Shown piece by piece: positions 1 through 64,000 of a stretch of 64,000 bases of DNA. The notes beneath the pieces were generated by a model. The model had not been told where the DNA came from. It saw only the letters and a program-made list of their open reading frames with translations, and ran no database searches. The translations under genes and the position numbers were made by a program. Source of the DNA: Chloroflexota bacterium. Its GTDB lineage: Bacteria; Chloroflexota; Limnocylindria; Limnocylindrales; CSP1-4. The DNA is taken from contig CAKKPP010000012.1 in assembly GCA_919901745.1 (NCBI GenBank), forward strand, positions 23,457-87,456, given 5' to 3'. The number at the start of each line of letters is the position of its first letter. Within the stretch, counting starts at the first letter, position 1.

Positions 1-36
1 GTTCGTCGGGGACTGGACGGACTGGGAGATCACACC

Positions 37-1158
37 GTGACCGTCGAACGCCCGCCGCTCGTGGTTCTTCTGGGAGGGCCATCCGCCGAGCATGACGTGT
101 CGATCGTGTCCGGAACCGCCATCGCCGATGCCCTGGCCGACGCCGGTCGGGCAGTCCGGTCTGTCCTGATCGACCTCGAGGGAGGGTGGTGGTGGCTGCC
201 CCCGGGCCATCGCCGGGACGGACGGCCCCAGTCCGCCTATGACGACCCCGCCACCCTTGGGGCCGTCGGGCCGCTGTCCGTGGGGGATGCCGTGGATCGC
301 CTGGCTGCCGCGGATCCGGCGCCGGTCGTATTCATCGCGTTGCACGGGCCCTTCGGCGAGGACGGCACCGTGCAGGCGTTGCTCCAGGCGGCAGAGGTGG
401 CCTACACCGGCTCGGGGATCGCCGCGTCGGCGCTCGGCATGGACAAGGCGCTGACGAAGCGGCTGTGGCGCGGCCTCGGGCTGCCGGTGGTCGACTGGCG
501 CGAGATCCGGGCGGACCGCTGGCGGCGCGACCCCGACGGCGTGCTCGGCGAACTCGAGGCCTTCGCCGCGGGGACCGGCGACCCACGTTTGATGATCAAG
601 CCGGCACGCCTCGGATCCTCGGTGGGCATGACCCTGGCCCATGGCCCCGACGAACGAGGTGCCGGCCTCGACCTGGCCTTCCGGCACGACTCCCTCGCGC
701 TCGCCGAGCGGTACCTCGTGGGGGCCCGCGACCTCGAGGTGGCGATCATCGGGAACGACCCGGCGACGATCGAGCAGTACGGACCGGGCGAGATCGTCGC
801 CGGGCACGAGTTCTACGACTACGAAGCCAAGTACACGCCCGGGCTTTCCGAGACGGCGACCCGGGCGGAGGTGCCTGCCGCGATGCGGGTGGGGATGCGC
901 AAGCTGGCCCGCGACGCCTACCGCTCCGTCGGCGCCGAGGGCTTCGCCCGAATCGATTTCCTGCTGGCCGGCGACTCGATCTACCTGTCCGAGATCAACA
1001 CGATCCCGGGGTTCACGCCGATCAGCCTGTTCCCGGCGTTGATGGCCGAGGGCGGTCATGACTTCGCCGCGGTGTGCGAGCGGATCGTCTCCCTGGCGCT
1101 GGAGCGCCAGGCCGAGCGACGCAGCGGACCACTCCTCCCGGCGGACCTGCCGCGATGA
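37..1158 (+). CDS. ddl: D-alanine--D-alanine ligase
   Basis: 373-aa ORF with GTG start. N-terminus PLVVLLGGPSAEHDVSIVSG and the ATP-grasp body match Ddl. The frame is open to the window edge, so the true start could lie upstream of position 1. It sits at the head of ftsQ-ftsA-ftsZ as in dcw clusters. Confidence 0.88.
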   Translation: MTVERPPLVVLLGGPSAEHDVSIVSGTAIADALADAGRAVRSVLIDLEGGWWWLPPGHRRDGRPQSAYDDPATLGAVGPLSVGDAVDRLAAADPAPVVFIALHGPFGEDGTVQALLQAAEVAYTGSGIAASALGMDKALTKRLWRGLGLPVVDWREIRADRWRRDPDGVLGELEAFAAGTGDPRLMIKPARLGSSVGMTLAHGPDERGAGLDLAFRHDSLALAERYLVGARDLEVAIIGNDPATIEQYGPGEIVAGHEFYDYEAKYTPGLSETATRAEVPAAMRVGMRKLARDAYRSVGAEGFARIDFLLAGDSIYLSEINTIPGFTPISLFPALMAEGGHDFAAVCERIVSLALERQAERRSGPLLPADLPR

Positions 1159-1174
1159 CCGTGGAACGAGGCCG

Positions 1175-2011
1175 GTGAGCGGGCAGCTGCCCCACGTTCG
1201 TGGCCGCCATGCCCGTCGCGATCGGCCGATCCGACGTGCCTCGGCGGGCCTCTCCCCGGCTCGTGCCGGCGCTCTCCTGGGGATGCTCCTGACCGGCGCG
1301 GCAATCTACGGCGTTGGCGTATCGACGGCCTTTCGGTTCGAACGCGTGGAGATCGACCAACTCGTGTACACCGCGCCTGCCGCCGTGCGTGCCGCCCTTG
1401 CCGTGGCGCCGGGTGAGAACCTGTTCCAGGTCCAGACCGGGCCGCTCGCGGAACAGATCCGGACCCTGCCGACGGTCCTGGACGCACGCGTCGAGGTGAG
1501 CCTCCCCGACACGCTCGTGGTCCGCGTCGTGGAGCGCGTGCCGATCCTCATCTGGCGAGTCGGCGAGGTGGGGTACCTAGTCGATGCGTCCGGCGCGCTC
1601 TTCGTGACCCTCGATCCAGGGGCACCGCCGCCGGTCGGCGTCTCGGCCGAGATTCTCGACGAGCGTTCGTCATCGGCCGGGACGCTCCGACCGGGGTCGC
1701 GCCTGGATCCCGTGGACTTCGATGCGGCGACCCGCCTCGCCACCGTGGTGCCCGCCGATGTCGGGAGCGTCGCCGACGGGCTCCACGTGGCGATGACGGA
1801 CGCAAACGGGTTCGTGGTCTTCACCGAACCGACGAGCTGGACGGCTATCTTCGGCTTCTACACGCCGAGCCTGCGCACGCCGGAGATCGTTCCGGGCCAG
1901 GTGCGCCTCCTGCGCAGCCTCCTTGCCGACCGCGAGGCCACGGTCGGACGGATCATCCTGGCCAGCGCCGAGGTCGGGACGTATCTGCCGCGCGAGACGA
2001 TCGAGCCGTGA
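1175..2011 (+). CDS. ftsQ: cell division protein FtsQ/DivIB (POTRA domain)
   Basis: The ORF is open from 1058 and overlaps ddl by 101 nt. The in-frame GTG at 1175 is the first start beyond the ddl stop. There is a single TM helix (LLGMLLTGAAIYGVGV) followed by a POTRA-like region (FERVEIDQLVYTAPAAVRAALAV...VRVVERVPILIW). Its position between ddl and ftsA fits FtsQ. Confidence 0.7.
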   Translation: MSGQLPHVRGRHARRDRPIRRASAGLSPARAGALLGMLLTGAAIYGVGVSTAFRFERVEIDQLVYTAPAAVRAALAVAPGENLFQVQTGPLAEQIRTLPTVLDARVEVSLPDTLVVRVVERVPILIWRVGEVGYLVDASGALFVTLDPGAPPPVGVSAEILDERSSSAGTLRPGSRLDPVDFDAATRLATVVPADVGSVADGLHVAMTDANGFVVFTEPTSWTAIFGFYTPSLRTPEIVPGQVRLLRSLLADREATVGRIILASAEVGTYLPRETIEP

Positions 2012-2089
2012 GGCACGACGGCATCCGCGCTGATCCGCCGGCGACCCGAAGCGATCCCGCGTGGCGCGCACCTCGCCGGTCGAGTAGCC

Positions 2090-2449
2090 TTGCGGGAAAC
2101 CGCACTGGAGAGAGGGCCACGTTCGGTGCTCCTGCCCCTGGCCGGGCTCCTCGTCGGCGTCCTGGCGGGGCTCGTCCTCAACGTCAATGTCAGCTTCGAG
2201 CTGAGCCGCTATTCGGCCGTGGCGATTCTCGCCGCGCTGGATTCGGTGCTGGGGGCCGTCCGAGCGGAACTGGACGGGGTCTACGACAATCGGATCTTCC
2301 TGAGCGGCTTCGTGACCAACGCGATCGTTGCCGTGCTCCTGACGTTCATCGGCGATCGTTTGGGGCTGGACCTGTACCTCGTGGCGCTCATCAACTTCGG
2401 ATTCCGGATCTTCAATAACGTGGCGCTGATCCGGCGCCACTTCATCTAG
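2090..2449 (+). CDS. small basic membrane protein, Sbp/DUF1290 family
   Basis: 119-aa protein with 3-4 TM helices and a C-terminal IRRHFI. It resembles the B. subtilis Sbp that lies between divIB and ftsA (SRYSAVAILAALDSVLGAVRAEL...FLSGFVTNAIVAVLLTF...FRIFNNVALIRRH), and it occupies the same locus position. Confidence 0.6.
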   Translation: MRETALERGPRSVLLPLAGLLVGVLAGLVLNVNVSFELSRYSAVAILAALDSVLGAVRAELDGVYDNRIFLSGFVTNAIVAVLLTFIGDRLGLDLYLVALINFGFRIFNNVALIRRHFI

Positions 2450-2490
2450 GCTTCGGCCTGCTGGATACGGACGGGAGACGGACTGACATC

Positions 2491-3723
2491 GTGGAGAGAG
2501 AAGCGGTGCTCGTCGGGGTCGACGTCGGAACGACCAAGGTCTGTGCGCTCATCGGCGAGGTCAGCCGCGACGGGCGGTTGACGGTCATGGGCCACGGGAC
2601 CGTCCCGTCCTCCGGGTTGAAGAAGGGCGTCGTCGTCAACATCGACCAGACCATCCGATCCATCGCCGACGCCGTCGAGCGGGCCGAGCGGCTGTCCGGC
2701 TGGAAGATCGACCGTGCCTTCGTCGGCGTCGGCGGGCAGCACGTCGAGAGCCAGAACTCCAAGGGCCAGGTGGCCGTCACCGCCCATCACCGCGAGGTGA
2801 GTCGCGAGGACATCAACCGAGCCGTCGAAGTCGCCCGGGCGGTCTCGATCCCGTCCAATCGTGACGTGCTCCACGTCGAACGGCGCGGCTTCATCGTCGA
2901 CGGCCAGGAGGGTGTCAAGGATCCGCTGGGGATGAGCGCACTGCGACTCGAGGTCGAAACGCACATCGTGACGGCGTCCGCGACGGCGATCCAGAACCTC
3001 TCGAAGTGCGTGGCCGCGGCCGGCGTCAAGATCGATGAGCTCGTGGCCTCGTCCCTGGCTTCGGCTGAGGCCGTCGTCAACGAAACCGAGAAGGACCTCG
3101 GCGTGGCCGTGGCCGACATCGGAGCCGGGACGATCGACCTCGCGATGTTCAACGAGGGATCGCCGTTCTTCACCGGAGTCATCCCCGTCGGCGGCAACAA
3201 CGTCACCAACGACCTCGCCATCGGGCTGAAGACCAGCCTGGGCGTCGCCGAGGAACTCAAGATTCGGCACGGCACATGCGACCTCAAGGCGGTCGGCGAC
3301 GATGAGGAGATCTCGGTGTCCGTGCTCGGCGAGGAAGCCGGACGGACGGTGAGCCGGATGGAGGTTGCCCAGATCATCGAGGCGCGAATGCGCGAAACGT
3401 TCGAGCTGCTCGCGGACCAGTTGCGCAGTGCCGGAGCGGGGATGCTCCCGGCCGGGGTCATCCTGACGGGCGGCGGATCGCAGCTGGCCGGAGCCGCGGA
3501 GCTTGGCCGGGAGGTCCTCGAGATGCCGGTTCGAGTGGCCGGCCCGAGCAGCGTCGGGGGTCTCGTCGAGACGCTTCTCAACCCGTCCTACTCGACCGCG
3601 ATCGGCCTCCTCCAGTGGGGCGCCCAGAGCCTGAACAGCGGCGACACCCCGCGCTACGAGTCAGCGCCGGCCATGGGCGGCCTGGGCCGCATCCGGGACG
3701 CCCTGCGGAACATCTTCCCGTAG
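2491..3723 (+). CDS. ftsA: cell division protein FtsA
   Basis: GTG start with GGGAGA 13 nt upstream. Actin-like ATPase body: VGVDVGTTKVCALIGE ... ILTGGGSQLAG. It sits immediately upstream of ftsZ. Confidence 0.9.
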   Translation: MEREAVLVGVDVGTTKVCALIGEVSRDGRLTVMGHGTVPSSGLKKGVVVNIDQTIRSIADAVERAERLSGWKIDRAFVGVGGQHVESQNSKGQVAVTAHHREVSREDINRAVEVARAVSIPSNRDVLHVERRGFIVDGQEGVKDPLGMSALRLEVETHIVTASATAIQNLSKCVAAAGVKIDELVASSLASAEAVVNETEKDLGVAVADIGAGTIDLAMFNEGSPFFTGVIPVGGNNVTNDLAIGLKTSLGVAEELKIRHGTCDLKAVGDDEEISVSVLGEEAGRTVSRMEVAQIIEARMRETFELLADQLRSAGAGMLPAGVILTGGGSQLAGAAELGREVLEMPVRVAGPSSVGGLVETLLNPSYSTAIGLLQWGAQSLNSGDTPRYESAPAMGGLGRIRDALRNIFP

Positions 3724-3947
3724 CGGAACCGTGGTGTCCCCGGAGCGGAACGGTGGTGCGCCGACGCACCGCGAGCTTGCACCCGAATCAACGCGGCCGG
3801 CCACTTCGGCGCGCTCCTATGGGAACCCGGTGGTAGACTCGCCGAAACCTTGGCGCCCCTGACGTACGCTGCCCGGGAGGGCACCCCGGGGCCTGAGGTT
3901 CTGACGACCGGACAAACCGGCCCGCGAGGGCCTGCGGAGGAGCATCG

Positions 3948-5162
3948 ATGGGCCTGCGATCCGATTCCGAGAACTTCGCGCTGATCCGGGTCATCGGTGT
4001 CGGTGGGGGCGGGAGCAACGCCGTCAACCGGATGATTCGGGCCGAGATGATGGGCGTGGAGTTCATCGCCTGCAACACCGACGCCCAGGCGCTGCTGCAG
4101 TCGGATGCGCCGCACAAGATCAGGATCGGGGACAAGGTCACGCGCGGCCTGGGTGCAGGCGGCGACGCGGCGATCGGCGCACGCGCGGCCGAAGAAGATT
4201 CCGACAAGGTCGCCGCGGCCCTCGAGGGCTCGGACATGGTGTTCATCACCGCCGGCCTCGGCGGTGGGACCGGATCCGGCGCGGCACCCATCGTCGCGGA
4301 ACTGGCGAAGGAGGCCGGCGCCCTGACGATCGGCGTCGTGACCAAGCCGTTCGGGTTCGAGGGTGCCAAGCGCCGGCTGGTCGCCGAGAAGGCCGCCGAG
4401 GAACTCAGGTCGAAGGTCGACACCCTCATCACGATCCCCAACGACCGGCTCAAGGACGTCGTCCAGAAGAATACCTCGATCCTCGACGCCTTTCGCGTCG
4501 TGGACGATGTCCTCCGCCAGGGCGTCCAGGGGATCAGCGACATCATCACGATGCCGGGCCTGATCAATCTCGACTTTGCCGACGTGCGCGCGATCATGCG
4601 CGACGCCGGTTCGGCGCTCATGGGCATCGGGCGCGCGAGCGGCGAGAATCGGGCGCTCGAGGCCGCCCGCCAGGCCATTGCCAGCCCGCTGCTCGAGGTC
4701 AACATCTCCGGCGCGCAGGGCATCCTGTTCAATGTGAGCGGCTCATCCACCCTGAGCCTGTACGAGGTCACCGAGGCCGCGGAGGAAATTCGCGGCGCGG
4801 CGGATCCGGAGGCGAACATCATCTTCGGCACGAGCTTCAACGAGCGGCTCGGCGACGAGGTCATGATCACGGTGATCGCCACGGGCTTCGACGGCACGCG
4901 CCGGCGCGAGACATCACGAACCTCGGCCACGGTCAGCGATGGTGCCGCGTCGCGCACGCCGCGCGATTACCTGGCCGAGATGGAGCGCGAGCGCACCCAG
5001 CTGTCGGACGCGGGCGTGCCCGGGGCGCCGGGCAAGCGCGACGATGCGGCGGCCGCGGTCGGCTCACCGGTGATGCGCTCGGTCGGGGAACCGGTGCCGG
5101 TCAAGCGCGCCGCGTACGACGCCGACGACCTGGAGATTCCGAGCTTCCTCCGCAGGAAGTAG
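3948..5162 (+). CDS. ftsZ: cell division GTPase FtsZ
   Basis: ATG preceded by GGAGGAG. Tubulin signature GGGTGSG is present, with [17 protein letters not shown] and a C-terminal [12 protein letters not shown] tail. Confidence 0.95.
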
Positions 5163-5187
5163 TCACGCGGGCGGGTCCCGTGGCCCG

Positions 5188-5913
5188 ATGAACGCGGGTG
5201 CCGGCCGGCCCGAACACGAGGCGGTCGAGGCGCTCGCGGCGCGCCATCGCGCCGTCCTTGCCAGCATCGCCGGAGCGTGCGCGCGCGCCGGCCGCGATCC
5301 GCTCGACGTACAGCTCCTGGCCGTATCCAAGACCGTCGCGCCGGAGCGGCTGCGCGACGCCGTCGCCGTCGGCCTCGATCGGCTGGCCGAGAACCGGGTG
5401 CAGGACGGGGTCGCCAAAGCCCCCCTCGTCCCCGGTGCTACCTGGGAGCTGGTCGGGCCGCTCCAGTCGAACAAGGCGCGTCGCGCGATCGAGACGTTCG
5501 TCCGGATCCAGACCGTCGATTCGGCCGACCTCGCGCGTCGCCTGGATCGCATCGCGGGTGAGGTCCGGCCGAGAGTCCCGTTCCCGGTCCTGGTCCAGGT
5601 CAACGTCGACGCGGATCCGGCAAAGGCCGGGTTCGCTCCGGCCGCCCTGGAACGGGAGCTTGGCGACCTGTTGACCCTCGAGAACATCCGGATCGGCGGA
5701 CTGATGACCGTGGGACACCTGACGAACGATCCCGAGGCCGCCCGACCCACCTTCGTCGCCCTCCGCGACCTGTCCCGGCGCGTGCGCGCGATCCATCCCG
5801 AGCTTGGGCCCGAGCTGTCGATGGGGATGTCCGATGACTTCGCCGTGGCAGTCGAGGAGGGGGCCACGATCGTTCGGGTTGGTCGCGCCCTGTTCGGCGC
5901 GCGGCCCGGCTGA
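5188..5913 (+). CDS. yggS: YggS/PLPBP pyridoxal-phosphate homeostasis protein (alanine-racemase N-terminal fold)
   Basis: 241-aa protein with LAVSKTV (PLP-binding Lys) and a TIM-barrel fold. It lies downstream of ftsZ, as ylmE does in Gram-positives. Confidence 0.85.
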   Translation: MNAGAGRPEHEAVEALAARHRAVLASIAGACARAGRDPLDVQLLAVSKTVAPERLRDAVAVGLDRLAENRVQDGVAKAPLVPGATWELVGPLQSNKARRAIETFVRIQTVDSADLARRLDRIAGEVRPRVPFPVLVQVNVDADPAKAGFAPAALERELGDLLTLENIRIGGLMTVGHLTNDPEAARPTFVALRDLSRRVRAIHPELGPELSMGMSDDFAVAVEEGATIVRVGRALFGARPG

Positions 5914-6004
5914 GAAGGTGACGCCCAGGGCGGGGAGGTGTGCCGCGATGCCGCCCGCCCTGTCGACGCCGTCCGCCCGGTGCGGGCGCTGCTAGACTCA
6001 ACTC

Positions 6005-6253
6005 ATGGGTGTCGCGTTCATCGCCAACTTCTTCCGCTTCTTCGTATTGGCCCTGTGGCTGCTCATCCTGGGTCGGGTCATCATGTCGTGGATCGACCCT
6101 CAGGGGCGGACTCGGGCGGGGGCGTTCCTCATGCAGATCACGGAGCCGATCCTGGCGCCCGTCCGCCGGCTCATGCCGCAGACCGGGATGATCGATTTCA
6201 GCCCGCTCGTGGTGATGCTCATTCTGGGGGTCTTCGTCCGGGCGCTCACCTAG
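6005..6253 (+). CDS. yggT: YggT/Ycf19 family membrane protein
   Basis: 82-aa protein with two TM helices and the conserved VIMSWIDP motif. Confidence 0.8.
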   Translation: MGVAFIANFFRFFVLALWLLILGRVIMSWIDPQGRTRAGAFLMQITEPILAPVRRLMPQTGMIDFSPLVVMLILGVFVRALT

Positions 6254-6263
6254 CGACCGCCAG

Positions 6264-6560
6264 ATGGCGGGTGGCAAGGATCCCGACACGGTGCGCATCG
6301 CCGTCCTGCTGACGCCGCGCGGCGGTGCCGATCGGATCGACGGCGTCGTCGAGGGCAGGCTGCGAGTTCGCGTTGCGGCCGCACCCGTGGACGGCGCGGC
6401 CAACGAGGCCCTCCTCCGGGTCATCGCGGCCGAACTCGGTGTGCCGCGGACCTCGCTGCGCCTCGTGTCGGGTGGAACGGGCCGCAGGAAGGTCATCGAG
6501 GTGTTCGCGACCGGCATCCGGGCCGCGGTGGCTGCGCGCCGGCCGGACCTGCTCCGCTGA
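6264..6560 (+). CDS. DUF167 (YggU/UPF0235) protein
   Basis: 98-aa protein with VRVAAAPVDGAANEALLRVIAAELGVPRTSLRLVSGGTGRRKVIEV, typical of DUF167, which is commonly linked to yggS/yggT. Confidence 0.7.
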   Translation: MAGGKDPDTVRIAVLLTPRGGADRIDGVVEGRLRVRVAAAPVDGAANEALLRVIAAELGVPRTSLRLVSGGTGRRKVIEVFATGIRAAVAARRPDLLR

Positions 6561-6588
6561 TCCGATCCCGCGGTATCATGCCGCTCCC

Positions 6589-6665
6589 GGGCGATTAGCT
6601 CAGCCGGTCAGAGCGCACGGTTCACATCCGTGAGGTCACTGGTTCGAACCCAGTATCGCCCACCA
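6589..6665 (+). tRNA. tRNA-Val (anticodon CAC)
   Basis: Manual cloverleaf fold of GGGCGAT-TA-GCTC/GAGC D-arm, anticodon stem CACGG/CCGTG with loop TTCACAT, T-arm ACTGG-TTCGAAC-CCAGT, discriminator A and encoded CCA. Confidence 0.9.
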
Positions 6666-6965
6666 CCGTCCCAGTCCCCGTAACCGAACGCCATGGTCGG
6701 GCGTCTTCTGTTCACTCGCGCGCTCGGCGCGATGAACGAGAAGGATGGTGTCTCCGATGATCGGCTGGTGGAAGACGGTCTCCAGCCTGTTCGAGCGGCT
6801 TCGCGAGGACCGGGACATCGCTCGCCGGCTTCAGACGTACGTTGGACCGCGATCTCCGCACGACCGACTCGGCTCCCTGCGCCTGGCCGGAACCCGGGGG
6901 CCGAGCCTTCGCCGGTGGTGAGCTGAGCCCGCTCGCGATGAACGCTCCGGGTCGGTGACGGGGTC

Positions 6966-9713
6966 TCAGCTCGAAGCGGCCAGTTTCCGCAGGACCGCCG
7001 GCAGGATCCCGCCCTGGCGCAGGTAGTCGACGTCGATCGGGCCGTCGAGGCGGGCGATCGTCTCGAACGTGCGCTCGGCGCCGTCCTCAGCGCGGGCATC
7101 GACGGGCACCCGCGCCCGGGGACCGAGGCCGGCGAGGCCGCGGATCGCGAACGTCTCGCGGCCGGTGAGCCCGAGTGACGCCGCCGATTCGCCGGGCAGG
7201 TACTGGAGCGGCAGGATCCCCATTCCGACGAGGTTGGCGCGATGGATCCGCTCGTAGCTCTCGGCGATCACCGCGCGAACTCCCAGGAGCGACGGCCCCT
7301 TGGCCGCCCAGTCCCTCGAGGACCCGGAGCCGTAGTCCCGGCCGGCCAGCACGATCAGCGGGACGCCCTCGGCTCGATAGCGCTCCGAGGCGTCGAAGAT
7401 GAACATCTCCTCGCCGTCGGGCAGGTGAATCGTGAACGGCCCCTCCCGCCCACCGGCCAGGGCATTGCGCAGGCGAATGTTCGCGAAGGTCCCGCGCACC
7501 ATCACCTCGTGATGCCCCCGTCGTGCGCCGTAGGAGTTGAACTCCAGGGGGCCGACGCCACGTGCCAGAAGCCACCGTCCGGCCGGGGACGACGGGGCGA
7601 TCGACCCGGCCGGCGAGATGTGGTCCGTGGTCACCGAATCGCCCAGGACGCACAGCGCCCGGGCCTCCACGATGTCGACGAGTGGGCGAGGATCGGCGGA
7701 GAGGCCGTCAACGAACGTCGGCTTCGCGATGTACGACGAAACGGCGTCCCAGGCGTACCGATCGCCCGCGGGGATCGGCAGGGCACGCCAGCGATCGTCG
7801 CCTTCGAAGACATCGGCGTAGGTGCGGCGGAAGAGCTCGGGATCGATCGATGCGTTGATCACGGCCCGGATCTCGTCGGGCGCCGGCCAGATCTCGGCCA
7901 GATGGACGGGCCGCCCGGTGCTGTCGAAGCCGAGCGGCTCGGTCGACAGGTCGATGTCGATGCGGCCGGCCAGGGCAAACGCGACCACGAGCGGGGGCGA
8001 GGCGAGATAGCTGGCTCGCGCGAGGGGATGGATCCGACCCTCGAAGTTGCGGTTCCCCGAGAGCACGGCCGCAACCACCAGGTCCTGGTCTTCGATCGCC
8101 TGCGCAATCGCATCGTCCAGCGGGCCCGAGTTGCCGATGCACGTCGTGCAGCCGTAGCCGGCAAGCGCGAATCCCAGCGTCTCGAGCGGATCCATCAGGC
8201 CGGCCGCTTCGAGGTAGCCGGTCACCGCCTTCGACCCCGGGGCCAGCGACGTCTTGACCGTGGGACCGACCCGGAGCCCACGGGCAACGGCGTTGCGGGC
8301 CAGCAACCCGGCGCCGACCATCACCGTCGGGTTGGAGGTGTTGGTGCACGACGTGATCGCCGCGATGGCCACCGAACCGTGCCGGACGACGGCCGGTCCT
8401 GACGCCGTCTCGATCGTCACGCCGCCGTTCTCCGACGAGCCGTTCACGCCGCCTTCGGAGGTCAGGCGAGCGGCCGCCGCGTCGGGGCGGACCTGCGGAT
8501 ACGCGGCCACGAAGTTCGCCGGCAGGTCCGGCAGAATCACGCGGTCCTGCGGCCGCCGTGGACCGGCCACCGAGGGCGCGACCGACGCCAGGTCCAGGTC
8601 GAGCACCTGGTCGAATTCGGGAGCGTGTCCGGGCGTCCGCCACAGGCCCTGGGCCTTCGCATACCGTTCGACGAGACCGACCCGCGCAGCCGATCGTCCC
8701 GTCAGGTGGAGGTAGGCGAGCGTTTCCTCGTCGATGGGGAACAGCGTCGCCGTCGCCCCGAACTCGGGACTCATGTTGCTGATCGTGGCCCGATCGGCGA
8801 GTGACAGGCCGGCCAGGCCGTCCCCGGCGAACTCGACAAAGGCGCCGACCACTCCGGTCGCGCGAAGCAGTTCCGTGACGACGAGCACGAGGTCCGTTGC
8901 CGTCGATCCCTGCGGCAGCTCTCCGTGGAGGCGCACGCCGACCACCCGCGGGAGCGGCTGGTAGAGCGGCTGGCCCAGGAGCACCGCCTCCGCTTCGATG
9001 CCGCCGACGCCGTACCCCAGCACACCGAGGCCGTTGATCATCGTCGTGTGTGAATCGGTCCCGACGAGCGTGTCGGGGAAGGCAATCCGCCCGTCGCCAT
9101 CGGGATCGTCGCGGTCCGTCACGACGGTCGCCAGGAATTCGAGGTTCACCTGGTGGACGATTCCGGTGCCCGGCGGCACCACTCGGAGGTCGCGGAATGC
9201 GGTCTGGGCCCAGCGCAGGAGCTGGTAGCGCTCTCCGTTGCGCTCGTACTCGCGCTCGACATTGAAGGCGAAGGCGCCGGGCGTCCCGAACCGGTCCACC
9301 TGGACGGAGTGGTCGATGACGAGGTCGGCCGGAACGAGCGGGTTGACAAGGCTGGGATCGCCGCCCAGGTCGGCCATCGCGTCGCGCATCAGCGCGAGGT
9401 CGACGATCGCCGGGACCCCGGTGAAGTCCTGGAGGATGACGCGGGAGGGCAAGAACGGGATCTCTCGATCGGGGGCTGCAGCGGCCGCGCCCGGGTGCCA
9501 GCCCGCGAGCGTCTCGACGTCAGCCTCGGTGACGGCACCCCGACCCGCATTTCGCAGGAGGTTCTCGAGCAGGATCTTGACGGTGACCGGGGTCCGATCG
9601 AGATCGATCCGGTCGGCCAGGGCTGCGATCCTGAAGTGGTCGGGCAGCCCAGCCCCGAGGCTGGCTCGGGCGCCGAAGGGATCCACTCGGGGCACGCGTC
9701 CGTCCTTCCTCAT
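6966..9713 (-). CDS. acnA: aconitate hydratase A
   Basis: 915-aa protein with KILLENLLRNAGRG near the N-terminus. Aconitase Fe-S cluster-ligating Cys are present (CTNTSNP, CTTCIGNSGP), and the C-terminus reads GGILPAVLRKLA. Confidence 0.95.
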   Translation of the reverse strand: MRKDGRVPRVDPFGARASLGAGLPDHFRIAALADRIDLDRTPVTVKILLENLLRNAGRGAVTEADVETLAGWHPGAAAAAPDREIPFLPSRVILQDFTGVPAIVDLALMRDAMADLGGDPSLVNPLVPADLVIDHSVQVDRFGTPGAFAFNVEREYERNGERYQLLRWAQTAFRDLRVVPPGTGIVHQVNLEFLATVVTDRDDPDGDGRIAFPDTLVGTDSHTTMINGLGVLGYGVGGIEAEAVLLGQPLYQPLPRVVGVRLHGELPQGSTATDLVLVVTELLRATGVVGAFVEFAGDGLAGLSLADRATISNMSPEFGATATLFPIDEETLAYLHLTGRSAARVGLVERYAKAQGLWRTPGHAPEFDQVLDLDLASVAPSVAGPRRPQDRVILPDLPANFVAAYPQVRPDAAAARLTSEGGVNGSSENGGVTIETASGPAVVRHGSVAIAAITSCTNTSNPTVMVGAGLLARNAVARGLRVGPTVKTSLAPGSKAVTGYLEAAGLMDPLETLGFALAGYGCTTCIGNSGPLDDAIAQAIEDQDLVVAAVLSGNRNFEGRIHPLARASYLASPPLVVAFALAGRIDIDLSTEPLGFDSTGRPVHLAEIWPAPDEIRAVINASIDPELFRRTYADVFEGDDRWRALPIPAGDRYAWDAVSSYIAKPTFVDGLSADPRPLVDIVEARALCVLGDSVTTDHISPAGSIAPSSPAGRWLLARGVGPLEFNSYGARRGHHEVMVRGTFANIRLRNALAGGREGPFTIHLPDGEEMFIFDASERYRAEGVPLIVLAGRDYGSGSSRDWAAKGPSLLGVRAVIAESYERIHRANLVGMGILPLQYLPGESAASLGLTGRETFAIRGLAGLGPRARVPVDARAEDGAERTFETIARLDGPIDVDYLRQGGILPAVLRKLAASS

Positions 9714-9775
9714 CGTCGGTACACTCGTCGCATGGAAGCGTACTGCGAGCCGCCGCCTCGCGCGGCCGGCACGTC

Positions 9776-10840
9776 ATGAAGGCGTGGCCGGATGACGTTC
9801 CCGGCCGCGTGGTCCGCCCCGATCCACAGGATCCGCAGGATCCGCAGCGGGCCGAAGCCCTCGCCGAGCTGGCGGCATCCGGGATCGATCTGGATCCGTC
9901 GCGCACCAGGGACGACCGCGACGATCGGTCCAAGCCTGACCACGACCATCCCCACCGGCACAGTGAACCTGGCTCTCCGCCGGTCATCGGGATCGTCGGG
10001 GCCGGCGCCGTGGGCACAGCGCTCGGTGTCGCTCTCGGCCGGGCGGGCTGGCCGGTCGCGGCCGTCGCTTCGCGGGACCCCGGGCGCCGTGAGCGCTTCC
10101 GCGCCGCCGTCCCGGGGGCGCGCGCGTTCGCCGAGGCCGCGGCGCTCGTCGACGAGGTCGAGCTCATCATCGTTGCCGTTCCGGACGATGCCATCGCGGT
10201 TCTTGCGGCCTCGCTTCGCCTGTACAGCGGGCAGGCCATGATCCACACGAGCGGGGCCCTCGGCGCCGAGGTCCTGTTCCCTGCGATGGCCGCCGGAACC
10301 CAGGTCGGTGCCTTCCATCCGCTCGTCTCATTCGCGGACACGGAGCGGGCTGTGACGGCCCTGCGCGGAGCCACCATCGCCATCGAAGGCGACGACGACC
10401 TCGCCGCACTCCTGGCGAGGATGGCTGAGGCGCTCGGCGCCGTGCCCGTCCGTCTCACTCCGGGTTCGAAGGCGGCCTACCACGCCGCGGCAGTCCTGGC
10501 TGCGGGCGGGTTTGTCGCGCTCCTCGACGCGATCGTCGAGCTTGGCAAGGTGGCGGGCCTCGACGAGGCGGGTTCCATGGCGATCTACGGCCGCCTGATC
10601 GAGCAGACGTTGGGAAACGCCCGTGCGCTGGGCGTCGCCAGTGCCCTGACCGGACCGATCGCCCGCGGCGACGTCGGAACGCTCGATGCGCATCTCGCCG
10701 CGCTCCGGGCGTCGGCGCCCGCGGTCCTCCCGCTCTATCGTGCCGCGGCCGAGCGGGAGATCGATCTGGCGGTGGGGCGGGGCCTGCTCGCACCGGAGGT
10801 ATCGGCGGAACTGCGAAGATCGCTTGCAAGCGCCGGCTGA
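9776..10840 (+). CDS. Rossmann-fold NAD(P)-binding oxidoreductase, DUF2520-like
   Basis: GIVGAGAVGTALGVALGRAGW is followed by a ProC/ketopantoate-reductase-like C-terminal helical domain. The N-terminal ~60 aa are low-complexity (PQDPQDPQ, DDRDDRSKPDHDHPH). There is no closer in-frame ATG/GTG before the Rossmann motif. Confidence 0.55.
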   Translation: MKAWPDDVPGRVVRPDPQDPQDPQRAEALAELAASGIDLDPSRTRDDRDDRSKPDHDHPHRHSEPGSPPVIGIVGAGAVGTALGVALGRAGWPVAAVASRDPGRRERFRAAVPGARAFAEAAALVDEVELIIVAVPDDAIAVLAASLRLYSGQAMIHTSGALGAEVLFPAMAAGTQVGAFHPLVSFADTERAVTALRGATIAIEGDDDLAALLARMAEALGAVPVRLTPGSKAAYHAAAVLAAGGFVALLDAIVELGKVAGLDEAGSMAIYGRLIEQTLGNARALGVASALTGPIARGDVGTLDAHLAALRASAPAVLPLYRAAAEREIDLAVGRGLLAPEVSAELRRSLASAG

Positions 10841-10857
10841 CGCGGTACCATTGGCGC

Positions 10858-11003
10858 CCATGGAGCACAGCATCGCGGCCCGTTACGCCATCCTGCCGAA
10901 AGCCCGCTTCGTTCAGCCGTCGTCGCGCGCACGTGAGCGCCGCCTCGGCCTGCCGAAGAGCAGCTTTCAGGCCGCCCCCACCCGCGTGACGGTCCTCCGT
11001 CAC
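10858..11003 (+). promoter_or_regulatory. candidate tandem glycine riboswitch plus terminator hairpin upstream of the gcv operon
   Basis: Two copies of a CTGCCGAA(A/G)GNNC ... TTCAG(G)CCG pattern resemble the GCCGAAGGAGCAA / CUCAGGC cores of glycine aptamers. They are followed by hairpin GTGACGGTCCTCCGTCAC (10986-11003). The element is located 5' of NUDIX-gcvTHP. This was judged by eye only, with no covariance model run. Confidence 0.35.
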
Positions 11004-11167
11004 GCCGAGCCGAGTTCGCTCCAGCGGCTCCGCGCCAGTGGGCGCTCGCTGCACGTGGCCGCGCCGCGCCCGCTCACGTCGGGCGGACCGCGTCCGTCCG
11101 TTGCCTATCGCTGGACTCGAGCTGCGCGGACCGGGCCGGTTCGCAAGCTGAGCGCCGCGACGGCGCC

Positions 11168-11659
11168 GTGGCCCGGCTGAGGTCGGTCACCGCGACATCC
11201 GCCGGCGGGATCGTCGTTCGAATCGGGGACGGGGGGCCGGAGATCGTCGTCGGCATGCGCCGTCGCGAGCACGGCGTCACCTGGACCCTTCCCAAGGGCA
11301 CGCCCGAGTCGGGTGAGACCGTCGAGCAGACCGCTCTTCGGGAGGTCGGCGAGGAGAGCGGCCTCGACGTGGAGATCGTCGAGCGCCTCCCATCGATCGA
11401 GTACTCGTTCGTCCAGCACGGAACGCGGATCAACAAGACCGTCCATTACTTCCTGATGGATCCGATCGGCGGCGATCTGGATCGGCACGATCACGAATTC
11501 GCCGACGTCCGCTGGATGCCCTTCGGTGATGCGCAGCGCCTGCTCAGCTTCGAGACCGAGCGGGGCCTCGTCGGCCGCGCCGAGGTTGTCGTCGGGGAGC
11601 GACTGGCATCGGCCGCCGGGCGCTCGGGCCGGGTCGCTCCGAGCGAGGCGGGCGCCTGA
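11168..11659 (+). CDS. NUDIX hydrolase
   Basis: Nudix box GTPESGETVEQTALREVGEESGL is present. GTG start. The stop lies 3 nt before gcvT. Confidence 0.8.
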   Translation: MARLRSVTATSAGGIVVRIGDGGPEIVVGMRRREHGVTWTLPKGTPESGETVEQTALREVGEESGLDVEIVERLPSIEYSFVQHGTRINKTVHYFLMDPIGGDLDRHDHEFADVRWMPFGDAQRLLSFETERGLVGRAEVVVGERLASAAGRSGRVAPSEAGA

Positions 11660-11662
11660 AGG

Positions 11663-12775
11663 ATGGCCGACGGCGACCCCGATCTGCGCCAGACGCCGCT
11701 CGTCGCGATCCATCGGGCACTGGGAGCCCGCCTCATCGAGTTCGGGGGCTGGCTCATGCCGGTCCAGTACGGTGGGATCCTCGAGGAGCATCGGGCGGTT
11801 CGTGAACGAGCCGGGCTGTTCGACCTGTCGCACATGGGCGAGCTGTTCGTCGATGGAGCCGGTGCCGGCGATGGGTTGGCCCACGCGCTGATCAGCGACC
11901 CACGGGCCCTGGCGATCGGGCGTGCCCACTACTCCATGCTCTGTGCATCCGACGGCGGCATCGTCGACGACCTCATCGTGTACCGGCTGGCCGAACAGAG
12001 TTTCCTCGTGGTGGCCAACGCCGCCAACGCCGCGGTCGTCAGCGACGAGCTCGCGGACCGGCTCGCCGGGTATGCGGCCGTCCTCGACGATCGGTCCCTC
12101 GACACGGCCCTGGTCGCCATCCAGGGACCACGCGCAGCGGCCGTCCTGTCTCCGCTGACGACGGTGTCCCTCGACGCGCTGCGCTATTACGCGATTGGGG
12201 AAGGGACCGTCGCCGGCATTCCGGCGCTCGTTGCCCGGACCGGATATACCGGAGAGGACGGCTTCGAGGTCTTCATCGACTGGAACAAGGGCGAGGCTGT
12301 CTGGAACGCCCTGGCGGCCGCCGGGAGCGACGCCGGCGTCATGGCGTGCGGACTGGGTGCCCGCGACACCCTGCGCCTCGAGGCCGGGATGCCGCTGTAC
12401 GGTAACGAGCTGGACCGGGCCACCAATCCGTATGAGGCCGGCCTCGGCCGTACGGTCAAGCTTGACAAGCCGGGTGACTTCGTCGGCCGCACGGCGCTGG
12501 AGAAGGCGAACCGCGATGAGCCGACCAGGCGCCTCGTCGGCCTGTCCGTGACGGGCCGGGGCATCGCCCGGCATGGGCACCGGGTGTTGGTCGGGGATCG
12601 CGTGTCCGGAGTCGTGACCAGTGGAACCCACTCGCCGACGCTCGGCCACGCGATCGCGATGGCCTACATCGCGCCGTCCGACGCGGAGCCGGGTACCATG
12701 GTCGCCGTCGAGATCCGCGATCAGCCGGTTGCCGCGGAAGTCGTCCAGCTCCCGTTCTATCGACGGCAGCGCTGA
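11663..12775 (+). CDS. gcvT: glycine cleavage system T protein (aminomethyltransferase)
   Basis: 370-aa protein with [34 protein letters not shown], the canonical GcvT. Confidence 0.95.
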
Positions 12776-12867
12776 TCAACTGGACCGCCGGTTTCGACGG
12801 TCACGGTGTGTCGGCCGGCCATCCACCTCGCCCGCCCGATGTTGCCTTGAGGAGGTCTCCGCGTTCG

Positions 12868-13248
12868 ATGAACCCAACGGACCTGCGCTACACCAAGGAC
12901 CATGAGTGGGTCCGCGTCGAGGGCGATTCAGCGACGATCGGGATCACCCAGTTCGCCACCGAGCAGCTCGGGGACATCGTGTACGTCGAGCTACCGGCCG
13001 TCGGTTCATCGCTGCAACAGGGGGCGGTCTTCGGGGTGGTCGAGTCGGTCAAGGCGGTGAGCGACCTGTTCGCCCCACTGTCCGGCGAGGTGGTTGCATC
13101 CAACGATGCGTTGTCGGGCCAGCCCGAGCTCGTCAACCAGGACCCGTTCGGAACGGGCTGGATGATCCGCGTGCGCCTGGCCGATGCCGGAGAGCCGGAC
13201 GCGCTCCTCGATGCGGCGGCATACGACGCCCTGAGCGCAGAGGCGTAG
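12868..13248 (+). CDS. gcvH: glycine cleavage system H protein
   Basis: ATG at 12868 with GGAGG 12 nt upstream. The ORF track starts 60 nt earlier. Lipoyl-lysine motif ESVKAVSDL and the [12 protein letters not shown] start are present. Confidence 0.9.
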
Positions 13249-13255
13249 CCGGTCG

Positions 13256-14695
13256 ATGCCCTACGGACCGCACACCGCGCCCGACCGGGAGCGGATGCTG
13301 ACGGCGCTCGGCCTGTCCAGCGTCGACGAACTGTTTCTCGACATCCCGGAAGCACTCCGAGCCTCCCCCCTTCGACTGCCCGATCCCGAGCCCGAGCTGG
13401 AGCTCGCGACGCGCCTGCGCGGACTGGCCGCGCGGAACCGGGTTGACCTCGTCTCCTTCCTGGGCGCGGGTGTCTACCGCCACTACACGCCGGCCGCCGT
13501 GGACCAGATGCTGCTGCGCGGTGAGTGGTACACGGCCTACACGCCGTATCAGCCGGAGGTCAGCCAGGGCACGCTCCAGAGCATCTACGAATACGAATCG
13601 CTCATCGCCGAACTCGTCGGCCTGGAGATCGTGTCCGCGTCTCACTACGACGGGGCCGCGGCGACGGCCGAGGCCGCACTCATGACCTGCCGCGCGACCC
13701 GTCGTGAGCGGGTCCTGGTCAGCCACGCCGTCCATCCCCACTACCGCGAGACGATGCGGACCTACTTCGGCAGCGGCCTCCAGCTCGATGAGATCCCGCT
13801 CGTCGCCGAGGGCCCGTACGCCGGGACCACCGACCTCGATGCGCTCGAGCGGCTCCTGGGTGATCCCGAGCGGCCGGTCGCCGGTGTTCTTGCGGCACAG
13901 CCCAACTTCTACGGCCTGCTCGAGTCGATGTCGGCGATCGGCGCGCTGACCCATGCCGCCGGTGCCCTGTTCGTCGCCGTCGTGGAGCCGGTGTCGCTGG
14001 CCGTGCTCGAGCCGCCCGGTGTCTACGGCGCCGACATCGCATCCGGCGAGGGGCAGCCGCTGGGCATCGCCCCGCAGTACGGCGGCCCCTATCTCGGGAT
14101 CCTCGCGTGCACCGAACCGCTCGTCCGGCAGATCCCCGGGCGCCTCGTCGGGATGACCACGGACGTCCGCGGCCAGCGCGCCTTCGTGATGACGATGCGC
14201 GCGCGCGAACAGGACATCCGGCGCGACAAGGCCGCGTCCAACATCTGCACCAATCAGGCCCTCCTGGCGCTTGCGGCCAGCATCTACCTGGCGACGATCG
14301 GACCCCACGGGCTGCGCGATGTGGCCGCAAACGGGGCGGCCCGGGCATCCGAGCTGGAGGCTGCGCTCGCGGCGCTCGGGATCGAGCGGCTGCATGCCGC
14401 GCCCTACCTGAACGAGTTTGCGATCCGCGTCCCGGATGCCCGGGCCGTGCATCGCCGCCTGCTCGACCGGGGGATCCTCGGCGGGCTGGTCCTGGCCGAC
14501 GTCGAACCGACCGACCCGAGCGTCGCCGACGCCCTCCTCGTGTGCGCGACCGAGATCACCACGAGCGCCGACATCGCCCGATTTGCGACGGCCCTCGCCG
14601 ACGTCCTCGGGGGGCGTTCGCCGGTGACCATCGAGGCCGCGGTCGCCATCGATGGGAGCGGTGTCTCGACCGCTGGTCGGATGGCCGGGCGATGA
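13256..14695 (+). CDS. gcvPA: glycine dehydrogenase (decarboxylating) subunit 1
   Basis: 479-aa protein in the split P-protein N-terminal subunit family (YTPYQPEVSQGTLQ). Confidence 0.95.
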   Translation: MPYGPHTAPDRERMLTALGLSSVDELFLDIPEALRASPLRLPDPEPELELATRLRGLAARNRVDLVSFLGAGVYRHYTPAAVDQMLLRGEWYTAYTPYQPEVSQGTLQSIYEYESLIAELVGLEIVSASHYDGAAATAEAALMTCRATRRERVLVSHAVHPHYRETMRTYFGSGLQLDEIPLVAEGPYAGTTDLDALERLLGDPERPVAGVLAAQPNFYGLLESMSAIGALTHAAGALFVAVVEPVSLAVLEPPGVYGADIASGEGQPLGIAPQYGGPYLGILACTEPLVRQIPGRLVGMTTDVRGQRAFVMTMRAREQDIRRDKAASNICTNQALLALAASIYLATIGPHGLRDVAANGAARASELEAALAALGIERLHAAPYLNEFAIRVPDARAVHRRLLDRGILGGLVLADVEPTDPSVADALLVCATEITTSADIARFATALADVLGGRSPVTIEAAVAIDGSGVSTAGRMAGR

Positions 14696-16191
14696 GCGTC
14701 ACCGGCCCGCGCCTCCAGCCGACCCTGTTCGAGCGATCTCGCCCGGGCCGTGGCGGCGGCAAGATTCCACATCCGCCAAAGGACGCCCTGGACCGGATCC
14801 CGCCCGCGCATCGGCGGTCCGAGCCGCCCGCGCTCCCGGAACTGAACGAGCCAGAGGTCGTTCGCCACTACGTCAACCTGTCCCATCTCAATTTCGCCGT
14901 GGACACGGGTTTCTATCCGCTCGGCTCGTGCACGATGAAGTTCAACCCCAAGTTGAACGAGTGGGCGGCCCGGCTGCGCGGGTTCGCCGAGCTTCACCCG
15001 ATGGTTCCCGACCAGGTTGCCCAGGGCACTCTGCAGCTGCTGCACGACCTGGAGTCGGCGCTTGCCGAGATCAGCGGGATGCGGGCCGTGACCCTGCAAC
15101 CGGCGGCCGGCGCCCAGGGCGAACTCACCGGGATCCTCATGATCCGCGCCTACCACCGAAGCCGCGGCGACTTCGAGCGCATGGACGTGCTCGTCCCCGA
15201 CTCGTCGCACGGGACCAATCCGGCGACGGCCTCCATGGCCGGCTTCCGCACGATCACGATTCCATCAGCGGCCGACGGCGGCGTGGACATCGCCGCGTTC
15301 ACGTCGGCGCTCGGGCCGACGACGGCCGCCGTCATGATCACGAATCCGTCCACGCTCGGGCTCTTCGAGACGCGGATCGGCGAGTTGCTCGATGCGGTCC
15401 GCGAGGCGGGTGCGCTGGCGTATATGGATGGCGCCAACCTGAACGCGATTCTGGGTCGCTTCAAGCCCGGCGAAGCCGGCTTCGACGTCATGCACTTCAA
15501 CGTCCACAAGACGTTCTCGACGCCGCACGGCGGCGGCGGCCCCGGCGCCGGGCCGGTCGGGGTGGGGGAGCGCCTGGTGCCCTTCCTGCCGGCGCCGCGC
15601 GTCCTGCGCGACGAAGACGGGTCATACCGCCTCGAGCGAACCGGAGAACGGCCGACGTCGATCGGCCGGCTCCGCTCGTTCGTGGGCAACACGGGTGTTC
15701 TCGTCCGGGCCTACGCGTACATCCTGGCCCACGGCGCCACGGGCCTGCGCGAGGTGACCGACGACGCCGTCCTGGCCGCCAACTACCTCAAGCACCGCCT
15801 CCGCGACGCCTTCGACATTCCCTACGATCGCGCCTGCAAACATGAATTTGTCGCGTCCGCGTCGACGATCAAGAAGGACACGGGGGTGCGCACGCTGGAT
15901 ATCGCCAAGCGGCTCATCGATTTCGGCTATCACCCGCCGACGATCTACTTCCCGCTCATCGTCGACGAGGGGATGCTGATCGAGCCGACCGAGACGGAAT
16001 CGCTCGAGATGCTGGATGCGTTTGCCGACACGCTGATCGCGATCGCAGACGAGGCGCGCACGGACCCGGAGATGGTCAGGTCGGCACCGCACACCTCGCC
16101 GGTCGGCCGTCTCGACGAGGCGATGGCGGCCCGGCAGCCGAACCTGCGCTGGCGTCCCATGCGCGGCGCGGAGATGCCCTGCCCGGATTGA
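14692..16191 (+). CDS. gcvPB: glycine dehydrogenase (decarboxylating) subunit 2
   Basis: ATG overlaps the gcvPA stop (ATGA). PLP-lysine region HFNVHKTFSTPHGGGGPG is present. The track ORF from 14107 is a read-through artefact. Confidence 0.93.
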   Translation: MSVTGPRLQPTLFERSRPGRGGGKIPHPPKDALDRIPPAHRRSEPPALPELNEPEVVRHYVNLSHLNFAVDTGFYPLGSCTMKFNPKLNEWAARLRGFAELHPMVPDQVAQGTLQLLHDLESALAEISGMRAVTLQPAAGAQGELTGILMIRAYHRSRGDFERMDVLVPDSSHGTNPATASMAGFRTITIPSAADGGVDIAAFTSALGPTTAAVMITNPSTLGLFETRIGELLDAVREAGALAYMDGANLNAILGRFKPGEAGFDVMHFNVHKTFSTPHGGGGPGAGPVGVGERLVPFLPAPRVLRDEDGSYRLERTGERPTSIGRLRSFVGNTGVLVRAYAYILAHGATGLREVTDDAVLAANYLKHRLRDAFDIPYDRACKHEFVASASTIKKDTGVRTLDIAKRLIDFGYHPPTIYFPLIVDEGMLIEPTETESLEMLDAFADTLIAIADEARTDPEMVRSAPHTSPVGRLDEAMAARQPNLRWRPMRGAEMPCPD

Positions 16192-16334
16192 CGAGGAGCC
16201 GAGGATGAACCTCGGCGCTCAATAAGGCGTATGGTCAGTGGGGATCGAATTCGCCTGAGCCGAGGATCGAACCGACGGACGAGCAGCGAGGCCTGACGGC
16301 CGACCCGACGAGCCCGCCATCCGACGCCGAGCTG

Positions 16335-16907
16335 TTGAGGCGAATCCAGGCCGACGACCTCGACGCGTTCGAGATTCTCTTCGAGCGCTACCGATCGAAC
16401 GTCTTTCGGACCGCCTATGGGCTCATGGGCGATCGGGGGGCCGCCGAAGAGGTCCTGATGGACACGTTCGGGCGCGCCTACCGTCACCGCGCGGTGCTCC
16501 GCCTCGAAGTCTCGCCGCTGCCCTGGCTGAATCGGGTCGCCCTGAACCTGTGCTATTCCCGTTACGCTCGTCGCCGGTTGCTGACCCAACCCATCGACGA
16601 CGGCACGGCTGCCATGCTCATGGACGGCGGAGTCCAGCCCGACGCCCTGGCCGAACACGCCGAGTTGCGGCGCTCCGTGCGGCGCGGGATCGCGGCGCTG
16701 CCCGAGAAGCAGCGCCGCGTTATCGTCCTCTACTACCTTCAAGGGCTCAGCCTGCAGGAGACGGCGACCACGCTCGAGTGTCGCCTGGGTACGGTCAAAT
16801 CGCGCCTCCATTACGCAGTGCATGCGCTGCGGACCCACCTCGCAGCCGAATCGCCGGTTGATGGCGCGGCCGGAATGGCCCCGGCCTTCGAGCGGGAACC
16901 CTCATGA
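16335..16907 (+). CDS. ECF-family RNA polymerase sigma factor
   Basis: Region 2 (ELLRRIQADDLDAFEILFERYRSNVFRTAYGLMGD) and region 4 (LPEKQRRVIVLYYLQGLSLQETATTLECRLGTVKSRLHYAV) are present. The only in-frame start in the open frame is TTG at 16335; there is no ATG/GTG upstream. Confidence 0.8.
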   Translation: MRRIQADDLDAFEILFERYRSNVFRTAYGLMGDRGAAEEVLMDTFGRAYRHRAVLRLEVSPLPWLNRVALNLCYSRYARRRLLTQPIDDGTAAMLMDGGVQPDALAEHAELRRSVRRGIAALPEKQRRVIVLYYLQGLSLQETATTLECRLGTVKSRLHYAVHALRTHLAAESPVDGAAGMAPAFEREPS

Positions 16908-17545
16908 GCGCCGTTGAGCGCCTCAGGCGCCGAGGCGACGCCTGCCGCCAGTACCTGCCGGATGTCCTCAGGGCGGTCGAGTTGCGGCTCGACGCCGCCG
17001 GGGAATCCGGGCTGGCGGGTGTCGCCGCGGAGATGGGAGTCGCGGCTCAGGACCACGTGCGACGCTGCCGGGCGTGCCGAGCCGAGGCGACCGAGACGGC
17101 CCTCGTCCTCATCAGGATCCAGCGCTGGGCCCGCGATTCGACGCGGGTCGACGCACCGGCAGAGATGTGGCCGCGCCTGCGCGCGCGGATCGAGGCCTCG
17201 CAGCTGCGCGGCCGTGAGGCCGCGTGGCGTGCGCGTGCCAGCGTCATCGGGCTGATCACGAGCACCCTTGTCGTGGCAATGGCCGTCGGCCCGTTGACGA
17301 TGTCGGGGACGGCCGCCGGGTGGGCTGCGTCGCAGGAGCCGTCGGGTCTTTCCCGTCTCGATCGATTTGTGGGTCAGATCGAGCTGCGCTACGTCCAGCA
17401 GGCCCAGCGTGTTGCCATTCGGCCGTCCGCGACCATCGAGATCGGTGCGACCTCCGGACAGCGATGGTTGCCGGATGGAATCAGGCCAGAAGCCAAGGAG
17501 GTGAGTCCGACACAGTCGACGGGTCGAACCCGTGACGTGAGTTGA
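16904..17545 (+). CDS. membrane-anchored ZAS-type anti-sigma factor (putative)
   Basis: It overlaps the sigma stop (ATGA). An Hx3Cx2C zinc motif (DHVRRCRACRAE) is followed by one TM helix (VIGLITSTLVVAMAVGPL) and a periplasmic tail. Confidence 0.6.
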   Translation: MSAVERLRRRGDACRQYLPDVLRAVELRLDAAGESGLAGVAAEMGVAAQDHVRRCRACRAEATETALVLIRIQRWARDSTRVDAPAEMWPRLRARIEASQLRGREAAWRARASVIGLITSTLVVAMAVGPLTMSGTAAGWAASQEPSGLSRLDRFVGQIELRYVQQAQRVAIRPSATIEIGATSGQRWLPDGIRPEAKEVSPTQSTGRTRDVS

Positions 17546-17714
17546 CACGTATGGGCTCGGTCCGCATAGTACCGGGCAGCGCAGACGCCGCTGCTCACCC
17601 GTGCGCGCAAAACCCCCGTTTCCGACGAGTACCACTCGGTGTCGGGCGGAGGACGCCGCCGGAGCGGTTGTCTGGAGAGTGGGAGATGGCGAGAGCCACA
17701 TTGGAGGATCATTG

Positions 17715-19559
17715 ATGCGGAAACGTCTCTTCGGCCTGCTTGCGACCACGGCGATCGTGTTCGCAGCGTGCCAGGGTGCGGCGACCCCTTCGCCGACCAC
17801 GGGGGCGACCCCGCCACCGGCCACGCCGGAGATCACGCCCACGCCGCCCGACGAGGTCGAGCTGTTCAACAGTGAGTACGCCTCGAAGGTTGAGGCCGGG
17901 ACCGACGGCGGCACTCTGATCATCGGCGACTGGCAGGAAGCCACCCAGTTCAACCCGTTCTACCTGGGCCAGGTCACCGAGGCCAACGTCGCGTCCGCGG
18001 TGTGGGCCAGCCTGATCGTCGCCGCGCACGACTACAAGTACCTTCCGGATCTCGCGGCCGATATCCCGACGACCGACAACGGCGGCGTCAAGGTTCCCGG
18101 TGACGGCGGCGACGCCATGACGATCACCTGGAAGCTGCGCGACGGCCTGAAGTGGTCGGACGGGGCTCCGCTGACCTGCGACGACTTCAAGTACGCGTGG
18201 GAGTGGGTCCTCGATCCGGAGAATGTCGGCGTCATCACCCAGGGATACGAGGACATCACGGCATACGACTGCGCGTCGCCGACCGAGATCGTCCAGCACT
18301 GGAAGACGATCTACTCGTCGTACCTGACCTTCCAGGTCGCTCCGCTCCCGCGGCACTTCCTCTCGAAGATCGCGGTGGCCGACCAGGTCGCCGGCGCCGG
18401 CATGCGGCCGGATGAGATTGTCAGCCTGCCCGTGTCCGGTGCGTTCAAGTTCCAGAGCGTCACCCCCGGTCAGGACCTGCGCCTCGAGCGCAACACCAAC
18501 TACACGAGCACGATCTCGGGCAAGGCGGCCCACCTCGACACGCTCATTTTCAAGTGGTACACGGATGCCGACGCGATGATCGCCGGCTACCGCGGCAATG
18601 AGGTCGACTTCGCGACCGACCTGCAGGACTCCGACCTCGTCAAGGTCACCGATCTCGGCGACCAGGTGTCGGCCATTCCGGCCCTGCTCTACGAGTTCTG
18701 GCGCCCGAACTGGTCGGCGCTCGGCGACTTCGACGCGGCAACCAACGTTGGTGGCTGCTCGCAGAACTCCGCCGTGACCGATCGTGGTGCGCTCTGCCCG
18801 GTCGCCGATCCGGCGGTCCGGCAGGCCGTGTCCACGGCCATCGACAAGGCCGCCATCAACGAGCGCCTGCTGGGCAATTCGGTCCAGCTGGCCAACACGA
18901 ACATCCTGCCCGGCCTGTGGTATTTCTCGGATCAGCCGGCCGCGGCGTACGATCCCGAGAAGTCGAAGGCGACCCTCGAGGCCGCCGGTTGGGTCGACGG
19001 CGACGGCGATGGCGTTCGCGAGAAGGACGGCATCCGCCTGAAGATCGAGCTGTGCACCACCAATCGCCAGGTGCGCATCGACACGCTGACCCTCGGGGCG
19101 GCGTGGCTCCGGGACGTGGGCATCGAAACGGTCGTGAACGCGGTGTCGCCGGCGGATATCTTCGCCGATTACAACGAGTCCACCCGCGAGACGCCGTGCG
19201 TCCTGGCGCACAGCAACTTCGACATCGCGGAGCACGCGTTCTCGTCGTCGTTCGACCCGAACAGTGGCTTCTCGACGTACCACAGCTCGCAGCTGAACCC
19301 CAACGGCGGGAACGACGCTTCCGTCAAGAGCACCGATCTCGATACGGCCCTCGAGGCCGTCCGGGACAACGTCGACTTCACCGTCATTCGTGACGCGATG
19401 GAGACGTTCCAGGTGATCTACGTTCGGGACATCATCGAAATCCCGCTGTACTACCGCAAGAACGTCGAGCTCCATGCTCCGAAGATCGGGAACTTCTTCG
19501 CGAACCCGACCCAGGCCGGCCCGACGTGGAACGCGGTGGACTGGTTCGTCAAGGGGTAG
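17715..19559 (+). CDS. ABC transporter substrate-binding lipoprotein, family 5 (peptide/nickel/opine)
   Basis: ATG at 17715 with GGAGGA upstream. Lipoprotein signal MRKRLFGLLATTAIVFAAC. SBP_bac_5-like body. Confidence 0.85.
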   Translation: MRKRLFGLLATTAIVFAACQGAATPSPTTGATPPPATPEITPTPPDEVELFNSEYASKVEAGTDGGTLIIGDWQEATQFNPFYLGQVTEANVASAVWASLIVAAHDYKYLPDLAADIPTTDNGGVKVPGDGGDAMTITWKLRDGLKWSDGAPLTCDDFKYAWEWVLDPENVGVITQGYEDITAYDCASPTEIVQHWKTIYSSYLTFQVAPLPRHFLSKIAVADQVAGAGMRPDEIVSLPVSGAFKFQSVTPGQDLRLERNTNYTSTISGKAAHLDTLIFKWYTDADAMIAGYRGNEVDFATDLQDSDLVKVTDLGDQVSAIPALLYEFWRPNWSALGDFDAATNVGGCSQNSAVTDRGALCPVADPAVRQAVSTAIDKAAINERLLGNSVQLANTNILPGLWYFSDQPAAAYDPEKSKATLEAAGWVDGDGDGVREKDGIRLKIELCTTNRQVRIDTLTLGAAWLRDVGIETVVNAVSPADIFADYNESTRETPCVLAHSNFDIAEHAFSSSFDPNSGFSTYHSSQLNPNGGNDASVKSTDLDTALEAVRDNVDFTVIRDAMETFQVIYVRDIIEIPLYYRKNVELHAPKIGNFFANPTQAGPTWNAVDWFVKG

Positions 19560-19715
19560 GCAGGTCCAGCTGACCTCGACGGGGTCAGATCGACCGCTCA
19601 AGCGATACCTGACTCGGGGCGCCCGCCACGCGGGCGCCCCGAGTCGTATCCTCGTCGGGTCGCCGGCGCGACCTCGGGGACCTTGTCCAAGGCCTCATCA
19701 AACGGTGGTGGTCCG

Positions 19716-20813
19716 ATGACGAAGTACATCATCCGACGCATGATCCAGGCGATCCCCGTCCTGTTCGGGATCACCATCGTCGTGTACGGCATCCTCCTCG
19801 CCGCCCCTGGTGGCCCGACGGCCAAGTTCAACCAGAACCCGCGGATCACCGAGGAGATCAAGGAAAAGTTCAAGAAAGCCTGGGGCCTGGATCAGCCCAT
19901 CCCGGTGCAGTACTGCCGCTGGATGGGCTTCTGCAATCCTGAGAACGTGGGCCTGCAGGTCTTCATCGGCGAGACCGGGTGGCCAAACTTCCTGCCCACC
20001 CCGATCAGCGGCGCCACCAACGGCGTGCTCCACGGGGACTTCGGGTTCTCCATCTCGAGCGGTGAGCTGGTGAACACGCGGATCGTGCGGGCGGCGCTGC
20101 CAACCCTGATCCTGGCCGGTGTGGCCCTCTTCGTGTGGCTCGTCGTGGCGATTCTGATGGGGGTCTATGCGGCCATTCACCGCTACTCGCTGTTCGACCA
20201 GGCCGCGACCGTCTTCGCCTACGTCGGGTTCGCCATGCCCACGTTCTGGCTGGGGATCATGCTCATCTTTCTGTTCAGCGGTCCCGGCCTCAACATCCTG
20301 CCGGCGGGAGGCATGACCGAAACGAGGCTGTCGCCGCCGTTCGGGAGCGATGAGTACTGGGTCTACTTCGGCCAGAAACCGCTCGAGGCCCTGTCGGACG
20401 TGGGCTGGCACCTGATCCTGCCCGTGTTCACGCTCGTCGTCGTCAACATCGCCGGCGATTCCCGGTTCGTGCGCGCCAGCATGCTCGAAGCGCTGAACCA
20501 GGACTACGTGCGCACCGCCAAGGCCAAGGGCCTGCCTGGCCGGACGGTCACGTTCAAGCACGCGCTGCGCAACGCGATGCTGCCGGTCGTCACCAACATC
20601 GGCCTGGAGATCCCGTTCCTGTTCACGGGTGCGATCGTGACCGAGACGATCTTTTCGTGGCCGGGAATCGGGCGGTTGACGATCGCCGCGACGAACCAGT
20701 TCGACTATCCGGTGCTCATGGGCGTCCTGCTGATCTCCGCGACCCTCGTGGTCCTGGCCAACCTGCTCGCCGACGTGGCGTACGCGGTGATCGATCCGCG
20801 GATCAAGTTCTGA
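19716..20813 (+). CDS. ABC transporter permease (OppB/DppB-like)
   Basis: MTKYIIRRMIQAIPVLFGITIVVY start with six TM helices and an EAA-like loop. Confidence 0.9.
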   Translation: MTKYIIRRMIQAIPVLFGITIVVYGILLAAPGGPTAKFNQNPRITEEIKEKFKKAWGLDQPIPVQYCRWMGFCNPENVGLQVFIGETGWPNFLPTPISGATNGVLHGDFGFSISSGELVNTRIVRAALPTLILAGVALFVWLVVAILMGVYAAIHRYSLFDQAATVFAYVGFAMPTFWLGIMLIFLFSGPGLNILPAGGMTETRLSPPFGSDEYWVYFGQKPLEALSDVGWHLILPVFTLVVVNIAGDSRFVRASMLEALNQDYVRTAKAKGLPGRTVTFKHALRNAMLPVVTNIGLEIPFLFTGAIVTETIFSWPGIGRLTIAATNQFDYPVLMGVLLISATLVVLANLLADVAYAVIDPRIKF

Positions 20814-20826
20814 GGGCCGCGATCCC

Positions 20827-21779
20827 ATGACTGATTCACGGAAGCCACAGGGTGCGGTTGCGTCCGATCTCGTTCGGCGGGCCGAAGAGGCCGGCCAGGA
20901 CTACGAGGTTGGCCTCGAGTCGCTCAGCCAGATGCAGCTGGCCTGGCGCAAGTTCAAGGGCCACCGCCTCGCCCTGCTCGGCCTGACCATCCTCGGCATC
21001 CTCATCGGGGTGGCCGTCCTTGGACCGTTGCTCCTGCCGTATAACTTCGCGACGATCCCGCTCCCGGACAAGATCGTCTACGAGGGGCGGCCCCCCTCCG
21101 CGGAGCACTTCTTCGGCGAGACGGGCGGTCTCCAGCGCGATGTCTTCCGGCTCGTGGTCAACGGCGCGCGCACCTCGCTGTTCATCGGCTTCTCGAGCAT
21201 GTTCATCGGGGTGGTCATCGGGACGATCGTCGGCTCGATCGCCGGATTTGTCGGCGGGTTTGTCGACAACTTCCTGATGCGGATCGTCGACGTCATGCTC
21301 AGCCTGCCGGTGCTCTTCGTCATCCTCGTCGCCAGCCGGTTCTTCGGCAACGGCAACGTCATCCTGATCGTGGTCATCTTCGGGCTGTTCAGCTGGATGG
21401 GGATCTCACGCCTCGTGCGCAGCCAGTTCCTGTCGATCCGGGAGCGGGAGTTCGTCGAGGCGGCGCGCGCTGTCGGGGTCACCGATCGGCGGATCATCTT
21501 CCGGCACATCCTGCCGAACGCGTTCTCGCCGATTGTCGTGTCGAGTTCACTGATCGTGGCCGGCAACATCATCGGGGAGGCCTTCGTCAGCTTCCTCGGG
21601 TTCGGTGTCAACCCGACGACCCCCACGTGGGGCAACATCCTCAGCAACGCCCTGACGTTCATTCCGCTCGGCAACTGGTGGTGGCCGCTCTTCCCCGGCA
21701 TGGCGATCATCCTGACCGTCCTCGCGGTGAACTTCATTGGCGACGGCCTGCGCGACGCCTTCGACCCGAGGTCGCGCGC

Positions 21780-21783
<4 letters not shown>
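20827..21783 (+). CDS. ABC transporter permease (OppC/DppC-like)
   Basis: 318-aa BPD-transporter permease; the N-terminal cytoplasmic stretch is typical of OppC. Confidence 0.9.
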
Positions 21784-22886
<1,103 letters not shown>

Positions 22887-22911
22887 GTCCAGTTGCCCGG
22901 GCCGCGGCCCG

Positions 22912-24006
22912 ATGACCGAGATGACCACGTCCACGACGCCGATGGCGGCCGGTGAGCCTCTCGTGCGGGTCAAGGGCCTCAAGAAGCACTTCCCGATCCA
23001 CGGTGGACTGCTCAGGCGACAGGTGGCCACGGTCTATGCCGTGGACGGCGTCGATTTCGACGTCCAGCCCGGCGAGATCTTCAGCCTCGTCGGCGAGTCC
23101 GGTTGCGGCAAGACGACCCTGGGCCGGTCGCTCCTGCGACTCGTGGAGCCGACCGCCGGGACCGTCACGTTTCGCGGTCGCGACGTCACGGGCCTCCCGG
23201 CGGGCGAGCTGCGTGCCCTGCGGCGAAAGATGCAGATCATCTTCCAGGACCCGTTCGGATCGCTCAACCCGCGCATGCCGATCAGCGACATCATCGGCGA
23301 GGGCCTGCTGGCCCAGGGCCTGACCGACCGGAAGACCCGCGACTCCAAGGTGGAGGATGCCCTGGAGACGGTTGGTCTGCGACGCGAGTACACGCGGCGC
23401 TATCCCCACGAATTCTCGGGTGGCCAGCGCCAGCGGATCGGGATCGCCCGCGCCCTGGCCCTCGAACCCGAGTTCGTGGTCTGCGATGAGCCCGTCAGTG
23501 CGCTGGACGTGTCGATCCAGAGCCAGGTCCTCAATCTGCTCCTCGACCTTCGCCGGGACTTCAATCTGACGTACCTGTTCATCAGCCACAACCTGAGCGT
23601 CGTCCAGTACTTCAGCGACCGGGTCGGGGTCATGTACCTCGGCCGGATCGTGGAGCTGGGGACCGTCGCCGAGTTGTACCGGAACGCCCGTCACCCCTAC
23701 ACGATCGCCCTCCTCTCGGCGATCCCCGAGCCCGATCCTCGCCGGCGCAAGAAACGCCTCGTCCTGACCGGCGACGTCCCGTCGCCCGTGGCTCCGCCAC
23801 CGGGGTGCCGGTTCAACACCCGATGCTGGCTGCGCGAGAAGCTGGGCAATCCCGAACGTTGCGTGACCGAGGAGCCGGAACTGCGGGTCCTCCAGTCCGG
23901 CCACCAGGTGGCCTGCCATTTCGCCGAGGACGTCACCTCAGCCGCGGTCGTTGCGGTCGCCGCCAGCCAGCCGGCGATCGCGCCGGCCGCTTCCGAACCG
24001 GCGTGA
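22912..24006 (+). CDS. ABC transporter ATP-binding protein (OppF-like)
   Basis: Walker [10 protein letters not shown] and signature FSGGQRQRI. An alternative ATG at 22852 would overlap oppD by 35 nt. Confidence 0.85.
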   Translation: MTEMTTSTTPMAAGEPLVRVKGLKKHFPIHGGLLRRQVATVYAVDGVDFDVQPGEIFSLVGESGCGKTTLGRSLLRLVEPTAGTVTFRGRDVTGLPAGELRALRRKMQIIFQDPFGSLNPRMPISDIIGEGLLAQGLTDRKTRDSKVEDALETVGLRREYTRRYPHEFSGGQRQRIGIARALALEPEFVVCDEPVSALDVSIQSQVLNLLLDLRRDFNLTYLFISHNLSVVQYFSDRVGVMYLGRIVELGTVAELYRNARHPYTIALLSAIPEPDPRRRKKRLVLTGDVPSPVAPPPGCRFNTRCWLREKLGNPERCVTEEPELRVLQSGHQVACHFAEDVTSAAVVAVAASQPAIAPAASEPA

Positions 24007-24572
24007 CGGCGTCTCGCACCGCGCGGCGTGCGAGATCGTCGAGCGTCCCGCTGGTCCTTGCCGTGGTCCTCGCCGTGCTCGTGGCCGCCTGTGGATCAAG
24101 CACCACGCCGGGTCCCAGCGCAAGCGCCGCACCGGACGGAAGCGCCGTGCCGAAGCCGTCACGATGGCCGGGGACGGCGGTCCTCGCCGTCATCAAGCTC
24201 GGTGGCATCGACGGCGAGATCGCCAAGGCGGGCCGCGATTTCATCACGGCCGCCGACGCGAGCGACGTGACGGCCATGTGGGGTGCCGCGGACGGCCTCA
24301 TCCCGGTTCTCAGCGACCTCACGCTGAGCGTGGATCACCTCGCCGAGTGGGACGAGACTGCGGTCCTGGCCGGCCACCTCCGGACGGCCTATCCCCTGAT
24401 GCTCGAAGGGGCGACCCAGCTGCGCGATTCGATCACGGCAGGTGACGCGAACGGCGTGGAAGAGGGAAGCCGCAAGCTCGCTCAGGGTTTGACCGCGTAC
24501 GCACCGGCACGAGCGATTCTCGCCGAGCTCGTCCCCGAGGCGCTTCTGCAGCAGCGAAACCTGAACCTCTAG
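24003..24572 (+). CDS. secreted lipoprotein of unknown function
   Basis: GTG overlaps the oppF stop (GTGA). Signal peptide RRARSSSVPLVLAVVLAVLVAACGSS with a lipobox Cys. The remainder is predicted helical with no recognisable family. Confidence 0.5.
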   Translation: MTASRTARRARSSSVPLVLAVVLAVLVAACGSSTTPGPSASAAPDGSAVPKPSRWPGTAVLAVIKLGGIDGEIAKAGRDFITAADASDVTAMWGAADGLIPVLSDLTLSVDHLAEWDETAVLAGHLRTAYPLMLEGATQLRDSITAGDANGVEEGSRKLAQGLTAYAPARAILAELVPEALLQQRNLNL

Positions 24573-24629
24573 TCGCCTGCCGACGGGAAGGCGGGCGTCA
24601 GGTCGGGCGTGCGTCAGGTCCGGCAGCCC

Positions 24630-25711
24630 TCAGGTGGGATGGCCGATGCTGGCCAGATTGGCCTCACCCGCCGCGCCCCGAAAATGACAGGCGCACTCGT
24701 GATGCTCCTCGCCCAGCCGGATCAGGGGCGGCTCGTCGGTGGTGCAGATGCTCGGCCCGCCGAGCGAATCGCGGAGCTGGCAGCGAGGGTGGAAGTGGCA
24801 GCCGGAGGGCGGATTGACCGGCGACGGAACATCGCCGGTCAGGATGATTCGGTGCCGCGTGAGTTCGGGATTGGGAACCGGAATCGCCGACAGGAGGGCC
24901 TGCGTGTACGGGTGCTCCGGATCCCGGAACAGCTGGCGCTGCTCGGCGACCTCGACGATCTTGCCCAGGTACATCACGGCCACGCGATCCGAGATGTGTT
25001 CGACCACGCCCATGTTGTGAGCGATGAACAGGTAGGTCAGTCCAAGCTCGCGCTGGAGCGACTTCAGCAGGTTGAGCACCTGCGCCTGGATGGACACATC
25101 CAGGGCTGAAACCGGCTCGTCGCAGACGACGAGGTCCGGCTCGAGCACGAGGGCACGAGCGATCCCGATCCGCTGGCGCTGCCCGCCCGAGAACTCGTGG
25201 GGATAGCGGCGCGCGTGGTAGCTCGCCAGCCCCACGAGGTCCATCATCTTCCGGACCTTCTGTCGGCGCTCCTGCGCAGTGCCCAGGCCGTGGATCCGCA
25301 GGCCGTCGCCGATACTGTCGGCAATCGGCGTGCGCGGATCCAGGCTGGCGTACGGATCCTGGAAGATGATCTGCATTCGGCGCCGGTAGGGTTTGAGGGC
25401 CGCGCCCTTGAGCTTCGTGATGTCGTCGCCGTCGACGCGAACCGTTCCCGAGGTCGGGTCCAGGAGGCGAAGCAGGAGCCGCCCGACGGTGGTCTTGCCA
25501 CAACCGGATTCGCCGACCAGGCCGAGTGTCTCCCCCCGGCGAATGTCGAAGCTCACGCCGTCGACCGCCTGGACCGTCCCGATCGTTCGCTGGAGGACGC
25601 CGCCCTTGATCGGGAAGTGTTTGAACAGGTCACGAACTTCGACCAGGGCGTGGCCGGCGCCGGCCGGTCCAGCCGCGGCCCGCTCGCCGGGCTTCGGAGC
25701 GTTCGCAGGGG

Positions 25712-25715
<4 letters not shown>
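24630..25715 (-). CDS. ABC transporter ATP-binding protein (OppF-like)
   Basis: [11 protein letters not shown] start overlapping the upstream stop. GESGCGKTT and FSGGQRQRI are present. The longer track ORF is a read-through artefact. Confidence 0.9.
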
Positions 25716-26832
<1,117 letters not shown>

Positions 26833-26836
<4 letters not shown>

Positions 26837-27780
26837 CGGTTCAATCGCGGATCCAGGGCGTCGCGGAGGCCGTCGCCGAGGAGATTGAACCCCAGGACGG
26901 TCAGGGTGATGGCGAGGCCCGGTGCGAGGATGATGTGGGGGGCCAGGAAGAGCTGATTCCGCTCGAGCGCGATCATCGAGCCCCATTCGGGCGTCTCCAG
27001 GTTGCCGATGACGCCGACGAACGCGAGGGCGGCGATCTCGAGGACGGCCCCACCAATGCCGAGCGTCGCCTGGACGATCAACGGCGTCATCGAGTTGGGG
27101 AGCACCCGCCGCAGCAGGATCCCCGACGTCGATTCGCCGAGCGCCTGGGCCGCCGTGACATAGTCGGCCTCGCGGGTCGAGAGGACCGAAGATCGGACGA
27201 TCCTGGCATAGACGGGGATCGACACGATTCCGATCGCCAGGAGGGCGTTGATGAGGCCCTGGCCGAGGGCGGTCACGATGATGATCGCCAGGAGCAACGA
27301 GGGGAAGGCCAGGAGCACGTCCATGATCCGCATCATGATGTTGTCCAGCCAGCCTCCCGCATAACCCGCGACGGCGCCGATCATCGTGCCGAACAGGATT
27401 GCGAGGCCGATCGCGGTGAACCCCACCGTGAGCGACGTCTGGGTCCCGAAGACGACCCGGCTGAATACGTCGCGAAAATTGCCGTCCGTGCCGAAATAGT
27501 GCTCCGGTTCCGTCTCGGGGCAGCCGAACGCATGGATGCACGGCGCCGATCGCTTGGCCACGCCCTCCTCGAACCCGAGCAGCGTCTGGGTGGGGTCATG
27601 GGTCGCGATGAGCGGGGCGAAGACGGCCATCGCCACGAGGAGGGTCAGGATCGCCAGGCCGACGATCGCCGAGCGTTGACGCAGGATGCCGCCCAGGGTG
27701 TCGCGCCACAGGCTGGCCGGATGTGTCGCGGCGAGCGGATCGGCCGTGACCATGGCGGGGGAGTCATTGGATGCCGTCAT
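26833..27780 (-). CDS. ABC transporter permease (OppC-like)
   Basis: 315-aa BPD permease. Confidence 0.9.
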
Positions 27781-28922
27781 CGCAGGCGGACCCGTGGGTC
27801 GAGGTAGGTGTACGAGATGTCGACGATCAGGTTGACCCCGACGTAGATGAACGCGATCACGATCGTGAAGCCCTGGATCACCACGTAGTCGCGGCCGGTG
27901 ATCGCCTCGTAGACGCTGCGACCCACGCCTGCCAGGTTGAACACCGTCTCGGTCAGGATGGCGCCCGACAGCAGGGCTCCCAGTTGCAGGCCGATCACCG
28001 TGACCACGGGTAGCAGCGCATTCCGGGTGGCGTGGCGCAGGACGACCGTCCGCTCACGGAGCCCCTTGGCCCGGGCCGTTCGAACGTAGTCCTGGCCGAG
28101 CACCTCGAGGAGGCTCGACCTGGTGATCCGGGCAATGATCGCCAGGGGGATGGTCCCGAGGGCGACGGCCGGCAGGATCAGGTGGCGGAGGGCGTCGCCC
28201 AGGGCCGCCCATTGACCGGTGATCAGCGACGTCAGCACGAAGAAACCCGAGAAGAAGTCGAGCAGCGCGCGGAGCGGGCCGTCGAGCGACTCCAGGCCGA
28301 AGGTCGTGGCGAGCGGGACGACGGCGATCCCGGAGCTCAATCGCCCTGAGGGCGGCAGGGACAGAGGGGTGTCCTTGAGCACGAGGGCGAACACGAATGC
28401 CAGGCTGAGACCGAGGACGAACACGGGAATCGACACGCCGAGGTTGGCGAAGGCCATCGTCCCCACGTCGACGGCGGAATTGCGCCGATAACCCGAGATG
28501 AGACCCAGCGGGATGCCGACCAGCATCGCGAGGGCGAGGGCAAGGATCGTGAGTTCGATCGTCGCCGGCAGGCGCTCGATGAGCAGCGTCGCGACGGGGC
28601 GCGAGAACTTGATCGAATCGCCGAGGTCCCCTCGCGCGAGGCCGCCGAGATAGGCTGCGAACTGGTTGTCGAGGAGGGTTGCCGGAATATCCGCCGGCCG
28701 GAACTGCAGCTCTCGATCCTCTCGGTAGAGGCCGGGCACGATCGCCTTGTCCAGTCCGTACCGCTTGATGAACGGTTCACAGACCGCGTCCGTCGCGCGC
28801 TCGCCGAGGACCGCTCGGCACGGGTCGCCTGCGATGAGGCGCGACGTGGCGAACACGATCAGGACGATCCCGAAGAGAACCGGGATGGTCACGATCAGGC
28901 GGCGGAGGATGAACTGGATCAT
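27777..28922 (-). CDS. ABC transporter permease (OppB-like)
   Basis: MIQFILRRLIVTIPVLFGIVLIVF with six TM helices. Confidence 0.9.
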   Translation of the reverse strand: MIQFILRRLIVTIPVLFGIVLIVFATSRLIAGDPCRAVLGERATDAVCEPFIKRYGLDKAIVPGLYREDRELQFRPADIPATLLDNQFAAYLGGLARGDLGDSIKFSRPVATLLIERLPATIELTILALALAMLVGIPLGLISGYRRNSAVDVGTMAFANLGVSIPVFVLGLSLAFVFALVLKDTPLSLPPSGRLSSGIAVVPLATTFGLESLDGPLRALLDFFSGFFVLTSLITGQWAALGDALRHLILPAVALGTIPLAIIARITRSSLLEVLGQDYVRTARAKGLRERTVVLRHATRNALLPVVTVIGLQLGALLSGAILTETVFNLAGVGRSVYEAITGRDYVVIQGFTIVIAFIYVGVNLIVDISYTYLDPRVRLR

Positions 28923-29042
28923 CGCTGCGACGTCACCGTGTTCGGGGGCTGGTCAAACGTTGGGCGTCGGTCGCCGTGGGCGGGATAGGGAACGAGGGCG
29001 CCGTGGATACGGCGCCCTCGTTCTCGTACTGCGAACGAAAGG

Positions 29043-30779
29043 TCAGCTGGCCGGCGGCGGCGGGTTGAGGAACCCACCGAACAGGCCTGGGAAGTACTCG
29101 AAGGCGCCGGAACGGCCCTTGTGGAGCGGATGGTTGGCGTCCCACTGCAGGGCGTAACTGACGACGACGTCGTTGGCGTCGAGGTCGGCTCCGTCGTGGA
29201 ACTTGACACCGTCGCGGAGGGTGCAGGTCCACACCGTGAGATCGGCGTTCGAGGTGCACTCCGTGGCCAGGGACGGGATGGCCTTGGTGCCACCGACTTC
29301 ATAGCCATAGAGCGATTCGTTGATCTGCTCGCACGCGCGAAGCGTCTCGCCGTCCGACTCGTCTCCACAGTAGAGGCTGAGCGGCTCGGCATTCTGCATC
29401 CAGACGAGCGTGTCGCGACCGCCCGGATCGACCACCGAGAACAGCTCCGTGCTGAGCGGCGAGGCGTGGGCGCCCGTGACGTCGGCGAGGAAGGCGGTCC
29501 CGGATCCACCGTGGATCATGACGACCGCCGGAACGTACTCCTTGATCAGGTTGTTCGCGGTTCCGTACGCGGCGGCCCGATCGGCGTCTGCCGACGCGGA
29601 ACCACCCTCCTGGATTGCGGCCGCAACATCGTCGAACGGCTTCCCGAACTTCACGCCCGAGCCGGGCCCGAAGTGGTAGTCGAGGAAGTTCGACGTATCC
29701 GGGTAGTCGGCGCCCCAACCGAGCAGGAAGATCCCCTCGAGGGTTCCTGCGCTGTTGGCGTCGAGGAATGCCCCGGACTCCTGGAGTTCCGGCGTGGCGA
29801 TGATGCCGAGGTTGTTCTTGAGCTGCTGCGAGACCTCGGTCGCGATCTGCGGCGGATCCGGCAGGTAGCCGCGAACCGCGGCGCGGAACTGGATCTTCGT
29901 GGTGAGGGTCGTGATGCCCTCTTCGGCCATCCCTTCGGCAAGCAGCGCCTTGGCGGCCGTCGCGTCGAAGGTGTAGTAGTCGTTGCCTTCGCAGCCGAAC
30001 GGGATCGCGCACGGCGTGAAGTGGCTGGCCACCTCCGAGCCGGGCGGGTAGAAGTTGTCGACGATCCGCTGTCGGTCGACGCCCATGGCGATCGCCTGGC
30101 GGATCTTCTGGTTCGTCCATGGCTTGATCGTGGTGTTGAAGCCGAGGTACAGGGTGTTCAGCCCCTCGCGCTCGAAGAACGCCAGGCTCCCCGAGTTCTT
30201 GATGGTCTCGATGTCGTCGGCACCCGGGTTGTCGATGCCGTCGACGGCGCCGGACTGGAGCTCGAGGAGCCGCTGGGCCGCTTCGTCGCTCCAGCGGAAC
30301 TCGACATTCGGCGCAAGGGCCTTCTCGCCCCAGTAGCCGTCAAAGGCCTCGAGGACGAGGCGGCTGCCGCGATCCCACGCCTTCAGCTTGTACGGACCGG
30401 TTCCGTTCGGCTGGTCGAGAATTGAGCCGTCGCCCATGTGGGCCGCGATGTAGTCGGAGTCCTGGATCCCGAAGGCGCTGAACGCGATCTTCGCCAGGAA
30501 TGCGACGTCCGGGGCGCACAGCTGGAACTCGACGGTCTTGGCGTCGATGGCGGTGACCTTCTTGAAATTGCCGGTGTAGTCGCCGACACCGCACGGGGCC
30601 TCGCCCGTCTCCGGGTAAGCCAGGCCGTCGTACGGTGCGGCGGACGTAACGGGTGTCGCGTCCGGCGGGGCCGTCGGCGTGCTCGGGCTGGGCGTCGCGG
30701 CGCCCGTACAGGCGGCGAACACAAGCGTCGCGATGCCCACCAGGGCAAGCCGCGACGTCCACCTCGATGGATGTGACAT
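29043..30779 (-). CDS. ABC transporter substrate-binding lipoprotein, family 5
   Basis: Signal peptide and lipobox LVGIATLVFAAC. SBP_bac_5 body. It heads the minus-strand opp operon. Confidence 0.85.
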   Translation of the reverse strand: MSHPSRWTSRLALVGIATLVFAACTGAATPSPSTPTAPPDATPVTSAAPYDGLAYPETGEAPCGVGDYTGNFKKVTAIDAKTVEFQLCAPDVAFLAKIAFSAFGIQDSDYIAAHMGDGSILDQPNGTGPYKLKAWDRGSRLVLEAFDGYWGEKALAPNVEFRWSDEAAQRLLELQSGAVDGIDNPGADDIETIKNSGSLAFFEREGLNTLYLGFNTTIKPWTNQKIRQAIAMGVDRQRIVDNFYPPGSEVASHFTPCAIPFGCEGNDYYTFDATAAKALLAEGMAEEGITTLTTKIQFRAAVRGYLPDPPQIATEVSQQLKNNLGIIATPELQESGAFLDANSAGTLEGIFLLGWGADYPDTSNFLDYHFGPGSGVKFGKPFDDVAAAIQEGGSASADADRAAAYGTANNLIKEYVPAVVMIHGGSGTAFLADVTGAHASPLSTELFSVVDPGGRDTLVWMQNAEPLSLYCGDESDGETLRACEQINESLYGYEVGGTKAIPSLATECTSNADLTVWTCTLRDGVKFHDGADLDANDVVVSYALQWDANHPLHKGRSGAFEYFPGLFGGFLNPPPPAS

Positions 30780-30977
30780 GCGCTGAACTCCTCCTTCTCA
30801 TTCGCCAGATCCCCGACGCTGCCGGTCCTCGATAGGCGCGCGGATACTTCCGGGCATGCGGCGAACCGCCGTGTCCGGGTGCGCGGAGCCTAGCACCGTC
30901 ATCGGTGCTCTGCCACCCACAATCTTGGTACGCTCCGGCAGACCGGCGGGTTCGACGGGAGCCGCTATGCTCGCGAC

Positions 30978-31910
30978 GTGAACAGCCTGCGGCTCGCGCT
31001 GGCCCAGATCGCCCCGGAGCTCGGTGAACTCGGCCAGAACCTCGAGCGTCACCATGCGCTTCTGGGAGAGGCGCGTGGTGCCGGGGCGGGCCTGATCGTG
31101 TTCCCGGAACTGGGCCTCACCGGCTACCTGCTACAGGACCTGGCCGCCGAAGTCGCGATGCGCCTCGACGACCCGCGCCTGACACGGCTGGCCAAGGCGA
31201 CGTCCGGCATGTCGGCGGTGGTGTCCTTCGTCGAGGAATCGGCAGATCATCGCCTCTTCATCAGCGCCGCACTGCTGGAGGACGGGGCGATCCGCCACGT
31301 TCACCGCAAGCTCTACCTGCCCACCTACGGCCTGTTCGACGAGCGACGCTTCTTCGCCGCGGGCGATTCCCTGCGGGCAACGCCGTCGCGCCTGGGGATC
31401 GGGCTGGGGATCGCGGTGTGCGAGGACTTCTGGCACCTGTCGGTCCCGGCCCTCCTGGCTCTTGACGGCGCCCAGCTGCTCATCAACGTCTCGTCCTCGC
31501 CCGGCCGGGACCTGGCGGCAACGAACGAGGTGGGCCTCGGAACGGCGTCGTCGTGGCGGTCGCTCATGCGCACCTACGCGCAGCTGACGACATCGTTCGT
31601 GGTGTTCTGCAATCGGGTGGGAGTCGACGAATCGATCTCCTTCTGGGGCGGTTCCGAAGTCATCGCACCATCCGGCCAGGCCGTGCTGAGCGCCCCGTTG
31701 TACGACGAGGGCCTGTTCACCGTGGACATCGCGCTGGCCGACATCCGGCGCGAACGGATCGCCCTGCCGCTCCTCAGGGACGAGCGTCCCGAGCTCGTCG
31801 TGCGCGAGTTTGGGCGGATCGTGTCCGAACGGGCGGGATTGGCCGACGACACGACGGCGGAGGCGGGGTCCGGGCCAGGCCTGGACAGTGCCCCGGAGCC
31901 GGCTCGATGA
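30978..31910 (+). CDS. carbon-nitrogen hydrolase (nitrilase superfamily), likely glutaminase partner of NadE
   Basis: LALAQIAPELG...LIVFPELGLTGY (catalytic Glu), later Lys and Cys (AVCEDFWH). Its stop overlaps the nadE start. Confidence 0.8.
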   Translation: MNSLRLALAQIAPELGELGQNLERHHALLGEARGAGAGLIVFPELGLTGYLLQDLAAEVAMRLDDPRLTRLAKATSGMSAVVSFVEESADHRLFISAALLEDGAIRHVHRKLYLPTYGLFDERRFFAAGDSLRATPSRLGIGLGIAVCEDFWHLSVPALLALDGAQLLINVSSSPGRDLAATNEVGLGTASSWRSLMRTYAQLTTSFVVFCNRVGVDESISFWGGSEVIAPSGQAVLSAPLYDEGLFTVDIALADIRRERIALPLLRDERPELVVREFGRIVSERAGLADDTTAEAGSGPGLDSAPEPAR

Positions 31911-32803
31911 GCGAACGCACACCCGCGATGGACGGCGCTGGTGGCGACCAGGATCGGGGGTTCGAGCTCCCGCCCGAACTGGCCATCGACACCGATGTGG
32001 CCCGCCGGGTCATGGCCGACTTCATTCGCGGCCAGCTCCGCCAGGCCGGGTTCGAGCGGGCGGTCCTCGGCCTGTCCGGGGGGATCGACTCCGGACTGGT
32101 GGCCTACCTGACGGCCGAGGCGATCGGGCCCGAACGGCTCCTGTGCGTGCTCATGCCGTATCGGACCTCGTCGCCGGCTTCGAGGTCGGACGCTGAGACC
32201 GTTGTGGAGCGGCTGGGCTGCGCGTCGGAGGTGGTCGACATCAGCCCGATGGTGGATCCGTTCTTCGAGGGTCAGCGCGAGGCCAGTGCCCTTCGCCGCG
32301 GCAACGTCATGGCCCGGATGCGGATGACCGTTCTGTACGACCGGTCGGTGACGTGGGGCGGGCTGGTCGTCGGCACCGGCAACAAGACCGAAGCGCTCAT
32401 CGGGTACACGACGCTGTTCGGCGACTCGGCGTGCGCGTTCAACCCGATCGGCGATCTGTACAAGAGCCAGGTCCGCCAGGTTGCAGCGGCGATCGGCGTG
32501 CCCGACGCCATCATCCGGAAGGCGCCCTCGGCCGACCTGTGGCCCGGCCAGACCGACGAGGCAGAGGCGGGGTTCGCCTACCCGGAGCTGGACCGGTTGC
32601 TGTTCTGGCGGATCGACAAGCGGCGGTCGACCGAGGAGCTCGTGGCCATGGGGTTCGACGGCGCGTGGATCGAGCGGGTCGATCGGATGGTGGCCGGGTC
32701 GGAGTTCAAGCGCCAGGTCCCGCCCGTCGCAAAGCTCGGTCCGCGGACCGCCGGAGTCGACTACCTCTATCCACGGCGGCGGCCTGGAGCCGCGCGACGT
32801 TGA
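31907..32803 (+). CDS. nadE: NAD+ synthetase
   Basis: ATG at 31907 (ATGA overlap). PP-loop SGGIDSGLVAYL is present. The track ORF from 31553 is an artefact. Confidence 0.9.
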   Translation: MSERTPAMDGAGGDQDRGFELPPELAIDTDVARRVMADFIRGQLRQAGFERAVLGLSGGIDSGLVAYLTAEAIGPERLLCVLMPYRTSSPASRSDAETVVERLGCASEVVDISPMVDPFFEGQREASALRRGNVMARMRMTVLYDRSVTWGGLVVGTGNKTEALIGYTTLFGDSACAFNPIGDLYKSQVRQVAAAIGVPDAIIRKAPSADLWPGQTDEAEAGFAYPELDRLLFWRIDKRRSTEELVAMGFDGAWIERVDRMVAGSEFKRQVPPVAKLGPRTAGVDYLYPRRRPGAARR

Positions 32804-32820
32804 GCGCTCCCACGGAAGCC

Positions 32821-33675
32821 GTGCGCGGGCGCCTGTATGTCGTCGCCACACCGATCGGCAATCTGGGCGACGTGACCCTGCGCGCCCTCGAGGTCCTTGC
32901 CGCGGTGCCGCTCATCGCGGCCGAGGACACCCGACACTCCCGGCGGTTGCTCGATCGGCACGGCCTGACCACGAGGATGGTGAGTTTTCACGCGGGCAGT
33001 GGGCCGGCGCGCCGGGAGCAGCTGCTCGACCACCTCCGGGCCGGGTCCGACCTCGCGATGATCACCGATGCCGGGACGCCCGGGGTCAGCGATCCCGGCG
33101 ACGACCTCGTCCGCGCGTGGGCCGCCGAGGACGGCGTGGTTGTGCCAATTCCCGGCGCATCGGCCGTGCTCGCCGCGGTCGCCGCCAGCGGGATCGCCGG
33201 CCCGCGCTGGGCCTTTGAGGGGTTCCTCCCGCGATCCGGACGGGATCGACGCGAGCGGCTTGCGCGCATTGGCGCCGATGACCGTGCCACGGTGCTGTTC
33301 GAGGCGCCGGGACGTGTGGCGGCGACCCTGGCCGATCTCGCCGCAGCGTGCGCGGATGGCCGGCCCGGTGCCGCATGCCGGGAGCTGACCAAGATCCATG
33401 AAACGGTCGAGCGCGGATCGCTCGGGGAGCTGGCGGCGCGGGCTCGGGACGGTGCAATCCCGCCCCGCGGAGAGTTCGTGCTCATCGTCGGGCTAGCGGC
33501 ACGCTCCCTGAACGCGGCCAGCGACGCGGGCCAGGAGACGGACGAGCGCCTGAGGATCGCGCGTGCCGAGGTGGACCGTCTCATCGCGACCGGCGCCGGG
33601 CGGGCCGAGGCAGCGCGAACCGTGGCCGCCGCCACCGGTCTGCCCCGTCGCGCGTTGTACAGTCCCGCAACCTGA
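32821..33675 (+). CDS. rsmI: 16S rRNA (cytidine1402-2'-O)-methyltransferase
   Basis: GTG start. GRLYVVATPIGNLGDVTLRALEVL ... AAEDTR matches the RsmI tetrapyrrole-methylase fold. TTG at 32800 is an alternative start. Confidence 0.85.
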   Translation: MRGRLYVVATPIGNLGDVTLRALEVLAAVPLIAAEDTRHSRRLLDRHGLTTRMVSFHAGSGPARREQLLDHLRAGSDLAMITDAGTPGVSDPGDDLVRAWAAEDGVVVPIPGASAVLAAVAASGIAGPRWAFEGFLPRSGRDRRERLARIGADDRATVLFEAPGRVAATLADLAAACADGRPGAACRELTKIHETVERGSLGELAARARDGAIPPRGEFVLIVGLAARSLNAASDAGQETDERLRIARAEVDRLIATGAGRAEAARTVAAATGLPRRALYSPAT

Positions 33676-33682
33676 CGGGCGC

Positions 33683-33717
33683 GACCCGGCGGCGAGGAGG
33701 GGTCGCGCCGCCGGGTC
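33683..33717. terminator. GC-rich hairpin between convergent rsmI and ssb
   Basis: GACCCGGCGGCG-N11-CGCCGCCGGGTC, a 12-bp perfect stem, lies 7 nt after the rsmI stop and 15 nt from the ssb stop. Confidence 0.45.
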
Positions 33718-33731
33718 AGGGGTGAAAGACG

Positions 33732-34199
33732 TCAGGCCGCGACGGCGGCCCCCGCGTCGTCAGTGAGCGGCTCATCGGCGGGTACCGCATCGGCGTCGGC
33801 ATCCCCCTCCGACCCTGGTTCAACGCCGAGGTGCGTCGCCTGGGCCACGAGAGCTTCTGCGGCGGACTCGGCCGCGTAGTCCTTCTTCCGACGACCCGAC
33901 AGCATCTCGACGCTGCCGGCGACGACCTCCGTCTTCCAGTGGCGCAGACCGCGATCGTCGTCCCAGCTCCGCGTCTGGATTCGTCCCTCGAGCGCGACCT
34001 GCTGCCCCTTCCCGAGGTAGCGACCGCAAATCTCGGCGAGGCGATCCCACGTCACGATGTTGTGGTACTCGGCGCGCTCCTTGCCGGCGCCGGCGTATTC
34101 GTTCGTCGCCAGGCTGAACTGGGTGACCGTCTTGCCGCTGGCGAGGCTGCGCATCTCGGGGTCGCGGGTCAGGCGGCCGGTCAACAGGACCTTGTTCAC
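33732..34199 (-). CDS. ssb: single-stranded DNA-binding protein (SsbB-like, no acidic C-terminal tip)
   Basis: GTG start with GGAAGGAG 10 nt upstream. OB-fold VNKVLLTGRLTRDPEMRSLASGKTVTQFSLATNE ... HNIVTWDRLAE. The C-terminus AAVAA lacks DDDIPF. Confidence 0.75.
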   Translation of the reverse strand: MNKVLLTGRLTRDPEMRSLASGKTVTQFSLATNEYAGAGKERAEYHNIVTWDRLAEICGRYLGKGQQVALEGRIQTRSWDDDRGLRHWKTEVVAGSVEMLSGRRKKDYAAESAAEALVAQATHLGVEPGSEGDADADAVPADEPLTDDAGAAVAA

Positions 34200-34382
34200 G
34201 TCGACAGTGCTCCTTCCTGGTCGGCCGACGGGAATCGGGCCGACCCTGCGTCCGGCGGGCGTTGATCGGCAGGCAGGAGCAACCCTAGTCCGGAGCGATC
34301 TACGGCCCATTACCGCGGAGTTGTCCGGCAGGTTCCGTGTCACCAACAGCGCTCGACGGTCCGCCGACGACGCTCCGACGCG

Positions 34383-36107
34383 TCAGGGAGCCGGAGTCGC
34401 CGGACTGGGGCTCGGGGTGGGGTGGGTTGGCGGTGGCTGGGGCGGGGCCTGTGGCGCATTGGGCTGGGGGGACGGTTCGGGCGGGATTGTCGGCTCGGCG
34501 GTGGGCGCTGGCGGGATTGTCGGCTCGGCGGTCGGCGGTGCGGGCGTTGGCGGGGCGGTTGGCTCGGCGGGCGGCTCGGCGGTCGGCGCCGGTGCGGGCG
34601 GCGGCGGTGCGGGCGGCGGCGGTGCGGGCGGCGGCGGTGCGGGCGCGAGGCAATTGCCGACGCCCGACCCACCACCCCTGGTCGCCGACGGGGGAACCGC
34701 GAATTCGGCGGCCGGCAGGGTTCCCGACGGGGGAAAGAGCTTCGCGGCCAGCGCCCTGATTCCGGCGACGTCCGGGACCTGGATCGATCCTCGGGCGTCG
34801 AACCTGGAATGGACGAGCGGCGTACTGATCACGGCCCGGTACGTGCGCGATCGGTCGACCCGCGCCATTGCGTCGGCCAGGTCCGGCAGCTGCTCACGAG
34901 CGACGTTCGTCTGGAGCGATCGCCCGACGGCCTGGAGGAGTGCGATCGGGTCACTCACGAAGCCGCGCTGCACGACGGCATCGCGCAGCCCGCTGATGAT
35001 CTCCTGCTGTCGGGCCGCCCGCGTGAAGTCGGATTCGCCCGATGCCTGCCGAATTCGCGCGTAGGCCAGCGCCTGGTATCCGCTCAGGTGGCGCAGGCCG
35101 GCTGCGATCGAGAAGCCGCGACTGAAGCCGTATTCGTCGTAGCCCGGATCGCACAGCGAGCGCGACACCGAGACGTCGACCCCGCCGAGGACGTCGACCA
35201 CCCGGACGAAGCCGCCGAGGCTCACCGCGGCATAGCTGTCGATCCGGAGGCCGAGGAGCGTTCCGACGGCGGCCATCAGGACGTCGTGGCCGGATCCATC
35301 GGAGCCCGGGAAGCGCGACGGATGATGACGTGCATCGGCGTCGAGCCCGTTCAACTTGGGCGCGTACCGGCTGCCATCGGGCAGCGGGACGTCGACGATG
35401 TCGCGTGGGATGGAGACCATCGAGACCGTTTCGCTGACCGGGTCCAGGCTGGCGACGATCATCGTGTCGGTGGCCGCAGTCGACCGCCCGGCACCGCTGT
35501 CGATCCCGATCAGGAGGACGTTGACCCGGGGGCGCAGAGGCAGCGCCGCCGTCCGCGAGAGGCTGGGCGAGGGGCTCGTGGTCGCCGCCCCCGTCGAAGC
35601 CGAGGGCAGGACCGTTGGTGGTGGGCCGAGCGGTTGCCACGCTCCGCTCGTCTCGCCGCTGAAGACGCGGTCCACCTCCTCGCGGGCGACGTTGGTCACG
35701 TAGCCCAGGTAGGCCTGAGGACCCACGACCAGGGCAATGAGCGCCGCCGCGCCGAGGGCCTGGGCTCTCGGGCGCCGGCCGAGCCATGCGGCCCGCAACC
35801 CGGACGTGACGGCCAGCAGGCGCCACACGAGGACGATGGCCTGGACCACGAGGAGGACCGCCAGCGCGTTGACCGCCTCGGCGGCGAGGCGCGCCGGCGC
35901 GTTCGCGGCGACGATGACCCCGAGCACGCCAAGCACCACGAGGGTGGGGGCGCTGAACAGGATCGCGAGGCGGCGGCGTCCGGCAACGAGATGTCCCATC
36001 CCGGGTACGACGGCGTCGAGTGCCGCCCACCGGAGCTGCCGGGATCGCACGGACGTCGCGGGTCCGCGCCGCGCGGTCGCCTCGGGCGCGTCGTCGGGGA
36101 TGGTCAT
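34383..36107 (-). CDS. LytR-CpsA-Psr (LCP) family cell-envelope phosphotransferase with Pro/Ala-rich C-terminal tail
   Basis: ATG at 36107 (track ORF to 36218). TM helix followed by the LCP core VNVLLIGIDSGAGRSTAATDTMIVASLDP...VSIPRD. The C-terminal ~110 aa are PPPPAPPPPAPPPPAP...TAEPTIPP repeats. Confidence 0.75.
   Translation of the reverse strand: MTIPDDAPEATARRGPATSVRSRQLRWAALDAVVPGMGHLVAGRRRLAILFSAPTLVVLGVLGVIVAANAPARLAAEAVNALAVLLVVQAIVLVWRLLAVTSGLRAAWLGRRPRAQALGAAALIALVVGPQAYLGYVTNVAREEVDRVFSGETSGAWQPLGPPPTVLPSASTGAATTSPSPSLSRTAALPLRPRVNVLLIGIDSGAGRSTAATDTMIVASLDPVSETVSMVSIPRDIVDVPLPDGSRYAPKLNGLDADARHHPSRFPGSDGSGHDVLMAAVGTLLGLRIDSYAAVSLGGFVRVVDVLGGVDVSVSRSLCDPGYDEYGFSRGFSIAAGLRHLSGYQALAYARIRQASGESDFTRAARQQEIISGLRDAVVQRGFVSDPIALLQAVGRSLQTNVAREQLPDLADAMARVDRSRTYRAVISTPLVHSRFDARGSIQVPDVAGIRALAAKLFPPSGTLPAAEFAVPPSATRGGGSGVGNCLAPAPPPPAPPPPAPPPPAPAPTAEPPAEPTAPPTPAPPTAEPTIPPAPTAEPTIPPEPSPQPNAPQAPPQPPPTHPTPSPSPATPAP
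34481..34540. repeat. 30-nt tandem direct repeat x2 inside the LCP gene
   Basis: gcgggattgtcggctcggcggtgggcgctg and gcgggattgtcggctcggcggtcggcggtg, encoding TAEPTIPPAP x2 on the minus strand. Confidence 0.8.
34591..34650. repeat. 15-nt tandem repeat x~4 inside the LCP gene
   Basis: ggtgcgggcggcggc repeated, encoding (PPPPA)n. Confidence 0.8.
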
Positions 36108-36280
36108 GGACACGCCGGCCAGCGTACCAGCGGGCTGGGATCGGGGTGCCGGCCCCGGCGAGCGGGCGTGGCGGGCTCGGCGGTCGGCGAGGCCGGCGGT
36201 GCTGGCGGGCACCCCCATCGTACGAGGGCCTGCTTATCGCGCACGTATCGTCGCCTTCATCGCGGCGCCCCGAAACGATG

Positions 36281-37927
<1,647 letters not shown>

Positions 37928-38240
37928 AGGTCAGCGCTGCCCCTCAGCCTGCGCAGGCCGAGGCCCGGGATCGAGGACCGACACGGCGGCCGGATCCCGG
38001 TCCGGACTGGTATACTCCCGCCGCCCCCAGGACGCACCGCCGGGTGGTCGGGGCAGGAGGATGAGCGATCGCGCATCGACGGCGCGTCGGACGTCCCGTG
38101 AGGCGTGCGAGCGACCAGCCTGACTCAACCCGTCGGCACGCCGACAGGGTGACGCGGGAGAAGTCTATCCGGGTCCCAGGTCCCTCGACCGGGGGCCTTT
38201 TCGTTTGTCCGCATCCGGCGGCCGCAGGGTCTCGCGGCTG

Positions 38241-39551
38241 ATGCCGGCCACGGTCATCGTCGGCCTCCAGTGGGGCGACGAGGGGAAGGGCAAGACGACC
38301 GACTTCCTTGCGGAGCAGGTCGCCATGGTCGTCCGCTACCAGGGTGGCGACAATGCCGGCCACACCGTGGTCACCGGCGACGAAGTGTTCAAGCTCCATC
38401 TGGTGCCATCGGGCGTCCTGTACCGTCACATCACCTCCGTGATCGGCAACGGCGTGGTGGTCAACCCGGCGACGCTGATCAGCGAGCTGGACATGCTGGC
38501 CGGTCGCGGCATCGACGTGGCGCGGGTCAGGGTGAGCCGCAGCGCCCACGTGACGATGCCGTATCACGTCGCGCTCGACCGGGCGATGGAGCGGCGGCTC
38601 GACGGCGCCAAGGTCGGGACCACCGGACGGGGAATCGGTCCGACCTACGGCGACCGGGCATGGCGGATCGGCCTGCGCATGGAGGATCTGCTGGACGAAG
38701 CCGTTCTCCGCGAGCGAATCGGCCGGGCGCTGCCCGACAAGAACCAACTGCTCGCGTCGCTTGGTGAAGCGGCGTTCGAGCTCGACCGGCTCGTCGATCT
38801 GGGGTTGGGTTGGGGCCAACGGCTTCGACCACACCTCGACGACACCACGTGGCTCGTCCAGGACGCATTGCGTCGGGGGGATCACGTCCTGCTCGAAGGG
38901 GCGCAGGGAACCCTGCTCGATCTCGATCACGGCAGCTATCCCTACGTCACGTCCTCGAATCCGGTGGCCGGAGGCGCGTGCACCGGCGGTGGGATCGGAC
39001 CGCTCCAGGTCGATGAAGTCATGGGCGTCATGAAGGCGTATGCCACCCGGGTTGGGTCCGGGCCGTTCCCGACCGAGCTGCTCGACGAGATCGGCAGGGG
39101 AATCGCCGCGCGCGGCCACGAAGTCGGCACGACGACGGGCCGACCGCGCCGCGTCGGCTGGTTCGACGCGGTACCGCTGCGCTATGCCGTCGCCGTCAAC
39201 AGCGTCAGCAGCATCATGCTCAACAAGATCGACATCCTGTCGGGGCTCGATCCCATCCGCCTGTGTGTCGCGTACGACATCGATGGCCGCCGGGTCGAGC
39301 ACTGGCCGTCGAGCGCCATCGAGCTGGCGCGGGCCCAGCCGGTCTTCGAGGAGTTCGCGGGCTGGTCCGAACCCATCCACGGTGTCCGCTCGCTGGCCGA
39401 CCTTCCCGAGAACGCCCGCCGCTACGTCACGGCGCTCGAGGATCATGCCGGAGTCCCGATTGTCCTCGTGTCCGTCGGGCCCGAGCGCACGCAGACCATC
39501 GAGCGCGCCTGGCGCCCGATGCGGCACCGGCCGGCTGCCCCGCTGGCATGA
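38241..39551 (+). CDS. purA: adenylosuccinate synthetase
   Basis: ATG at 38241 (track gives TTG at 38205). VIVGLQWGDEGKGKTTD P-loop. Confidence 0.93.
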   Translation: MPATVIVGLQWGDEGKGKTTDFLAEQVAMVVRYQGGDNAGHTVVTGDEVFKLHLVPSGVLYRHITSVIGNGVVVNPATLISELDMLAGRGIDVARVRVSRSAHVTMPYHVALDRAMERRLDGAKVGTTGRGIGPTYGDRAWRIGLRMEDLLDEAVLRERIGRALPDKNQLLASLGEAAFELDRLVDLGLGWGQRLRPHLDDTTWLVQDALRRGDHVLLEGAQGTLLDLDHGSYPYVTSSNPVAGGACTGGGIGPLQVDEVMGVMKAYATRVGSGPFPTELLDEIGRGIAARGHEVGTTTGRPRRVGWFDAVPLRYAVAVNSVSSIMLNKIDILSGLDPIRLCVAYDIDGRRVEHWPSSAIELARAQPVFEEFAGWSEPIHGVRSLADLPENARRYVTALEDHAGVPIVLVSVGPERTQTIERAWRPMRHRPAAPLA

Positions 39552-39564
39552 ACGCGGAACGCGC

Positions 39565-40929
39565 ATGACGCCCACCCGGATCCTGGTCGTCGGCGGCGGT
39601 GGCCGGGAACATGCGCTGGCCTGGAAGCTCGCCGGCGAGCCCGGTGTCAACACGATCCACGTGGCACCGGGCAGTGCGGCCATCGCGTTGGAGCCACGTG
39701 TGCAGACGCATCCCGAGGTTGCGGCGCTCGATGCCCGCGGTCTCGTCCGACTCGCTCGGCAGCTGGCAATCGAGCTCGCCGTCATCGGACCCGAGGCACC
39801 GCTGGCCGCCGGCGTCGCCGACGCCCTGCGGACCGCCGGGATCCCCACGTTCGGCCCATCCGCGGCGGCCGCCCGGATCGAGGCGTCGAAGGCGTTCTGC
39901 CGCGACGTGGCGGCGGCGGCCGGGGTCCCGATGGCCGAGGGGCGCGCGTTCTCCGACCCGGCGCCGGCCGTCGCCTATGCCCGCGGGCTGGCTGCCCGGA
40001 TGGATGGAACGGCCGGTGTTGTCGTCAAGGCGGACGGCCTTGCTGCCGGCAAGGGCGTGACGGTTTGTGCGGGCGCCGACGAAGCGGAGGCCGAGCTGAC
40101 GGCGATCTTCGGAGCCGGCGCCGAACAGGCGCCGGGTAGCGCGCGCGTCGTCGTCGAGGAGCGCCTCGTGGGCCCGGAGGCCAGCCTGATCGCCCTGTGC
40201 GATGGTCGCGTCGCCATCGGTCTGCCCCCCGCCCGCGACCACAAGCGCCTCCTGGACGACGACGAGGGACCCAACACCGGCGGCATGGGCGCCTACAGCC
40301 CGCTGCCGGACCTCTCGACCGAGCGGGCGACCGTTCTGCTCGACACGGTGCATCGCCGGATCCTCGGAGAGCTGGAGCGGCGCGGGGCGCGCTTCGTCGG
40401 TGCCCTGTATGCGGGAATGATCCTCACCGCGGATGGGCCGCGCCTGCTCGAGTGCAACGCTCGATTCGGCGATCCCGAGACACAGGTGATCCTCCCGCGC
40501 CTCGGGCTGGCCCTGGCGCCGCTCCTGCTGGCCGCCGCGCGCGGCGAACTCGGCCGGACGGCCGCCGGTCTCGGGCTGCTGGACCCGATCGTGCAGACGG
40601 TCGATCGCGCGGCGGTGGGAATCGTCCTGGCCGCCGCCGGCTATCCGGCCGCCCCGCGCCGGGACGACGCCATCATGGGCCTCGACACGATCGGCGACGA
40701 CGCCTTGGTCTTCCATTCGGGCAGCGTGCTCGCATCCGACGGCCGTTTCGCCACGGCCGGTGGGCGCGTCCTCACGATCGTCGGTCGTGGCGTGGACCTC
40801 GCGGACGCACGCGCTCGCGCCGAAGCGGCGGCCGACCGGATCTCCTTCGCCGGGCTCCAGAGGCGCAGGGATATCGCGGCGAACCTGCCGGGCGCATCTC
40901 CGGCGCCGACGCTGGCAGCCATCGGATGA
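39565..40929 (+). CDS. purD: phosphoribosylamine--glycine ligase
   Basis: MTPTRILVVGGGGREHALAWKLA with the ATP-grasp body. Confidence 0.9.
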   Translation: MTPTRILVVGGGGREHALAWKLAGEPGVNTIHVAPGSAAIALEPRVQTHPEVAALDARGLVRLARQLAIELAVIGPEAPLAAGVADALRTAGIPTFGPSAAAARIEASKAFCRDVAAAAGVPMAEGRAFSDPAPAVAYARGLAARMDGTAGVVVKADGLAAGKGVTVCAGADEAEAELTAIFGAGAEQAPGSARVVVEERLVGPEASLIALCDGRVAIGLPPARDHKRLLDDDEGPNTGGMGAYSPLPDLSTERATVLLDTVHRRILGELERRGARFVGALYAGMILTADGPRLLECNARFGDPETQVILPRLGLALAPLLLAAARGELGRTAAGLGLLDPIVQTVDRAAVGIVLAAAGYPAAPRRDDAIMGLDTIGDDALVFHSGSVLASDGRFATAGGRVLTIVGRGVDLADARARAEAAADRISFAGLQRRRDIAANLPGASPAPTLAAIG

Positions 40930-42248
40930 TCCGACGCTACACGCTCCCCGAGATGGGGGCCGTCTGGACGGACGAGAGGCGGTTCGGTCACATGCTCCGG
41001 GTCGAGATCGCGGTCGCCCGCGCCCAGGTCGCCCGCGGAACCGTCCCGGCGGAGGCCATTGTCGCGATCCAGCGCGACGCCCGCGTGGACGTCGATCGGA
41101 TCGCCGAGATCGAACGAACCACGGACCACGACGTGATTGCGTTCGTGAGCCAGGTCGCCGAGTCGGTCGGGCCCGAAGGTCGCTACCTCCATCTCGGCCT
41201 CACGAGCAGTGACGTCGTCGATACCGCCCTGGCTCTCCAGCTCCGGGAAGCGGGGAACCTCCTGCTCAGGGGCACGGATCGGCTGATCGTTGCCCTCGTG
41301 GCGCGAGCACGGGCCGAGGCCGACACCGTGATGATGGGTCGGACCCATTCCGTCCACGCAGAGCCGACGACGTTCGGCCTGAAGCTGGCCGGCTGGGCGT
41401 TCGAGGTGGATCGCGGCCGAGCCCGCCTGGCCACGGCGGTCGACGAGATGGCGACCGGCAAGATCTCGGGCCCGGTGGGCACGTACAGCCATCTCGATCC
41501 CGATCTTGAGGCGGAAGTTCTCGCCGAGCTCGAGTTGAAGGTCGACCCGGTCAGTACCCAGATCGTCCAGCGCGACCGGCATGCGGCGTTTCTCGCCGCC
41601 ATCGCCATCCTCGGCGGGAGCCTGGAACGGTTCGCGACCGAGGTTCGCAACCTTCAGCACACGGAGATCGGCGAGGTTCAGGAGCCGTTCCGGGCCGGCC
41701 AGAAGGGCTCGTCGGCGATGCCGCACAAGCGCAACCCGATTGTCTCCGAGCGGATCGCCGGCCTCGCGCGGCTCCTCCGCGGCTATGCCCAGACGGCCTT
41801 CGAGAACCAGCCCCTGTGGCATGAGCGTGACATCAGCCACTCCTCGGCCGAGCGGGTGATCCTGCCCGACGCGACGATCCTCCTCGACTACATGCTGGTC
41901 CGAATGACGACCCTGATCGAGGGGTTGATCGTCCGGCCCGAGCGAATGCGCGAGAACATCGAGCGCGGCCTCGGCCTGCATGCCTCGAGCCGCGTTCTCG
42001 TGGCCCTCGTCGAAGAGGCCGGCTTGTCGCGCGAGGACGCGTATGCCGTCGTCCAGCGGGCCGCACTGCTGGCGGCCGACCAGCGTCGCCCCCTGCGCGA
42101 CCTCGTGGCGATCGACCCGGCGGTGGCCCCGCAGCTGTCCCTCGAGCGCCTCGATGCGTGCTTCGACGACGCCGCAACGCTGCGCCACGCGGGGACGGTG
42201 ATCGCGAGGCTCGACAGCCTGAGCCCGGGGAGTGAGGCGCCGCGATGA
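40926..42248 (+). CDS. purB: adenylosuccinate lyase
   Basis: ATGA overlap with purD. Fumarate-lyase signature GSSAMPHKRNP. Confidence 0.93.
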   Translation: MIRRYTLPEMGAVWTDERRFGHMLRVEIAVARAQVARGTVPAEAIVAIQRDARVDVDRIAEIERTTDHDVIAFVSQVAESVGPEGRYLHLGLTSSDVVDTALALQLREAGNLLLRGTDRLIVALVARARAEADTVMMGRTHSVHAEPTTFGLKLAGWAFEVDRGRARLATAVDEMATGKISGPVGTYSHLDPDLEAEVLAELELKVDPVSTQIVQRDRHAAFLAAIAILGGSLERFATEVRNLQHTEIGEVQEPFRAGQKGSSAMPHKRNPIVSERIAGLARLLRGYAQTAFENQPLWHERDISHSSAERVILPDATILLDYMLVRMTTLIEGLIVRPERMRENIERGLGLHASSRVLVALVEEAGLSREDAYAVVQRAALLAADQRRPLRDLVAIDPAVAPQLSLERLDACFDDAATLRHAGTVIARLDSLSPGSEAPR

Positions 42249-43156
42249 CCGCGGCCACCTGGGTCCGCTCCGGCAAGGTTCGCGACCTGTATCGCGTGGA
42301 CGACGATCGCCTGCTGCTGGTCGCCTCCGATCGGCTCTCGGCGTTCGATGTCGTCCTGCCCACGTCGATCCCGGACAAGGGCCGCATCCTGACCGGCCTG
42401 TCGCGGTTCTGGTTCGATGAAACCCGGCACATCGTGGCGAATCACCTGCTCGACGTCGATCCCGGGTCCGTCCCGCGCGGCACCGTCGAGGAGGACCGGG
42501 AGGCGGACCTGCGCGGCCGGATGATGCTCGTCCGCCGCGCGGACGTCCTGCCGGTCGAGGTCGTGGTTCGCGGCTATCTCGCCGGGTCGGGCTGGAAGGA
42601 TTACCTGGCGACGGGCGTTACGAGCGGCCACCGCCTGCCGGCCGGGATGGTTGAAGGCGACCGCCTGCCCGAACCGATCCTGGCGCCGGCGACCAAGGCG
42701 GCGCCGGGCGAGCACGATGAGAACATCGATCTCGATGCGATGATCGACCTCGTCGGTGGAGAGCTCACCGAACGGGTGCGTGGCATCGCCCTGGAGCTGT
42801 ACCGCCACGGGGCGGCAGCGTGCGAGCGGGCGGGAATCCTCCTCGCCGACACGAAGTTCGAGTTCGGGACGCACCCGGCGACGGGCGAGTTGCTGCTCGT
42901 CGACGAGGTCCTCACGCCGGACTCGTCGAGGTTCTGGGACGCCGCCGCCTATCGCGCGGGCGGCCCCCAGCCGAGCTTCGACAAGCAGTTCGTGCGTGAT
43001 TGGCTCGAGACCCTCGACTGGGACAAGACATCGCCCGGTCCGACGCTCCCGGCGGCCGTCGTCTCCGGGACGCGCGCCCGCTACGTGGAGGCCTATGAGC
43101 GAATCACCGGGGCGAGCTTCGCCCGCTACCTCGAGGAGGACGTCGTCGCCGCATGA
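42245..43156 (+). CDS. purC: SAICAR synthetase
   Basis: 303-aa protein; GKVRDLY ... LLLVASDRLSAFD. Confidence 0.9.
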   Translation: MTAATWVRSGKVRDLYRVDDDRLLLVASDRLSAFDVVLPTSIPDKGRILTGLSRFWFDETRHIVANHLLDVDPGSVPRGTVEEDREADLRGRMMLVRRADVLPVEVVVRGYLAGSGWKDYLATGVTSGHRLPAGMVEGDRLPEPILAPATKAAPGEHDENIDLDAMIDLVGGELTERVRGIALELYRHGAAACERAGILLADTKFEFGTHPATGELLLVDEVLTPDSSRFWDAAAYRAGGPQPSFDKQFVRDWLETLDWDKTSPGPTLPAAVVSGTRARYVEAYERITGASFARYLEEDVVAA

Positions 43157-43443
43157 GCACCCATCGATTTGCCGTCAACGTGACCCCGAAGCCGGGCATC
43201 CTCGATCCCCAGGGCCGGGCCGTGGAGGGGAGCCTCGGACACCTTGGGATCGAGGGCGTGAGCGCCGTACGCGTGGGCCGACGGGTCGAGCTGACGGTCG
43301 CGGCCGTCGATGCGGCCGCCGCGCGGGCGGTCGTCGAGCGATTGGCCGCGGAACTCCTGGCCAACCCGCTCATCGAGGCGTACGTGGTCGAGGAGATCGC
43401 CGGCGCATCCTCGACGCTGAGCATCGGGGCCGGGGAGGGCTGA
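43153..43443 (+). CDS. purS: FGAM synthase PurS subunit
   Basis: 96-aa protein; [25 protein letters not shown]. Confidence 0.9.
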
Positions 43444-43444
43444 C

Positions 43445-44227
43445 GTGCCGGCACGGATCGGGGTGGTGGTCTTCCCGGGCTCCAATTGCGACCGCGACAC
43501 CATGTATGCGCTGTCCCTGGCCGGCGCCGAACCGGTCGAACTGTGGCACGAGCAGGCGTCGCTCGACGCGATCGATGGGGTCATCCTGCCGGGGGGCTTC
43601 GCCTACGGCGACTACCTGCGCGCCGGTGTGATTGCCCGGTTCTCACCCGTCGTGCGCGCCGTGACCGCGTTCGCCGATCGGGGCGGCCTGGTCCTGGGGA
43701 TCTGCAACGGGTTCCAGGTCCTGGCCGAGGCCGGACTCGTTCCTGGGGCGCTCCTGCGGAACCGCGGCCTGCGTTTCCTCGGGCGCGACGTCCACATCGC
43801 CGCGGAGCGCGTGGACACGCCGTTCACCGCCGGCCTGATCGCGGGGCGACCGCTCCGGATGCCGATCGCCCACGGCGAGGGCTGTTATTTCGCCGACGAC
43901 GCGACGCTCGACGAGCTCGAGCGTGACGGGCAGGTCCTGTTTCGCTACGTGGGTGGCGACGGCGCGGCGGTCGGCGCCGACGATGGGGCACGCCACCCCG
44001 ACAACCCGAACGGGAGCCTGCGGGCGATTGCCGGCGTACTGAACACGGCGGGCAACGTCGCCGGTCTGATGCCGCATCCGGAGCGTGCGGCCGAGGGGCT
44101 GCTCGGATCCGACGACGGCGCCGGCATCATTCGCTCGTTCGTGGCGGCCGCAGCGGGGCGAGCGTCCGGTCGCGTGGCGGACCCCAACGTCGCCGCAGCA
44201 GGCGTCGGCGCCGGGAGCGGGCGCTGA
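43445..44227 (+). CDS. purQ: FGAM synthase glutaminase subunit
   Basis: GTG start. Class-I GATase GICNGFQ catalytic Cys, with His and Glu later. Confidence 0.9.
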
Positions 44228-44229
44228 CA

Positions 44230-46581
44230 ATGCCGGTCACCCTCACCGCGGCCTCCGCCGCGGTGACCTCCGCCGCCGTGCCGCTCCATCGGGCCCTCGG
44301 GCTCACCGACGACGAGCTCGACGCGATTCGCGATCGCCTCGGCCGAGATCCGAATCATCTCGAGCTGGCGATCTTCAGCGTGATGTGGAGCGAACATTGC
44401 TCGTACAAGAGCTCGAAGCCGCTCCTGCGCACGCTCCCGACCCAGGGCGAGGGTGTCGTCGCCGGACCCGGCGAAAATGCCGGCGTGATCTCGATCGGTG
44501 ACGGGCTGGCCGTCGCGTTCAAGATCGAATCGCACAACCATCCCAGTGCGGTCGAGCCATACCAGGGCGCGGCGACCGGTGTCGGCGGCATCCTTCGGGA
44601 CATCTTCACGATGGGGGCGCGGCCCATCGCCGTCCTCGATGCCCTCCGGTTCGGCGATCCGGGAGATGTCCGGACACGCCACCTCGTCGATGGCGTCGTT
44701 CGCGGGGTCGGCGGCTACGGCAACTGCGTCGGCGTCCCGACGGTGGGCGGGGAGCTTGTCTTCGACCCCTCATACCAGGGCAATCCGCTCGTCAACGTGA
44801 TGGCCATCGGTCTCCTGGACGAGCGTCGGCTCACGCTCGCCGCCGCTCCCGGCCCGGGCAATCTCGTCATCCTGTTCGGATCGACGACCGGCCGCGATGG
44901 GATCGGGGGTGCATCGGTCCTCGCCTCTTCGACGTTCACGCACGACGACCCCTCGAAGCGCCCATCCGTCCAGGTGGGCGACCCGTTTGCCGAAAAGCTG
45001 CTCATCGAAGCCTCGCTCGAACTCATCGAGCGGGAGCTCGTCGAAGGGCTCCAGGACCTCGGAGCCGGCGGGATCAGCTGTGCTACCTCGGAGACGGCCG
45101 ATCGAGCCGGGACCGGAATGCTCATCGACCTCGATGCGGTGCCTCGTCGAGAGCCGGACATGGCCGCCTACGAGGTGATGATCTCGGAGTCGCAGGAGCG
45201 GATGCTGGCGGTTGTCCGACCGGACCGCGAAGCCGCGGTACGGGAGGTGTGCGCGCGCTGGGGCCTGCCCTGCGCGGTCATCGGCCGGGTGACCGCGGAT
45301 GGCGACATCGCGATCGTGGAGGGCGGGCTGGACGACAGCGGCGCGGCAGCGGCCGGCGCGCGAGAGCTCGCTCGCATCCCCGCCGCCGCCCTCACCTCGG
45401 ACGCCATCGTCCACGACCGAATCGGCGCGGCGCCGGTCCACGCACGGGCCGCACCGGCCCCCGGTATCCCTGAATGGCCCAGCGATGGTCTGCCCGAGCG
45501 CGGCATGGACCCCGGCGCAGTGCTCCTCGCCCTCCTGGGTTCGCCGAATCTCGCGTCCCGTCGCCCGGTCTTCGAGCAGTACGACTCGACCGTCCAGGTC
45601 AACACCGTGGCCGGGCCCGGGCGCGGCGCGGCGGTGCTGCGCGTGAAGGGAACGACCAAGGCACTCGTGGCAACCACCGACGCCAACGCCCCGGTGAGCG
45701 GCATCGATCCATGGCTCGGAGCCGCGCTGAGCGTGGCCGAGGCCTCGCGCAACGTGTCGATCACGGGCGCGCGACCGCTCGGCGTGACGAACTGCCTCAA
45801 CTTCGGCGATCCGACACGACCCGAGGCCTTCTGGCAGCTGTCCGAGGCCGTGCGCGGCCTGGGAGATGCCTGCCGTGCCCTGGGCCTGCCGGTCACCGGC
45901 GGCAACGTGTCGCTGTACAACGAATCCGCCTCCGGCGCGATCCTGCCGACGCCCGAAATTGGGGTCGTCGGAATCCTCGACGACATCGCGACCCTCATCG
46001 GCCCGGCGTTCGTCGAGGCGGGCGATAGCGTGGTGCTGGTCGGCGAGGCTGTTCCCGGGCTCGCCGGGAGCGAGTACGCCCGCCTCGCCGGGGCGGCGCC
46101 CGGCGATGGACCACCGGTCCTCGACCTCGAGCGCGAGGCGGCGCTCCAGAGGTTCATCCGCGAGGCCGTCGCGGGCGGGCTTGCCGCGTCGGCGCAGGAC
46201 GTGTCCGGTGGCGGTCTTGCCGTCGCCCTGGCCGAGGCCGCGATGTGGGGCGGGATCGGCGGCCGGCTGCGGATTCCCGTCGCCAGCTCCCCGGCCGCCG
46301 ACCTCTTCGGCGAGAGTCCCAGCCGGATCGTGGTCACGTGCCGGCCGCGCCGGCTGGAGGCGCTGGTGCTCCTCGCGCGGCAGCACGGCCTGCCGGTCGA
46401 CGAACTGGGCGTCGCGGGCGGCGATCGATTGCTGATCGATCTGGGGAACGGCGGTGCGACCGGTCCGGCAGAAGGCCGGGGCTCCCACGTCGCAGACGCC
46501 CTGGACGTCTCGCTCGCCGACCTGGAGCACGCATGGTCGCGCGGTCTCGGGCGCGCCCTTGGCTGGGACGAGGTGGACTGA
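44230..46581 (+). CDS. purL: FGAM synthase II
   Basis: 783-aa protein; [20 protein letters not shown]. Confidence 0.95.
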
Positions 46582-46583
46582 CG

Positions 46584-48053
46584 ATGTGCGGCGTCTTCGG
46601 GGCCTCGGTTCCTCCCGGATCGGAGGTCAGCGCGGCGGCCGTCGCGGCGCTCGGGTTGTTCGCGCTGCAACACCGGGGCCAGGAATCGGCCGGTGTCGCG
46701 GTGTCCGACGGGAGCCAGCTGATGGTCTACAAGGATCTCGGCATGATCAGCTCGGTGCTGGATGAACGCCGGCTGCCCAGCCTCCGCGGCGATCTGGCGA
46801 TTGCCCACTGCCGCTACTCGACGACCGGCTCGACGGTCTGGGAGAACGCCCAGCCCACGTTCCGCCTGGGCCCACGACGCGCCCTCGCGGTGGGCCACAA
46901 CGGGAACCTCGTGAACACGCGGGAGCTGCTCGATCAACTGCCGGGTGGTCGCGCCCGGCTCCCGGCGAGCACGGACACGGAACTCCTGACCGCGTTGCTT
47001 GCCGACGAGGAGGCCGGCGATCTCGTCGAGGCCCTCCTGCGGGTCCTGCCGCGCGTGCGCGGTGCCTTCAGCCTGGTCGTTCTCGATGAGCGACGGATCG
47101 TCGGCGTCCGTGACCCGCACGGGTTCCGGCCGCTCGTGTTGGGGCGCATCCCGGCTTCGAGCGAACGACCGGCCACGCAGCAGGCCGGCGGCCTGTGGGA
47201 GGACGACGCGGCACGCGACACGTGGGTGCTGTCGTCGGAGACGACGGCCCTCGACATTGTCGGCGCGGACTTCGTGCGCGACGTCGAGCCGGGAGAGCTG
47301 GTGATCCTCGAGGCCGGCATGACCCCGCGATCGGTCCGCTACGCGACGGCCGATCCGGCGCTGTGCGTCTTCGAGCTCATCTACTTCGCGCGGCCCGACT
47401 CGTACATGGAGGGGCGCAACCTCTACGAAGTCCGCCGGCGCATGGGGATGCAGCTGGCCGCCGAACATCCGGTTGAGACCGACCTGGTCATGCCCGTTCC
47501 CGATACCGGCGCTCCGGCCGCGGCCGGTTACGCGGAGGCGTCGGGCATCCCGTATCGCGAGGGCCTCGTCCGCAACCGGTACACCGGGCGCTCGTTCATC
47601 CAGCCATCCGAGACGCTGCGTCACCGGGGCGTGACGATGAAGCTCAACCCGCTGCGTGAAGTGGTTCGCGACAAGCGCCTGACCGTGGTCGACGATTCGA
47701 TCGTGCGCGGGACGACGACCAAGCAGATCGTGGCCCTGCTCAGGAAGGCCGGCGCCGCGGAGGTCCATGTCCGGATCAGCGCCCCGCCCATCTTCCATCC
47801 CTGCTTCTACGGCATCGATACGCAGGTTTCGACAGAACTCATCGCGTCCAGGCTTTCGCCCGAGGAGATCTGCGAATTCATCGGCGCGGATTCGCTCGGC
47901 TATCTCTCGATTCCCGGTGTCCTCGCCGCGCTGGAGCTGCCGTACGAGCAGTTCTGCTTCGCGTGCTTCGATGGGCGCTATCCGGAACCCGTCCCGTACG
48001 ATGTGGCGAGCCGCAAGTTCCTCCTCGAGGAGCCCGTCGCCAGCCGTGGCTGA
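46584..48053 (+). CDS. purF: amidophosphoribosyltransferase
   Basis: ATG at 46584 yields the N-terminal MCGVFG (Ntn Cys1), followed by a PRTase domain. Confidence 0.93.
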   Translation: MCGVFGASVPPGSEVSAAAVAALGLFALQHRGQESAGVAVSDGSQLMVYKDLGMISSVLDERRLPSLRGDLAIAHCRYSTTGSTVWENAQPTFRLGPRRALAVGHNGNLVNTRELLDQLPGGRARLPASTDTELLTALLADEEAGDLVEALLRVLPRVRGAFSLVVLDERRIVGVRDPHGFRPLVLGRIPASSERPATQQAGGLWEDDAARDTWVLSSETTALDIVGADFVRDVEPGELVILEAGMTPRSVRYATADPALCVFELIYFARPDSYMEGRNLYEVRRRMGMQLAAEHPVETDLVMPVPDTGAPAAAGYAEASGIPYREGLVRNRYTGRSFIQPSETLRHRGVTMKLNPLREVVRDKRLTVVDDSIVRGTTTKQIVALLRKAGAAEVHVRISAPPIFHPCFYGIDTQVSTELIASRLSPEEICEFIGADSLGYLSIPGVLAALELPYEQFCFACFDGRYPEPVPYDVASRKFLLEEPVASRG

Positions 48054-49209
48054 CGGTCCAGGATCCAGGGGCCGACCGGGTCGAGCCGGCCGGGACGCCT
48101 ACGTCGCCTCCGGGGTGGACGTTGCGGCCGGCGAGCGTGCGGTGGAGCTGATGCGCGCCGCGGTCGAATCGACCCATCGGCCGGAAGTCGTCGGGAGCCT
48201 GGGCGGCTTTGGCGGCGCGGTGGCCGTTCCTGCCGGGTATCGCGAACCGCTGATCGTCGCCTCGACCGACGGCGTCGGCACGAAGACGGCGATCGCGAGC
48301 GCGCTCGGCCGGTTCGACACGATCGGGATCGATCTCGTGGCGATGTGCGCCGACGATGTCGTGTGCAGCGGTGCTGAGCCGCTGTCCTTCGTCGACTACG
48401 TGGCCGTCGGCAGGCTGGACCCGGACGTCGTCGCCACGCTGGTGGCCGGGGTAGCCGAGGGTTGCCGGCAGGCCGGTTGCGCGCTTGTCGGCGGCGAGAC
48501 GGCCGAACACCCCGGGCTGATGGCCCCGGACGCATTCGACCTCGCGGGCACGTGCATCGGGGTGGTCGAGCGGGAACGCCTGATCGACGCGACGGCACCG
48601 CGCGGTGGCGACACGATCCTCGGCCTGGCGTCATCGGGCCTGCATGCGAACGGGTTCTCGCTGGTTCGGGCGCTCCTGGCTCGTTGGGACGTGAACCTGG
48701 GCGAGCCGTACCAGGAACGCCTCCGGCGCACGCTCGGCGACGAGCCCGCTGATCGCGCGATGACGGTGGAGCCCGAGCACGCCCTGGCAACGATCGGCGA
48801 CGTGCTGCTGACGCCGACGAGGATCTACGCTCGGGCCGTCCTGGGGCTCCGGGCCGCCCTCGAGGAGGCCGGCCACGAGCTGCGGGGCGTCGCCCACGTC
48901 ACCGGGGGCGGTCTTCCCGGCAACGTCGCCCGGATGCTCCCTCCCTCCCTGGGGGCCAGGCTCGACCCGTCACGCTGGCCGATTCCGTCGGTCATGCGCC
49001 TGTTCGGCGCCCTCGGCGGACTGGACGACGCTGAACTTCGAGCCACGTTCAACGGGGGGATCGGGATGGCGATCGCGGTGGCTCCGGCGGCGGCCGACGT
49101 GGCCTCCGCCTGGCTGGCAGCTGCGGGCGTAGCCGCGCACCAGATCGGTCTCGTGGTCGACATCGGTCAGCCGGGCGGCGAGCGCTACACCGAGGGCCGC
49201 ATCGAATGA
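48046..49209 (+). CDS. purM: phosphoribosylformylglycinamidine cyclo-ligase (AIR synthetase)
   Basis: The only in-frame start before the conserved YVASGVDVAAGE is GTG at 48046, overlapping the purF stop by 8 nt. PurM core ASTDGVGTK is present. Confidence 0.8.
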   Translation: MADGPGSRGRPGRAGRDAYVASGVDVAAGERAVELMRAAVESTHRPEVVGSLGGFGGAVAVPAGYREPLIVASTDGVGTKTAIASALGRFDTIGIDLVAMCADDVVCSGAEPLSFVDYVAVGRLDPDVVATLVAGVAEGCRQAGCALVGGETAEHPGLMAPDAFDLAGTCIGVVERERLIDATAPRGGDTILGLASSGLHANGFSLVRALLARWDVNLGEPYQERLRRTLGDEPADRAMTVEPEHALATIGDVLLTPTRIYARAVLGLRAALEEAGHELRGVAHVTGGGLPGNVARMLPPSLGARLDPSRWPIPSVMRLFGALGGLDDAELRATFNGGIGMAIAVAPAAADVASAWLAAAGVAAHQIGLVVDIGQPGGERYTEGRIE

Positions 49210-51443
49210 GCGACGGCCGTCGAATCGCCGTGGGCGTGTCGGGCGCTGGGTCCAACCTCCGCGCACTTGGTGCCGCCGCAGCACGTGACGAGATCGGCGG
49301 ACGCATCGTCCTGGTATTCGCCGACCGACCGTGCCCGGCGCTCGACTGGGCGGCCGAGCAGGGGATCGAGACGGCGCTCATCCCCGGCGGGAACGACGAC
49401 GCGCTGGCCGAGACCCTCCTGGCCGTGGCGCCCGATGCCGTCGTCCTGGCCGGTTACCTCCGGATCGTCGGCGCGCGCGTGCTCGGGGCGTTCGGTGGCC
49501 GGATCCTCAACACGCATCCGTCGCTCTTGCCGGCATTCCCGGGCGCGCACGCGGTGCGCGACGCGCTGGCTCACGGCGTGGCCGTGACGGGCTGCACCGT
49601 GCACCTGGTGGACGACACGCTCGATGGCGGGCCGATCGTCGCCCAGGAGGCGGTTCCGATCCTCGCCGGTGACGACGAGGCGTCCCTGCACGAGCGAATC
49701 CGGGCGGTGGAGCACCGCCTCCTGCCGCGGGCCACGGCGCTCCTGCTCGCCGGCGCCCTGTCCGTGATCGGCCGGCATGTCGTCGTCGACGCGGCGACGG
49801 CCGATGGCGGACTCCCCGTTCCGCGCCGCGCACTGCTCTCGGTCAGCGACAAGGCCGGGCTCGCGGATCTCGCCGGTGGGCTCGTCGCACGCGGTTTCGA
49901 GCTGGTGTCCACCGGAGGCACCGCCGCCGCGCTTCGAGAGGCGGGCATGCTCGTGACCGACGTGGCCGCGGTGACGGGCTTCCCCGAGATGCTCGACGGG
50001 CGCGTCAAGACACTCCATCCGCGCATCCACGCGGGAATCCTCGCCGACAGGCGATCGAGCGCACACCGGGCGGCCCTCATGGCTGCGGCGATCGCTCCGT
50101 TCGAGCTCGTCGTCGTCAACCTCTATCCGTTCGGCGCCGCCGCCGAGCGGCCGGGGATCGCCCTGGACGAGCTGATCGAGGAGATCGATATCGGCGGCCC
50201 GGCCCTGATCCGCGCCGCCGCGAAGAACCAGGCCAGCGTCGCGATCGTGACCTCGCCGGCCCGTTATGCGCACGTTCTCACCGTCCTCGCGGAGGAGGGG
50301 AGCGTGCCGGCCGGACTGCGGGCTGCCCTGGCGATCGAGGCGTTTCGCCACACGGCTGCCTACGACGCGCGGATCGCAGCGGAGCTGCCCTGCCACCTCC
50401 ACGAAGCCGGGTTGACCCTTCCGGACGAGCCGGGGCTGCCCACGTCCTCCGATCCCTTCCCGCAGAGCCTGACGATCGAACTCGAGAAGGTCGAGACGCT
50501 TCGCTACGGCGAGAACCCGCACCAGCGGGCTGCGCGCTATCGACGGCCGGGCCGAGCCGGCGGCGCAGGACCCTTCGCATCCTTCGACCCGCCGCTCCAG
50601 GGCAAGGCGCTCAGCTACAACAACGTGCTCGACGCGTCGGCGGCGGCGGCGCTTGCGCGGACACTGCGTGGCCCGGCCGCGGTGATCGTCAAGCACATGA
50701 ACCCGTGTGGCGCGGCCCAGCGTCCGACGCTCGCCGCGGCCTGGGGCGCAGCGCTCGCCGGCGACCCGGTCTCCGCGTTCGGTGGCGTGGTTGCGCTCAC
50801 CCGCACGGTCGACGGCGAGGTGGCGCGAGCGCTCGTCGCCATCTTCCTCGAGGTGGTGGTGGCACCGGCGTTCGACGACGACGCGCTGGGGGTCCTGGCC
50901 GCCAAACCAAACCTCCGGCTCATTGTCGACCCGGATGTCGCCCTGGACAGCGCACCCGGATGGCCCGAGCGGACGGCGTCAATCCGAACGGCCGGGGGCG
51001 CGGTCCTCGTGTCGACGCCGGATACCGTCGAGGACGATCCGAGCGGGTGGATGACCGTCACCAGCCGCGAGCCGACAGACCGCGAGCGCGCCGACCTCCA
51101 TCTCGCGTGGCGGCTCGTCCGCGGGGTCACCTCGAACGCCATCGTCCTCGTCTGCGACGGGGCGCTCATCGGGCTCGGATCAGGCCAGACGAGCCGTGTC
51201 GACGCGGCGCGCCAGGCCGTGGCCAAGGCCCGATCGATCGCCGGCGACGACGCCCTCCGCGGTGCGGTCTGCGCATCGGACGCGTTCTTTCCGTTCCCGG
51301 ATGCCGTCGAAGCCTGCCTGGACGCCGGCGTGACCGCGTTCGTCCATCCCGGTGGCTCCCTGAACGACGCAAAGGTGACCGTGGTCGCGAACGCCGCCGG
51401 CGCTGCAGTGCTCGTAACGGGTACGAGGCACTTCCGGCACTGA
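49206..51443 (+). CDS. purNH: fused phosphoribosylglycinamide formyltransferase / AICAR transformylase-IMP cyclohydrolase (PurN-PurH)
   Basis: Single uninterrupted 745-aa ORF. Residues 1-~200 are PurN (RIAVGVSGAGSNL ... NTHPSLLPAFPG). From ~205 it is PurH (RALLSVSDKAGL ... RVKTLHPRIHAGIL ... full AICARFT/IMPCH). ATGA overlap with purM. Confidence 0.8.
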   Translation: MSDGRRIAVGVSGAGSNLRALGAAAARDEIGGRIVLVFADRPCPALDWAAEQGIETALIPGGNDDALAETLLAVAPDAVVLAGYLRIVGARVLGAFGGRILNTHPSLLPAFPGAHAVRDALAHGVAVTGCTVHLVDDTLDGGPIVAQEAVPILAGDDEASLHERIRAVEHRLLPRATALLLAGALSVIGRHVVVDAATADGGLPVPRRALLSVSDKAGLADLAGGLVARGFELVSTGGTAAALREAGMLVTDVAAVTGFPEMLDGRVKTLHPRIHAGILADRRSSAHRAALMAAAIAPFELVVVNLYPFGAAAERPGIALDELIEEIDIGGPALIRAAAKNQASVAIVTSPARYAHVLTVLAEEGSVPAGLRAALAIEAFRHTAAYDARIAAELPCHLHEAGLTLPDEPGLPTSSDPFPQSLTIELEKVETLRYGENPHQRAARYRRPGRAGGAGPFASFDPPLQGKALSYNNVLDASAAAALARTLRGPAAVIVKHMNPCGAAQRPTLAAAWGAALAGDPVSAFGGVVALTRTVDGEVARALVAIFLEVVVAPAFDDDALGVLAAKPNLRLIVDPDVALDSAPGWPERTASIRTAGGAVLVSTPDTVEDDPSGWMTVTSREPTDRERADLHLAWRLVRGVTSNAIVLVCDGALIGLGSGQTSRVDAARQAVAKARSIAGDDALRGAVCASDAFFPFPDAVEACLDAGVTAFVHPGGSLNDAKVTVVANAAGAAVLVTGTRHFRH

Positions 51444-51553
51444 GGCCCCGTCCAGGAGTGCCTGGTCCCGTCGCGGCGCCCCACGGTCGGGGCCCGATGC
51501 CGACCACTGCCCGATGCCGACCACCCGGGCCCGCCTGCTACCATCGATCTCCC

Positions 51554-53191
51554 ATGCCCGACCGCCATCGTTATTACCTGACCACCGCGATCGCCTACGC
51601 CAACAATCGACCGGGGTTGCACACCCTGTACGAGGTGGTCGGCGCCGACGTGCTGGCCCGCTGGCACCGGATGAAGGGCGACGACACGCGGTTCCTGACC
51701 GGCACGGACGAGTACTCCGTGAACATCGCGATGACCGCCGCCGAGCAGGGCAAGGAACCCAGGGCGTTCGTCGACGAGATGGTGGCGCTGTTCGGTGATG
51801 CGGAGGACGCCCTCGGAATCTCGCCCGATCGGTTCATCCGCACGACCGACCCCGACCACGAGCGGGCCGTCCACGAGGTCATTCGGCGGTGTTACGCCAA
51901 CGGCGACCTCTACCTCGGGACGTACGAGGGCTGGTACTGCCCCAACGAGGGATTCCGGGCCAGGAGCGACCTGATCGAGGACGCGTCGGGCTTCCATTGC
52001 CCCAACCACCCTGGCGTCGAACTGCAGTGGCTCAGCGAGACCAACTGGTTCTTCCGCCTCTCGAAGTACCAGGCCGCGCTCGAGCGGCATTTTGCGGAGC
52101 ACCCGGACTGGGTGCAGCCCGAGTTTCGCAAGAACGAAATGCTCGGTTTCATCCGGGGCGGGCTCGAGGACTTCAGCGCCAGCCGCCAGAACGCGACCTG
52201 GGGCATCCCGTTCCCGATCCTGCCCGACGGGACGTGGGCCCAACGCGAGGACGGATCGTGGCATCCGGGGGCGGGGACGGTCTACGTCTGGTTCGACGCC
52301 CTGATCAACTACATCACCGGCGCGGGCTTCCCCGACGACCCGAAGGCGTTCGCTCACTGGTGGCCCGCCGACCTGCACGTGATCGGCAAGGACATCAACC
52401 GCCTCCACACGGTCATGTGGCCGGCGATGCTCATGAGTGCCCAGATCCCGCTGCCGCGCAAGGTCTGGGTGCACGGCTGGCTGCTCGTCCAGGGCGAGCG
52501 GATGAGCAAGAGCCGCGGGAACTTCCTGGACCCGCACGCGGTGGTTGCCGCCCTCGGCACGGACGGCGCGCGCTACGTGATGCTCCGCGAAGTCGCCTTC
52601 GACCGTGACACCGATGTGTCCTGGGAGTCCTTCGTGCGGCGCTACAACGCCGACCTCGCCAACGACTTCGGGAACCTCGTCAACCGAACCGTCTCGATGA
52701 CCAACCGGTACCTCGACGGACGGCGGCCCGCCCCACGAGTGCACGACGAATCGCCCCTCGGCGAAGGCTGGCACGACACGCTGAACCGGTTCGTGGAGCG
52801 ACTGGAAGGCCATCTGCTCCACGACGCTCTCGCCGAGCTCATGGAGTTTGTGTCCGGCGCGAACAAGGTCGTCGACGCGGAGCAGCCGTGGGTCCTCGCC
52901 AAGGCGGCGAAGGCCGGTGACCGCGAGGCCGAGGCGCGCCTGGAGGCCGTCCTCGGCGACCTGGTCGAGGCCTGCCGGCTGGTGGGCCTTGCGGCCGCTC
53001 CGTTCCTGCCCAACACGGCACCGCGCGTGATGTTGCAGCTGGGCTTCGGGTTTGGCTACGCCCCGGACGGGAACGGCGGGCCCGCGATCCTCGACGAGCT
53101 CCGCTGGGGCGCCCACGCCGCCACGGCCGGCCATGTCGGGCAGCCCGAGCCCCTGTTTCCGCGTCTCGACATCGAGCCGCCGCCGGGCTGA
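51554..53191 (+). CDS. metG: methionyl-tRNA synthetase (short form, no C-terminal tRNA-binding domain)
   Basis: ATG at 51554. KMSKS present as RMSKS. The HIGH region reads AYANNRPGLHTLY, which is non-canonical. CPN..CPN knuckle. Confidence 0.85.
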   Translation: MPDRHRYYLTTAIAYANNRPGLHTLYEVVGADVLARWHRMKGDDTRFLTGTDEYSVNIAMTAAEQGKEPRAFVDEMVALFGDAEDALGISPDRFIRTTDPDHERAVHEVIRRCYANGDLYLGTYEGWYCPNEGFRARSDLIEDASGFHCPNHPGVELQWLSETNWFFRLSKYQAALERHFAEHPDWVQPEFRKNEMLGFIRGGLEDFSASRQNATWGIPFPILPDGTWAQREDGSWHPGAGTVYVWFDALINYITGAGFPDDPKAFAHWWPADLHVIGKDINRLHTVMWPAMLMSAQIPLPRKVWVHGWLLVQGERMSKSRGNFLDPHAVVAALGTDGARYVMLREVAFDRDTDVSWESFVRRYNADLANDFGNLVNRTVSMTNRYLDGRRPAPRVHDESPLGEGWHDTLNRFVERLEGHLLHDALAELMEFVSGANKVVDAEQPWVLAKAAKAGDREAEARLEAVLGDLVEACRLVGLAAAPFLPNTAPRVMLQLGFGFGYAPDGNGGPAILDELRWGAHAATAGHVGQPEPLFPRLDIEPPPG

Positions 53192-53271
53192 TCCCGCGAT
53201 CGGCGGACGTCGGACGCCCCGCGCCGGGCCACGAGCCCGTCGGACGCCCTGCGCCGGGCTACCATCGAGAG

Positions 53272-54099
53272 GTGCGCCTCGTCGACTCCCACTGCCACCT
53301 CCAGGTCGATCGGTTTGCCGACGACCGGGACGCGGTCATCGAGCGGGCGCATGGGGAAGGCGTCGAGCGAATCCTCGTCCCCGGCTGGAACACCTGGTCG
53401 AGTGAGGCGGCTCTCGCGCTCAGCACTCGAACGACGTGGCTCGATGCGGCGGTCGGCGTCCATCCCCATGACGCGGCGAAGGTCCCGGCGGCGGAGTGGG
53501 CGGCGATCGAATCGTGGGCGACCGATGCGCGGGTCGTGGCCATCGGGGAGACCGGCCTGGACTACGATCGCGTGTTCTCGCCCATCGCCGATCAGCTCGA
53601 CAACCTGCGGCGCAACCTCGCACTCGCGCTGGCGACCGGAAAGCCGGCCATCCTGCACTGCCGCTCGGCCCCCGGAACGCGGGATGCGCAGGACGCCCTC
53701 CTCGCCGAACTGAAGGCGGCCGGATTCGGGGACGATGCCCGGCTGACATCGTTCGGCGGGCGCCCGCCGGCCGTCATCCATTCGTTCTCCGGGCCTGTCG
53801 ATTACGCTCGGGACATGCTCGACCTCGGGGTCGCGATCAGCTTCTCCGGGCTGGTGTTCCGCCAGGGTGAGGAATCGTCGGCCGAGGTCGTCACGCTCGT
53901 ACCCGGCGACCGCCTCATGGTCGAAACCGATTCTCCGTACCTCTCCCCGCCGGGCGCCCCGCGCGGCCGCAACGAACCCGGCTGGGTACGCGTCACAGCG
54001 GGGTGGGTGGCCGATCGACGTCGAACGACGCCGGAGGCACTGGGCGACGGTCTGGTGGCCGCCTACGACGGCGTGTTCCACCGACCGGGGAGGTCCTGA
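53272..54099 (+). CDS. tatD: TatD family metal-dependent hydrolase
   Basis: GTG start with GAGAGG RBS. VDSHCHL metal motif. metG-tatD adjacency as in Firmicutes. Confidence 0.85.
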   Translation: MRLVDSHCHLQVDRFADDRDAVIERAHGEGVERILVPGWNTWSSEAALALSTRTTWLDAAVGVHPHDAAKVPAAEWAAIESWATDARVVAIGETGLDYDRVFSPIADQLDNLRRNLALALATGKPAILHCRSAPGTRDAQDALLAELKAAGFGDDARLTSFGGRPPAVIHSFSGPVDYARDMLDLGVAISFSGLVFRQGEESSAEVVTLVPGDRLMVETDSPYLSPPGAPRGRNEPGWVRVTAGWVADRRRTTPEALGDGLVAAYDGVFHRPGRS

Positions 54100-54734
54100 T
54101 GAACACGGATCGCATGTCGAGGGTTCGTCATCGCCATGTCAGTTGGCTGCTCGGGTTTGCGCTGGTCCTCGCAGCCTGCGCAGCGCCTGCATCGCCAAGC
54201 CCCGTCGAGCCTTCGGACGCGGCCCCTGAATCCAGCGCGCCTGCCGGTGCCGACCCCACGGCGTCGCCAACCGCGAGTCCGACCGCAACACCGAATCCAA
54301 CCTGCCCACCCGTCGACTACGCCGGGTTCGTTGCGAGCGAACGGCTGACCAACGTCTCCGTCGCACCGGGTACCGCCGGCGACCTGGTCGGCTTCATCCT
54401 TGTCCCCAGTCCTGGTTCCCCGCTTCGCCCGCGCCTCACGGTCTCGAGCGTCGAGCCGCCGTTCTCCGAGGGGGCGAGCGGCCTTCCGCTCGAGGTCGCG
54501 GGGGAGCATCACATCCTGGTCCGCTTCGAAGGGATGCTTCACGTCGACGACGCGGGGGTTCTGGTCTACGTGGGCCCGCGTGACCAGCCGGGGATCGGCG
54601 GCCCGGTCCGGCAGGTCCTGCTGACGGAAGCTTTCGAGAGTTACGTGTCGTTCATCGTCGGCTACGACGGCGACGGGTGCGTCGCCCTGAGCGTCCAGCC
54701 AACCCTGATCACGATCGCGATCGCCGCTCCCTGA
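54099..54734 (+). CDS. secreted lipoprotein of unknown function
   Basis: ATG overlaps the tatD stop, with GGGGAGG upstream. Signal peptide and lipobox WLLGFALVLAACAAP. Pro/Ala/Ser linker, then a beta-rich domain. Confidence 0.5.
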   Translation: MNTDRMSRVRHRHVSWLLGFALVLAACAAPASPSPVEPSDAAPESSAPAGADPTASPTASPTATPNPTCPPVDYAGFVASERLTNVSVAPGTAGDLVGFILVPSPGSPLRPRLTVSSVEPPFSEGASGLPLEVAGEHHILVRFEGMLHVDDAGVLVYVGPRDQPGIGGPVRQVLLTEAFESYVSFIVGYDGDGCVALSVQPTLITIAIAAP

Positions 54735-54764
54735 GCGAAACGGACGTACTGGACGAGTACCTTC

Positions 54765-54794
54765 TTGACAGCAGCAGGCGGCTGGCGCTAGCAT
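54765..54794 (+). promoter_or_regulatory. sigma70-type promoter of groESL (TTGACA-N18-TAGCAT)
   Basis: Consensus -35 is exact and the -10 is near-consensus. It lies immediately upstream of CIRCE. Confidence 0.6.
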
Positions 54795-54795
54795 T

Positions 54796-54822
54796 CTGGC
54801 ACTCTCACATCGAGAGTGCTAA
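54796..54822 (+). promoter_or_regulatory. CIRCE operator (HrcA binding site)
   Basis: CTGGCACTC-N9-GAGTGCTAA versus consensus TTAGCACTC-N9-GAGTGCTAA, ~185 nt upstream of groES. Confidence 0.8.
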
Positions 54823-55006
54823 TGCGAGCGGGTCGGGTGATCCGCCCGGGCCGGAGCGTCGGCCCGGATGACCGGATCGCGGCCTTCGCGAGGCGCTCAA
54901 CACAGGGAGATCGTCGCCGTCGCCCGATCGGATGATCGAGGATCGGCTGAGCGATCGAACCACATGGATCGGCGGCCGCGAGCCGTCGCCAGAGGAGGAA
55001 CGCACG

Positions 55007-55321
55007 TTGGCAACTGCCACTGCATCGTCGACCAAGCTGCGCCCGTTGGGCGACCGCGTCGTCGTCAAGCCGACGGCCCGTGAAGAGATGACGAAGAGCG
55101 GGATCGTCCTGCCCGACACCGTCAAGGAGAAGCCCCAGGAGGGAACGGTCATCGCGGTCGGTCCCGGCCGGACCCTCGACGACGGGAAGCGCGAGGCGAT
55201 CGACGTGAAGGAGGGCCAGAAGGTCCTCTACGCGAAGTACGCCGGAACCGAGTTCAAGATCGACGACGAGGAGCTCCTCATCGTCAGCCAGAAGGACATC
55301 CTGGCGATCGTCGAGGACTGA
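55007..55321 (+). CDS. groES: co-chaperonin GroES
   Basis: TTG start with GAGGAGG 8 nt upstream. [13 protein letters not shown] ... the ORF is open upstream to 54932. Confidence 0.85.
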
Positions 55322-55363
55322 CGTCCAGCGGCCCGGCGCAGTTCGCCCGACCGCCTCAGCTGA

Positions 55364-57019
<1,656 letters not shown>

Positions 57020-57040
57020 TCCGAAGTCACGCAGTCACTC

Positions 57041-57072
57041 GAACGCCCGGGCCGGCAACGGCTCGGGCGTTC
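57041..57072. terminator. bidirectional hairpin between groEL and the convergent cyclase-like gene
   Basis: GAACGCCCGGGCC-GGCAAC-GGCTCGGGCGTTC, 21 nt after the groEL stop. Confidence 0.5.
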
Positions 57073-57107
57073 GGATTCCGCGGACGCTGGCGCGTCCACC
57101 GGCTCGG

Positions 57108-57749
57108 TCAGGAGACGACGAGGTCGACGACCCGACCCTGGATCTTGCCCACGTCCGGGTACTCCTCGTGGTGCTCCAGGCCCGCGGCCGGAAGCCCGAG
57201 GCCGGCGGCGGCGACGTCGGTGAGGAAGAGGTAGGGACGAAAGCCGATCCGGGCATGCACGGTGTTCTTCAGAAGGCGGTGAGCGACGTTGACCGCAGGG
57301 CCGACCACGTCGCGATGTGATCCGACCGTCTGGGTCACGACGACGCCCCGATGCAGCACGGCCTTGAGGTCCAGGTTGGAGACGACCGGGCAGGCCGTGC
57401 AGACGTGGTCCCGCGCGCTCCGAGCCTCGAATCGCCGCTCGACGAACGCCCGATACATGCCCTGGAGTGCCCGGACCACCGCCTCGCCCCGTCCATCGAG
57501 GGCGTCCGCGTTCGCGATGGCGAAGACGGCGTCGCCCTCCAGCTTGGCGACCTCGAACTCCGGCTGAACGCCCTCGATGACCGCGTTCAGGAGCTCTCCG
57601 AGCACGGTGTAGCCGGCCGGGATGCCGCCGCTGAAGTCGACGCCGTGCGCCTCTTCGACACCGGCCAGGAACGACGTATAGCCGGAGATGTCGGCCAGCA
57701 GGAGGTATCGCTGGCCGGAGGTCGAATTCGATTGCGACAACGCATTCAC
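57108..57749 (-). CDS. class-III nucleotidyl cyclase-fold protein (DUF2652-like), function unknown
   Basis: GTG at 57749. LLLADISGYTSF ... LEGDAVFAIA ... HRGVVV ... GPAVNVAHRL follows the adenylate/guanylate cyclase catalytic-domain pattern. The overlapping 57016-57891 ORF is rejected as a frame artefact. Confidence 0.45.
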   Translation of the reverse strand: MNALSQSNSTSGQRYLLLADISGYTSFLAGVEEAHGVDFSGGIPAGYTVLGELLNAVIEGVQPEFEVAKLEGDAVFAIANADALDGRGEAVVRALQGMYRAFVERRFEARSARDHVCTACPVVSNLDLKAVLHRGVVVTQTVGSHRDVVGPAVNVAHRLLKNTVHARIGFRPYLFLTDVAAAGLGLPAAGLEHHEEYPDVGKIQGRVVDLVVS

Positions 57750-57818
57750 GTGGGTCCGATGGTACTCGCCTCGTCCGGAACGGTTGACACCCGGCGACCG
57801 AACCCCGAGCCTTCGCTC

Positions 57819-58676
57819 GTGGGTCGAATTCGGGGTGCCTCGCTGACTGCCGCGATCGTGACGCTGGCCATGGTCGCCGGCGCCTGTGCATCGAAGCCCG
57901 ACCTCACCGATCCGCGCGAGATCCTCGACGGTGCCGTTGCCCAACTGGACGCCGCGAAGACCGTTCGGCTGCAGCTCGATGTGTCGGGGGCAATCGCCCT
58001 GGACCTGCTCGGGACGGGGTCCGCCCGCCCGATGCTCCTCGAAGGCACGACGCTGACCGCGGATCTCGACATCTCAGGCGGCAAGGCGAAGGTGACGTTC
58101 GCGGCCCCGGCGCTCCTGGGGTTGACCGGCGAACTCCTCGCCCCGGGTGGGCGTGCCTACCTCAAGATGAGCCTGACCGGACCGAAGTACGTGCCCCTCG
58201 ATTCCGGCGGCGCGCCGAGTCCGGACGCATCCCCGGGCCCCCTGTCACTCGCCGGGCTGACGAACCTTCTGAACGATCCGTCGGTGACGGCGACGAAGGT
58301 CGACGATGTCGACTGCGCCGGCGGGCGCTGCTACCGGATCCGGATCGAGGTCGACCCCTCCGCGATCGATCTCGGCCTGCCGGATCTCGGGGCGCTGTCG
58401 GGGCTGCTCGGACTGCCGGGCGCGGCATCGCCGGGACCCGACAGCGGGTCCGGGTCGTTGGACGGGCCCATCGTCATCTTCGCCAACGTCGCGAAGGACA
58501 CCCTTCGGCCGGTCACGCTGGAGTCGGACGTCGTGCTCGGCGAGTCGGCGACGCTCGAGCTGCTGCTCACGCTGTCGGCGTGGGGGGAATCGATCACGGT
58601 CGAGGCGCCACCGGCGGACCAGGTCGGTGAGCCGGGCGATCTGCCGTTCCCGTTCGGTCTCCCGTCCGTTCCGTAG
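57819..58676 (+). CDS. LolA-like / LppX-LprAFG-family lipoprotein (putative)
   Basis: GTG at 57819 gives signal peptide and lipobox RIRGASLTAAIVTLAMVAGAC. The body resembles lipid-binding LprG-type lipoproteins. Confidence 0.5.
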   Translation: MGRIRGASLTAAIVTLAMVAGACASKPDLTDPREILDGAVAQLDAAKTVRLQLDVSGAIALDLLGTGSARPMLLEGTTLTADLDISGGKAKVTFAAPALLGLTGELLAPGGRAYLKMSLTGPKYVPLDSGGAPSPDASPGPLSLAGLTNLLNDPSVTATKVDDVDCAGGRCYRIRIEVDPSAIDLGLPDLGALSGLLGLPGAASPGPDSGSGSLDGPIVIFANVAKDTLRPVTLESDVVLGESATLELLLTLSAWGESITVEAPPADQVGEPGDLPFPFGLPSVP

Positions 58677-58722
58677 CCGCCTCGCCGAGGGATCGCCGAA
58701 GGTCGCGTCGAGCGCCCCGACC

Positions 58723-58728
58723 TACAAT
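58723..58728 (+). promoter_or_regulatory. -10 box TACAAT positioned for a leaderless pcrA transcript
   Basis: TACAAT ends 6 nt before the GTG at 58735. There is no RBS. Confidence 0.3.
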
Positions 58729-58734
58729 GGGCAC

Positions 58735-61476
58735 GTGAGTCCCACCACCCCCCGCGGCGGTCGCCGCGGCACGCCGCTCGGCACCCCGGAGCCGATCGGC
58801 ACGCACCTCGACGACCTGCCTGAGGTGTCGGGCGCGCCGCTCGAACCGGACTGGTTGCGCGACGCCGCAGCGGATCCGGCGGACGCGGCCGCTCCGCTGG
58901 ATCCCGCCGCAATCAAGGCCGCGGAGATCGCCCACCGTGCAGCGGCCGCCCGACGCGCCGAGGAGATCGTCGCCAGCCTGAACCCGGAGCAGGCGCGCGC
59001 GGTGACGACGACCGACGGGCCGCTCCTGATCCTGGCCGGTGCCGGGAGTGGCAAGACGCGGGTGCTCGCGCACCGGATCGCGCACCTCATCGGCGTCCAG
59101 GGCGTTGCGCCGTGGAAGATCCTCGCCGTCACCTTCACCAACCGGTCGGCACGCGAGCTTCGAGAGCGGATCATCACGCTGGTCGGCGAACGCGGTCGCG
59201 AGGTCGAGGCCGGCACGTTCCATGCGCTCTGCGCCCGCCTGCTTCGACGCGAAGGTGAGGCGATCGGCATCGATCGCCGGTACGTCATCTACGACACCGA
59301 CGACCAGCAGGCCCTGATGAAGCAGCTCCTGCGCGACGAGGACCTGCCGGCGACCGGCGAGTTTCGCCCATCGGCGGTCCTGGGCGCCATCAGTCGGGCG
59401 AAGAACGAGATGCTCGACGCGACGTTTCTCGCGGACAACGCGATCGATCGTCACCAGCGTGTCGTCGCGACCCTCGCGCGGCGCTACCAGGCGCGGCTGC
59501 GCGAGGTCGGCGCGCTCGACTTCGACGACCTGCTGCTCGAGGCGGTCCGCCTCTTCGACGAGGCACCGGCCGTTCTGGAGCGGTACCAGGCCCGCTGGCG
59601 CTACCTCCACGTCGACGAGTACCAGGACACGAACCGGGCGCAGTACCTGTGGGTCAAGGCGCTCGCTGCCGCGCATCGCAACCTGTGCGTGGTCGGTGAC
59701 GACGACCAGTCCATCTACTCCTGGCGCGGCGCGGACCTTCGGAACATCCTTGATTTCGAACGCGATTGGCCGGATGCCACGGTCGTCAAGCTCGAACAGA
59801 ACTATCGCTCGACGCAGTTGATCCTCGACGCGGCCCATGCGGTCGTGTCGCGCAATGCCGGGCGCACGGACAAGAAGCTGTGGACCGCCACCGCCGGCGG
59901 CGCTCCCATCCAGCGGTTCGAGGCCTACAACGAGGAGGAGGAGGCCGAGTGGATCGCGCGCCAGGCCGAGGGCCTGATCGGCGGGCGGGGATCGGTCCTG
60001 ACCCGGCGCGCCGACGACGACACGGCGTCCACGCGCGCCCAGGACATCGCCGTGATGTACCGGATGAACGCCCAGTCGCGCGCGATCGAAGAATCCTTCC
60101 TGCGCTACGGCCTGCGCTACCAGCTGGTGGGCGGCACGCGGTTCTACTCGCGGCGCGAAGTCAAGGACGCCCTGGCGTACCTGCGGGTGATCCGCTCGGA
60201 CGTGGATGTCGTCAGCTTCGAGCGGATCATCAACGTCCCGTCGCGCTCGATCGGCGAGCGAACACTGGAGAGCCTCCGCGAGGTGGCGGCGCGAGATGGT
60301 TTCTCGACATGGACGGCCATCGAACGCGCCGCGGCGGGCGACGTGCCGGCCATCGCCGCCCGTGCTCGCGCCGCGCTGGCCGACTTTGCCACCCTGGTGC
60401 GCCGGTTGCGTTCCCTGATCGGGGAGTTGGCCCTGCCGGAGCTCCTCGACGCCGTGCTCGAGCGCACGGGCTACCGGGCGATGCTGGCCGACGGCAGCGA
60501 GGACGGCGAGGAGCGTTGGGCAAACCTCCTCGAGCTGCGCCAGGTCACGACGCGCTACGACGACCTGTCGCCCGAGGACGCGCTGGACCGGCTGCTCGAG
60601 GAAACGGCCCTGGTGGCCGATCAGGACAGCTACGAGGGGTCCGCCGACGCCGTGACCCTGATCACCCTCCATGCCGCCAAGGGGCTCGAATTCCCGGTCG
60701 TGTTCATTGCCGGGCTCGAGGAGGGCCTCCTGCCGCACAGCCGTGCCCTCGACGATGAGAAAGAGCTGGAAGAGGAGCGGCGGCTCGCCTACGTCGGGAT
60801 CACCCGCGCCAAGCGCCGGCTGTACCTGTCGCATGCGTGGCGGCGGGCGACCTGGGGGATGGGCCAGGCGTCCGTGCCGTCCCGGTTCCTCCTGGAGATC
60901 CCGGCCGAGCTCATGGTCGGCCCGCAGCTCGGTGCTGACCCTGACGGGGCCGGGGAGGGTCCGCTGGATCTCGATCTCGTCTTCGGAGCCCGCCGCACGA
61001 GCCGATTTGGACGACCCGGGCGCGCCGGTGGGGCCTTCCGAGAGGGCAGCGGCACGCCCGGGGCACCTCGGAACGGGACAGCGTTCCGACCGGCGCGCGA
61101 CCTTGCCGCGCGCCGATCCGCGTTTGCCGGGGGGGCACGATCCGGCTCGCCCGGAGGGGACGTCGAACCTTGGGACGGAGCCGCTGGCGATGGGGAATCG
61201 GCCGCGGGCGATCATCTCGACGCGGACGGCGAGGACCATGCGGGCACGATGCGGGGCCGAACCGCCCGCCCGGCGCCCGCGAAGCGCCCCATCGTTCCCG
61301 GTGAGCGCCGATTCCGCGATGGCGACCGCGTGCGCCACGCCCGCTGGGGGGATGGGATCGTCGTGACCTCCAAGCTCACTCGCACCGACGAGGAGGTCGT
61401 TGTCGCATTCCGCGATCCACAGGTCGGGCGCAAGACGATGCTGGCCAGCCTGGCGAATCTCGACACGGTCGGCTGA
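58735..61476 (+). CDS. pcrA: ATP-dependent DNA helicase PcrA/UvrD
   Basis: LNPEQARAV ... ILAGAGSGKTRVL (Walker A) ... full SF1 motifs ... C-terminal extension. The start is uncertain (GTG at 58735 or GTG at 58825). Confidence 0.85.
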   Translation: MSPTTPRGGRRGTPLGTPEPIGTHLDDLPEVSGAPLEPDWLRDAAADPADAAAPLDPAAIKAAEIAHRAAAARRAEEIVASLNPEQARAVTTTDGPLLILAGAGSGKTRVLAHRIAHLIGVQGVAPWKILAVTFTNRSARELRERIITLVGERGREVEAGTFHALCARLLRREGEAIGIDRRYVIYDTDDQQALMKQLLRDEDLPATGEFRPSAVLGAISRAKNEMLDATFLADNAIDRHQRVVATLARRYQARLREVGALDFDDLLLEAVRLFDEAPAVLERYQARWRYLHVDEYQDTNRAQYLWVKALAAAHRNLCVVGDDDQSIYSWRGADLRNILDFERDWPDATVVKLEQNYRSTQLILDAAHAVVSRNAGRTDKKLWTATAGGAPIQRFEAYNEEEEAEWIARQAEGLIGGRGSVLTRRADDDTASTRAQDIAVMYRMNAQSRAIEESFLRYGLRYQLVGGTRFYSRREVKDALAYLRVIRSDVDVVSFERIINVPSRSIGERTLESLREVAARDGFSTWTAIERAAAGDVPAIAARARAALADFATLVRRLRSLIGELALPELLDAVLERTGYRAMLADGSEDGEERWANLLELRQVTTRYDDLSPEDALDRLLEETALVADQDSYEGSADAVTLITLHAAKGLEFPVVFIAGLEEGLLPHSRALDDEKELEEERRLAYVGITRAKRRLYLSHAWRRATWGMGQASVPSRFLLEIPAELMVGPQLGADPDGAGEGPLDLDLVFGARRTSRFGRPGRAGGAFREGSGTPGAPRNGTAFRPARDLAARRSAFAGGARSGSPGGDVEPWDGAAGDGESAAGDHLDADGEDHAGTMRGRTARPAPAKRPIVPGERRFRDGDRVRHARWGDGIVVTSKLTRTDEEVVVAFRDPQVGRKTMLASLANLDTVG

Positions 61477-61691
61477 TCGCTCGGTCACGCGGCGGACGTT
61501 CGGTCACACGCGCCGCGCCGTGGCGCAACCGTCGGATCCAGCGACGCCGATGAGAATGGCAGGAAAACTCTGTCTCGCGGTCCGTGGGTCGCGTTCGATT
61601 GCGGCTCAGCTCAGCCTTGCGTCGGTGTTTCCCATGCGTCAAACTGCGGTCAGTCCGACCGGAGCATTGCTTGGAGGAGGCCGAGGTGGCG

Positions 61692-63086
61692 ATGACCGAC
61701 CTGGAGGCGTTCGTCAACCAGGACGGGCGCGACGCAGCCATCCGCGACGTCCGTCGCCAGATCGACAAGGCCGGCGTCGAGTACATGTACTTCCAGTTCG
61801 TCTCGGTCACGGGGCGGATCATGGGCAAGGGAGTCCCGTCGGCGCACTGGGAGCGGATCGCGGCGAGCGGATTCCAGCTCGTGTACGGCTCGACGGCCAA
61901 TCTCTTCACCGACCGCAAGGGCAACTACATCGGCTACGGCCCGGAAGCGCGCGAGCTCGTCGGGATGCCGGAGCCGGACACGTTCTGCGTCCTGCCCTGG
62001 GACACCAGGACGGCGCGGGTGTTCTGCACGCTCTTCCGCGGCCGTGAGGAGGAAGTGGATGGCGGCGCGTACCTGACGTCCGATGCGCGCGGCAACCTCA
62101 AGCGGATCCACACGGCCTTCGAGGAGGCCACCGGCTACCACATGCGGATCGGCTGCGAGCCCGAGATGATGTGGCTCAAGGTCGATTCGTCCGGGAAGCC
62201 CACGGTCGAGGGGATGACCAAGCCGTACTGCTATCACATCGACCAGTTCTCGGAGCTCCAGCCGCTCATTCACAAGGTCATGGAGTACGGCAAGGCGATG
62301 GGCCTGGACATGATCCAGGGCGACCATGAGGATGCGCCGGGCCAGCTCGAGCTGAACTTCATGTTCGACCGGGCCGAGCTGACCGCCGACCGGCTCACGA
62401 CCTACCGCCAGATCTGCCGACAGGTCGGGCGCGAGATGGGCGCGTTCGCGTGCTTCATGCCCAAGCCGTTCATGGGCGTCTCGGCCAACGGCTGCCACCA
62501 CAACTTCTCGCTGTGGCGCGGCGAGGACAACCTGTTCATGCCGGAAGGCGACGATCCGCAGATGCCCGGCATCGTCGGTCTGCATGCGGCCGGCGGGGTG
62601 CTCGAGCACATGCGGGCCCTCACCGCGATCACCGCCCCGACCGTGAACTCGTATCGCCGCTTCTGGGACATGGGCTTCTGGGCGCCCGTCTTCGCCGACT
62701 GGGGCTTCCAGAACCGGACCACGGCGCTCCGCGTGAGCGCCCCGGGACGATTCGAGTACCGCTCGGTCGACTCGGCCGTCAACCCGTACCTCTCGTTCGC
62801 CGCACTGCTGGCGGCCATGCGCGACGGGCTGGACCGAAAGCTCGATCCTGGCGAGCCCGAGGAGCGCAACATCTACGACGCGATCGCCGGCGGCAAGCAG
62901 GTAACGAAGATCCCGTTCAGCCTCGGGGAGGCGCTCGAGGCCCTGGATCGCGACGAGGTCGTCAAGTCGGCGCTCCCCGGCGACATGTATCGCGTCTTCA
63001 TGCACTACAAGCGCGACGAGTGGGAGCGCTTCCTGTCGACCGTGACCGAGTGGGATATCGAGACGTACCTCGACATCCTGCCCTGA
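61692..63086 (+). CDS. glutamine synthetase-family gamma-glutamyl-amine ligase (GmaS/GlnA-like)
   Basis: ATG at 61692 with GGAGGAGG upstream. 465-aa protein with a GS catalytic domain (CEPEMMW ... NGCHHNFSLW ... SYRRFWD ... NRTTALR). Confidence 0.8.
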   Translation: MTDLEAFVNQDGRDAAIRDVRRQIDKAGVEYMYFQFVSVTGRIMGKGVPSAHWERIAASGFQLVYGSTANLFTDRKGNYIGYGPEARELVGMPEPDTFCVLPWDTRTARVFCTLFRGREEEVDGGAYLTSDARGNLKRIHTAFEEATGYHMRIGCEPEMMWLKVDSSGKPTVEGMTKPYCYHIDQFSELQPLIHKVMEYGKAMGLDMIQGDHEDAPGQLELNFMFDRAELTADRLTTYRQICRQVGREMGAFACFMPKPFMGVSANGCHHNFSLWRGEDNLFMPEGDDPQMPGIVGLHAAGGVLEHMRALTAITAPTVNSYRRFWDMGFWAPVFADWGFQNRTTALRVSAPGRFEYRSVDSAVNPYLSFAALLAAMRDGLDRKLDPGEPEERNIYDAIAGGKQVTKIPFSLGEALEALDRDEVVKSALPGDMYRVFMHYKRDEWERFLSTVTEWDIETYLDILP

Positions 63087-63114
63087 CGATCGACCCAACT
63101 GGAGGACGGCCAGC

Positions 63115-64000
63115 GTGTGTGGCATCGCCGGGATCATTCATCGCAACCAGACGTCCGACGTCGGCACCGAGATGACGGCAATGCTCCAGTCCATGAAGCA
63201 TCGTGGCCCGGATTCGACGGGCTACGCGCTCTTCGGCGAGCCGACCGGACGAACCCTGATCCGGTTCAAGCTGGCCGACGCGAACGATCCCCGCGACTTC
63301 GACTTTCGGGCGCGCCTCCAGCGGAACCGCGCGCGCGTCGAGGCGCGCCTGCGGGAGATCGGTGCGTCGATCGATCGCATCGACGCCGAGACCGAGTACG
63401 CGTTTCGCGCCGTGGTGCGCTACAACGGCGACCTCAAGACCCTCGCCGACTATCTCGAGGACATCCCCGGCTGCGAGGTCCTGTCCCTGGGCACGTCACT
63501 CGAGATTGTCAAGGATCTGGGAGACGCCAACGAAGTCGCGAGCCAGTACGAGCTGCGCGGCTTCCAGGGAACCCACGCGATCGGGCACGTCCGGATGGCC
63601 ACGGAATCTGATGTCGACATCTCGGGCGCCCACCCCTACTGGGCCTACCCGTTTGCCGATGTCGCGGTGGTTCACAACGGACAACTGACGAACTACTTCC
63701 AATGGCGCCGTCGCCTCGAGCGTTCCGGGCATCGCTTCCAGTCCGAGTGCGACTCGGAGATCATCGCGGTCTACCTGGCCGAGAAGATGGCCAATGGGTC
63801 CGGCCTCAAGGACGCGATGGAGGAGAGCCTCGACGAGCTCGATGGCGTCTTCACCTACATGGCGGTCACCAAGGACTCGCTCGGGGTGGCCAAGGACGAG
63901 ATGGCGGCCAAGCCGCTCGTCCTCTACGAATCGGACGACATGGTCGTGATGGCCTCCGAGGAGATCGCGATCCGGGCGGTCCTCGACCGTGAGATCGATA
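63115..64000 (+). CDS. class-II glutamine amidotransferase, GlxB/MgsA-like (partial, runs off window)
   Basis: GTG then Cys: VCGIAGIIHRNQ (Ntn Cys1). GGAGG RBS 9 nt upstream. No stop before 64000. Confidence 0.75.
   Translation, partial: MCGIAGIIHRNQTSDVGTEMTAMLQSMKHRGPDSTGYALFGEPTGRTLIRFKLADANDPRDFDFRARLQRNRARVEARLREIGASIDRIDAETEYAFRAVVRYNGDLKTLADYLEDIPGCEVLSLGTSLEIVKDLGDANEVASQYELRGFQGTHAIGHVRMATESDVDISGAHPYWAYPFADVAVVHNGQLTNYFQWRRRLERSGHRFQSECDSEIIAVYLAEKMANGSGLKDAMEESLDELDGVFTYMAVTKDSLGVAKDEMAAKPLVLYESDDMVVMASEEIAIRAVLDREID

Follow-up and report, generated by a model that had tools for sequence, protein, structure and literature searches.

The window analysed here, a 64-kb stretch of DNA, carries a 13.2-kb purine gene cluster with the order purA-D-B-C-S-Q-L-F-M-N/H, which extends from purA (38205) to a fused purN-purH gene at its end (51443). 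Each gene of this cluster was identified through NCBIfam equivalog matches, and the features are listed in Table 1. The first-pass annotation had described a 13-kb operon in which every junction is a stop-start overlap. The cluster indeed ends in the fused gene, but overlaps were found at only five of its nine junctions, namely the ATGA stop/start overlaps of purD>B, purB>C, purC>S and purM>N/H, and an 8-nt overlap of purF>M. The other genes are separated by gaps of 1-2 nt (purS>Q, purQ>L and purL>F) or 13 nt (purA>D). The same gene order was observed in L083, L084 and L085, the fused gene consistently occupying the final position in the conserved cluster, and the synteny of purH with the downstream metG gene is shared by L083, L085 and L088. 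Since no terminator-like site was found in the 110-nt gap between the fused gene and metG, co-transcription of metG with the purine cluster is possible. In an Rfam scan the sole match was a tRNA at 6589-6662, with neither a purine riboswitch nor any other regulatory RNA detected close to the cluster, and a scan for sigma-70 promoters gave no match.

Table 1. Features of the purine gene cluster, the fused purN-purH gene and the downstream gene (nucleotide positions in the window)
Feature	Position	Strand	Remarks
purA	38205-39551	+	
purD	39565-40929	+	
purB	40926-42248	+	
purC	42245-43156	+	
purS	43153-43443	+	
purQ	43445-44227	+	
purL	44230-46581	+	
purF	46584-48053	+	
purM	48046-49209	+	
purM/fused gene stop/start overlap ATGA	49206-49209	+	context GAATGAGC
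Fused purN-purH gene	49206-51443	+	single ORF, 745 aa, ATG start, without in-frame stop
Predicted trifunctional GAR transformylase / IMP cyclohydrolase / AICAR transformylase	49206-51443	+	three Pfam domains, PurN and PurH equivalogs
PurN (GAR transformylase) domain	49221-49802	+	aa 6-199, including the C-terminal beta-hairpin (aa 185-194)
Junction segment LSVIGRHVVVDAATADGGLPVPR	49758-49826	+	aa 185-207: PurN end, predicted helix 196-202, first PurH residues
IMP cyclohydrolase (MGS-like) domain of PurH	49824-50378	+	aa 207-391; Pfam MGS 219-332; aligned with avian ATIC
AICAR transformylase domain of PurH	50469-51443	+	aa ~422-745 and stop codon; Pfam AICARFT_IMPCHas, PDB 1zcz
metG (methionyl-tRNA synthetase)	51554-53191	+	Pfam tRNA-synt_1g; 110 nt downstream of the fused gene

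The single open reading frame reported at first pass is present, as are both peptide strings that had been quoted from it. Its product showed Pfam matches to Formyl_trans_N (aa 6-177), MGS (aa 219-332) and AICARFT_IMPCHas (aa 338-674). The PurN equivalog TIGR00639 of NCBIfam scored 180.1 bits against a cut-off of 150.1, with aa 6-183 corresponding to positions 2-187 of the 192 in the model, and the PurH equivalog NF002049, likewise of NCBIfam, scored 613.7 bits over aa 207-745 against a cut-off of 402. A further PurH model, TIGR00355, was passed only narrowly (529.2 bits; cut-off 528). The residues 207-745 span positions 1/6-510/511 of the two PurH models (NF002049 / TIGR00355). The bounds of the PurN domain were set from TIGR00639, alignments of PDB PurN chains and the secondary structure in an AF2 model. 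PurN of Mycobacterium tuberculosis (3da8) aligned with aa 5-193 of the fused protein, and M. tuberculosis PurH (3zzm) aligned from its own residue 3 with aa 198-745 (E 1e-124). PDB PurN chains could be aligned as far as aa 193-205, while 1zcz aligned with aa 419-745, in the AICAR transformylase domain. Both parts are therefore full length and are joined at about aa 195-207 (nt 49790-49826), within the interval of ~49780-49830 proposed at first pass. The domain matches, the equivalogs and the M. tuberculosis alignments thus agree with the earlier reading, in which a complete PurN is followed by a complete PurH with no intervening stop. The transition is nearly linker-free, with PurH starting from aa ~204/207, and no other copy of purN or purH was found within the 64-kb window, although a second purN or a purT may lie elsewhere in the genome. 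The NCBI pipeline names the fused protein only 'bifunctional PurH'.

Conceivably, an error in sequencing or assembly, such as a frameshift or a lost stop codon, could have falsely joined separate purN and purH genes. The two genes are adjacent but separate in most bacteria that cluster both of them, and metagenome assemblies of DNA with 70% GC do contain frameshifts, as exemplified by the C-terminus of the PurH part in L004 and by P0129, where the PurN C-terminus is out of frame. However, a separately assembled Logan contig was base-identical across 6727 nt including the fused gene. Furthermore, the homologs drawn from NCBI, JGI, ENA and Logan, which represent unrelated samples and assemblers, formed more than 120 distinct clusters, all of them fused. 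The best 120 of these clusters all combined PF00551, PF02142 and PF01808 in 739-766 aa at 73-100% identity, and some fused homologs are located on contigs of 0.9-2.3 Mb. The GTDB representatives closest to the window, L003 and L004 (Chloroflexota), are fused as well. In addition, the junction varied in length among homologs by whole codons only, and its amino-acid motif was conserved in alignments of the clade relatives. Judged by these sequence comparisons, an artefact appears effectively refuted, with next to no probability left to it. The independent assembly and the homologs agree instead with the first-pass view of a genuine fusion that would place both 10-formyl-tetrahydrofolate-dependent transformylases on one chain. 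With high probability, this is a lineage-fixed gene fusion in which one polypeptide is produced from purN reading into purH. The fused clade, to which 'Chloroflexi bacterium CSP1-4' belongs, is an uncultured lineage of Chloroflexota, and the host of the window is a groundwater bacterium.

The arrangement had also been regarded as non-standard for bacteria. In agreement with this, a stop-to-stop test showed that a stop is retained in about 30 other taxa where purN and purH lie next to each other, but the fusion arose repeatedly and is therefore not unique to the clade. Matches from Bacillus, Streptomyces, Clostridia and others that seemed to cover residues 6-745 were rejected as fusions, the same test having revealed separate adjacent genes.

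At pS ~0.5, the pN/pS ratio was higher at the junction (0.56) than in PurN (0.32) and PurH (0.36), which points to some purifying selection on the junction, with weaker constraint than on the catalytic cores. An AF2 monomer model was confident in its local structure, with pLDDT values of 87-90 at the junction. The pTM, however, was only 0.53, so that the model is unreliable as to how the domains are placed relative to one another, and no conclusion was drawn on interdomain geometry. A fusion could be nominal if PurH were also, or mainly, translated from an internal start near the end of purN, in which case two proteins would arise from one open reading frame. This idea could draw on an in-frame GTG at nt 49764 of the window (aa 187), which lies about 20 codons upstream of the PurH core, on an in-frame ATG in L084, 5 codons upstream of RRALL, and on the fact that stand-alone PurH works in the relatives L088 and P0123. 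Nevertheless, this GTG, which is the only one in frame in the junction segment, is replaced by ATC, GTC, GTC, GCC and CTG in five relatives, and no conserved start codon was found within aa 176-212 when the window was compared with its relatives. Moreover, the 18 nt upstream of the GTG (CTCGCCGGCGCCCTGTCC) contain no purine-rich, Shine-Dalgarno-like sequence, and with no stop codon across aa 185-207 the full-length fusion would be made regardless. We therefore consider production of PurH from an internal start very unlikely and retain the reading of a single polypeptide. The GTGA at 49764-49767 was also considered as a relic of a stop/start overlap; this was rejected, as its TGA is out of the purN frame 0 and the codon is unconserved. 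The tryptic peptide spanning the PurN/PurH junction is HVVVDAATADGGLPVPR.

Within the PurN domain, residues N102 and H104 (motif NTHPSLLP) and D140 (LDGGP), which we take to be the equivalents of the catalytic N106, H108 and D144 of E. coli, were invariant in 59 clade sequences and also in a 23-sequence set that includes independent fusions. The IMP cyclohydrolase domain aligned with residues 7-191 of avian ATIC (1g8m), whereby K268, Y307, D328 and K340 matched the catalytic residues K67, Y105, D126 and K138. The K496-H497 dyad of the AICAR transformylase domain aligned with the KH of 7mgq. All these PurH residues were likewise invariant among the 59 clade sequences; their human counterparts are presumably the IMP cyclohydrolase residues K66, Y104, D125 and K137, and the AICAR transformylase Lys-His dyad K266/H267. 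Three active sites thus appear to be intact on one polypeptide, which would be expected to be enzymatically active. The N-terminal domain might alternatively have degenerated to a remnant, or belong to another type of formyltransferase, leaving a functional PurH with an appendage, as the name assigned by the NCBI pipeline could imply. The formyltransferase fold is indeed common to PurU, Fmt and ArnA, but these match more weakly and their models remained far below their own cut-offs, whereas the PurN model scored above its curated one. Likewise at odds with a remnant are the invariance of the catalytic Asn-x-His and Asp, a constraint on the PurN domain equal to that on PurH, and the composition of the cluster, which, purE/K excepted, covers all other steps between purF and purH and includes no second step-3 enzyme. 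An appendage of this kind is therefore extremely unlikely, and we regard the N-terminal domain as a probable GAR transformylase.

The fusion was secondarily split at least once within the clade. A metagenome scan with P0123 as the query recovered L086-L089, though not the contig of P0123 itself; among these, L088, which is 84% identical to the fused L089, has a stand-alone purH. The occurrence of a stand-alone purH in such a close relative indicates that the covalent linkage is dispensable. Other bacterial fusions of PurN and PurH were encountered in an Elusimicrobiales MAG (L012 with P0135) and in L020 (with P0160), and about 18 divergent cluster representatives (50%-identity clusters) share the PurN-IMPCH-AICARFT architecture. 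These independent fusions have the domain order in one open reading frame in common with the clade, but they are only 38-51% identical and their linkers, with ~3-60 residues between landmarks, are unrelated in sequence and length. Since the divergent fusions are scattered among unfused PurH proteins on the tree, they represent separate origins.

The separate PurN and PurH proteins of bacteria, such as those of M. tuberculosis, are full-length orthologs of both fused halves, and the gene order purM-purN-purH of the Bacillus type is the same as in the window. However, the separate proteins comprise ~210 and ~520 aa, whereas here one 745-aa chain is encoded without a stop and with virtually no linker. 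Among eukaryotes, GART (GARS-AIRS-GARTfase) is also a multi-enzyme purine polypeptide in which a PurN-type domain is fused to other enzymes of the pathway, but its partners are PurD and PurM rather than PurH. Eukaryotic ATIC corresponds to PurH and has the same catalytic residues as the fused protein; GART and ATIC are distinct polypeptides whose association, in the purinosome, is purely non-covalent. A related fusion is the haloarchaeal PurNH (e.g. Halobacterium salinarum OE1620R), which consists of PurN and an AICAR transformylase 'PurH1' domain and so also has both 10-formyl-tetrahydrofolate-dependent transformylases on one polypeptide (PMC3261824; PMC3579733). Compared by description, this archaeal protein has no IMP cyclohydrolase domain, the IMP step being performed by a separate PurO, whereas the fused protein described here is bacterial and contains a full-length PurH (IMPCH and AICARFT). 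Because its MGS/IMPCH domain, the absence of which typifies the haloarchaeal form, is intact at aa 207-391, the fused protein is analogous to PurNH and not a member of that family. The PurH phylogeny indicates that the bacterial fusion arose independently. Our literature searches found no bacterial fusion of PurN with a full-length PurH, and only the haloarchaeal fusion turned up. The fused enzyme departs only modestly from enzyme fusions already known and does not represent a new kind of system.

We propose that purN lost its stop codon and now continues directly into purH, with which the compact purine operon ends. The likely origin is a small indel at the stop/start junction of operon genes that were already overlapping or abutting. 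In the resulting protein, the PurN domain would convert GAR to FGAR (step 3) and the AICAR transformylase domain would convert AICAR to FAICAR (step 9), both consuming 10-formyl-tetrahydrofolate, while the IMP cyclohydrolase domain would close the ring to yield IMP (step 10). Like all characterised PurH/ATIC enzymes, the fused protein would be expected to dimerise through its PurH part, in PurH a homodimer with the AICAR transformylase site at the interface; each of the two PurN domains of such a dimer would be attached by a connector that is short and structured. A likely benefit would be the obligatory 1:1 co-production and co-localisation of the pathway's two folate-dependent enzymes, but the event might also have been close to neutral and have been kept afterwards. 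More speculatively, and in our view rather improbably, the recurrent PurN-PurH fusion in the clade, in other bacteria and in the haloarchaeal form could be read as a 'Rosetta-stone' signal. The two transformylases would then work in physical association throughout the prokaryotes and share or channel the folate cofactor as a minimal bacterial purinosome core, and the short, structured connector of the clade would fix a specific geometry between the folate sites.

Provided that the full-length chain is produced, the clade would run purine steps 3, 9 and 10 on a single trifunctional enzyme. This would constitute a natural experiment on whether covalent coupling aids stoichiometry, cofactor sharing or metabolon formation, for which the close relative that underwent secondary fission provides a ready control. 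Furthermore, as annotation pipelines label such fusions only as PurH, pathway reconstructions can wrongly report purN as missing, and such a false absence may affect abundant uncultured Chloroflexota as well as other fused lineages.

The first-pass annotation had proposed that a complete purN and a complete purH are joined in one polypeptide, and we indeed found purN/H as a single open reading frame (ORF) without an internal stop codon. Its product matches the Pfam domains Formyl_trans_N (aa 6–177), MGS (219–332) and AICARFT_IMPCHas (338–674). In addition, it scored above the cut-offs of the NCBIfam equivalogs for PurN (TIGR00639, aa 6–183, 180 versus 150 bits) and PurH (NF002049, aa 207–745, 614 versus 402 bits; TIGR00355, 529 versus 528 bits). 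Among solved structures, Mycobacterium tuberculosis PurN (3da8) covers aa 5–193 of the fused protein, other PurN chains reach aa 199–205, and M. tuberculosis PurH (3zzm), from its own residue 3, covers aa 198–745. Together, the domain, equivalog and structure alignments verified that both PurN and PurH are complete. By these alignments, the C-terminus of PurN directly abuts the N-terminus of PurH, the true linker being at most about 5 residues (nt ~49790–49826).

The active sites were inspected in alignments of 23 and 59 homologues. Residues N102, H104 and D140 of the PurN domain, which we take to be the Asn106/His108/Asp144 triad of Escherichia coli PurN, were invariant in both, and the idea that the N-terminal formyltransferase is dead or of a different kind fits this poorly. 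By alignment, K268, Y307, D328 and K340 correspond to the IMP cyclohydrolase residues K67, Y105, D126 and K138 in avian ATIC, while K496-H497 aligns as the Lys-His dyad of AICAR transformylase; all six were invariant within the clade (59-sequence alignment). As judged from sequence, all three active sites are thus intact in the fused protein.

The contig of the window was assembled from metagenomic data on Hainich groundwater (ENA ERZ1292628; the protein is also NCBI MEK6720330.1). One rival explanation is that the fusion is an assembly artefact. This explanation fits poorly with the independent Logan assembly of run SRR32696707, which was identical over 6727/6727 compared bases, junction included. 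Furthermore, all 120 best matches in a collection of 5.8 billion proteins share the three Pfam domains (73–100% identity, 739–766 aa); their sources are NCBI, JGI, ENA and Logan, and the contigs reach 2.3 Mb. The junction is conserved in both alignments (consensus ...LLAGAL.V..GR.V..D..RAD..P.PRRALLSVSDK...), and its length differences among six DNA sequences, compared codon by codon, involve whole codons only. The pN/pS ratio (Nei-Gojobori; pS about 0.5) was 0.32 in the PurN core and 0.36 in PurH, compared with 0.56 across the junction (aa 176–212). The whole-codon indels and these ratios therefore show that the reading frame has been maintained while the sequences diverged widely; the junction itself is under relaxed, yet non-neutral, constraint.

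Conceivably, PurH could be translated separately from an internal start. This also fits poorly, as no conserved in-frame start codon ahead of the PurH part was found in the window and the relatives compared; the window has an in-frame GTG at aa 187, where the relatives have ATC, GTC, GTC, GCC and CTG. With the 59-sequence alignment as input, AlphaFold2 gave a model (mean pLDDT 79.9) in which the junction is confidently predicted (aa 181–220, pLDDT 87–90) as the PurN C-terminal beta-hairpin (185–194), a short helix (196–202) and the first PurH strand (208–213). The pTM was only 0.53, too low to infer relative domain packing.

The closest GTDB species representatives, 'Chloroflexota bacterium' L003 (70%) and 'Chloroflexi bacterium CSP1-4' L004 (67%), both carry the fusion; CSP1-4 belongs to the GTDB class Ellin6529/Limnocylindria. 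In L004 (LDXM01000017, ~7900–8193), the last ~90 residues cannot be aligned with any relative, reading …GVRGPDEPR…LRSILHR versus …GSGQTSRVDAA…TRHFRH; a frameshift error seems to be present in the assembly of this public reference MAG. The clade's entries P0129, P0128, P0131 and similar ones in the 50%-identity representative library are truncated or frameshifted gene calls; in P0129, for instance, the PurN C-terminus preceding ...GRTVTLDALRADVGTPRPRRALLSVSDK is translated in the wrong frame. Counting fused and unfused genes without allowing for this would consequently overstate the 'unfused' ones.

As the first-pass annotation had surmised, the fusion is non-standard in bacteria. About 30 other taxa among the GTDB representatives keep a stop between adjoining purN and purH, including Bacillus and relatives, Clostridia, Streptomyces, Corynebacterium and Demequina; in most Proteobacteria, Acidobacteria and Dehalococcoidia the two genes do not adjoin. 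Outside the clade, fused genes were found in an Elusimicrobiales MAG (L012) and another uncultured bacterium (L020). Among 1.84 billion 50%-identity representatives, 18 of the 150 top matches were complete PurN-PurH fusions (38–71% identity). When a rough NJ tree was computed from the PurH moieties, these fused sequences were scattered among unfused ones, and their linkers bore no relation to one another in either length or sequence. Both observations point to several independent fusions, their number being inexact given the poorly resolved deep nodes of the tree.

Within the clade, the fusion appears to be ancestral and occasionally reversed. Locus L088 carries a stand-alone purH (385–2031) with its own ATG (start MLRALLSVSDK), still followed by metG (2220–3887); upstream, purN is absent and a ~380-nt stop-rich stretch of lower GC (59–65%) is found. 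This PurH is 84% identical to that of fused L089, its sister at 100% bootstrap nested within the fused clade, and the unfused entry P0123 pairs with fused L087 (78% bootstrap). L088 thus seems to have undergone fission or rearrangement secondarily, although its contig is possibly chimeric. The presence of unfused L088 and P0123 among fused relatives implies that covalent linkage is not essential.

Coordinates of the pur cluster and neighbouring features in the window
Feature	Position	Strand	Remark
tRNA gene	6589-6662	+	
ORF, 296 aa	36020-36910	+	upstream of cluster
ORF, 548 aa	36281-37927	-	overlaps 296- and 242-aa ORFs
ORF, 242 aa	37373-38101	+	upstream of cluster
Terminator-like hairpin	38178-38208	+	directly upstream of purA
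purA	38205-39551	+	pur cluster
purD	39565-40929	+	pur cluster
purB	40926-42248	+	pur cluster
purC	42245-43156	+	pur cluster
purS	43153-43443	+	pur cluster
purQ	43445-44227	+	pur cluster
purL	44230-46581	+	pur cluster
purF	46584-48053	+	pur cluster
purM	48046-49209	+	pur cluster
purN/H	49206-51443	+	ATG start, 745 aa, no internal stop
Long ORF	45168-47798	-	rejected as gene
Long ORF	46245-48053	+	602-aa version of purF, rejected
Long ORF	49185-50696	-	rejected as gene
Long ORF	50615-53134	-	rejected as gene

The pur cluster spans 13.2 kb, with purN/H as its last gene. The earlier claim that every junction overlaps was correct for five (four ATGA, one of 8 nt) and captured the extreme compactness of the cluster; however, three junctions have gaps of 1–2 nt, and purA and purD are 13 nt apart. 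Such compactness would make fusion via a tiny indel easy. That the fusion ends the operon, as also claimed, is less certain, since metG starts 110 nt downstream and no terminator-like site was found in this gap. Three divergent relatives (L083–L085; 0.9–2.3 Mb contigs) have all ten genes in this order, likewise ending with the fused one. No second purN or purH was detected within the 64-kb window; purE and purK are absent from the cluster (38205–51443) and must lie elsewhere in the genome.

The 5′ edge of the cluster is marked by the terminator-like hairpin (AGGTCCCTCGACCGGGGGCCT, then TTTCGTTTGT), which extends over the mechanically assigned TTG start of purA. Since, moreover, the PurA HMM match begins at residue 13, the true start is probably a little downstream of 38205. 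Neither a purine riboswitch nor any other Rfam element was found associated with the cluster, the tRNA gene being the sole gathering-threshold match in the window. The 296-aa ORF had no match in a Pfam scan, the 242-aa ORF none in Pfam or NCBIfam, and the coding strand there is ambiguous. Long ORFs antisense to or overlapping pur and metG genes (503–876 aa), and the purF version with an over-extended N-terminus, were rejected as typical spurious ORFs of ~70% GC DNA.

Among described systems, haloarchaeal PurNH comes closest: there, PurN is joined to the AICAR transformylase domain alone, and PurO serves as cyclohydrolase (PMC3261824). An example is OE1620R of Halobacterium salinarum, where PurNH reportedly forms a stable association with the chemotaxis kinase CheA, an unexplained moonlighting interaction (PMC3579733). 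Because the window protein keeps the cyclohydrolase domain, it is analogous to that family without belonging to it; in eukaryotic GART, by contrast, PurN is joined to PurD and PurM. PurNH is the only PurN-PurH-type fusion previously described. A survey of how the two final steps of the pathway vary among prokaryotes found purN to be a frequent neighbour of purH-type genes and described no fusion (PMC6486802), and in an E. coli interaction map PurN and PurH were peripheral in the purine-enzyme cluster, with no direct complex reported (PMC12583656). The searchable literature yielded no description of a bacterial fusion of PurN with full-length PurH, and public annotations read just 'bifunctional ... 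PurH'.

Both the observation and its original interpretation are upheld: the fusion is real, it is conserved throughout an entire lineage of uncultured Chloroflexota, it evolved convergently elsewhere, and it is under-annotated and, in the literature searched, apparently undescribed. As it joins adjoining, functionally related genes and has a known archaeal analogue, it is neat rather than very surprising to a specialist. In the best-supported reading, one trifunctional polypeptide would convert GAR to FGAR, AICAR to FAICAR and FAICAR to IMP, probably dimerising via its PurH part like all characterised PurH/ATIC enzymes. Fusion would ensure that the two enzymes of the pathway that consume 10-formyl-THF are made in equal amounts and in the same place, and may allow cofactor sharing or channelling, or may merely be a tolerated result of operon compaction.

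Follow-up and report, generated by a model that had tools for sequence, protein, structure and literature searches.

Methylated amines make up a significant pool of nitrogen and C1 units in soils, aquifers and oceans. Their consumers are tracked with gmaS as a marker gene (PMC7948447). At the edge of a 64,000-nt stretch of DNA from a groundwater Chloroflexota bacterium (hereafter the window), a gene for a glutamine synthetase (GS)-like protein is followed by a class-II amidotransferase gene that runs past the end. Do these genes belong to such a pathway? An initial annotation had proposed a γ-glutamylamide/N-methylglutamate (NMG)-like module, and our analysis supports this view, since the downstream genes proved to be related and the GS-like protein does not cluster with canonical GlnA. 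The two genes most likely form the 5′ end of a seven-gene operon that allows this bacterium to use methylamine-type compounds as a nitrogen source. The system is most likely a widespread, uncharacterised variant of the known NMG pathway with an extra small protein, h143, of no known fold.

Results

The genes at the window edge begin a seven-gene operon

The ENA contig L085 matches the window's final 7,738 nt at 100% identity without gaps and adds 12.7 kb; its coordinates were converted as window = L085 + 56262 (Table 1). As had been anticipated, the module continues past position 64000, with both glxC and glxD downstream of glxB. The gene order is GS-like ligase, glxB, glxC, glxD, h143, GAT1 and DAO444, and then ligA. 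Starts and stops overlap between glxB and glxC (13 nt), glxD and h143 (4 nt) and the amidotransferase gene and DAO444 (4 nt), which indicates a single operon, and the tight spacing of the ligase gene and glxB is consistent with their co-transcription.

Table 1. Features of the operon and its surroundings, in window coordinates
Feature	Position	Strand	Located on	Remarks
Shine-Dalgarno-like GGAGGAGG	61673..61681	+	window	Read from sequence; ~10 nt 5′ of the GS-like ATG
Putative GS-family γ-glutamyl-amine ligase (GmaS-like)	61692..63086	+	window	464 aa plus stop; Pfam Gln-synt_C
Intergenic spacer	63087..63114	+	window	28 nt, with GGAGGA at 63101-63106; from sequence
glxB/mgsA-like class-II (Ntn) amidotransferase	63115..64000	+	window	Codons 1-295 of 309; cut by the window end
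glxC	64032-64829		L085	265 aa, GXGXG-motif protein
glxD	64854-66266		L085	470 aa, FMN Glu_synthase domain
h143	66263-66694		L085	143-aa conserved protein
GAT1 (type-1 GATase)	66700-67431		L085	
DAO444	67428-68762		L085	444-aa DAO-family flavoprotein, SoxB/MgdA-like
ligA	68868-70991		L085	

In the ORF list, the GS-like frame reaches further 5′, to a GTG at 61584 (500 aa). Because homologues of 464–466 aa align from residue 1 or 2, we favor the ATG at 61692 as the start; with the stop TGA at 63084–63086, the protein has 464 aa and not the 465 first reported, although its placement in the GS family holds. The glxB frame begins with GTG 63115, reads V-CGIAGIIHRN and stays open for 295 codons up to the window end, and the full-length protein in identical contigs has 309 aa. 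Its description as an Ntn class-II amidotransferase (GATase) starting with VCGIAG, 28 nt after the ligase gene, was correct, as the product matches GATase_6 and GATase_7 (E = 6e-20 and 9e-18). These matches, and that of the ligase to Gln-synt_C (PF00120; E = 1.3e-86, 291 bits against a cut-off of 24), show that both ORFs are genuine and did not arise by chance. An antisense ORF at 61650–63137 (495 aa) was rejected as a gene, since such ORFs are a common artefact of high GC content.

With pcrA/uvrD before it and ligA after it, and housekeeping genes in the rest of the window, the module is accessory-looking by position, as had been remarked, but not by composition: its GC and GC3 are like those of its flanks, and recent horizontal transfer into this genome is unsupported. 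An Rfam scan of the whole window found one tRNA only and no riboswitch 5′ of the operon. Scanning 61300–64000 for promoters and terminators yielded none, including no sigma-70-like promoter in the 215-nt spacer after uvrD/pcrA, and that spacer contains no stable RNA structure (z = −0.38) and no Rfam family.

The ligase has a GmaS-type pocket but lies outside the GmaS family

The ligase belongs to the glutamine synthetase superfamily, with the metal- and phosphate-binding residues E156, E213, E220, H269, E355, R342, R347 and R357 all present. It is not a type I GS, since it scores 271.6 bits against the GlnA model TIGR00653 (cut-off 429.15). By size it had been assigned to the GmaS/GlnA3/GlnA4 class; however, it falls outside the canonical GmaS/GlnT family, scoring 319.5 bits against TIGR03105 (GmaS/GlnT, type III glutamate-ammonia ligase), below the equivalog cut-off of 469.6, whereas canonical paralogues in related loci score 571–616. 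The score for the PuuA model NF045547 (GGputSyn) is 246.6, against a cut-off of 650. The ligase is 31–33% identical to the two solved GmaS structures (7cql and 9qur), 26% identical to PuuA and ~32% identical to archaeal and Bacillus-type GS, such that identity to GmaS is no better than to GSI-α. In neighbor-joining trees, it forms its own clade, apart from both the solved-GmaS clade and canonical GlnA (100% bootstrap), which agrees with the initial view that it is not GlnA. This clade is sister to P450-associated γ-glutamyl-amine ligases (100% bootstrap), within a superclade that contains PuuA. The NCBI twin of the ligase (MEK6720339.1) is named [quoted passage not shown].

The active site is more telling. 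The RhGmaS pocket residues K30′, Y147, Q175, D177, E179, E186 and N188 correspond to K46′, Y181, Q209, D211, E213, E220 and N222 of the ligase, and catalytic R312 corresponds to R342; none of these pocket and catalytic positions varies among the 81 family members. Where RhGmaS has Asp177, GS has His and the ligase has Asp. All 81 members also have Trp330 in place of the GS flap Glu (E304 in Bs, E327 in St) and Val64 in place of Asp50′. In a first alignment, the segment LFTDRKGNY appeared to be a retained Asp50′ loop, but a wider alignment with more relatives placed GS Asp50′ opposite Val64, and the segment is an insertion common to PuuA- and P450-associated ligases. Judged by these residues, the ligase carries the functional signature of GmaS, which marks small-alkylamine ligases generally and is no proof of methylamine, since the P450-associated sister ligases carry identical pocket residues.

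GlxBCD, h143, GAT1 and DAO444

The three genes after the ligase encode an Ntn GATase with an N-terminal Cys, a GXGXG protein and an FMN Glu_synthase protein, the gene content of MgsABC/GlxBCD beside a GS-like ligase. They constitute a putative NMG-synthase-type GlxBCD set. Where variant and canonical sets occur in the same loci, they are 29–32% (GlxB), 37–39% (GlxC) and 55–56% (GlxD) identical. GlxD retains Cys at the positions of the 3Fe-4S site in GltB; these cysteines were discarded as a variant-specific trait because canonical GlxD carries them as well. The JGI name for GlxD cluster-mates is "methylamine---glutamate N-methyltransferase subunit C".

Searches with h143 found no relative in Pfam, NCBIfam or the PDB, and thus no known family or fold, yet it has >7,000 homologues. 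Mean column identity is 81% over 36 close homologues, each at least 73% identical to the query. Four apparent GlxD-h143 fusions (P0241, P0252, P0294 and P0321) are frameshift merges with Arg/Pro-rich out-of-frame stretches and, being artefacts, provide no Rosetta-stone evidence.

GAT1 has a Cys-His-Glu triad and scores 18.9 for Peptidase_C26, below the cut-off of 20.5. The best sequence matches of DAO444 are SoxB-β, DMGDH and DMGO; by fold, L-proline dehydrogenase β comes first, followed by SoxB-β, DMGO and DMGDH, although the model is poor over residues 245–378 and the FAD domain chiefly accounts for the fold matches. JGI names 75–79% relatives of DAO444 "methylglutamate dehydrogenase subunit A". 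By BLAST, DAO444 resembles E. coli PuuB in the FAD motif alone, and GAT1 shows no similarity to PuuD. The expectation of a sox-like gene downstream was borne out: a single MgdA/SoxB-like gene lies three genes after glxD. There is no four-subunit mgdABCD here.

Related loci are widespread and often adjoin methylated-amine genes

At least 595 species-level genomes carry GS-GlxBCD-h143; most belong to the Actinomycetota (Acidimicrobiia, Actinomycetes and Thermoleophilia) and some to the Chloroflexota. Metagenomic homologues of the ligase number in the thousands. Among the carriers are the cultured strains Pseudonocardia acaciae DSM 45401, Actinomycetospora cinnamomea DSM 45771 and Tamaricihabitans halophyticus DSM 45765. 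The core order GS>glxB>glxC>glxD>h143 is kept in nearly all of 80 related loci, each from a different species. Among the 60 loci of at least 15 kb, h143 is present in 58, DAO444 in 42 and a GAT1-type amidotransferase in about 10, and 33 have methylated-amine or C1 genes within ±10 kb (Pfam-checked). Pfam-checked neighbors in the 81 scanned loci include the Tdm architecture (DUF1989+GCV_T; 25 loci), formate-THF ligase (20), SoxB/D/A/G-like (mgdABCD-like) proteins (14–18), Tmm-like FMO (11) and Amt (5). A Peptidase_C26 (PuuD-family-like) gene lies within 10 kb in 10 related loci, and in some of them (L007 and L012, for example) between the amidotransferase and DAO444 genes.

In five compact islands of Actinomycetes (L042, L046, L063, L071 and L081), an incomplete SoxBDAG-like set adjoins GS-glxBCD-h143; Tdm and Fhs precede it in three (L042, L063 and L071), four of the five have an XRE regulator, and no canonical gmaS is in view. 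This layout is that of known NMG clusters, and we count it in favor of an NMG-type function. Canonical TIGR03105 GmaS accompanies the variant in 7 related loci, several of which (L069, L026 and L029 among them) have a second GlxBCD set, which speaks against simple redundancy of the two systems. In the genome studied here, tmm, tdm, soxADG, fhs and amt are absent from the 64-kb window and the 12.7 kb downstream. Our literature searches found nothing specific on this variant in Actinobacteria or Chloroflexi, and no experimental study of any member in the searchable literature.

Discussion

We infer the substrate, the chemistry of every step and the roles of h143, GAT1 and DAO444 from what was observed directly, namely how the genes are ordered, which domains they encode, which residues are conserved and which genes accompany them. 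We consider it probable (roughly 60%) that the operon encodes a variant γ-glutamylmethylamide/NMG route for methylamine or a very similar short alkylamine, serving mainly as a nitrogen source. The GS-like enzyme would use ATP to join the amine to the γ-carboxyl of glutamate, as suggested by the metal- and phosphate-binding residues of GS and by an amine pocket of the GmaS type without the ammonia site. The Ntn amidotransferase GlxB, which has Cys at its N terminus, would cleave the γ-glutamyl amide; GlxD, with FMN and a Cys4 Fe-S site, would transfer the amine onto a glutamate/2-oxoglutarate skeleton; and GlxC, a GXGXG β-helix, would provide a scaffold for GlxD. The products would be N-alkyl-glutamate and ammonia, as in the MgsABC reaction. 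SoxB/MgdA-like DAO444 could oxidize the N-methyl C-N bond, regenerating glutamate and yielding a C1 unit. h143 may join the GlxBCD complex as an additional subunit or help to assemble it, and GAT1 may be a γ-glutamyl-amide hydrolase that trims the pool.

It is possible, though we think it unlikely, that the same chemistry serves another small amine (dimethylamine, ethylamine, isopropylamine, ethanolamine or the like) and that methylamine falls to canonical GmaS/MgsABC wherever the two systems coexist. The 7 loci with both ligases, several with two GlxBCD sets in a single island (e.g., that of Tamaricihabitans, L069), fit this idea, as do the sister ligases of Ipu-like alkylamine clusters with their identical pocket and the likeness of DAO444 to dimethylglycine oxidase/dehydrogenase. 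One form would be a dimethylamine step through γ-glutamyl-dimethylamide or N,N-dimethylglutamate, demethylated by DAO444. Such a step is apparently absent in Actinomycetota with Tmm and Tdm, and no dmm-like genes were recognized among the recurrent neighbors, a weak check made without a Dmm reference sequence. However, in most loci no GS/GlxBCD set other than the variant accompanies the Tdm, mgd-like and Fhs genes, the pocket matches RhGmaS at 7/7 methylamine-site positions, and coexistence is not decisive, since high- and low-affinity paralogues for one substrate are common.

We would give similarly modest odds to a bolder proposal, that the GS-like protein, GlxBCD, h143 and DAO444 form a distinct amine-oxidation machine that does not duplicate the NMG pathway and in which h143, with a new fold, is an obligatory fourth subunit. 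Such a machine might supply the "missing" conversion of dimethylamine to methylamine in Actinomycetota with Tmm and Tdm, or DAO444 might oxidize the γ-glutamyl amide and pass electrons to the Fe-S/FMN protein GlxD. If so, methylated amines would be turned over through undescribed chemistry in soil, groundwater, sponge and marine Actinomycetota and Chloroflexota.

An improbable alternative is Puu/Ipu-style γ-glutamylation without N-methylglutamate, in which DAO444 would oxidize the alkyl group while it is glutamylated. γ-Glutamylmethylamide would give glutamine and formaldehyde, the type-1 amidotransferase or GlxB would release glutamate, and GlxBCD might act as a glutamate synthase on DAO444 electrons. 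A ligase, a flavoprotein oxidase and a type-1 amidotransferase do follow the logic of PuuA, PuuB and PuuD; the ligase falls inside the PuuA-containing superclade; Peptidase_C26 genes recur near related loci; and GlxD has the Fe-S cysteines that take external electrons in GltB. Against this, these cysteines are nothing special to the variant, DAO444 and GAT1 do not resemble PuuB (beyond the FAD motif) and PuuD, aldehyde dehydrogenase and P450 are absent from the operon, and few loci have the amidotransferase. Least plausible of all is ammonium assimilation by a true GS ("GSIII/GlnT"-type) and GlxBCD as a split glutamate synthase: although the domain content equals GS plus three GltB domains and canonical glnT-glxBCD of Mycobacterium smegmatis is induced under nitrogen starvation via GlnR, the Trp, Val and Asp replacements of GS residues, the score under the GlnA cut-off and the lack of a GltD-like electron-donor subunit all oppose it, and it does not explain why Tdm, Tmm and mgd-like genes recur nearby.

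If the operon is a variant NMG route, marker surveys built on proteobacterial GmaS could miss a large guild, since the ligase falls below the cut-off of the curated GmaS model yet is found in so many genomes. As a very conserved protein, h143 is a cheap and well-defined target for biochemistry. The single islands that carry variant and canonical sets offer a direct genetic test of whether two distinct glutamate-mediated amine pathways operate in bacteria.

How does the operon compare with known systems? It shares folds and domains with GS-GOGAT (GSI-α plus glutamate synthase), including the match of GlxD to the GltB FMN domain and its Fe-S cysteines, but differs in lacking the ammonia-site residues and in having a GltB split over three genes without a GltD partner. 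As in the E. coli Puu pathway, a ligase of the same broad superclade as PuuA occurs with a flavoprotein oxidase and a type-1 amidotransferase-like hydrolase; unlike in Puu, the ligase fails NF045547, no relationship of DAO444 to PuuB or of GAT1 to PuuD is detectable, and there is no PuuC.

The closest annotated relatives of the ligase that we found (44–51% identity) are the P450-associated γ-glutamyl-alkylamide synthetases, which we regard as putatively IpuC-type on their gene content. IpuC reportedly acts in the isopropylamine pathway of Pseudomonas sp. KIE171 (de Azevedo Wasch et al. 2002, cited in PMC1713258). These synthetases, encoded in clusters of Paracoccus sp. TOH (p2), Ruegeria sp. 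SCSIO 43209 (plasmid) and Rhodococcus opacus 1CP (pR1CP1) and as glnA-xplB in Gordonia sp. KTR9, share the pocket residues and the 9-aa insertion. Their neighbors are cytochrome P450, ferredoxin, aldehyde dehydrogenase and γ-glutamyl hydrolase, with no glxBCD or h143, whereas P450 and ferredoxin are absent from our operon and its flanks.

The last comparison is with the NMG module of GmaS and MgsABC (with or without MgdABCD) in Methylocella silvestris, Methyloversatilis universalis, Methylobacterium extorquens and Ruegeria pomeroyi. The variant departs from it in its ligase, which is below the TIGR03105 cut-off and in a separate clade, in its divergent GlxBCD and in the extra h143. Instead of the four subunits of MgdABCD, it has a lone SoxB/MgdA-like DAO444, with no SoxA, SoxD or SoxG in the window or 12.7 kb downstream, although related loci often have SoxA/D/G-like genes. 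What it shares with the NMG module is a GS-family ligase beside three genes that correspond, domain by domain (amidotransferase, GXGXG and FMN), to the large subunit of glutamate synthase, the loss of GS ammonia-site residues from a ligase that has all RhGmaS amine-pocket and catalytic residues, and, in its relatives, Tmm-like, Tdm-like, SoxBDAG-like, Fhs and Amt neighbors.

An operon that continues past the window end

The exact protein of the GS-like ligase, a glutamine-synthetase-family enzyme, was found on several public contigs, and we took one of these, L085 (a 120-kb ENA contig of the 'Hain_H41' sample), as the continuation of the window; over its final 7,738 nt the window matches this contig at 100% identity without gaps (window coordinate = L085 coordinate + 56262). 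The initial annotation had expected a glxB-type module to run past 64000 with glxC and glxD, and both are present on L085. The sox-like gene that it proposed to look for is there as well, in the form of DAO444, a SoxB/MgdA-like flavoprotein (see table). As the intergenic distances from the ligase through DAO444 are 28, -13, 24, -4, 5 and -4 nt, these genes form one operon, a co-transcribed set consisting of the ligase, a split GltB-like enzyme (GlxBCD), a small conserved protein (h143), a thiol amidotransferase (GAT1, type 1) and the flavoprotein. Beyond ligA lie a DinB_2 gene, a GNAT gene, gatA, an aminotransferase gene and gatB. In NCBI, the seven operon proteins are MEK6720339-45 of a 'Chloroflexota bacterium' MAG and bear generic names, h143 being 'hypothetical protein AABZ33_06680'. 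The nearest genome among the matches listed is a Candidatus Limnocylindrales MAG, with a 91% identical ligase and the same uvrD-GS synteny.

Features of the window and of its continuation on L085 (extrapolated coordinates marked e)
Feature	Position	Strand	Description
Core-looking genes	2491-5162, 11663-14695, 38205-51443, 55394-57019, 58627-61476		N-terminal motifs
tRNA gene	6589-6662	+	sole Rfam match in the 64-kb window
pcrA/uvrD	58627-61476 e		949 aa; helicase
Direct repeat	61478-61510		CGCTCGGTCACGCG / CGTTCGGTCACACG; start-to-start 19 nt
GS-like ligase	61692 (ATG)-63086 (TGA)	+	464 aa; Pfam Gln-synt_C, E = 1.3e-86
Ligase-glxB spacer		+	28 nt; GGAGGA inside
glxB	63115 (GTG)-64044 e	+	309 aa; class-II amidotransferase
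glxC	64032-64829 e		265 aa; GXGXG
glxD	64854-66266 e		470 aa; Glu_synthase/FMN, E = 2e-92
h143	66263-66694 e		143 aa; no family
GAT1	66700-67431 e		243 aa; type-1 amidotransferase, PRK07053-like
DAO444	67428-68762 e		444 aa; DAO family; best NCBIfam soxB
ligA	68868-70991 e		707 aa; DNA ligase

The ligase, first given as 465 aa, is one residue shorter when counted. Because its homologues measure 464-466 aa and their alignments begin at residue 1-2, we place its start at the ATG and dismissed an alternative GTG (61584) in the ORF listing; a GGAGGAGG ribosome-binding motif can be read ~10 nt 5′ of the ATG. The glxB frame reads V-CGIAGIIHRN, including the obligatory N-terminal Cys, has no stop in the 295 codons that the window covers and matches GATase_6/GATase_7 at 6e-20 / 9e-18 (Pfam). 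The ORF listing also has a 1056-aa frame from 58306 that overshoots the helicase gene as annotated on public contigs.

The remaining window looks like housekeeping DNA (ftsA/ftsZ, gcvT-H-P, a purine-biosynthesis run, groEL, pcrA/uvrD), as assigned from N-terminal motifs and one tblastn match rather than family scans, and none of tmm, tdm, soxA/D/G, fhs or amt was found in the 64 kb. By position the module is an insertion among core genes, yet it is compositionally native, since its GC (0.65-0.69) and GC3 (0.84-0.94) match those of the flanking genes. Its relatives, with protein identities of up to 84-90% (window 61692-64000 against L006-L084), are Actinomycetota, which suggests transfer between phyla at some point, with codon composition now native. 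The spacer 5′ of the operon lacks conservation in L005, the Limnocylindrales relative. Directly 3′ of the pcrA/uvrD stop, this spacer holds a direct repeat, which may be a regulator site or a chance occurrence.

The ligase belongs to a lineage beside GmaS

The ligase scores below cut-off with the models for GmaS/GlnT (TIGR03105; 319.5 bits, cut-off 469.6), GlnA (271.6, cut-off 429) and PuuA-type enzymes (246.6, cut-off 650). Compared with solved structures, it is about equally distant from GmaS (9qur, 220 bits; 7cql, 188 bits) and GSI-alpha (~212 bits). Six related loci encode a second GS-like protein that passes TIGR03105 (571-616 bits), some with its own glxBCD, and on re-scanning by tblastn seven loci proved to have a canonical GmaS-like gene; that of L069 scores ~418 bits against 7cql and 9qur. 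Since canonical GmaS stands alongside in related loci, the window ligase represents a paralogous lineage, and we rejected the reading that it is simply "the actinobacterial GmaS". Among Actinomycetes, the variant shares an island with canonical GmaS and/or a second GlxBCD in L069 (Tamaricihabitans halophyticus), L026, L029, L040, L068, L083, L010, L011 and L024; L026 and L029 also have a third, PuuA-like GS paralogue beside an APC permease.

The closest annotated relatives, identified by plasmid tblastn, are 44-51% identical. They are encoded on Paracoccus sp. TOH p2, a Ruegeria sp. plasmid and R. opacus 1CP pR1CP1, in clusters with genes for cytochrome P450, ferredoxin, aldehyde dehydrogenase and a type-1 amidotransferase or gamma-glutamyl hydrolase. 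Further matches were to S. clavuligerus pSCL4 and the Gordonia KTR9 glnA-xplB region; the GS-like part of the latter (pGKT2, 159730-160869 of the record) is 44% identical, lies beside P450 genes and has Phe at the flap position. In coarse neighbor-joining trees on BLOSUM distances, drawn without a true IpuC, the ligase family forms one clade (100%) whose sister group is the P450-associated ligases (100%). It falls within a larger clade that also contains E. coli PuuA (100%), and canonical GmaS forms a separate clade (100%); deeper nodes are weak.

Distribution and gene neighborhood

Ligase homologues number more than 7,790, and a scan in which each GTDB species was represented by one genome confirmed at least 595 relatives. 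The best 80 of these are 73-91% identical to the ligase and nearly all from Actinomycetota (Acidimicrobiia, Actinomycetes, Thermoleophilia, Gaiellales), with Pseudonocardia acaciae, Actinomycetospora cinnamomea and T. halophyticus as cultured carriers. In tblastn with the seven proteins, the order GS>glxB>glxC>glxD>h143 is kept almost everywhere, and GlxD is 83-93% identical in nearly all loci. We predicted ORFs in every locus, grouped them into clusters, checked representatives by Pfam and then re-scanned by tblastn. Among the 60 loci of at least 15 kb, h143 is present in 58, DAO444 in 42, GAT1 in 10 and canonical GmaS in 7; at least one methylated-amine/C1 gene lies within 10 kb in 33, and a Tdm-like or Tmm-like gene occurs in 22. 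Recurrent neighbors across all 81 scanned loci are Tdm-like (DUF1989+GCV_T; 25), formate-THF ligase (20), XRE-cupin regulator (19), SoxB/D/A/G-like (14-18), Tmm-like FMO (11) and Amt (5) genes. The module is recurrently linked to genes of trimethylamine, TMAO, N-methyl amino acid and folate-C1 metabolism. As neighbors, DAO444 and a SoxA-like gene tend to replace one another (5/37/8/10, Fisher p = 0.013), a tendency confounded by taxonomy.

In five Acidimicrobiia (L030, L051, L052, L076, L080), a second SoxB-like flavoprotein of ~395-400 aa stands downstream of DAO444, directly beside a Tmm-like gene, followed in L052, L076 and L080 by a Tdm-like gene. No dmm-like genes were recognized among the recurrent neighbors, and this flavoprotein could be their dimethylamine-oxidizing enzyme. 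Six other loci (L006, L012, L015, L019, L066, L082) have, near the module, a second Tdm-like (DUF1989+GCV_T) gene paired with one for a PhyH-family dioxygenase, in several cases (e.g., L006, L019, L082) with a gene of cluster c22.

Active sites and probable chemistry

In GS, the flap Glu and Asp50′ serve ammonium; GmaS has Trp300 and Ala48′ there, Asp177 and Glu186 as bases, Arg312, and a pocket of Tyr147, Gln175, Asp177, Glu179, Glu186, Asn188 and Lys30′ (PMC7948447). The ligase equivalents, invariant in 81/81 family members, are Trp330, Val64, Asp211, Glu220, Arg342, Tyr181, Gln209, Glu213, Asn222 and Lys46, whereas GS carries Glu, Asp and His at the three key positions. The ligase has lost the ammonia site and has a GmaS-type amine pocket. 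It differs from GmaS in Asn271 for the adenine-binding His237, in Ile for Tyr174 and in a 9-residue insertion (LFTDRKGNY, residues 71-79).

Among the partners, GlxD aligns with the GltB FMN domain and retains three Cys where GltB has its 3Fe-4S site, together with a fourth Cys, as do the canonical GlxD paralogues. GAT1 has the G-x-C-x-G nucleophile and H-x-E motifs. DAO444 matches SoxB-beta, DMGDH and DMGO by sequence, in its N-terminal half only, and its modeled fold, unreliable at residues 245-378, resembles L-proline dehydrogenase beta, SoxB-beta, DMGO, DMGDH and MSOX (E 1e-16 to 1e-14, TM ~0.57). Many relatives 75-79% identical to DAO444 are named 'methylglutamate dehydrogenase subunit A' by JGI.

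We favor methylamine/N-methylglutamate (NMG) chemistry, with a probability of about 0.6. The ligase would join amine and Glu with ATP into a gamma-glutamyl amide, which GlxBCD (with h143) would convert to N-alkyl-glutamate and NH3; DAO444 would then regenerate glutamate, releasing formaldehyde or CH2-THF, and GAT1 may hydrolyze gamma-glutamyl amides. The active-site signature favors a small alkylamine over ammonia, and it does not single out methylamine, since the P450-associated sisters have it too; the same chemistry on another small amine, the dimethylamine route included, is a possible though less probable reading. Puu/Ipu-like oxidation of the glutamylated amine is improbable. A plain GS-GOGAT pair, for which the ligase would need to use ammonia, is very improbable.

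A variant of a known module

The initial annotation named the kind of module correctly, and that kind was already known. The pathway assignment is not new either, as automated KEGG-based names already label parts of the module mgsC and mgdA. What is new is h143, the paralogy and the status as a variant: within the searchable literature we found no description of this lineage. Its ligase falls outside the GmaS family, its GlxBCD is divergent, h143 (without known fold) is invariably linked, the MgdA-like flavoprotein stands alone, and the lineage shares single islands with canonical sets. In five Actinomycetes loci (L042, L046, L063, L071, L081), an incomplete SoxBDAG-like set adjoins GS-glxBCD-h143, with an XRE regulator in four and with Tdm and Fhs preceding the set in L042, L063 and L071. 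Known NMG clusters have this same layout.
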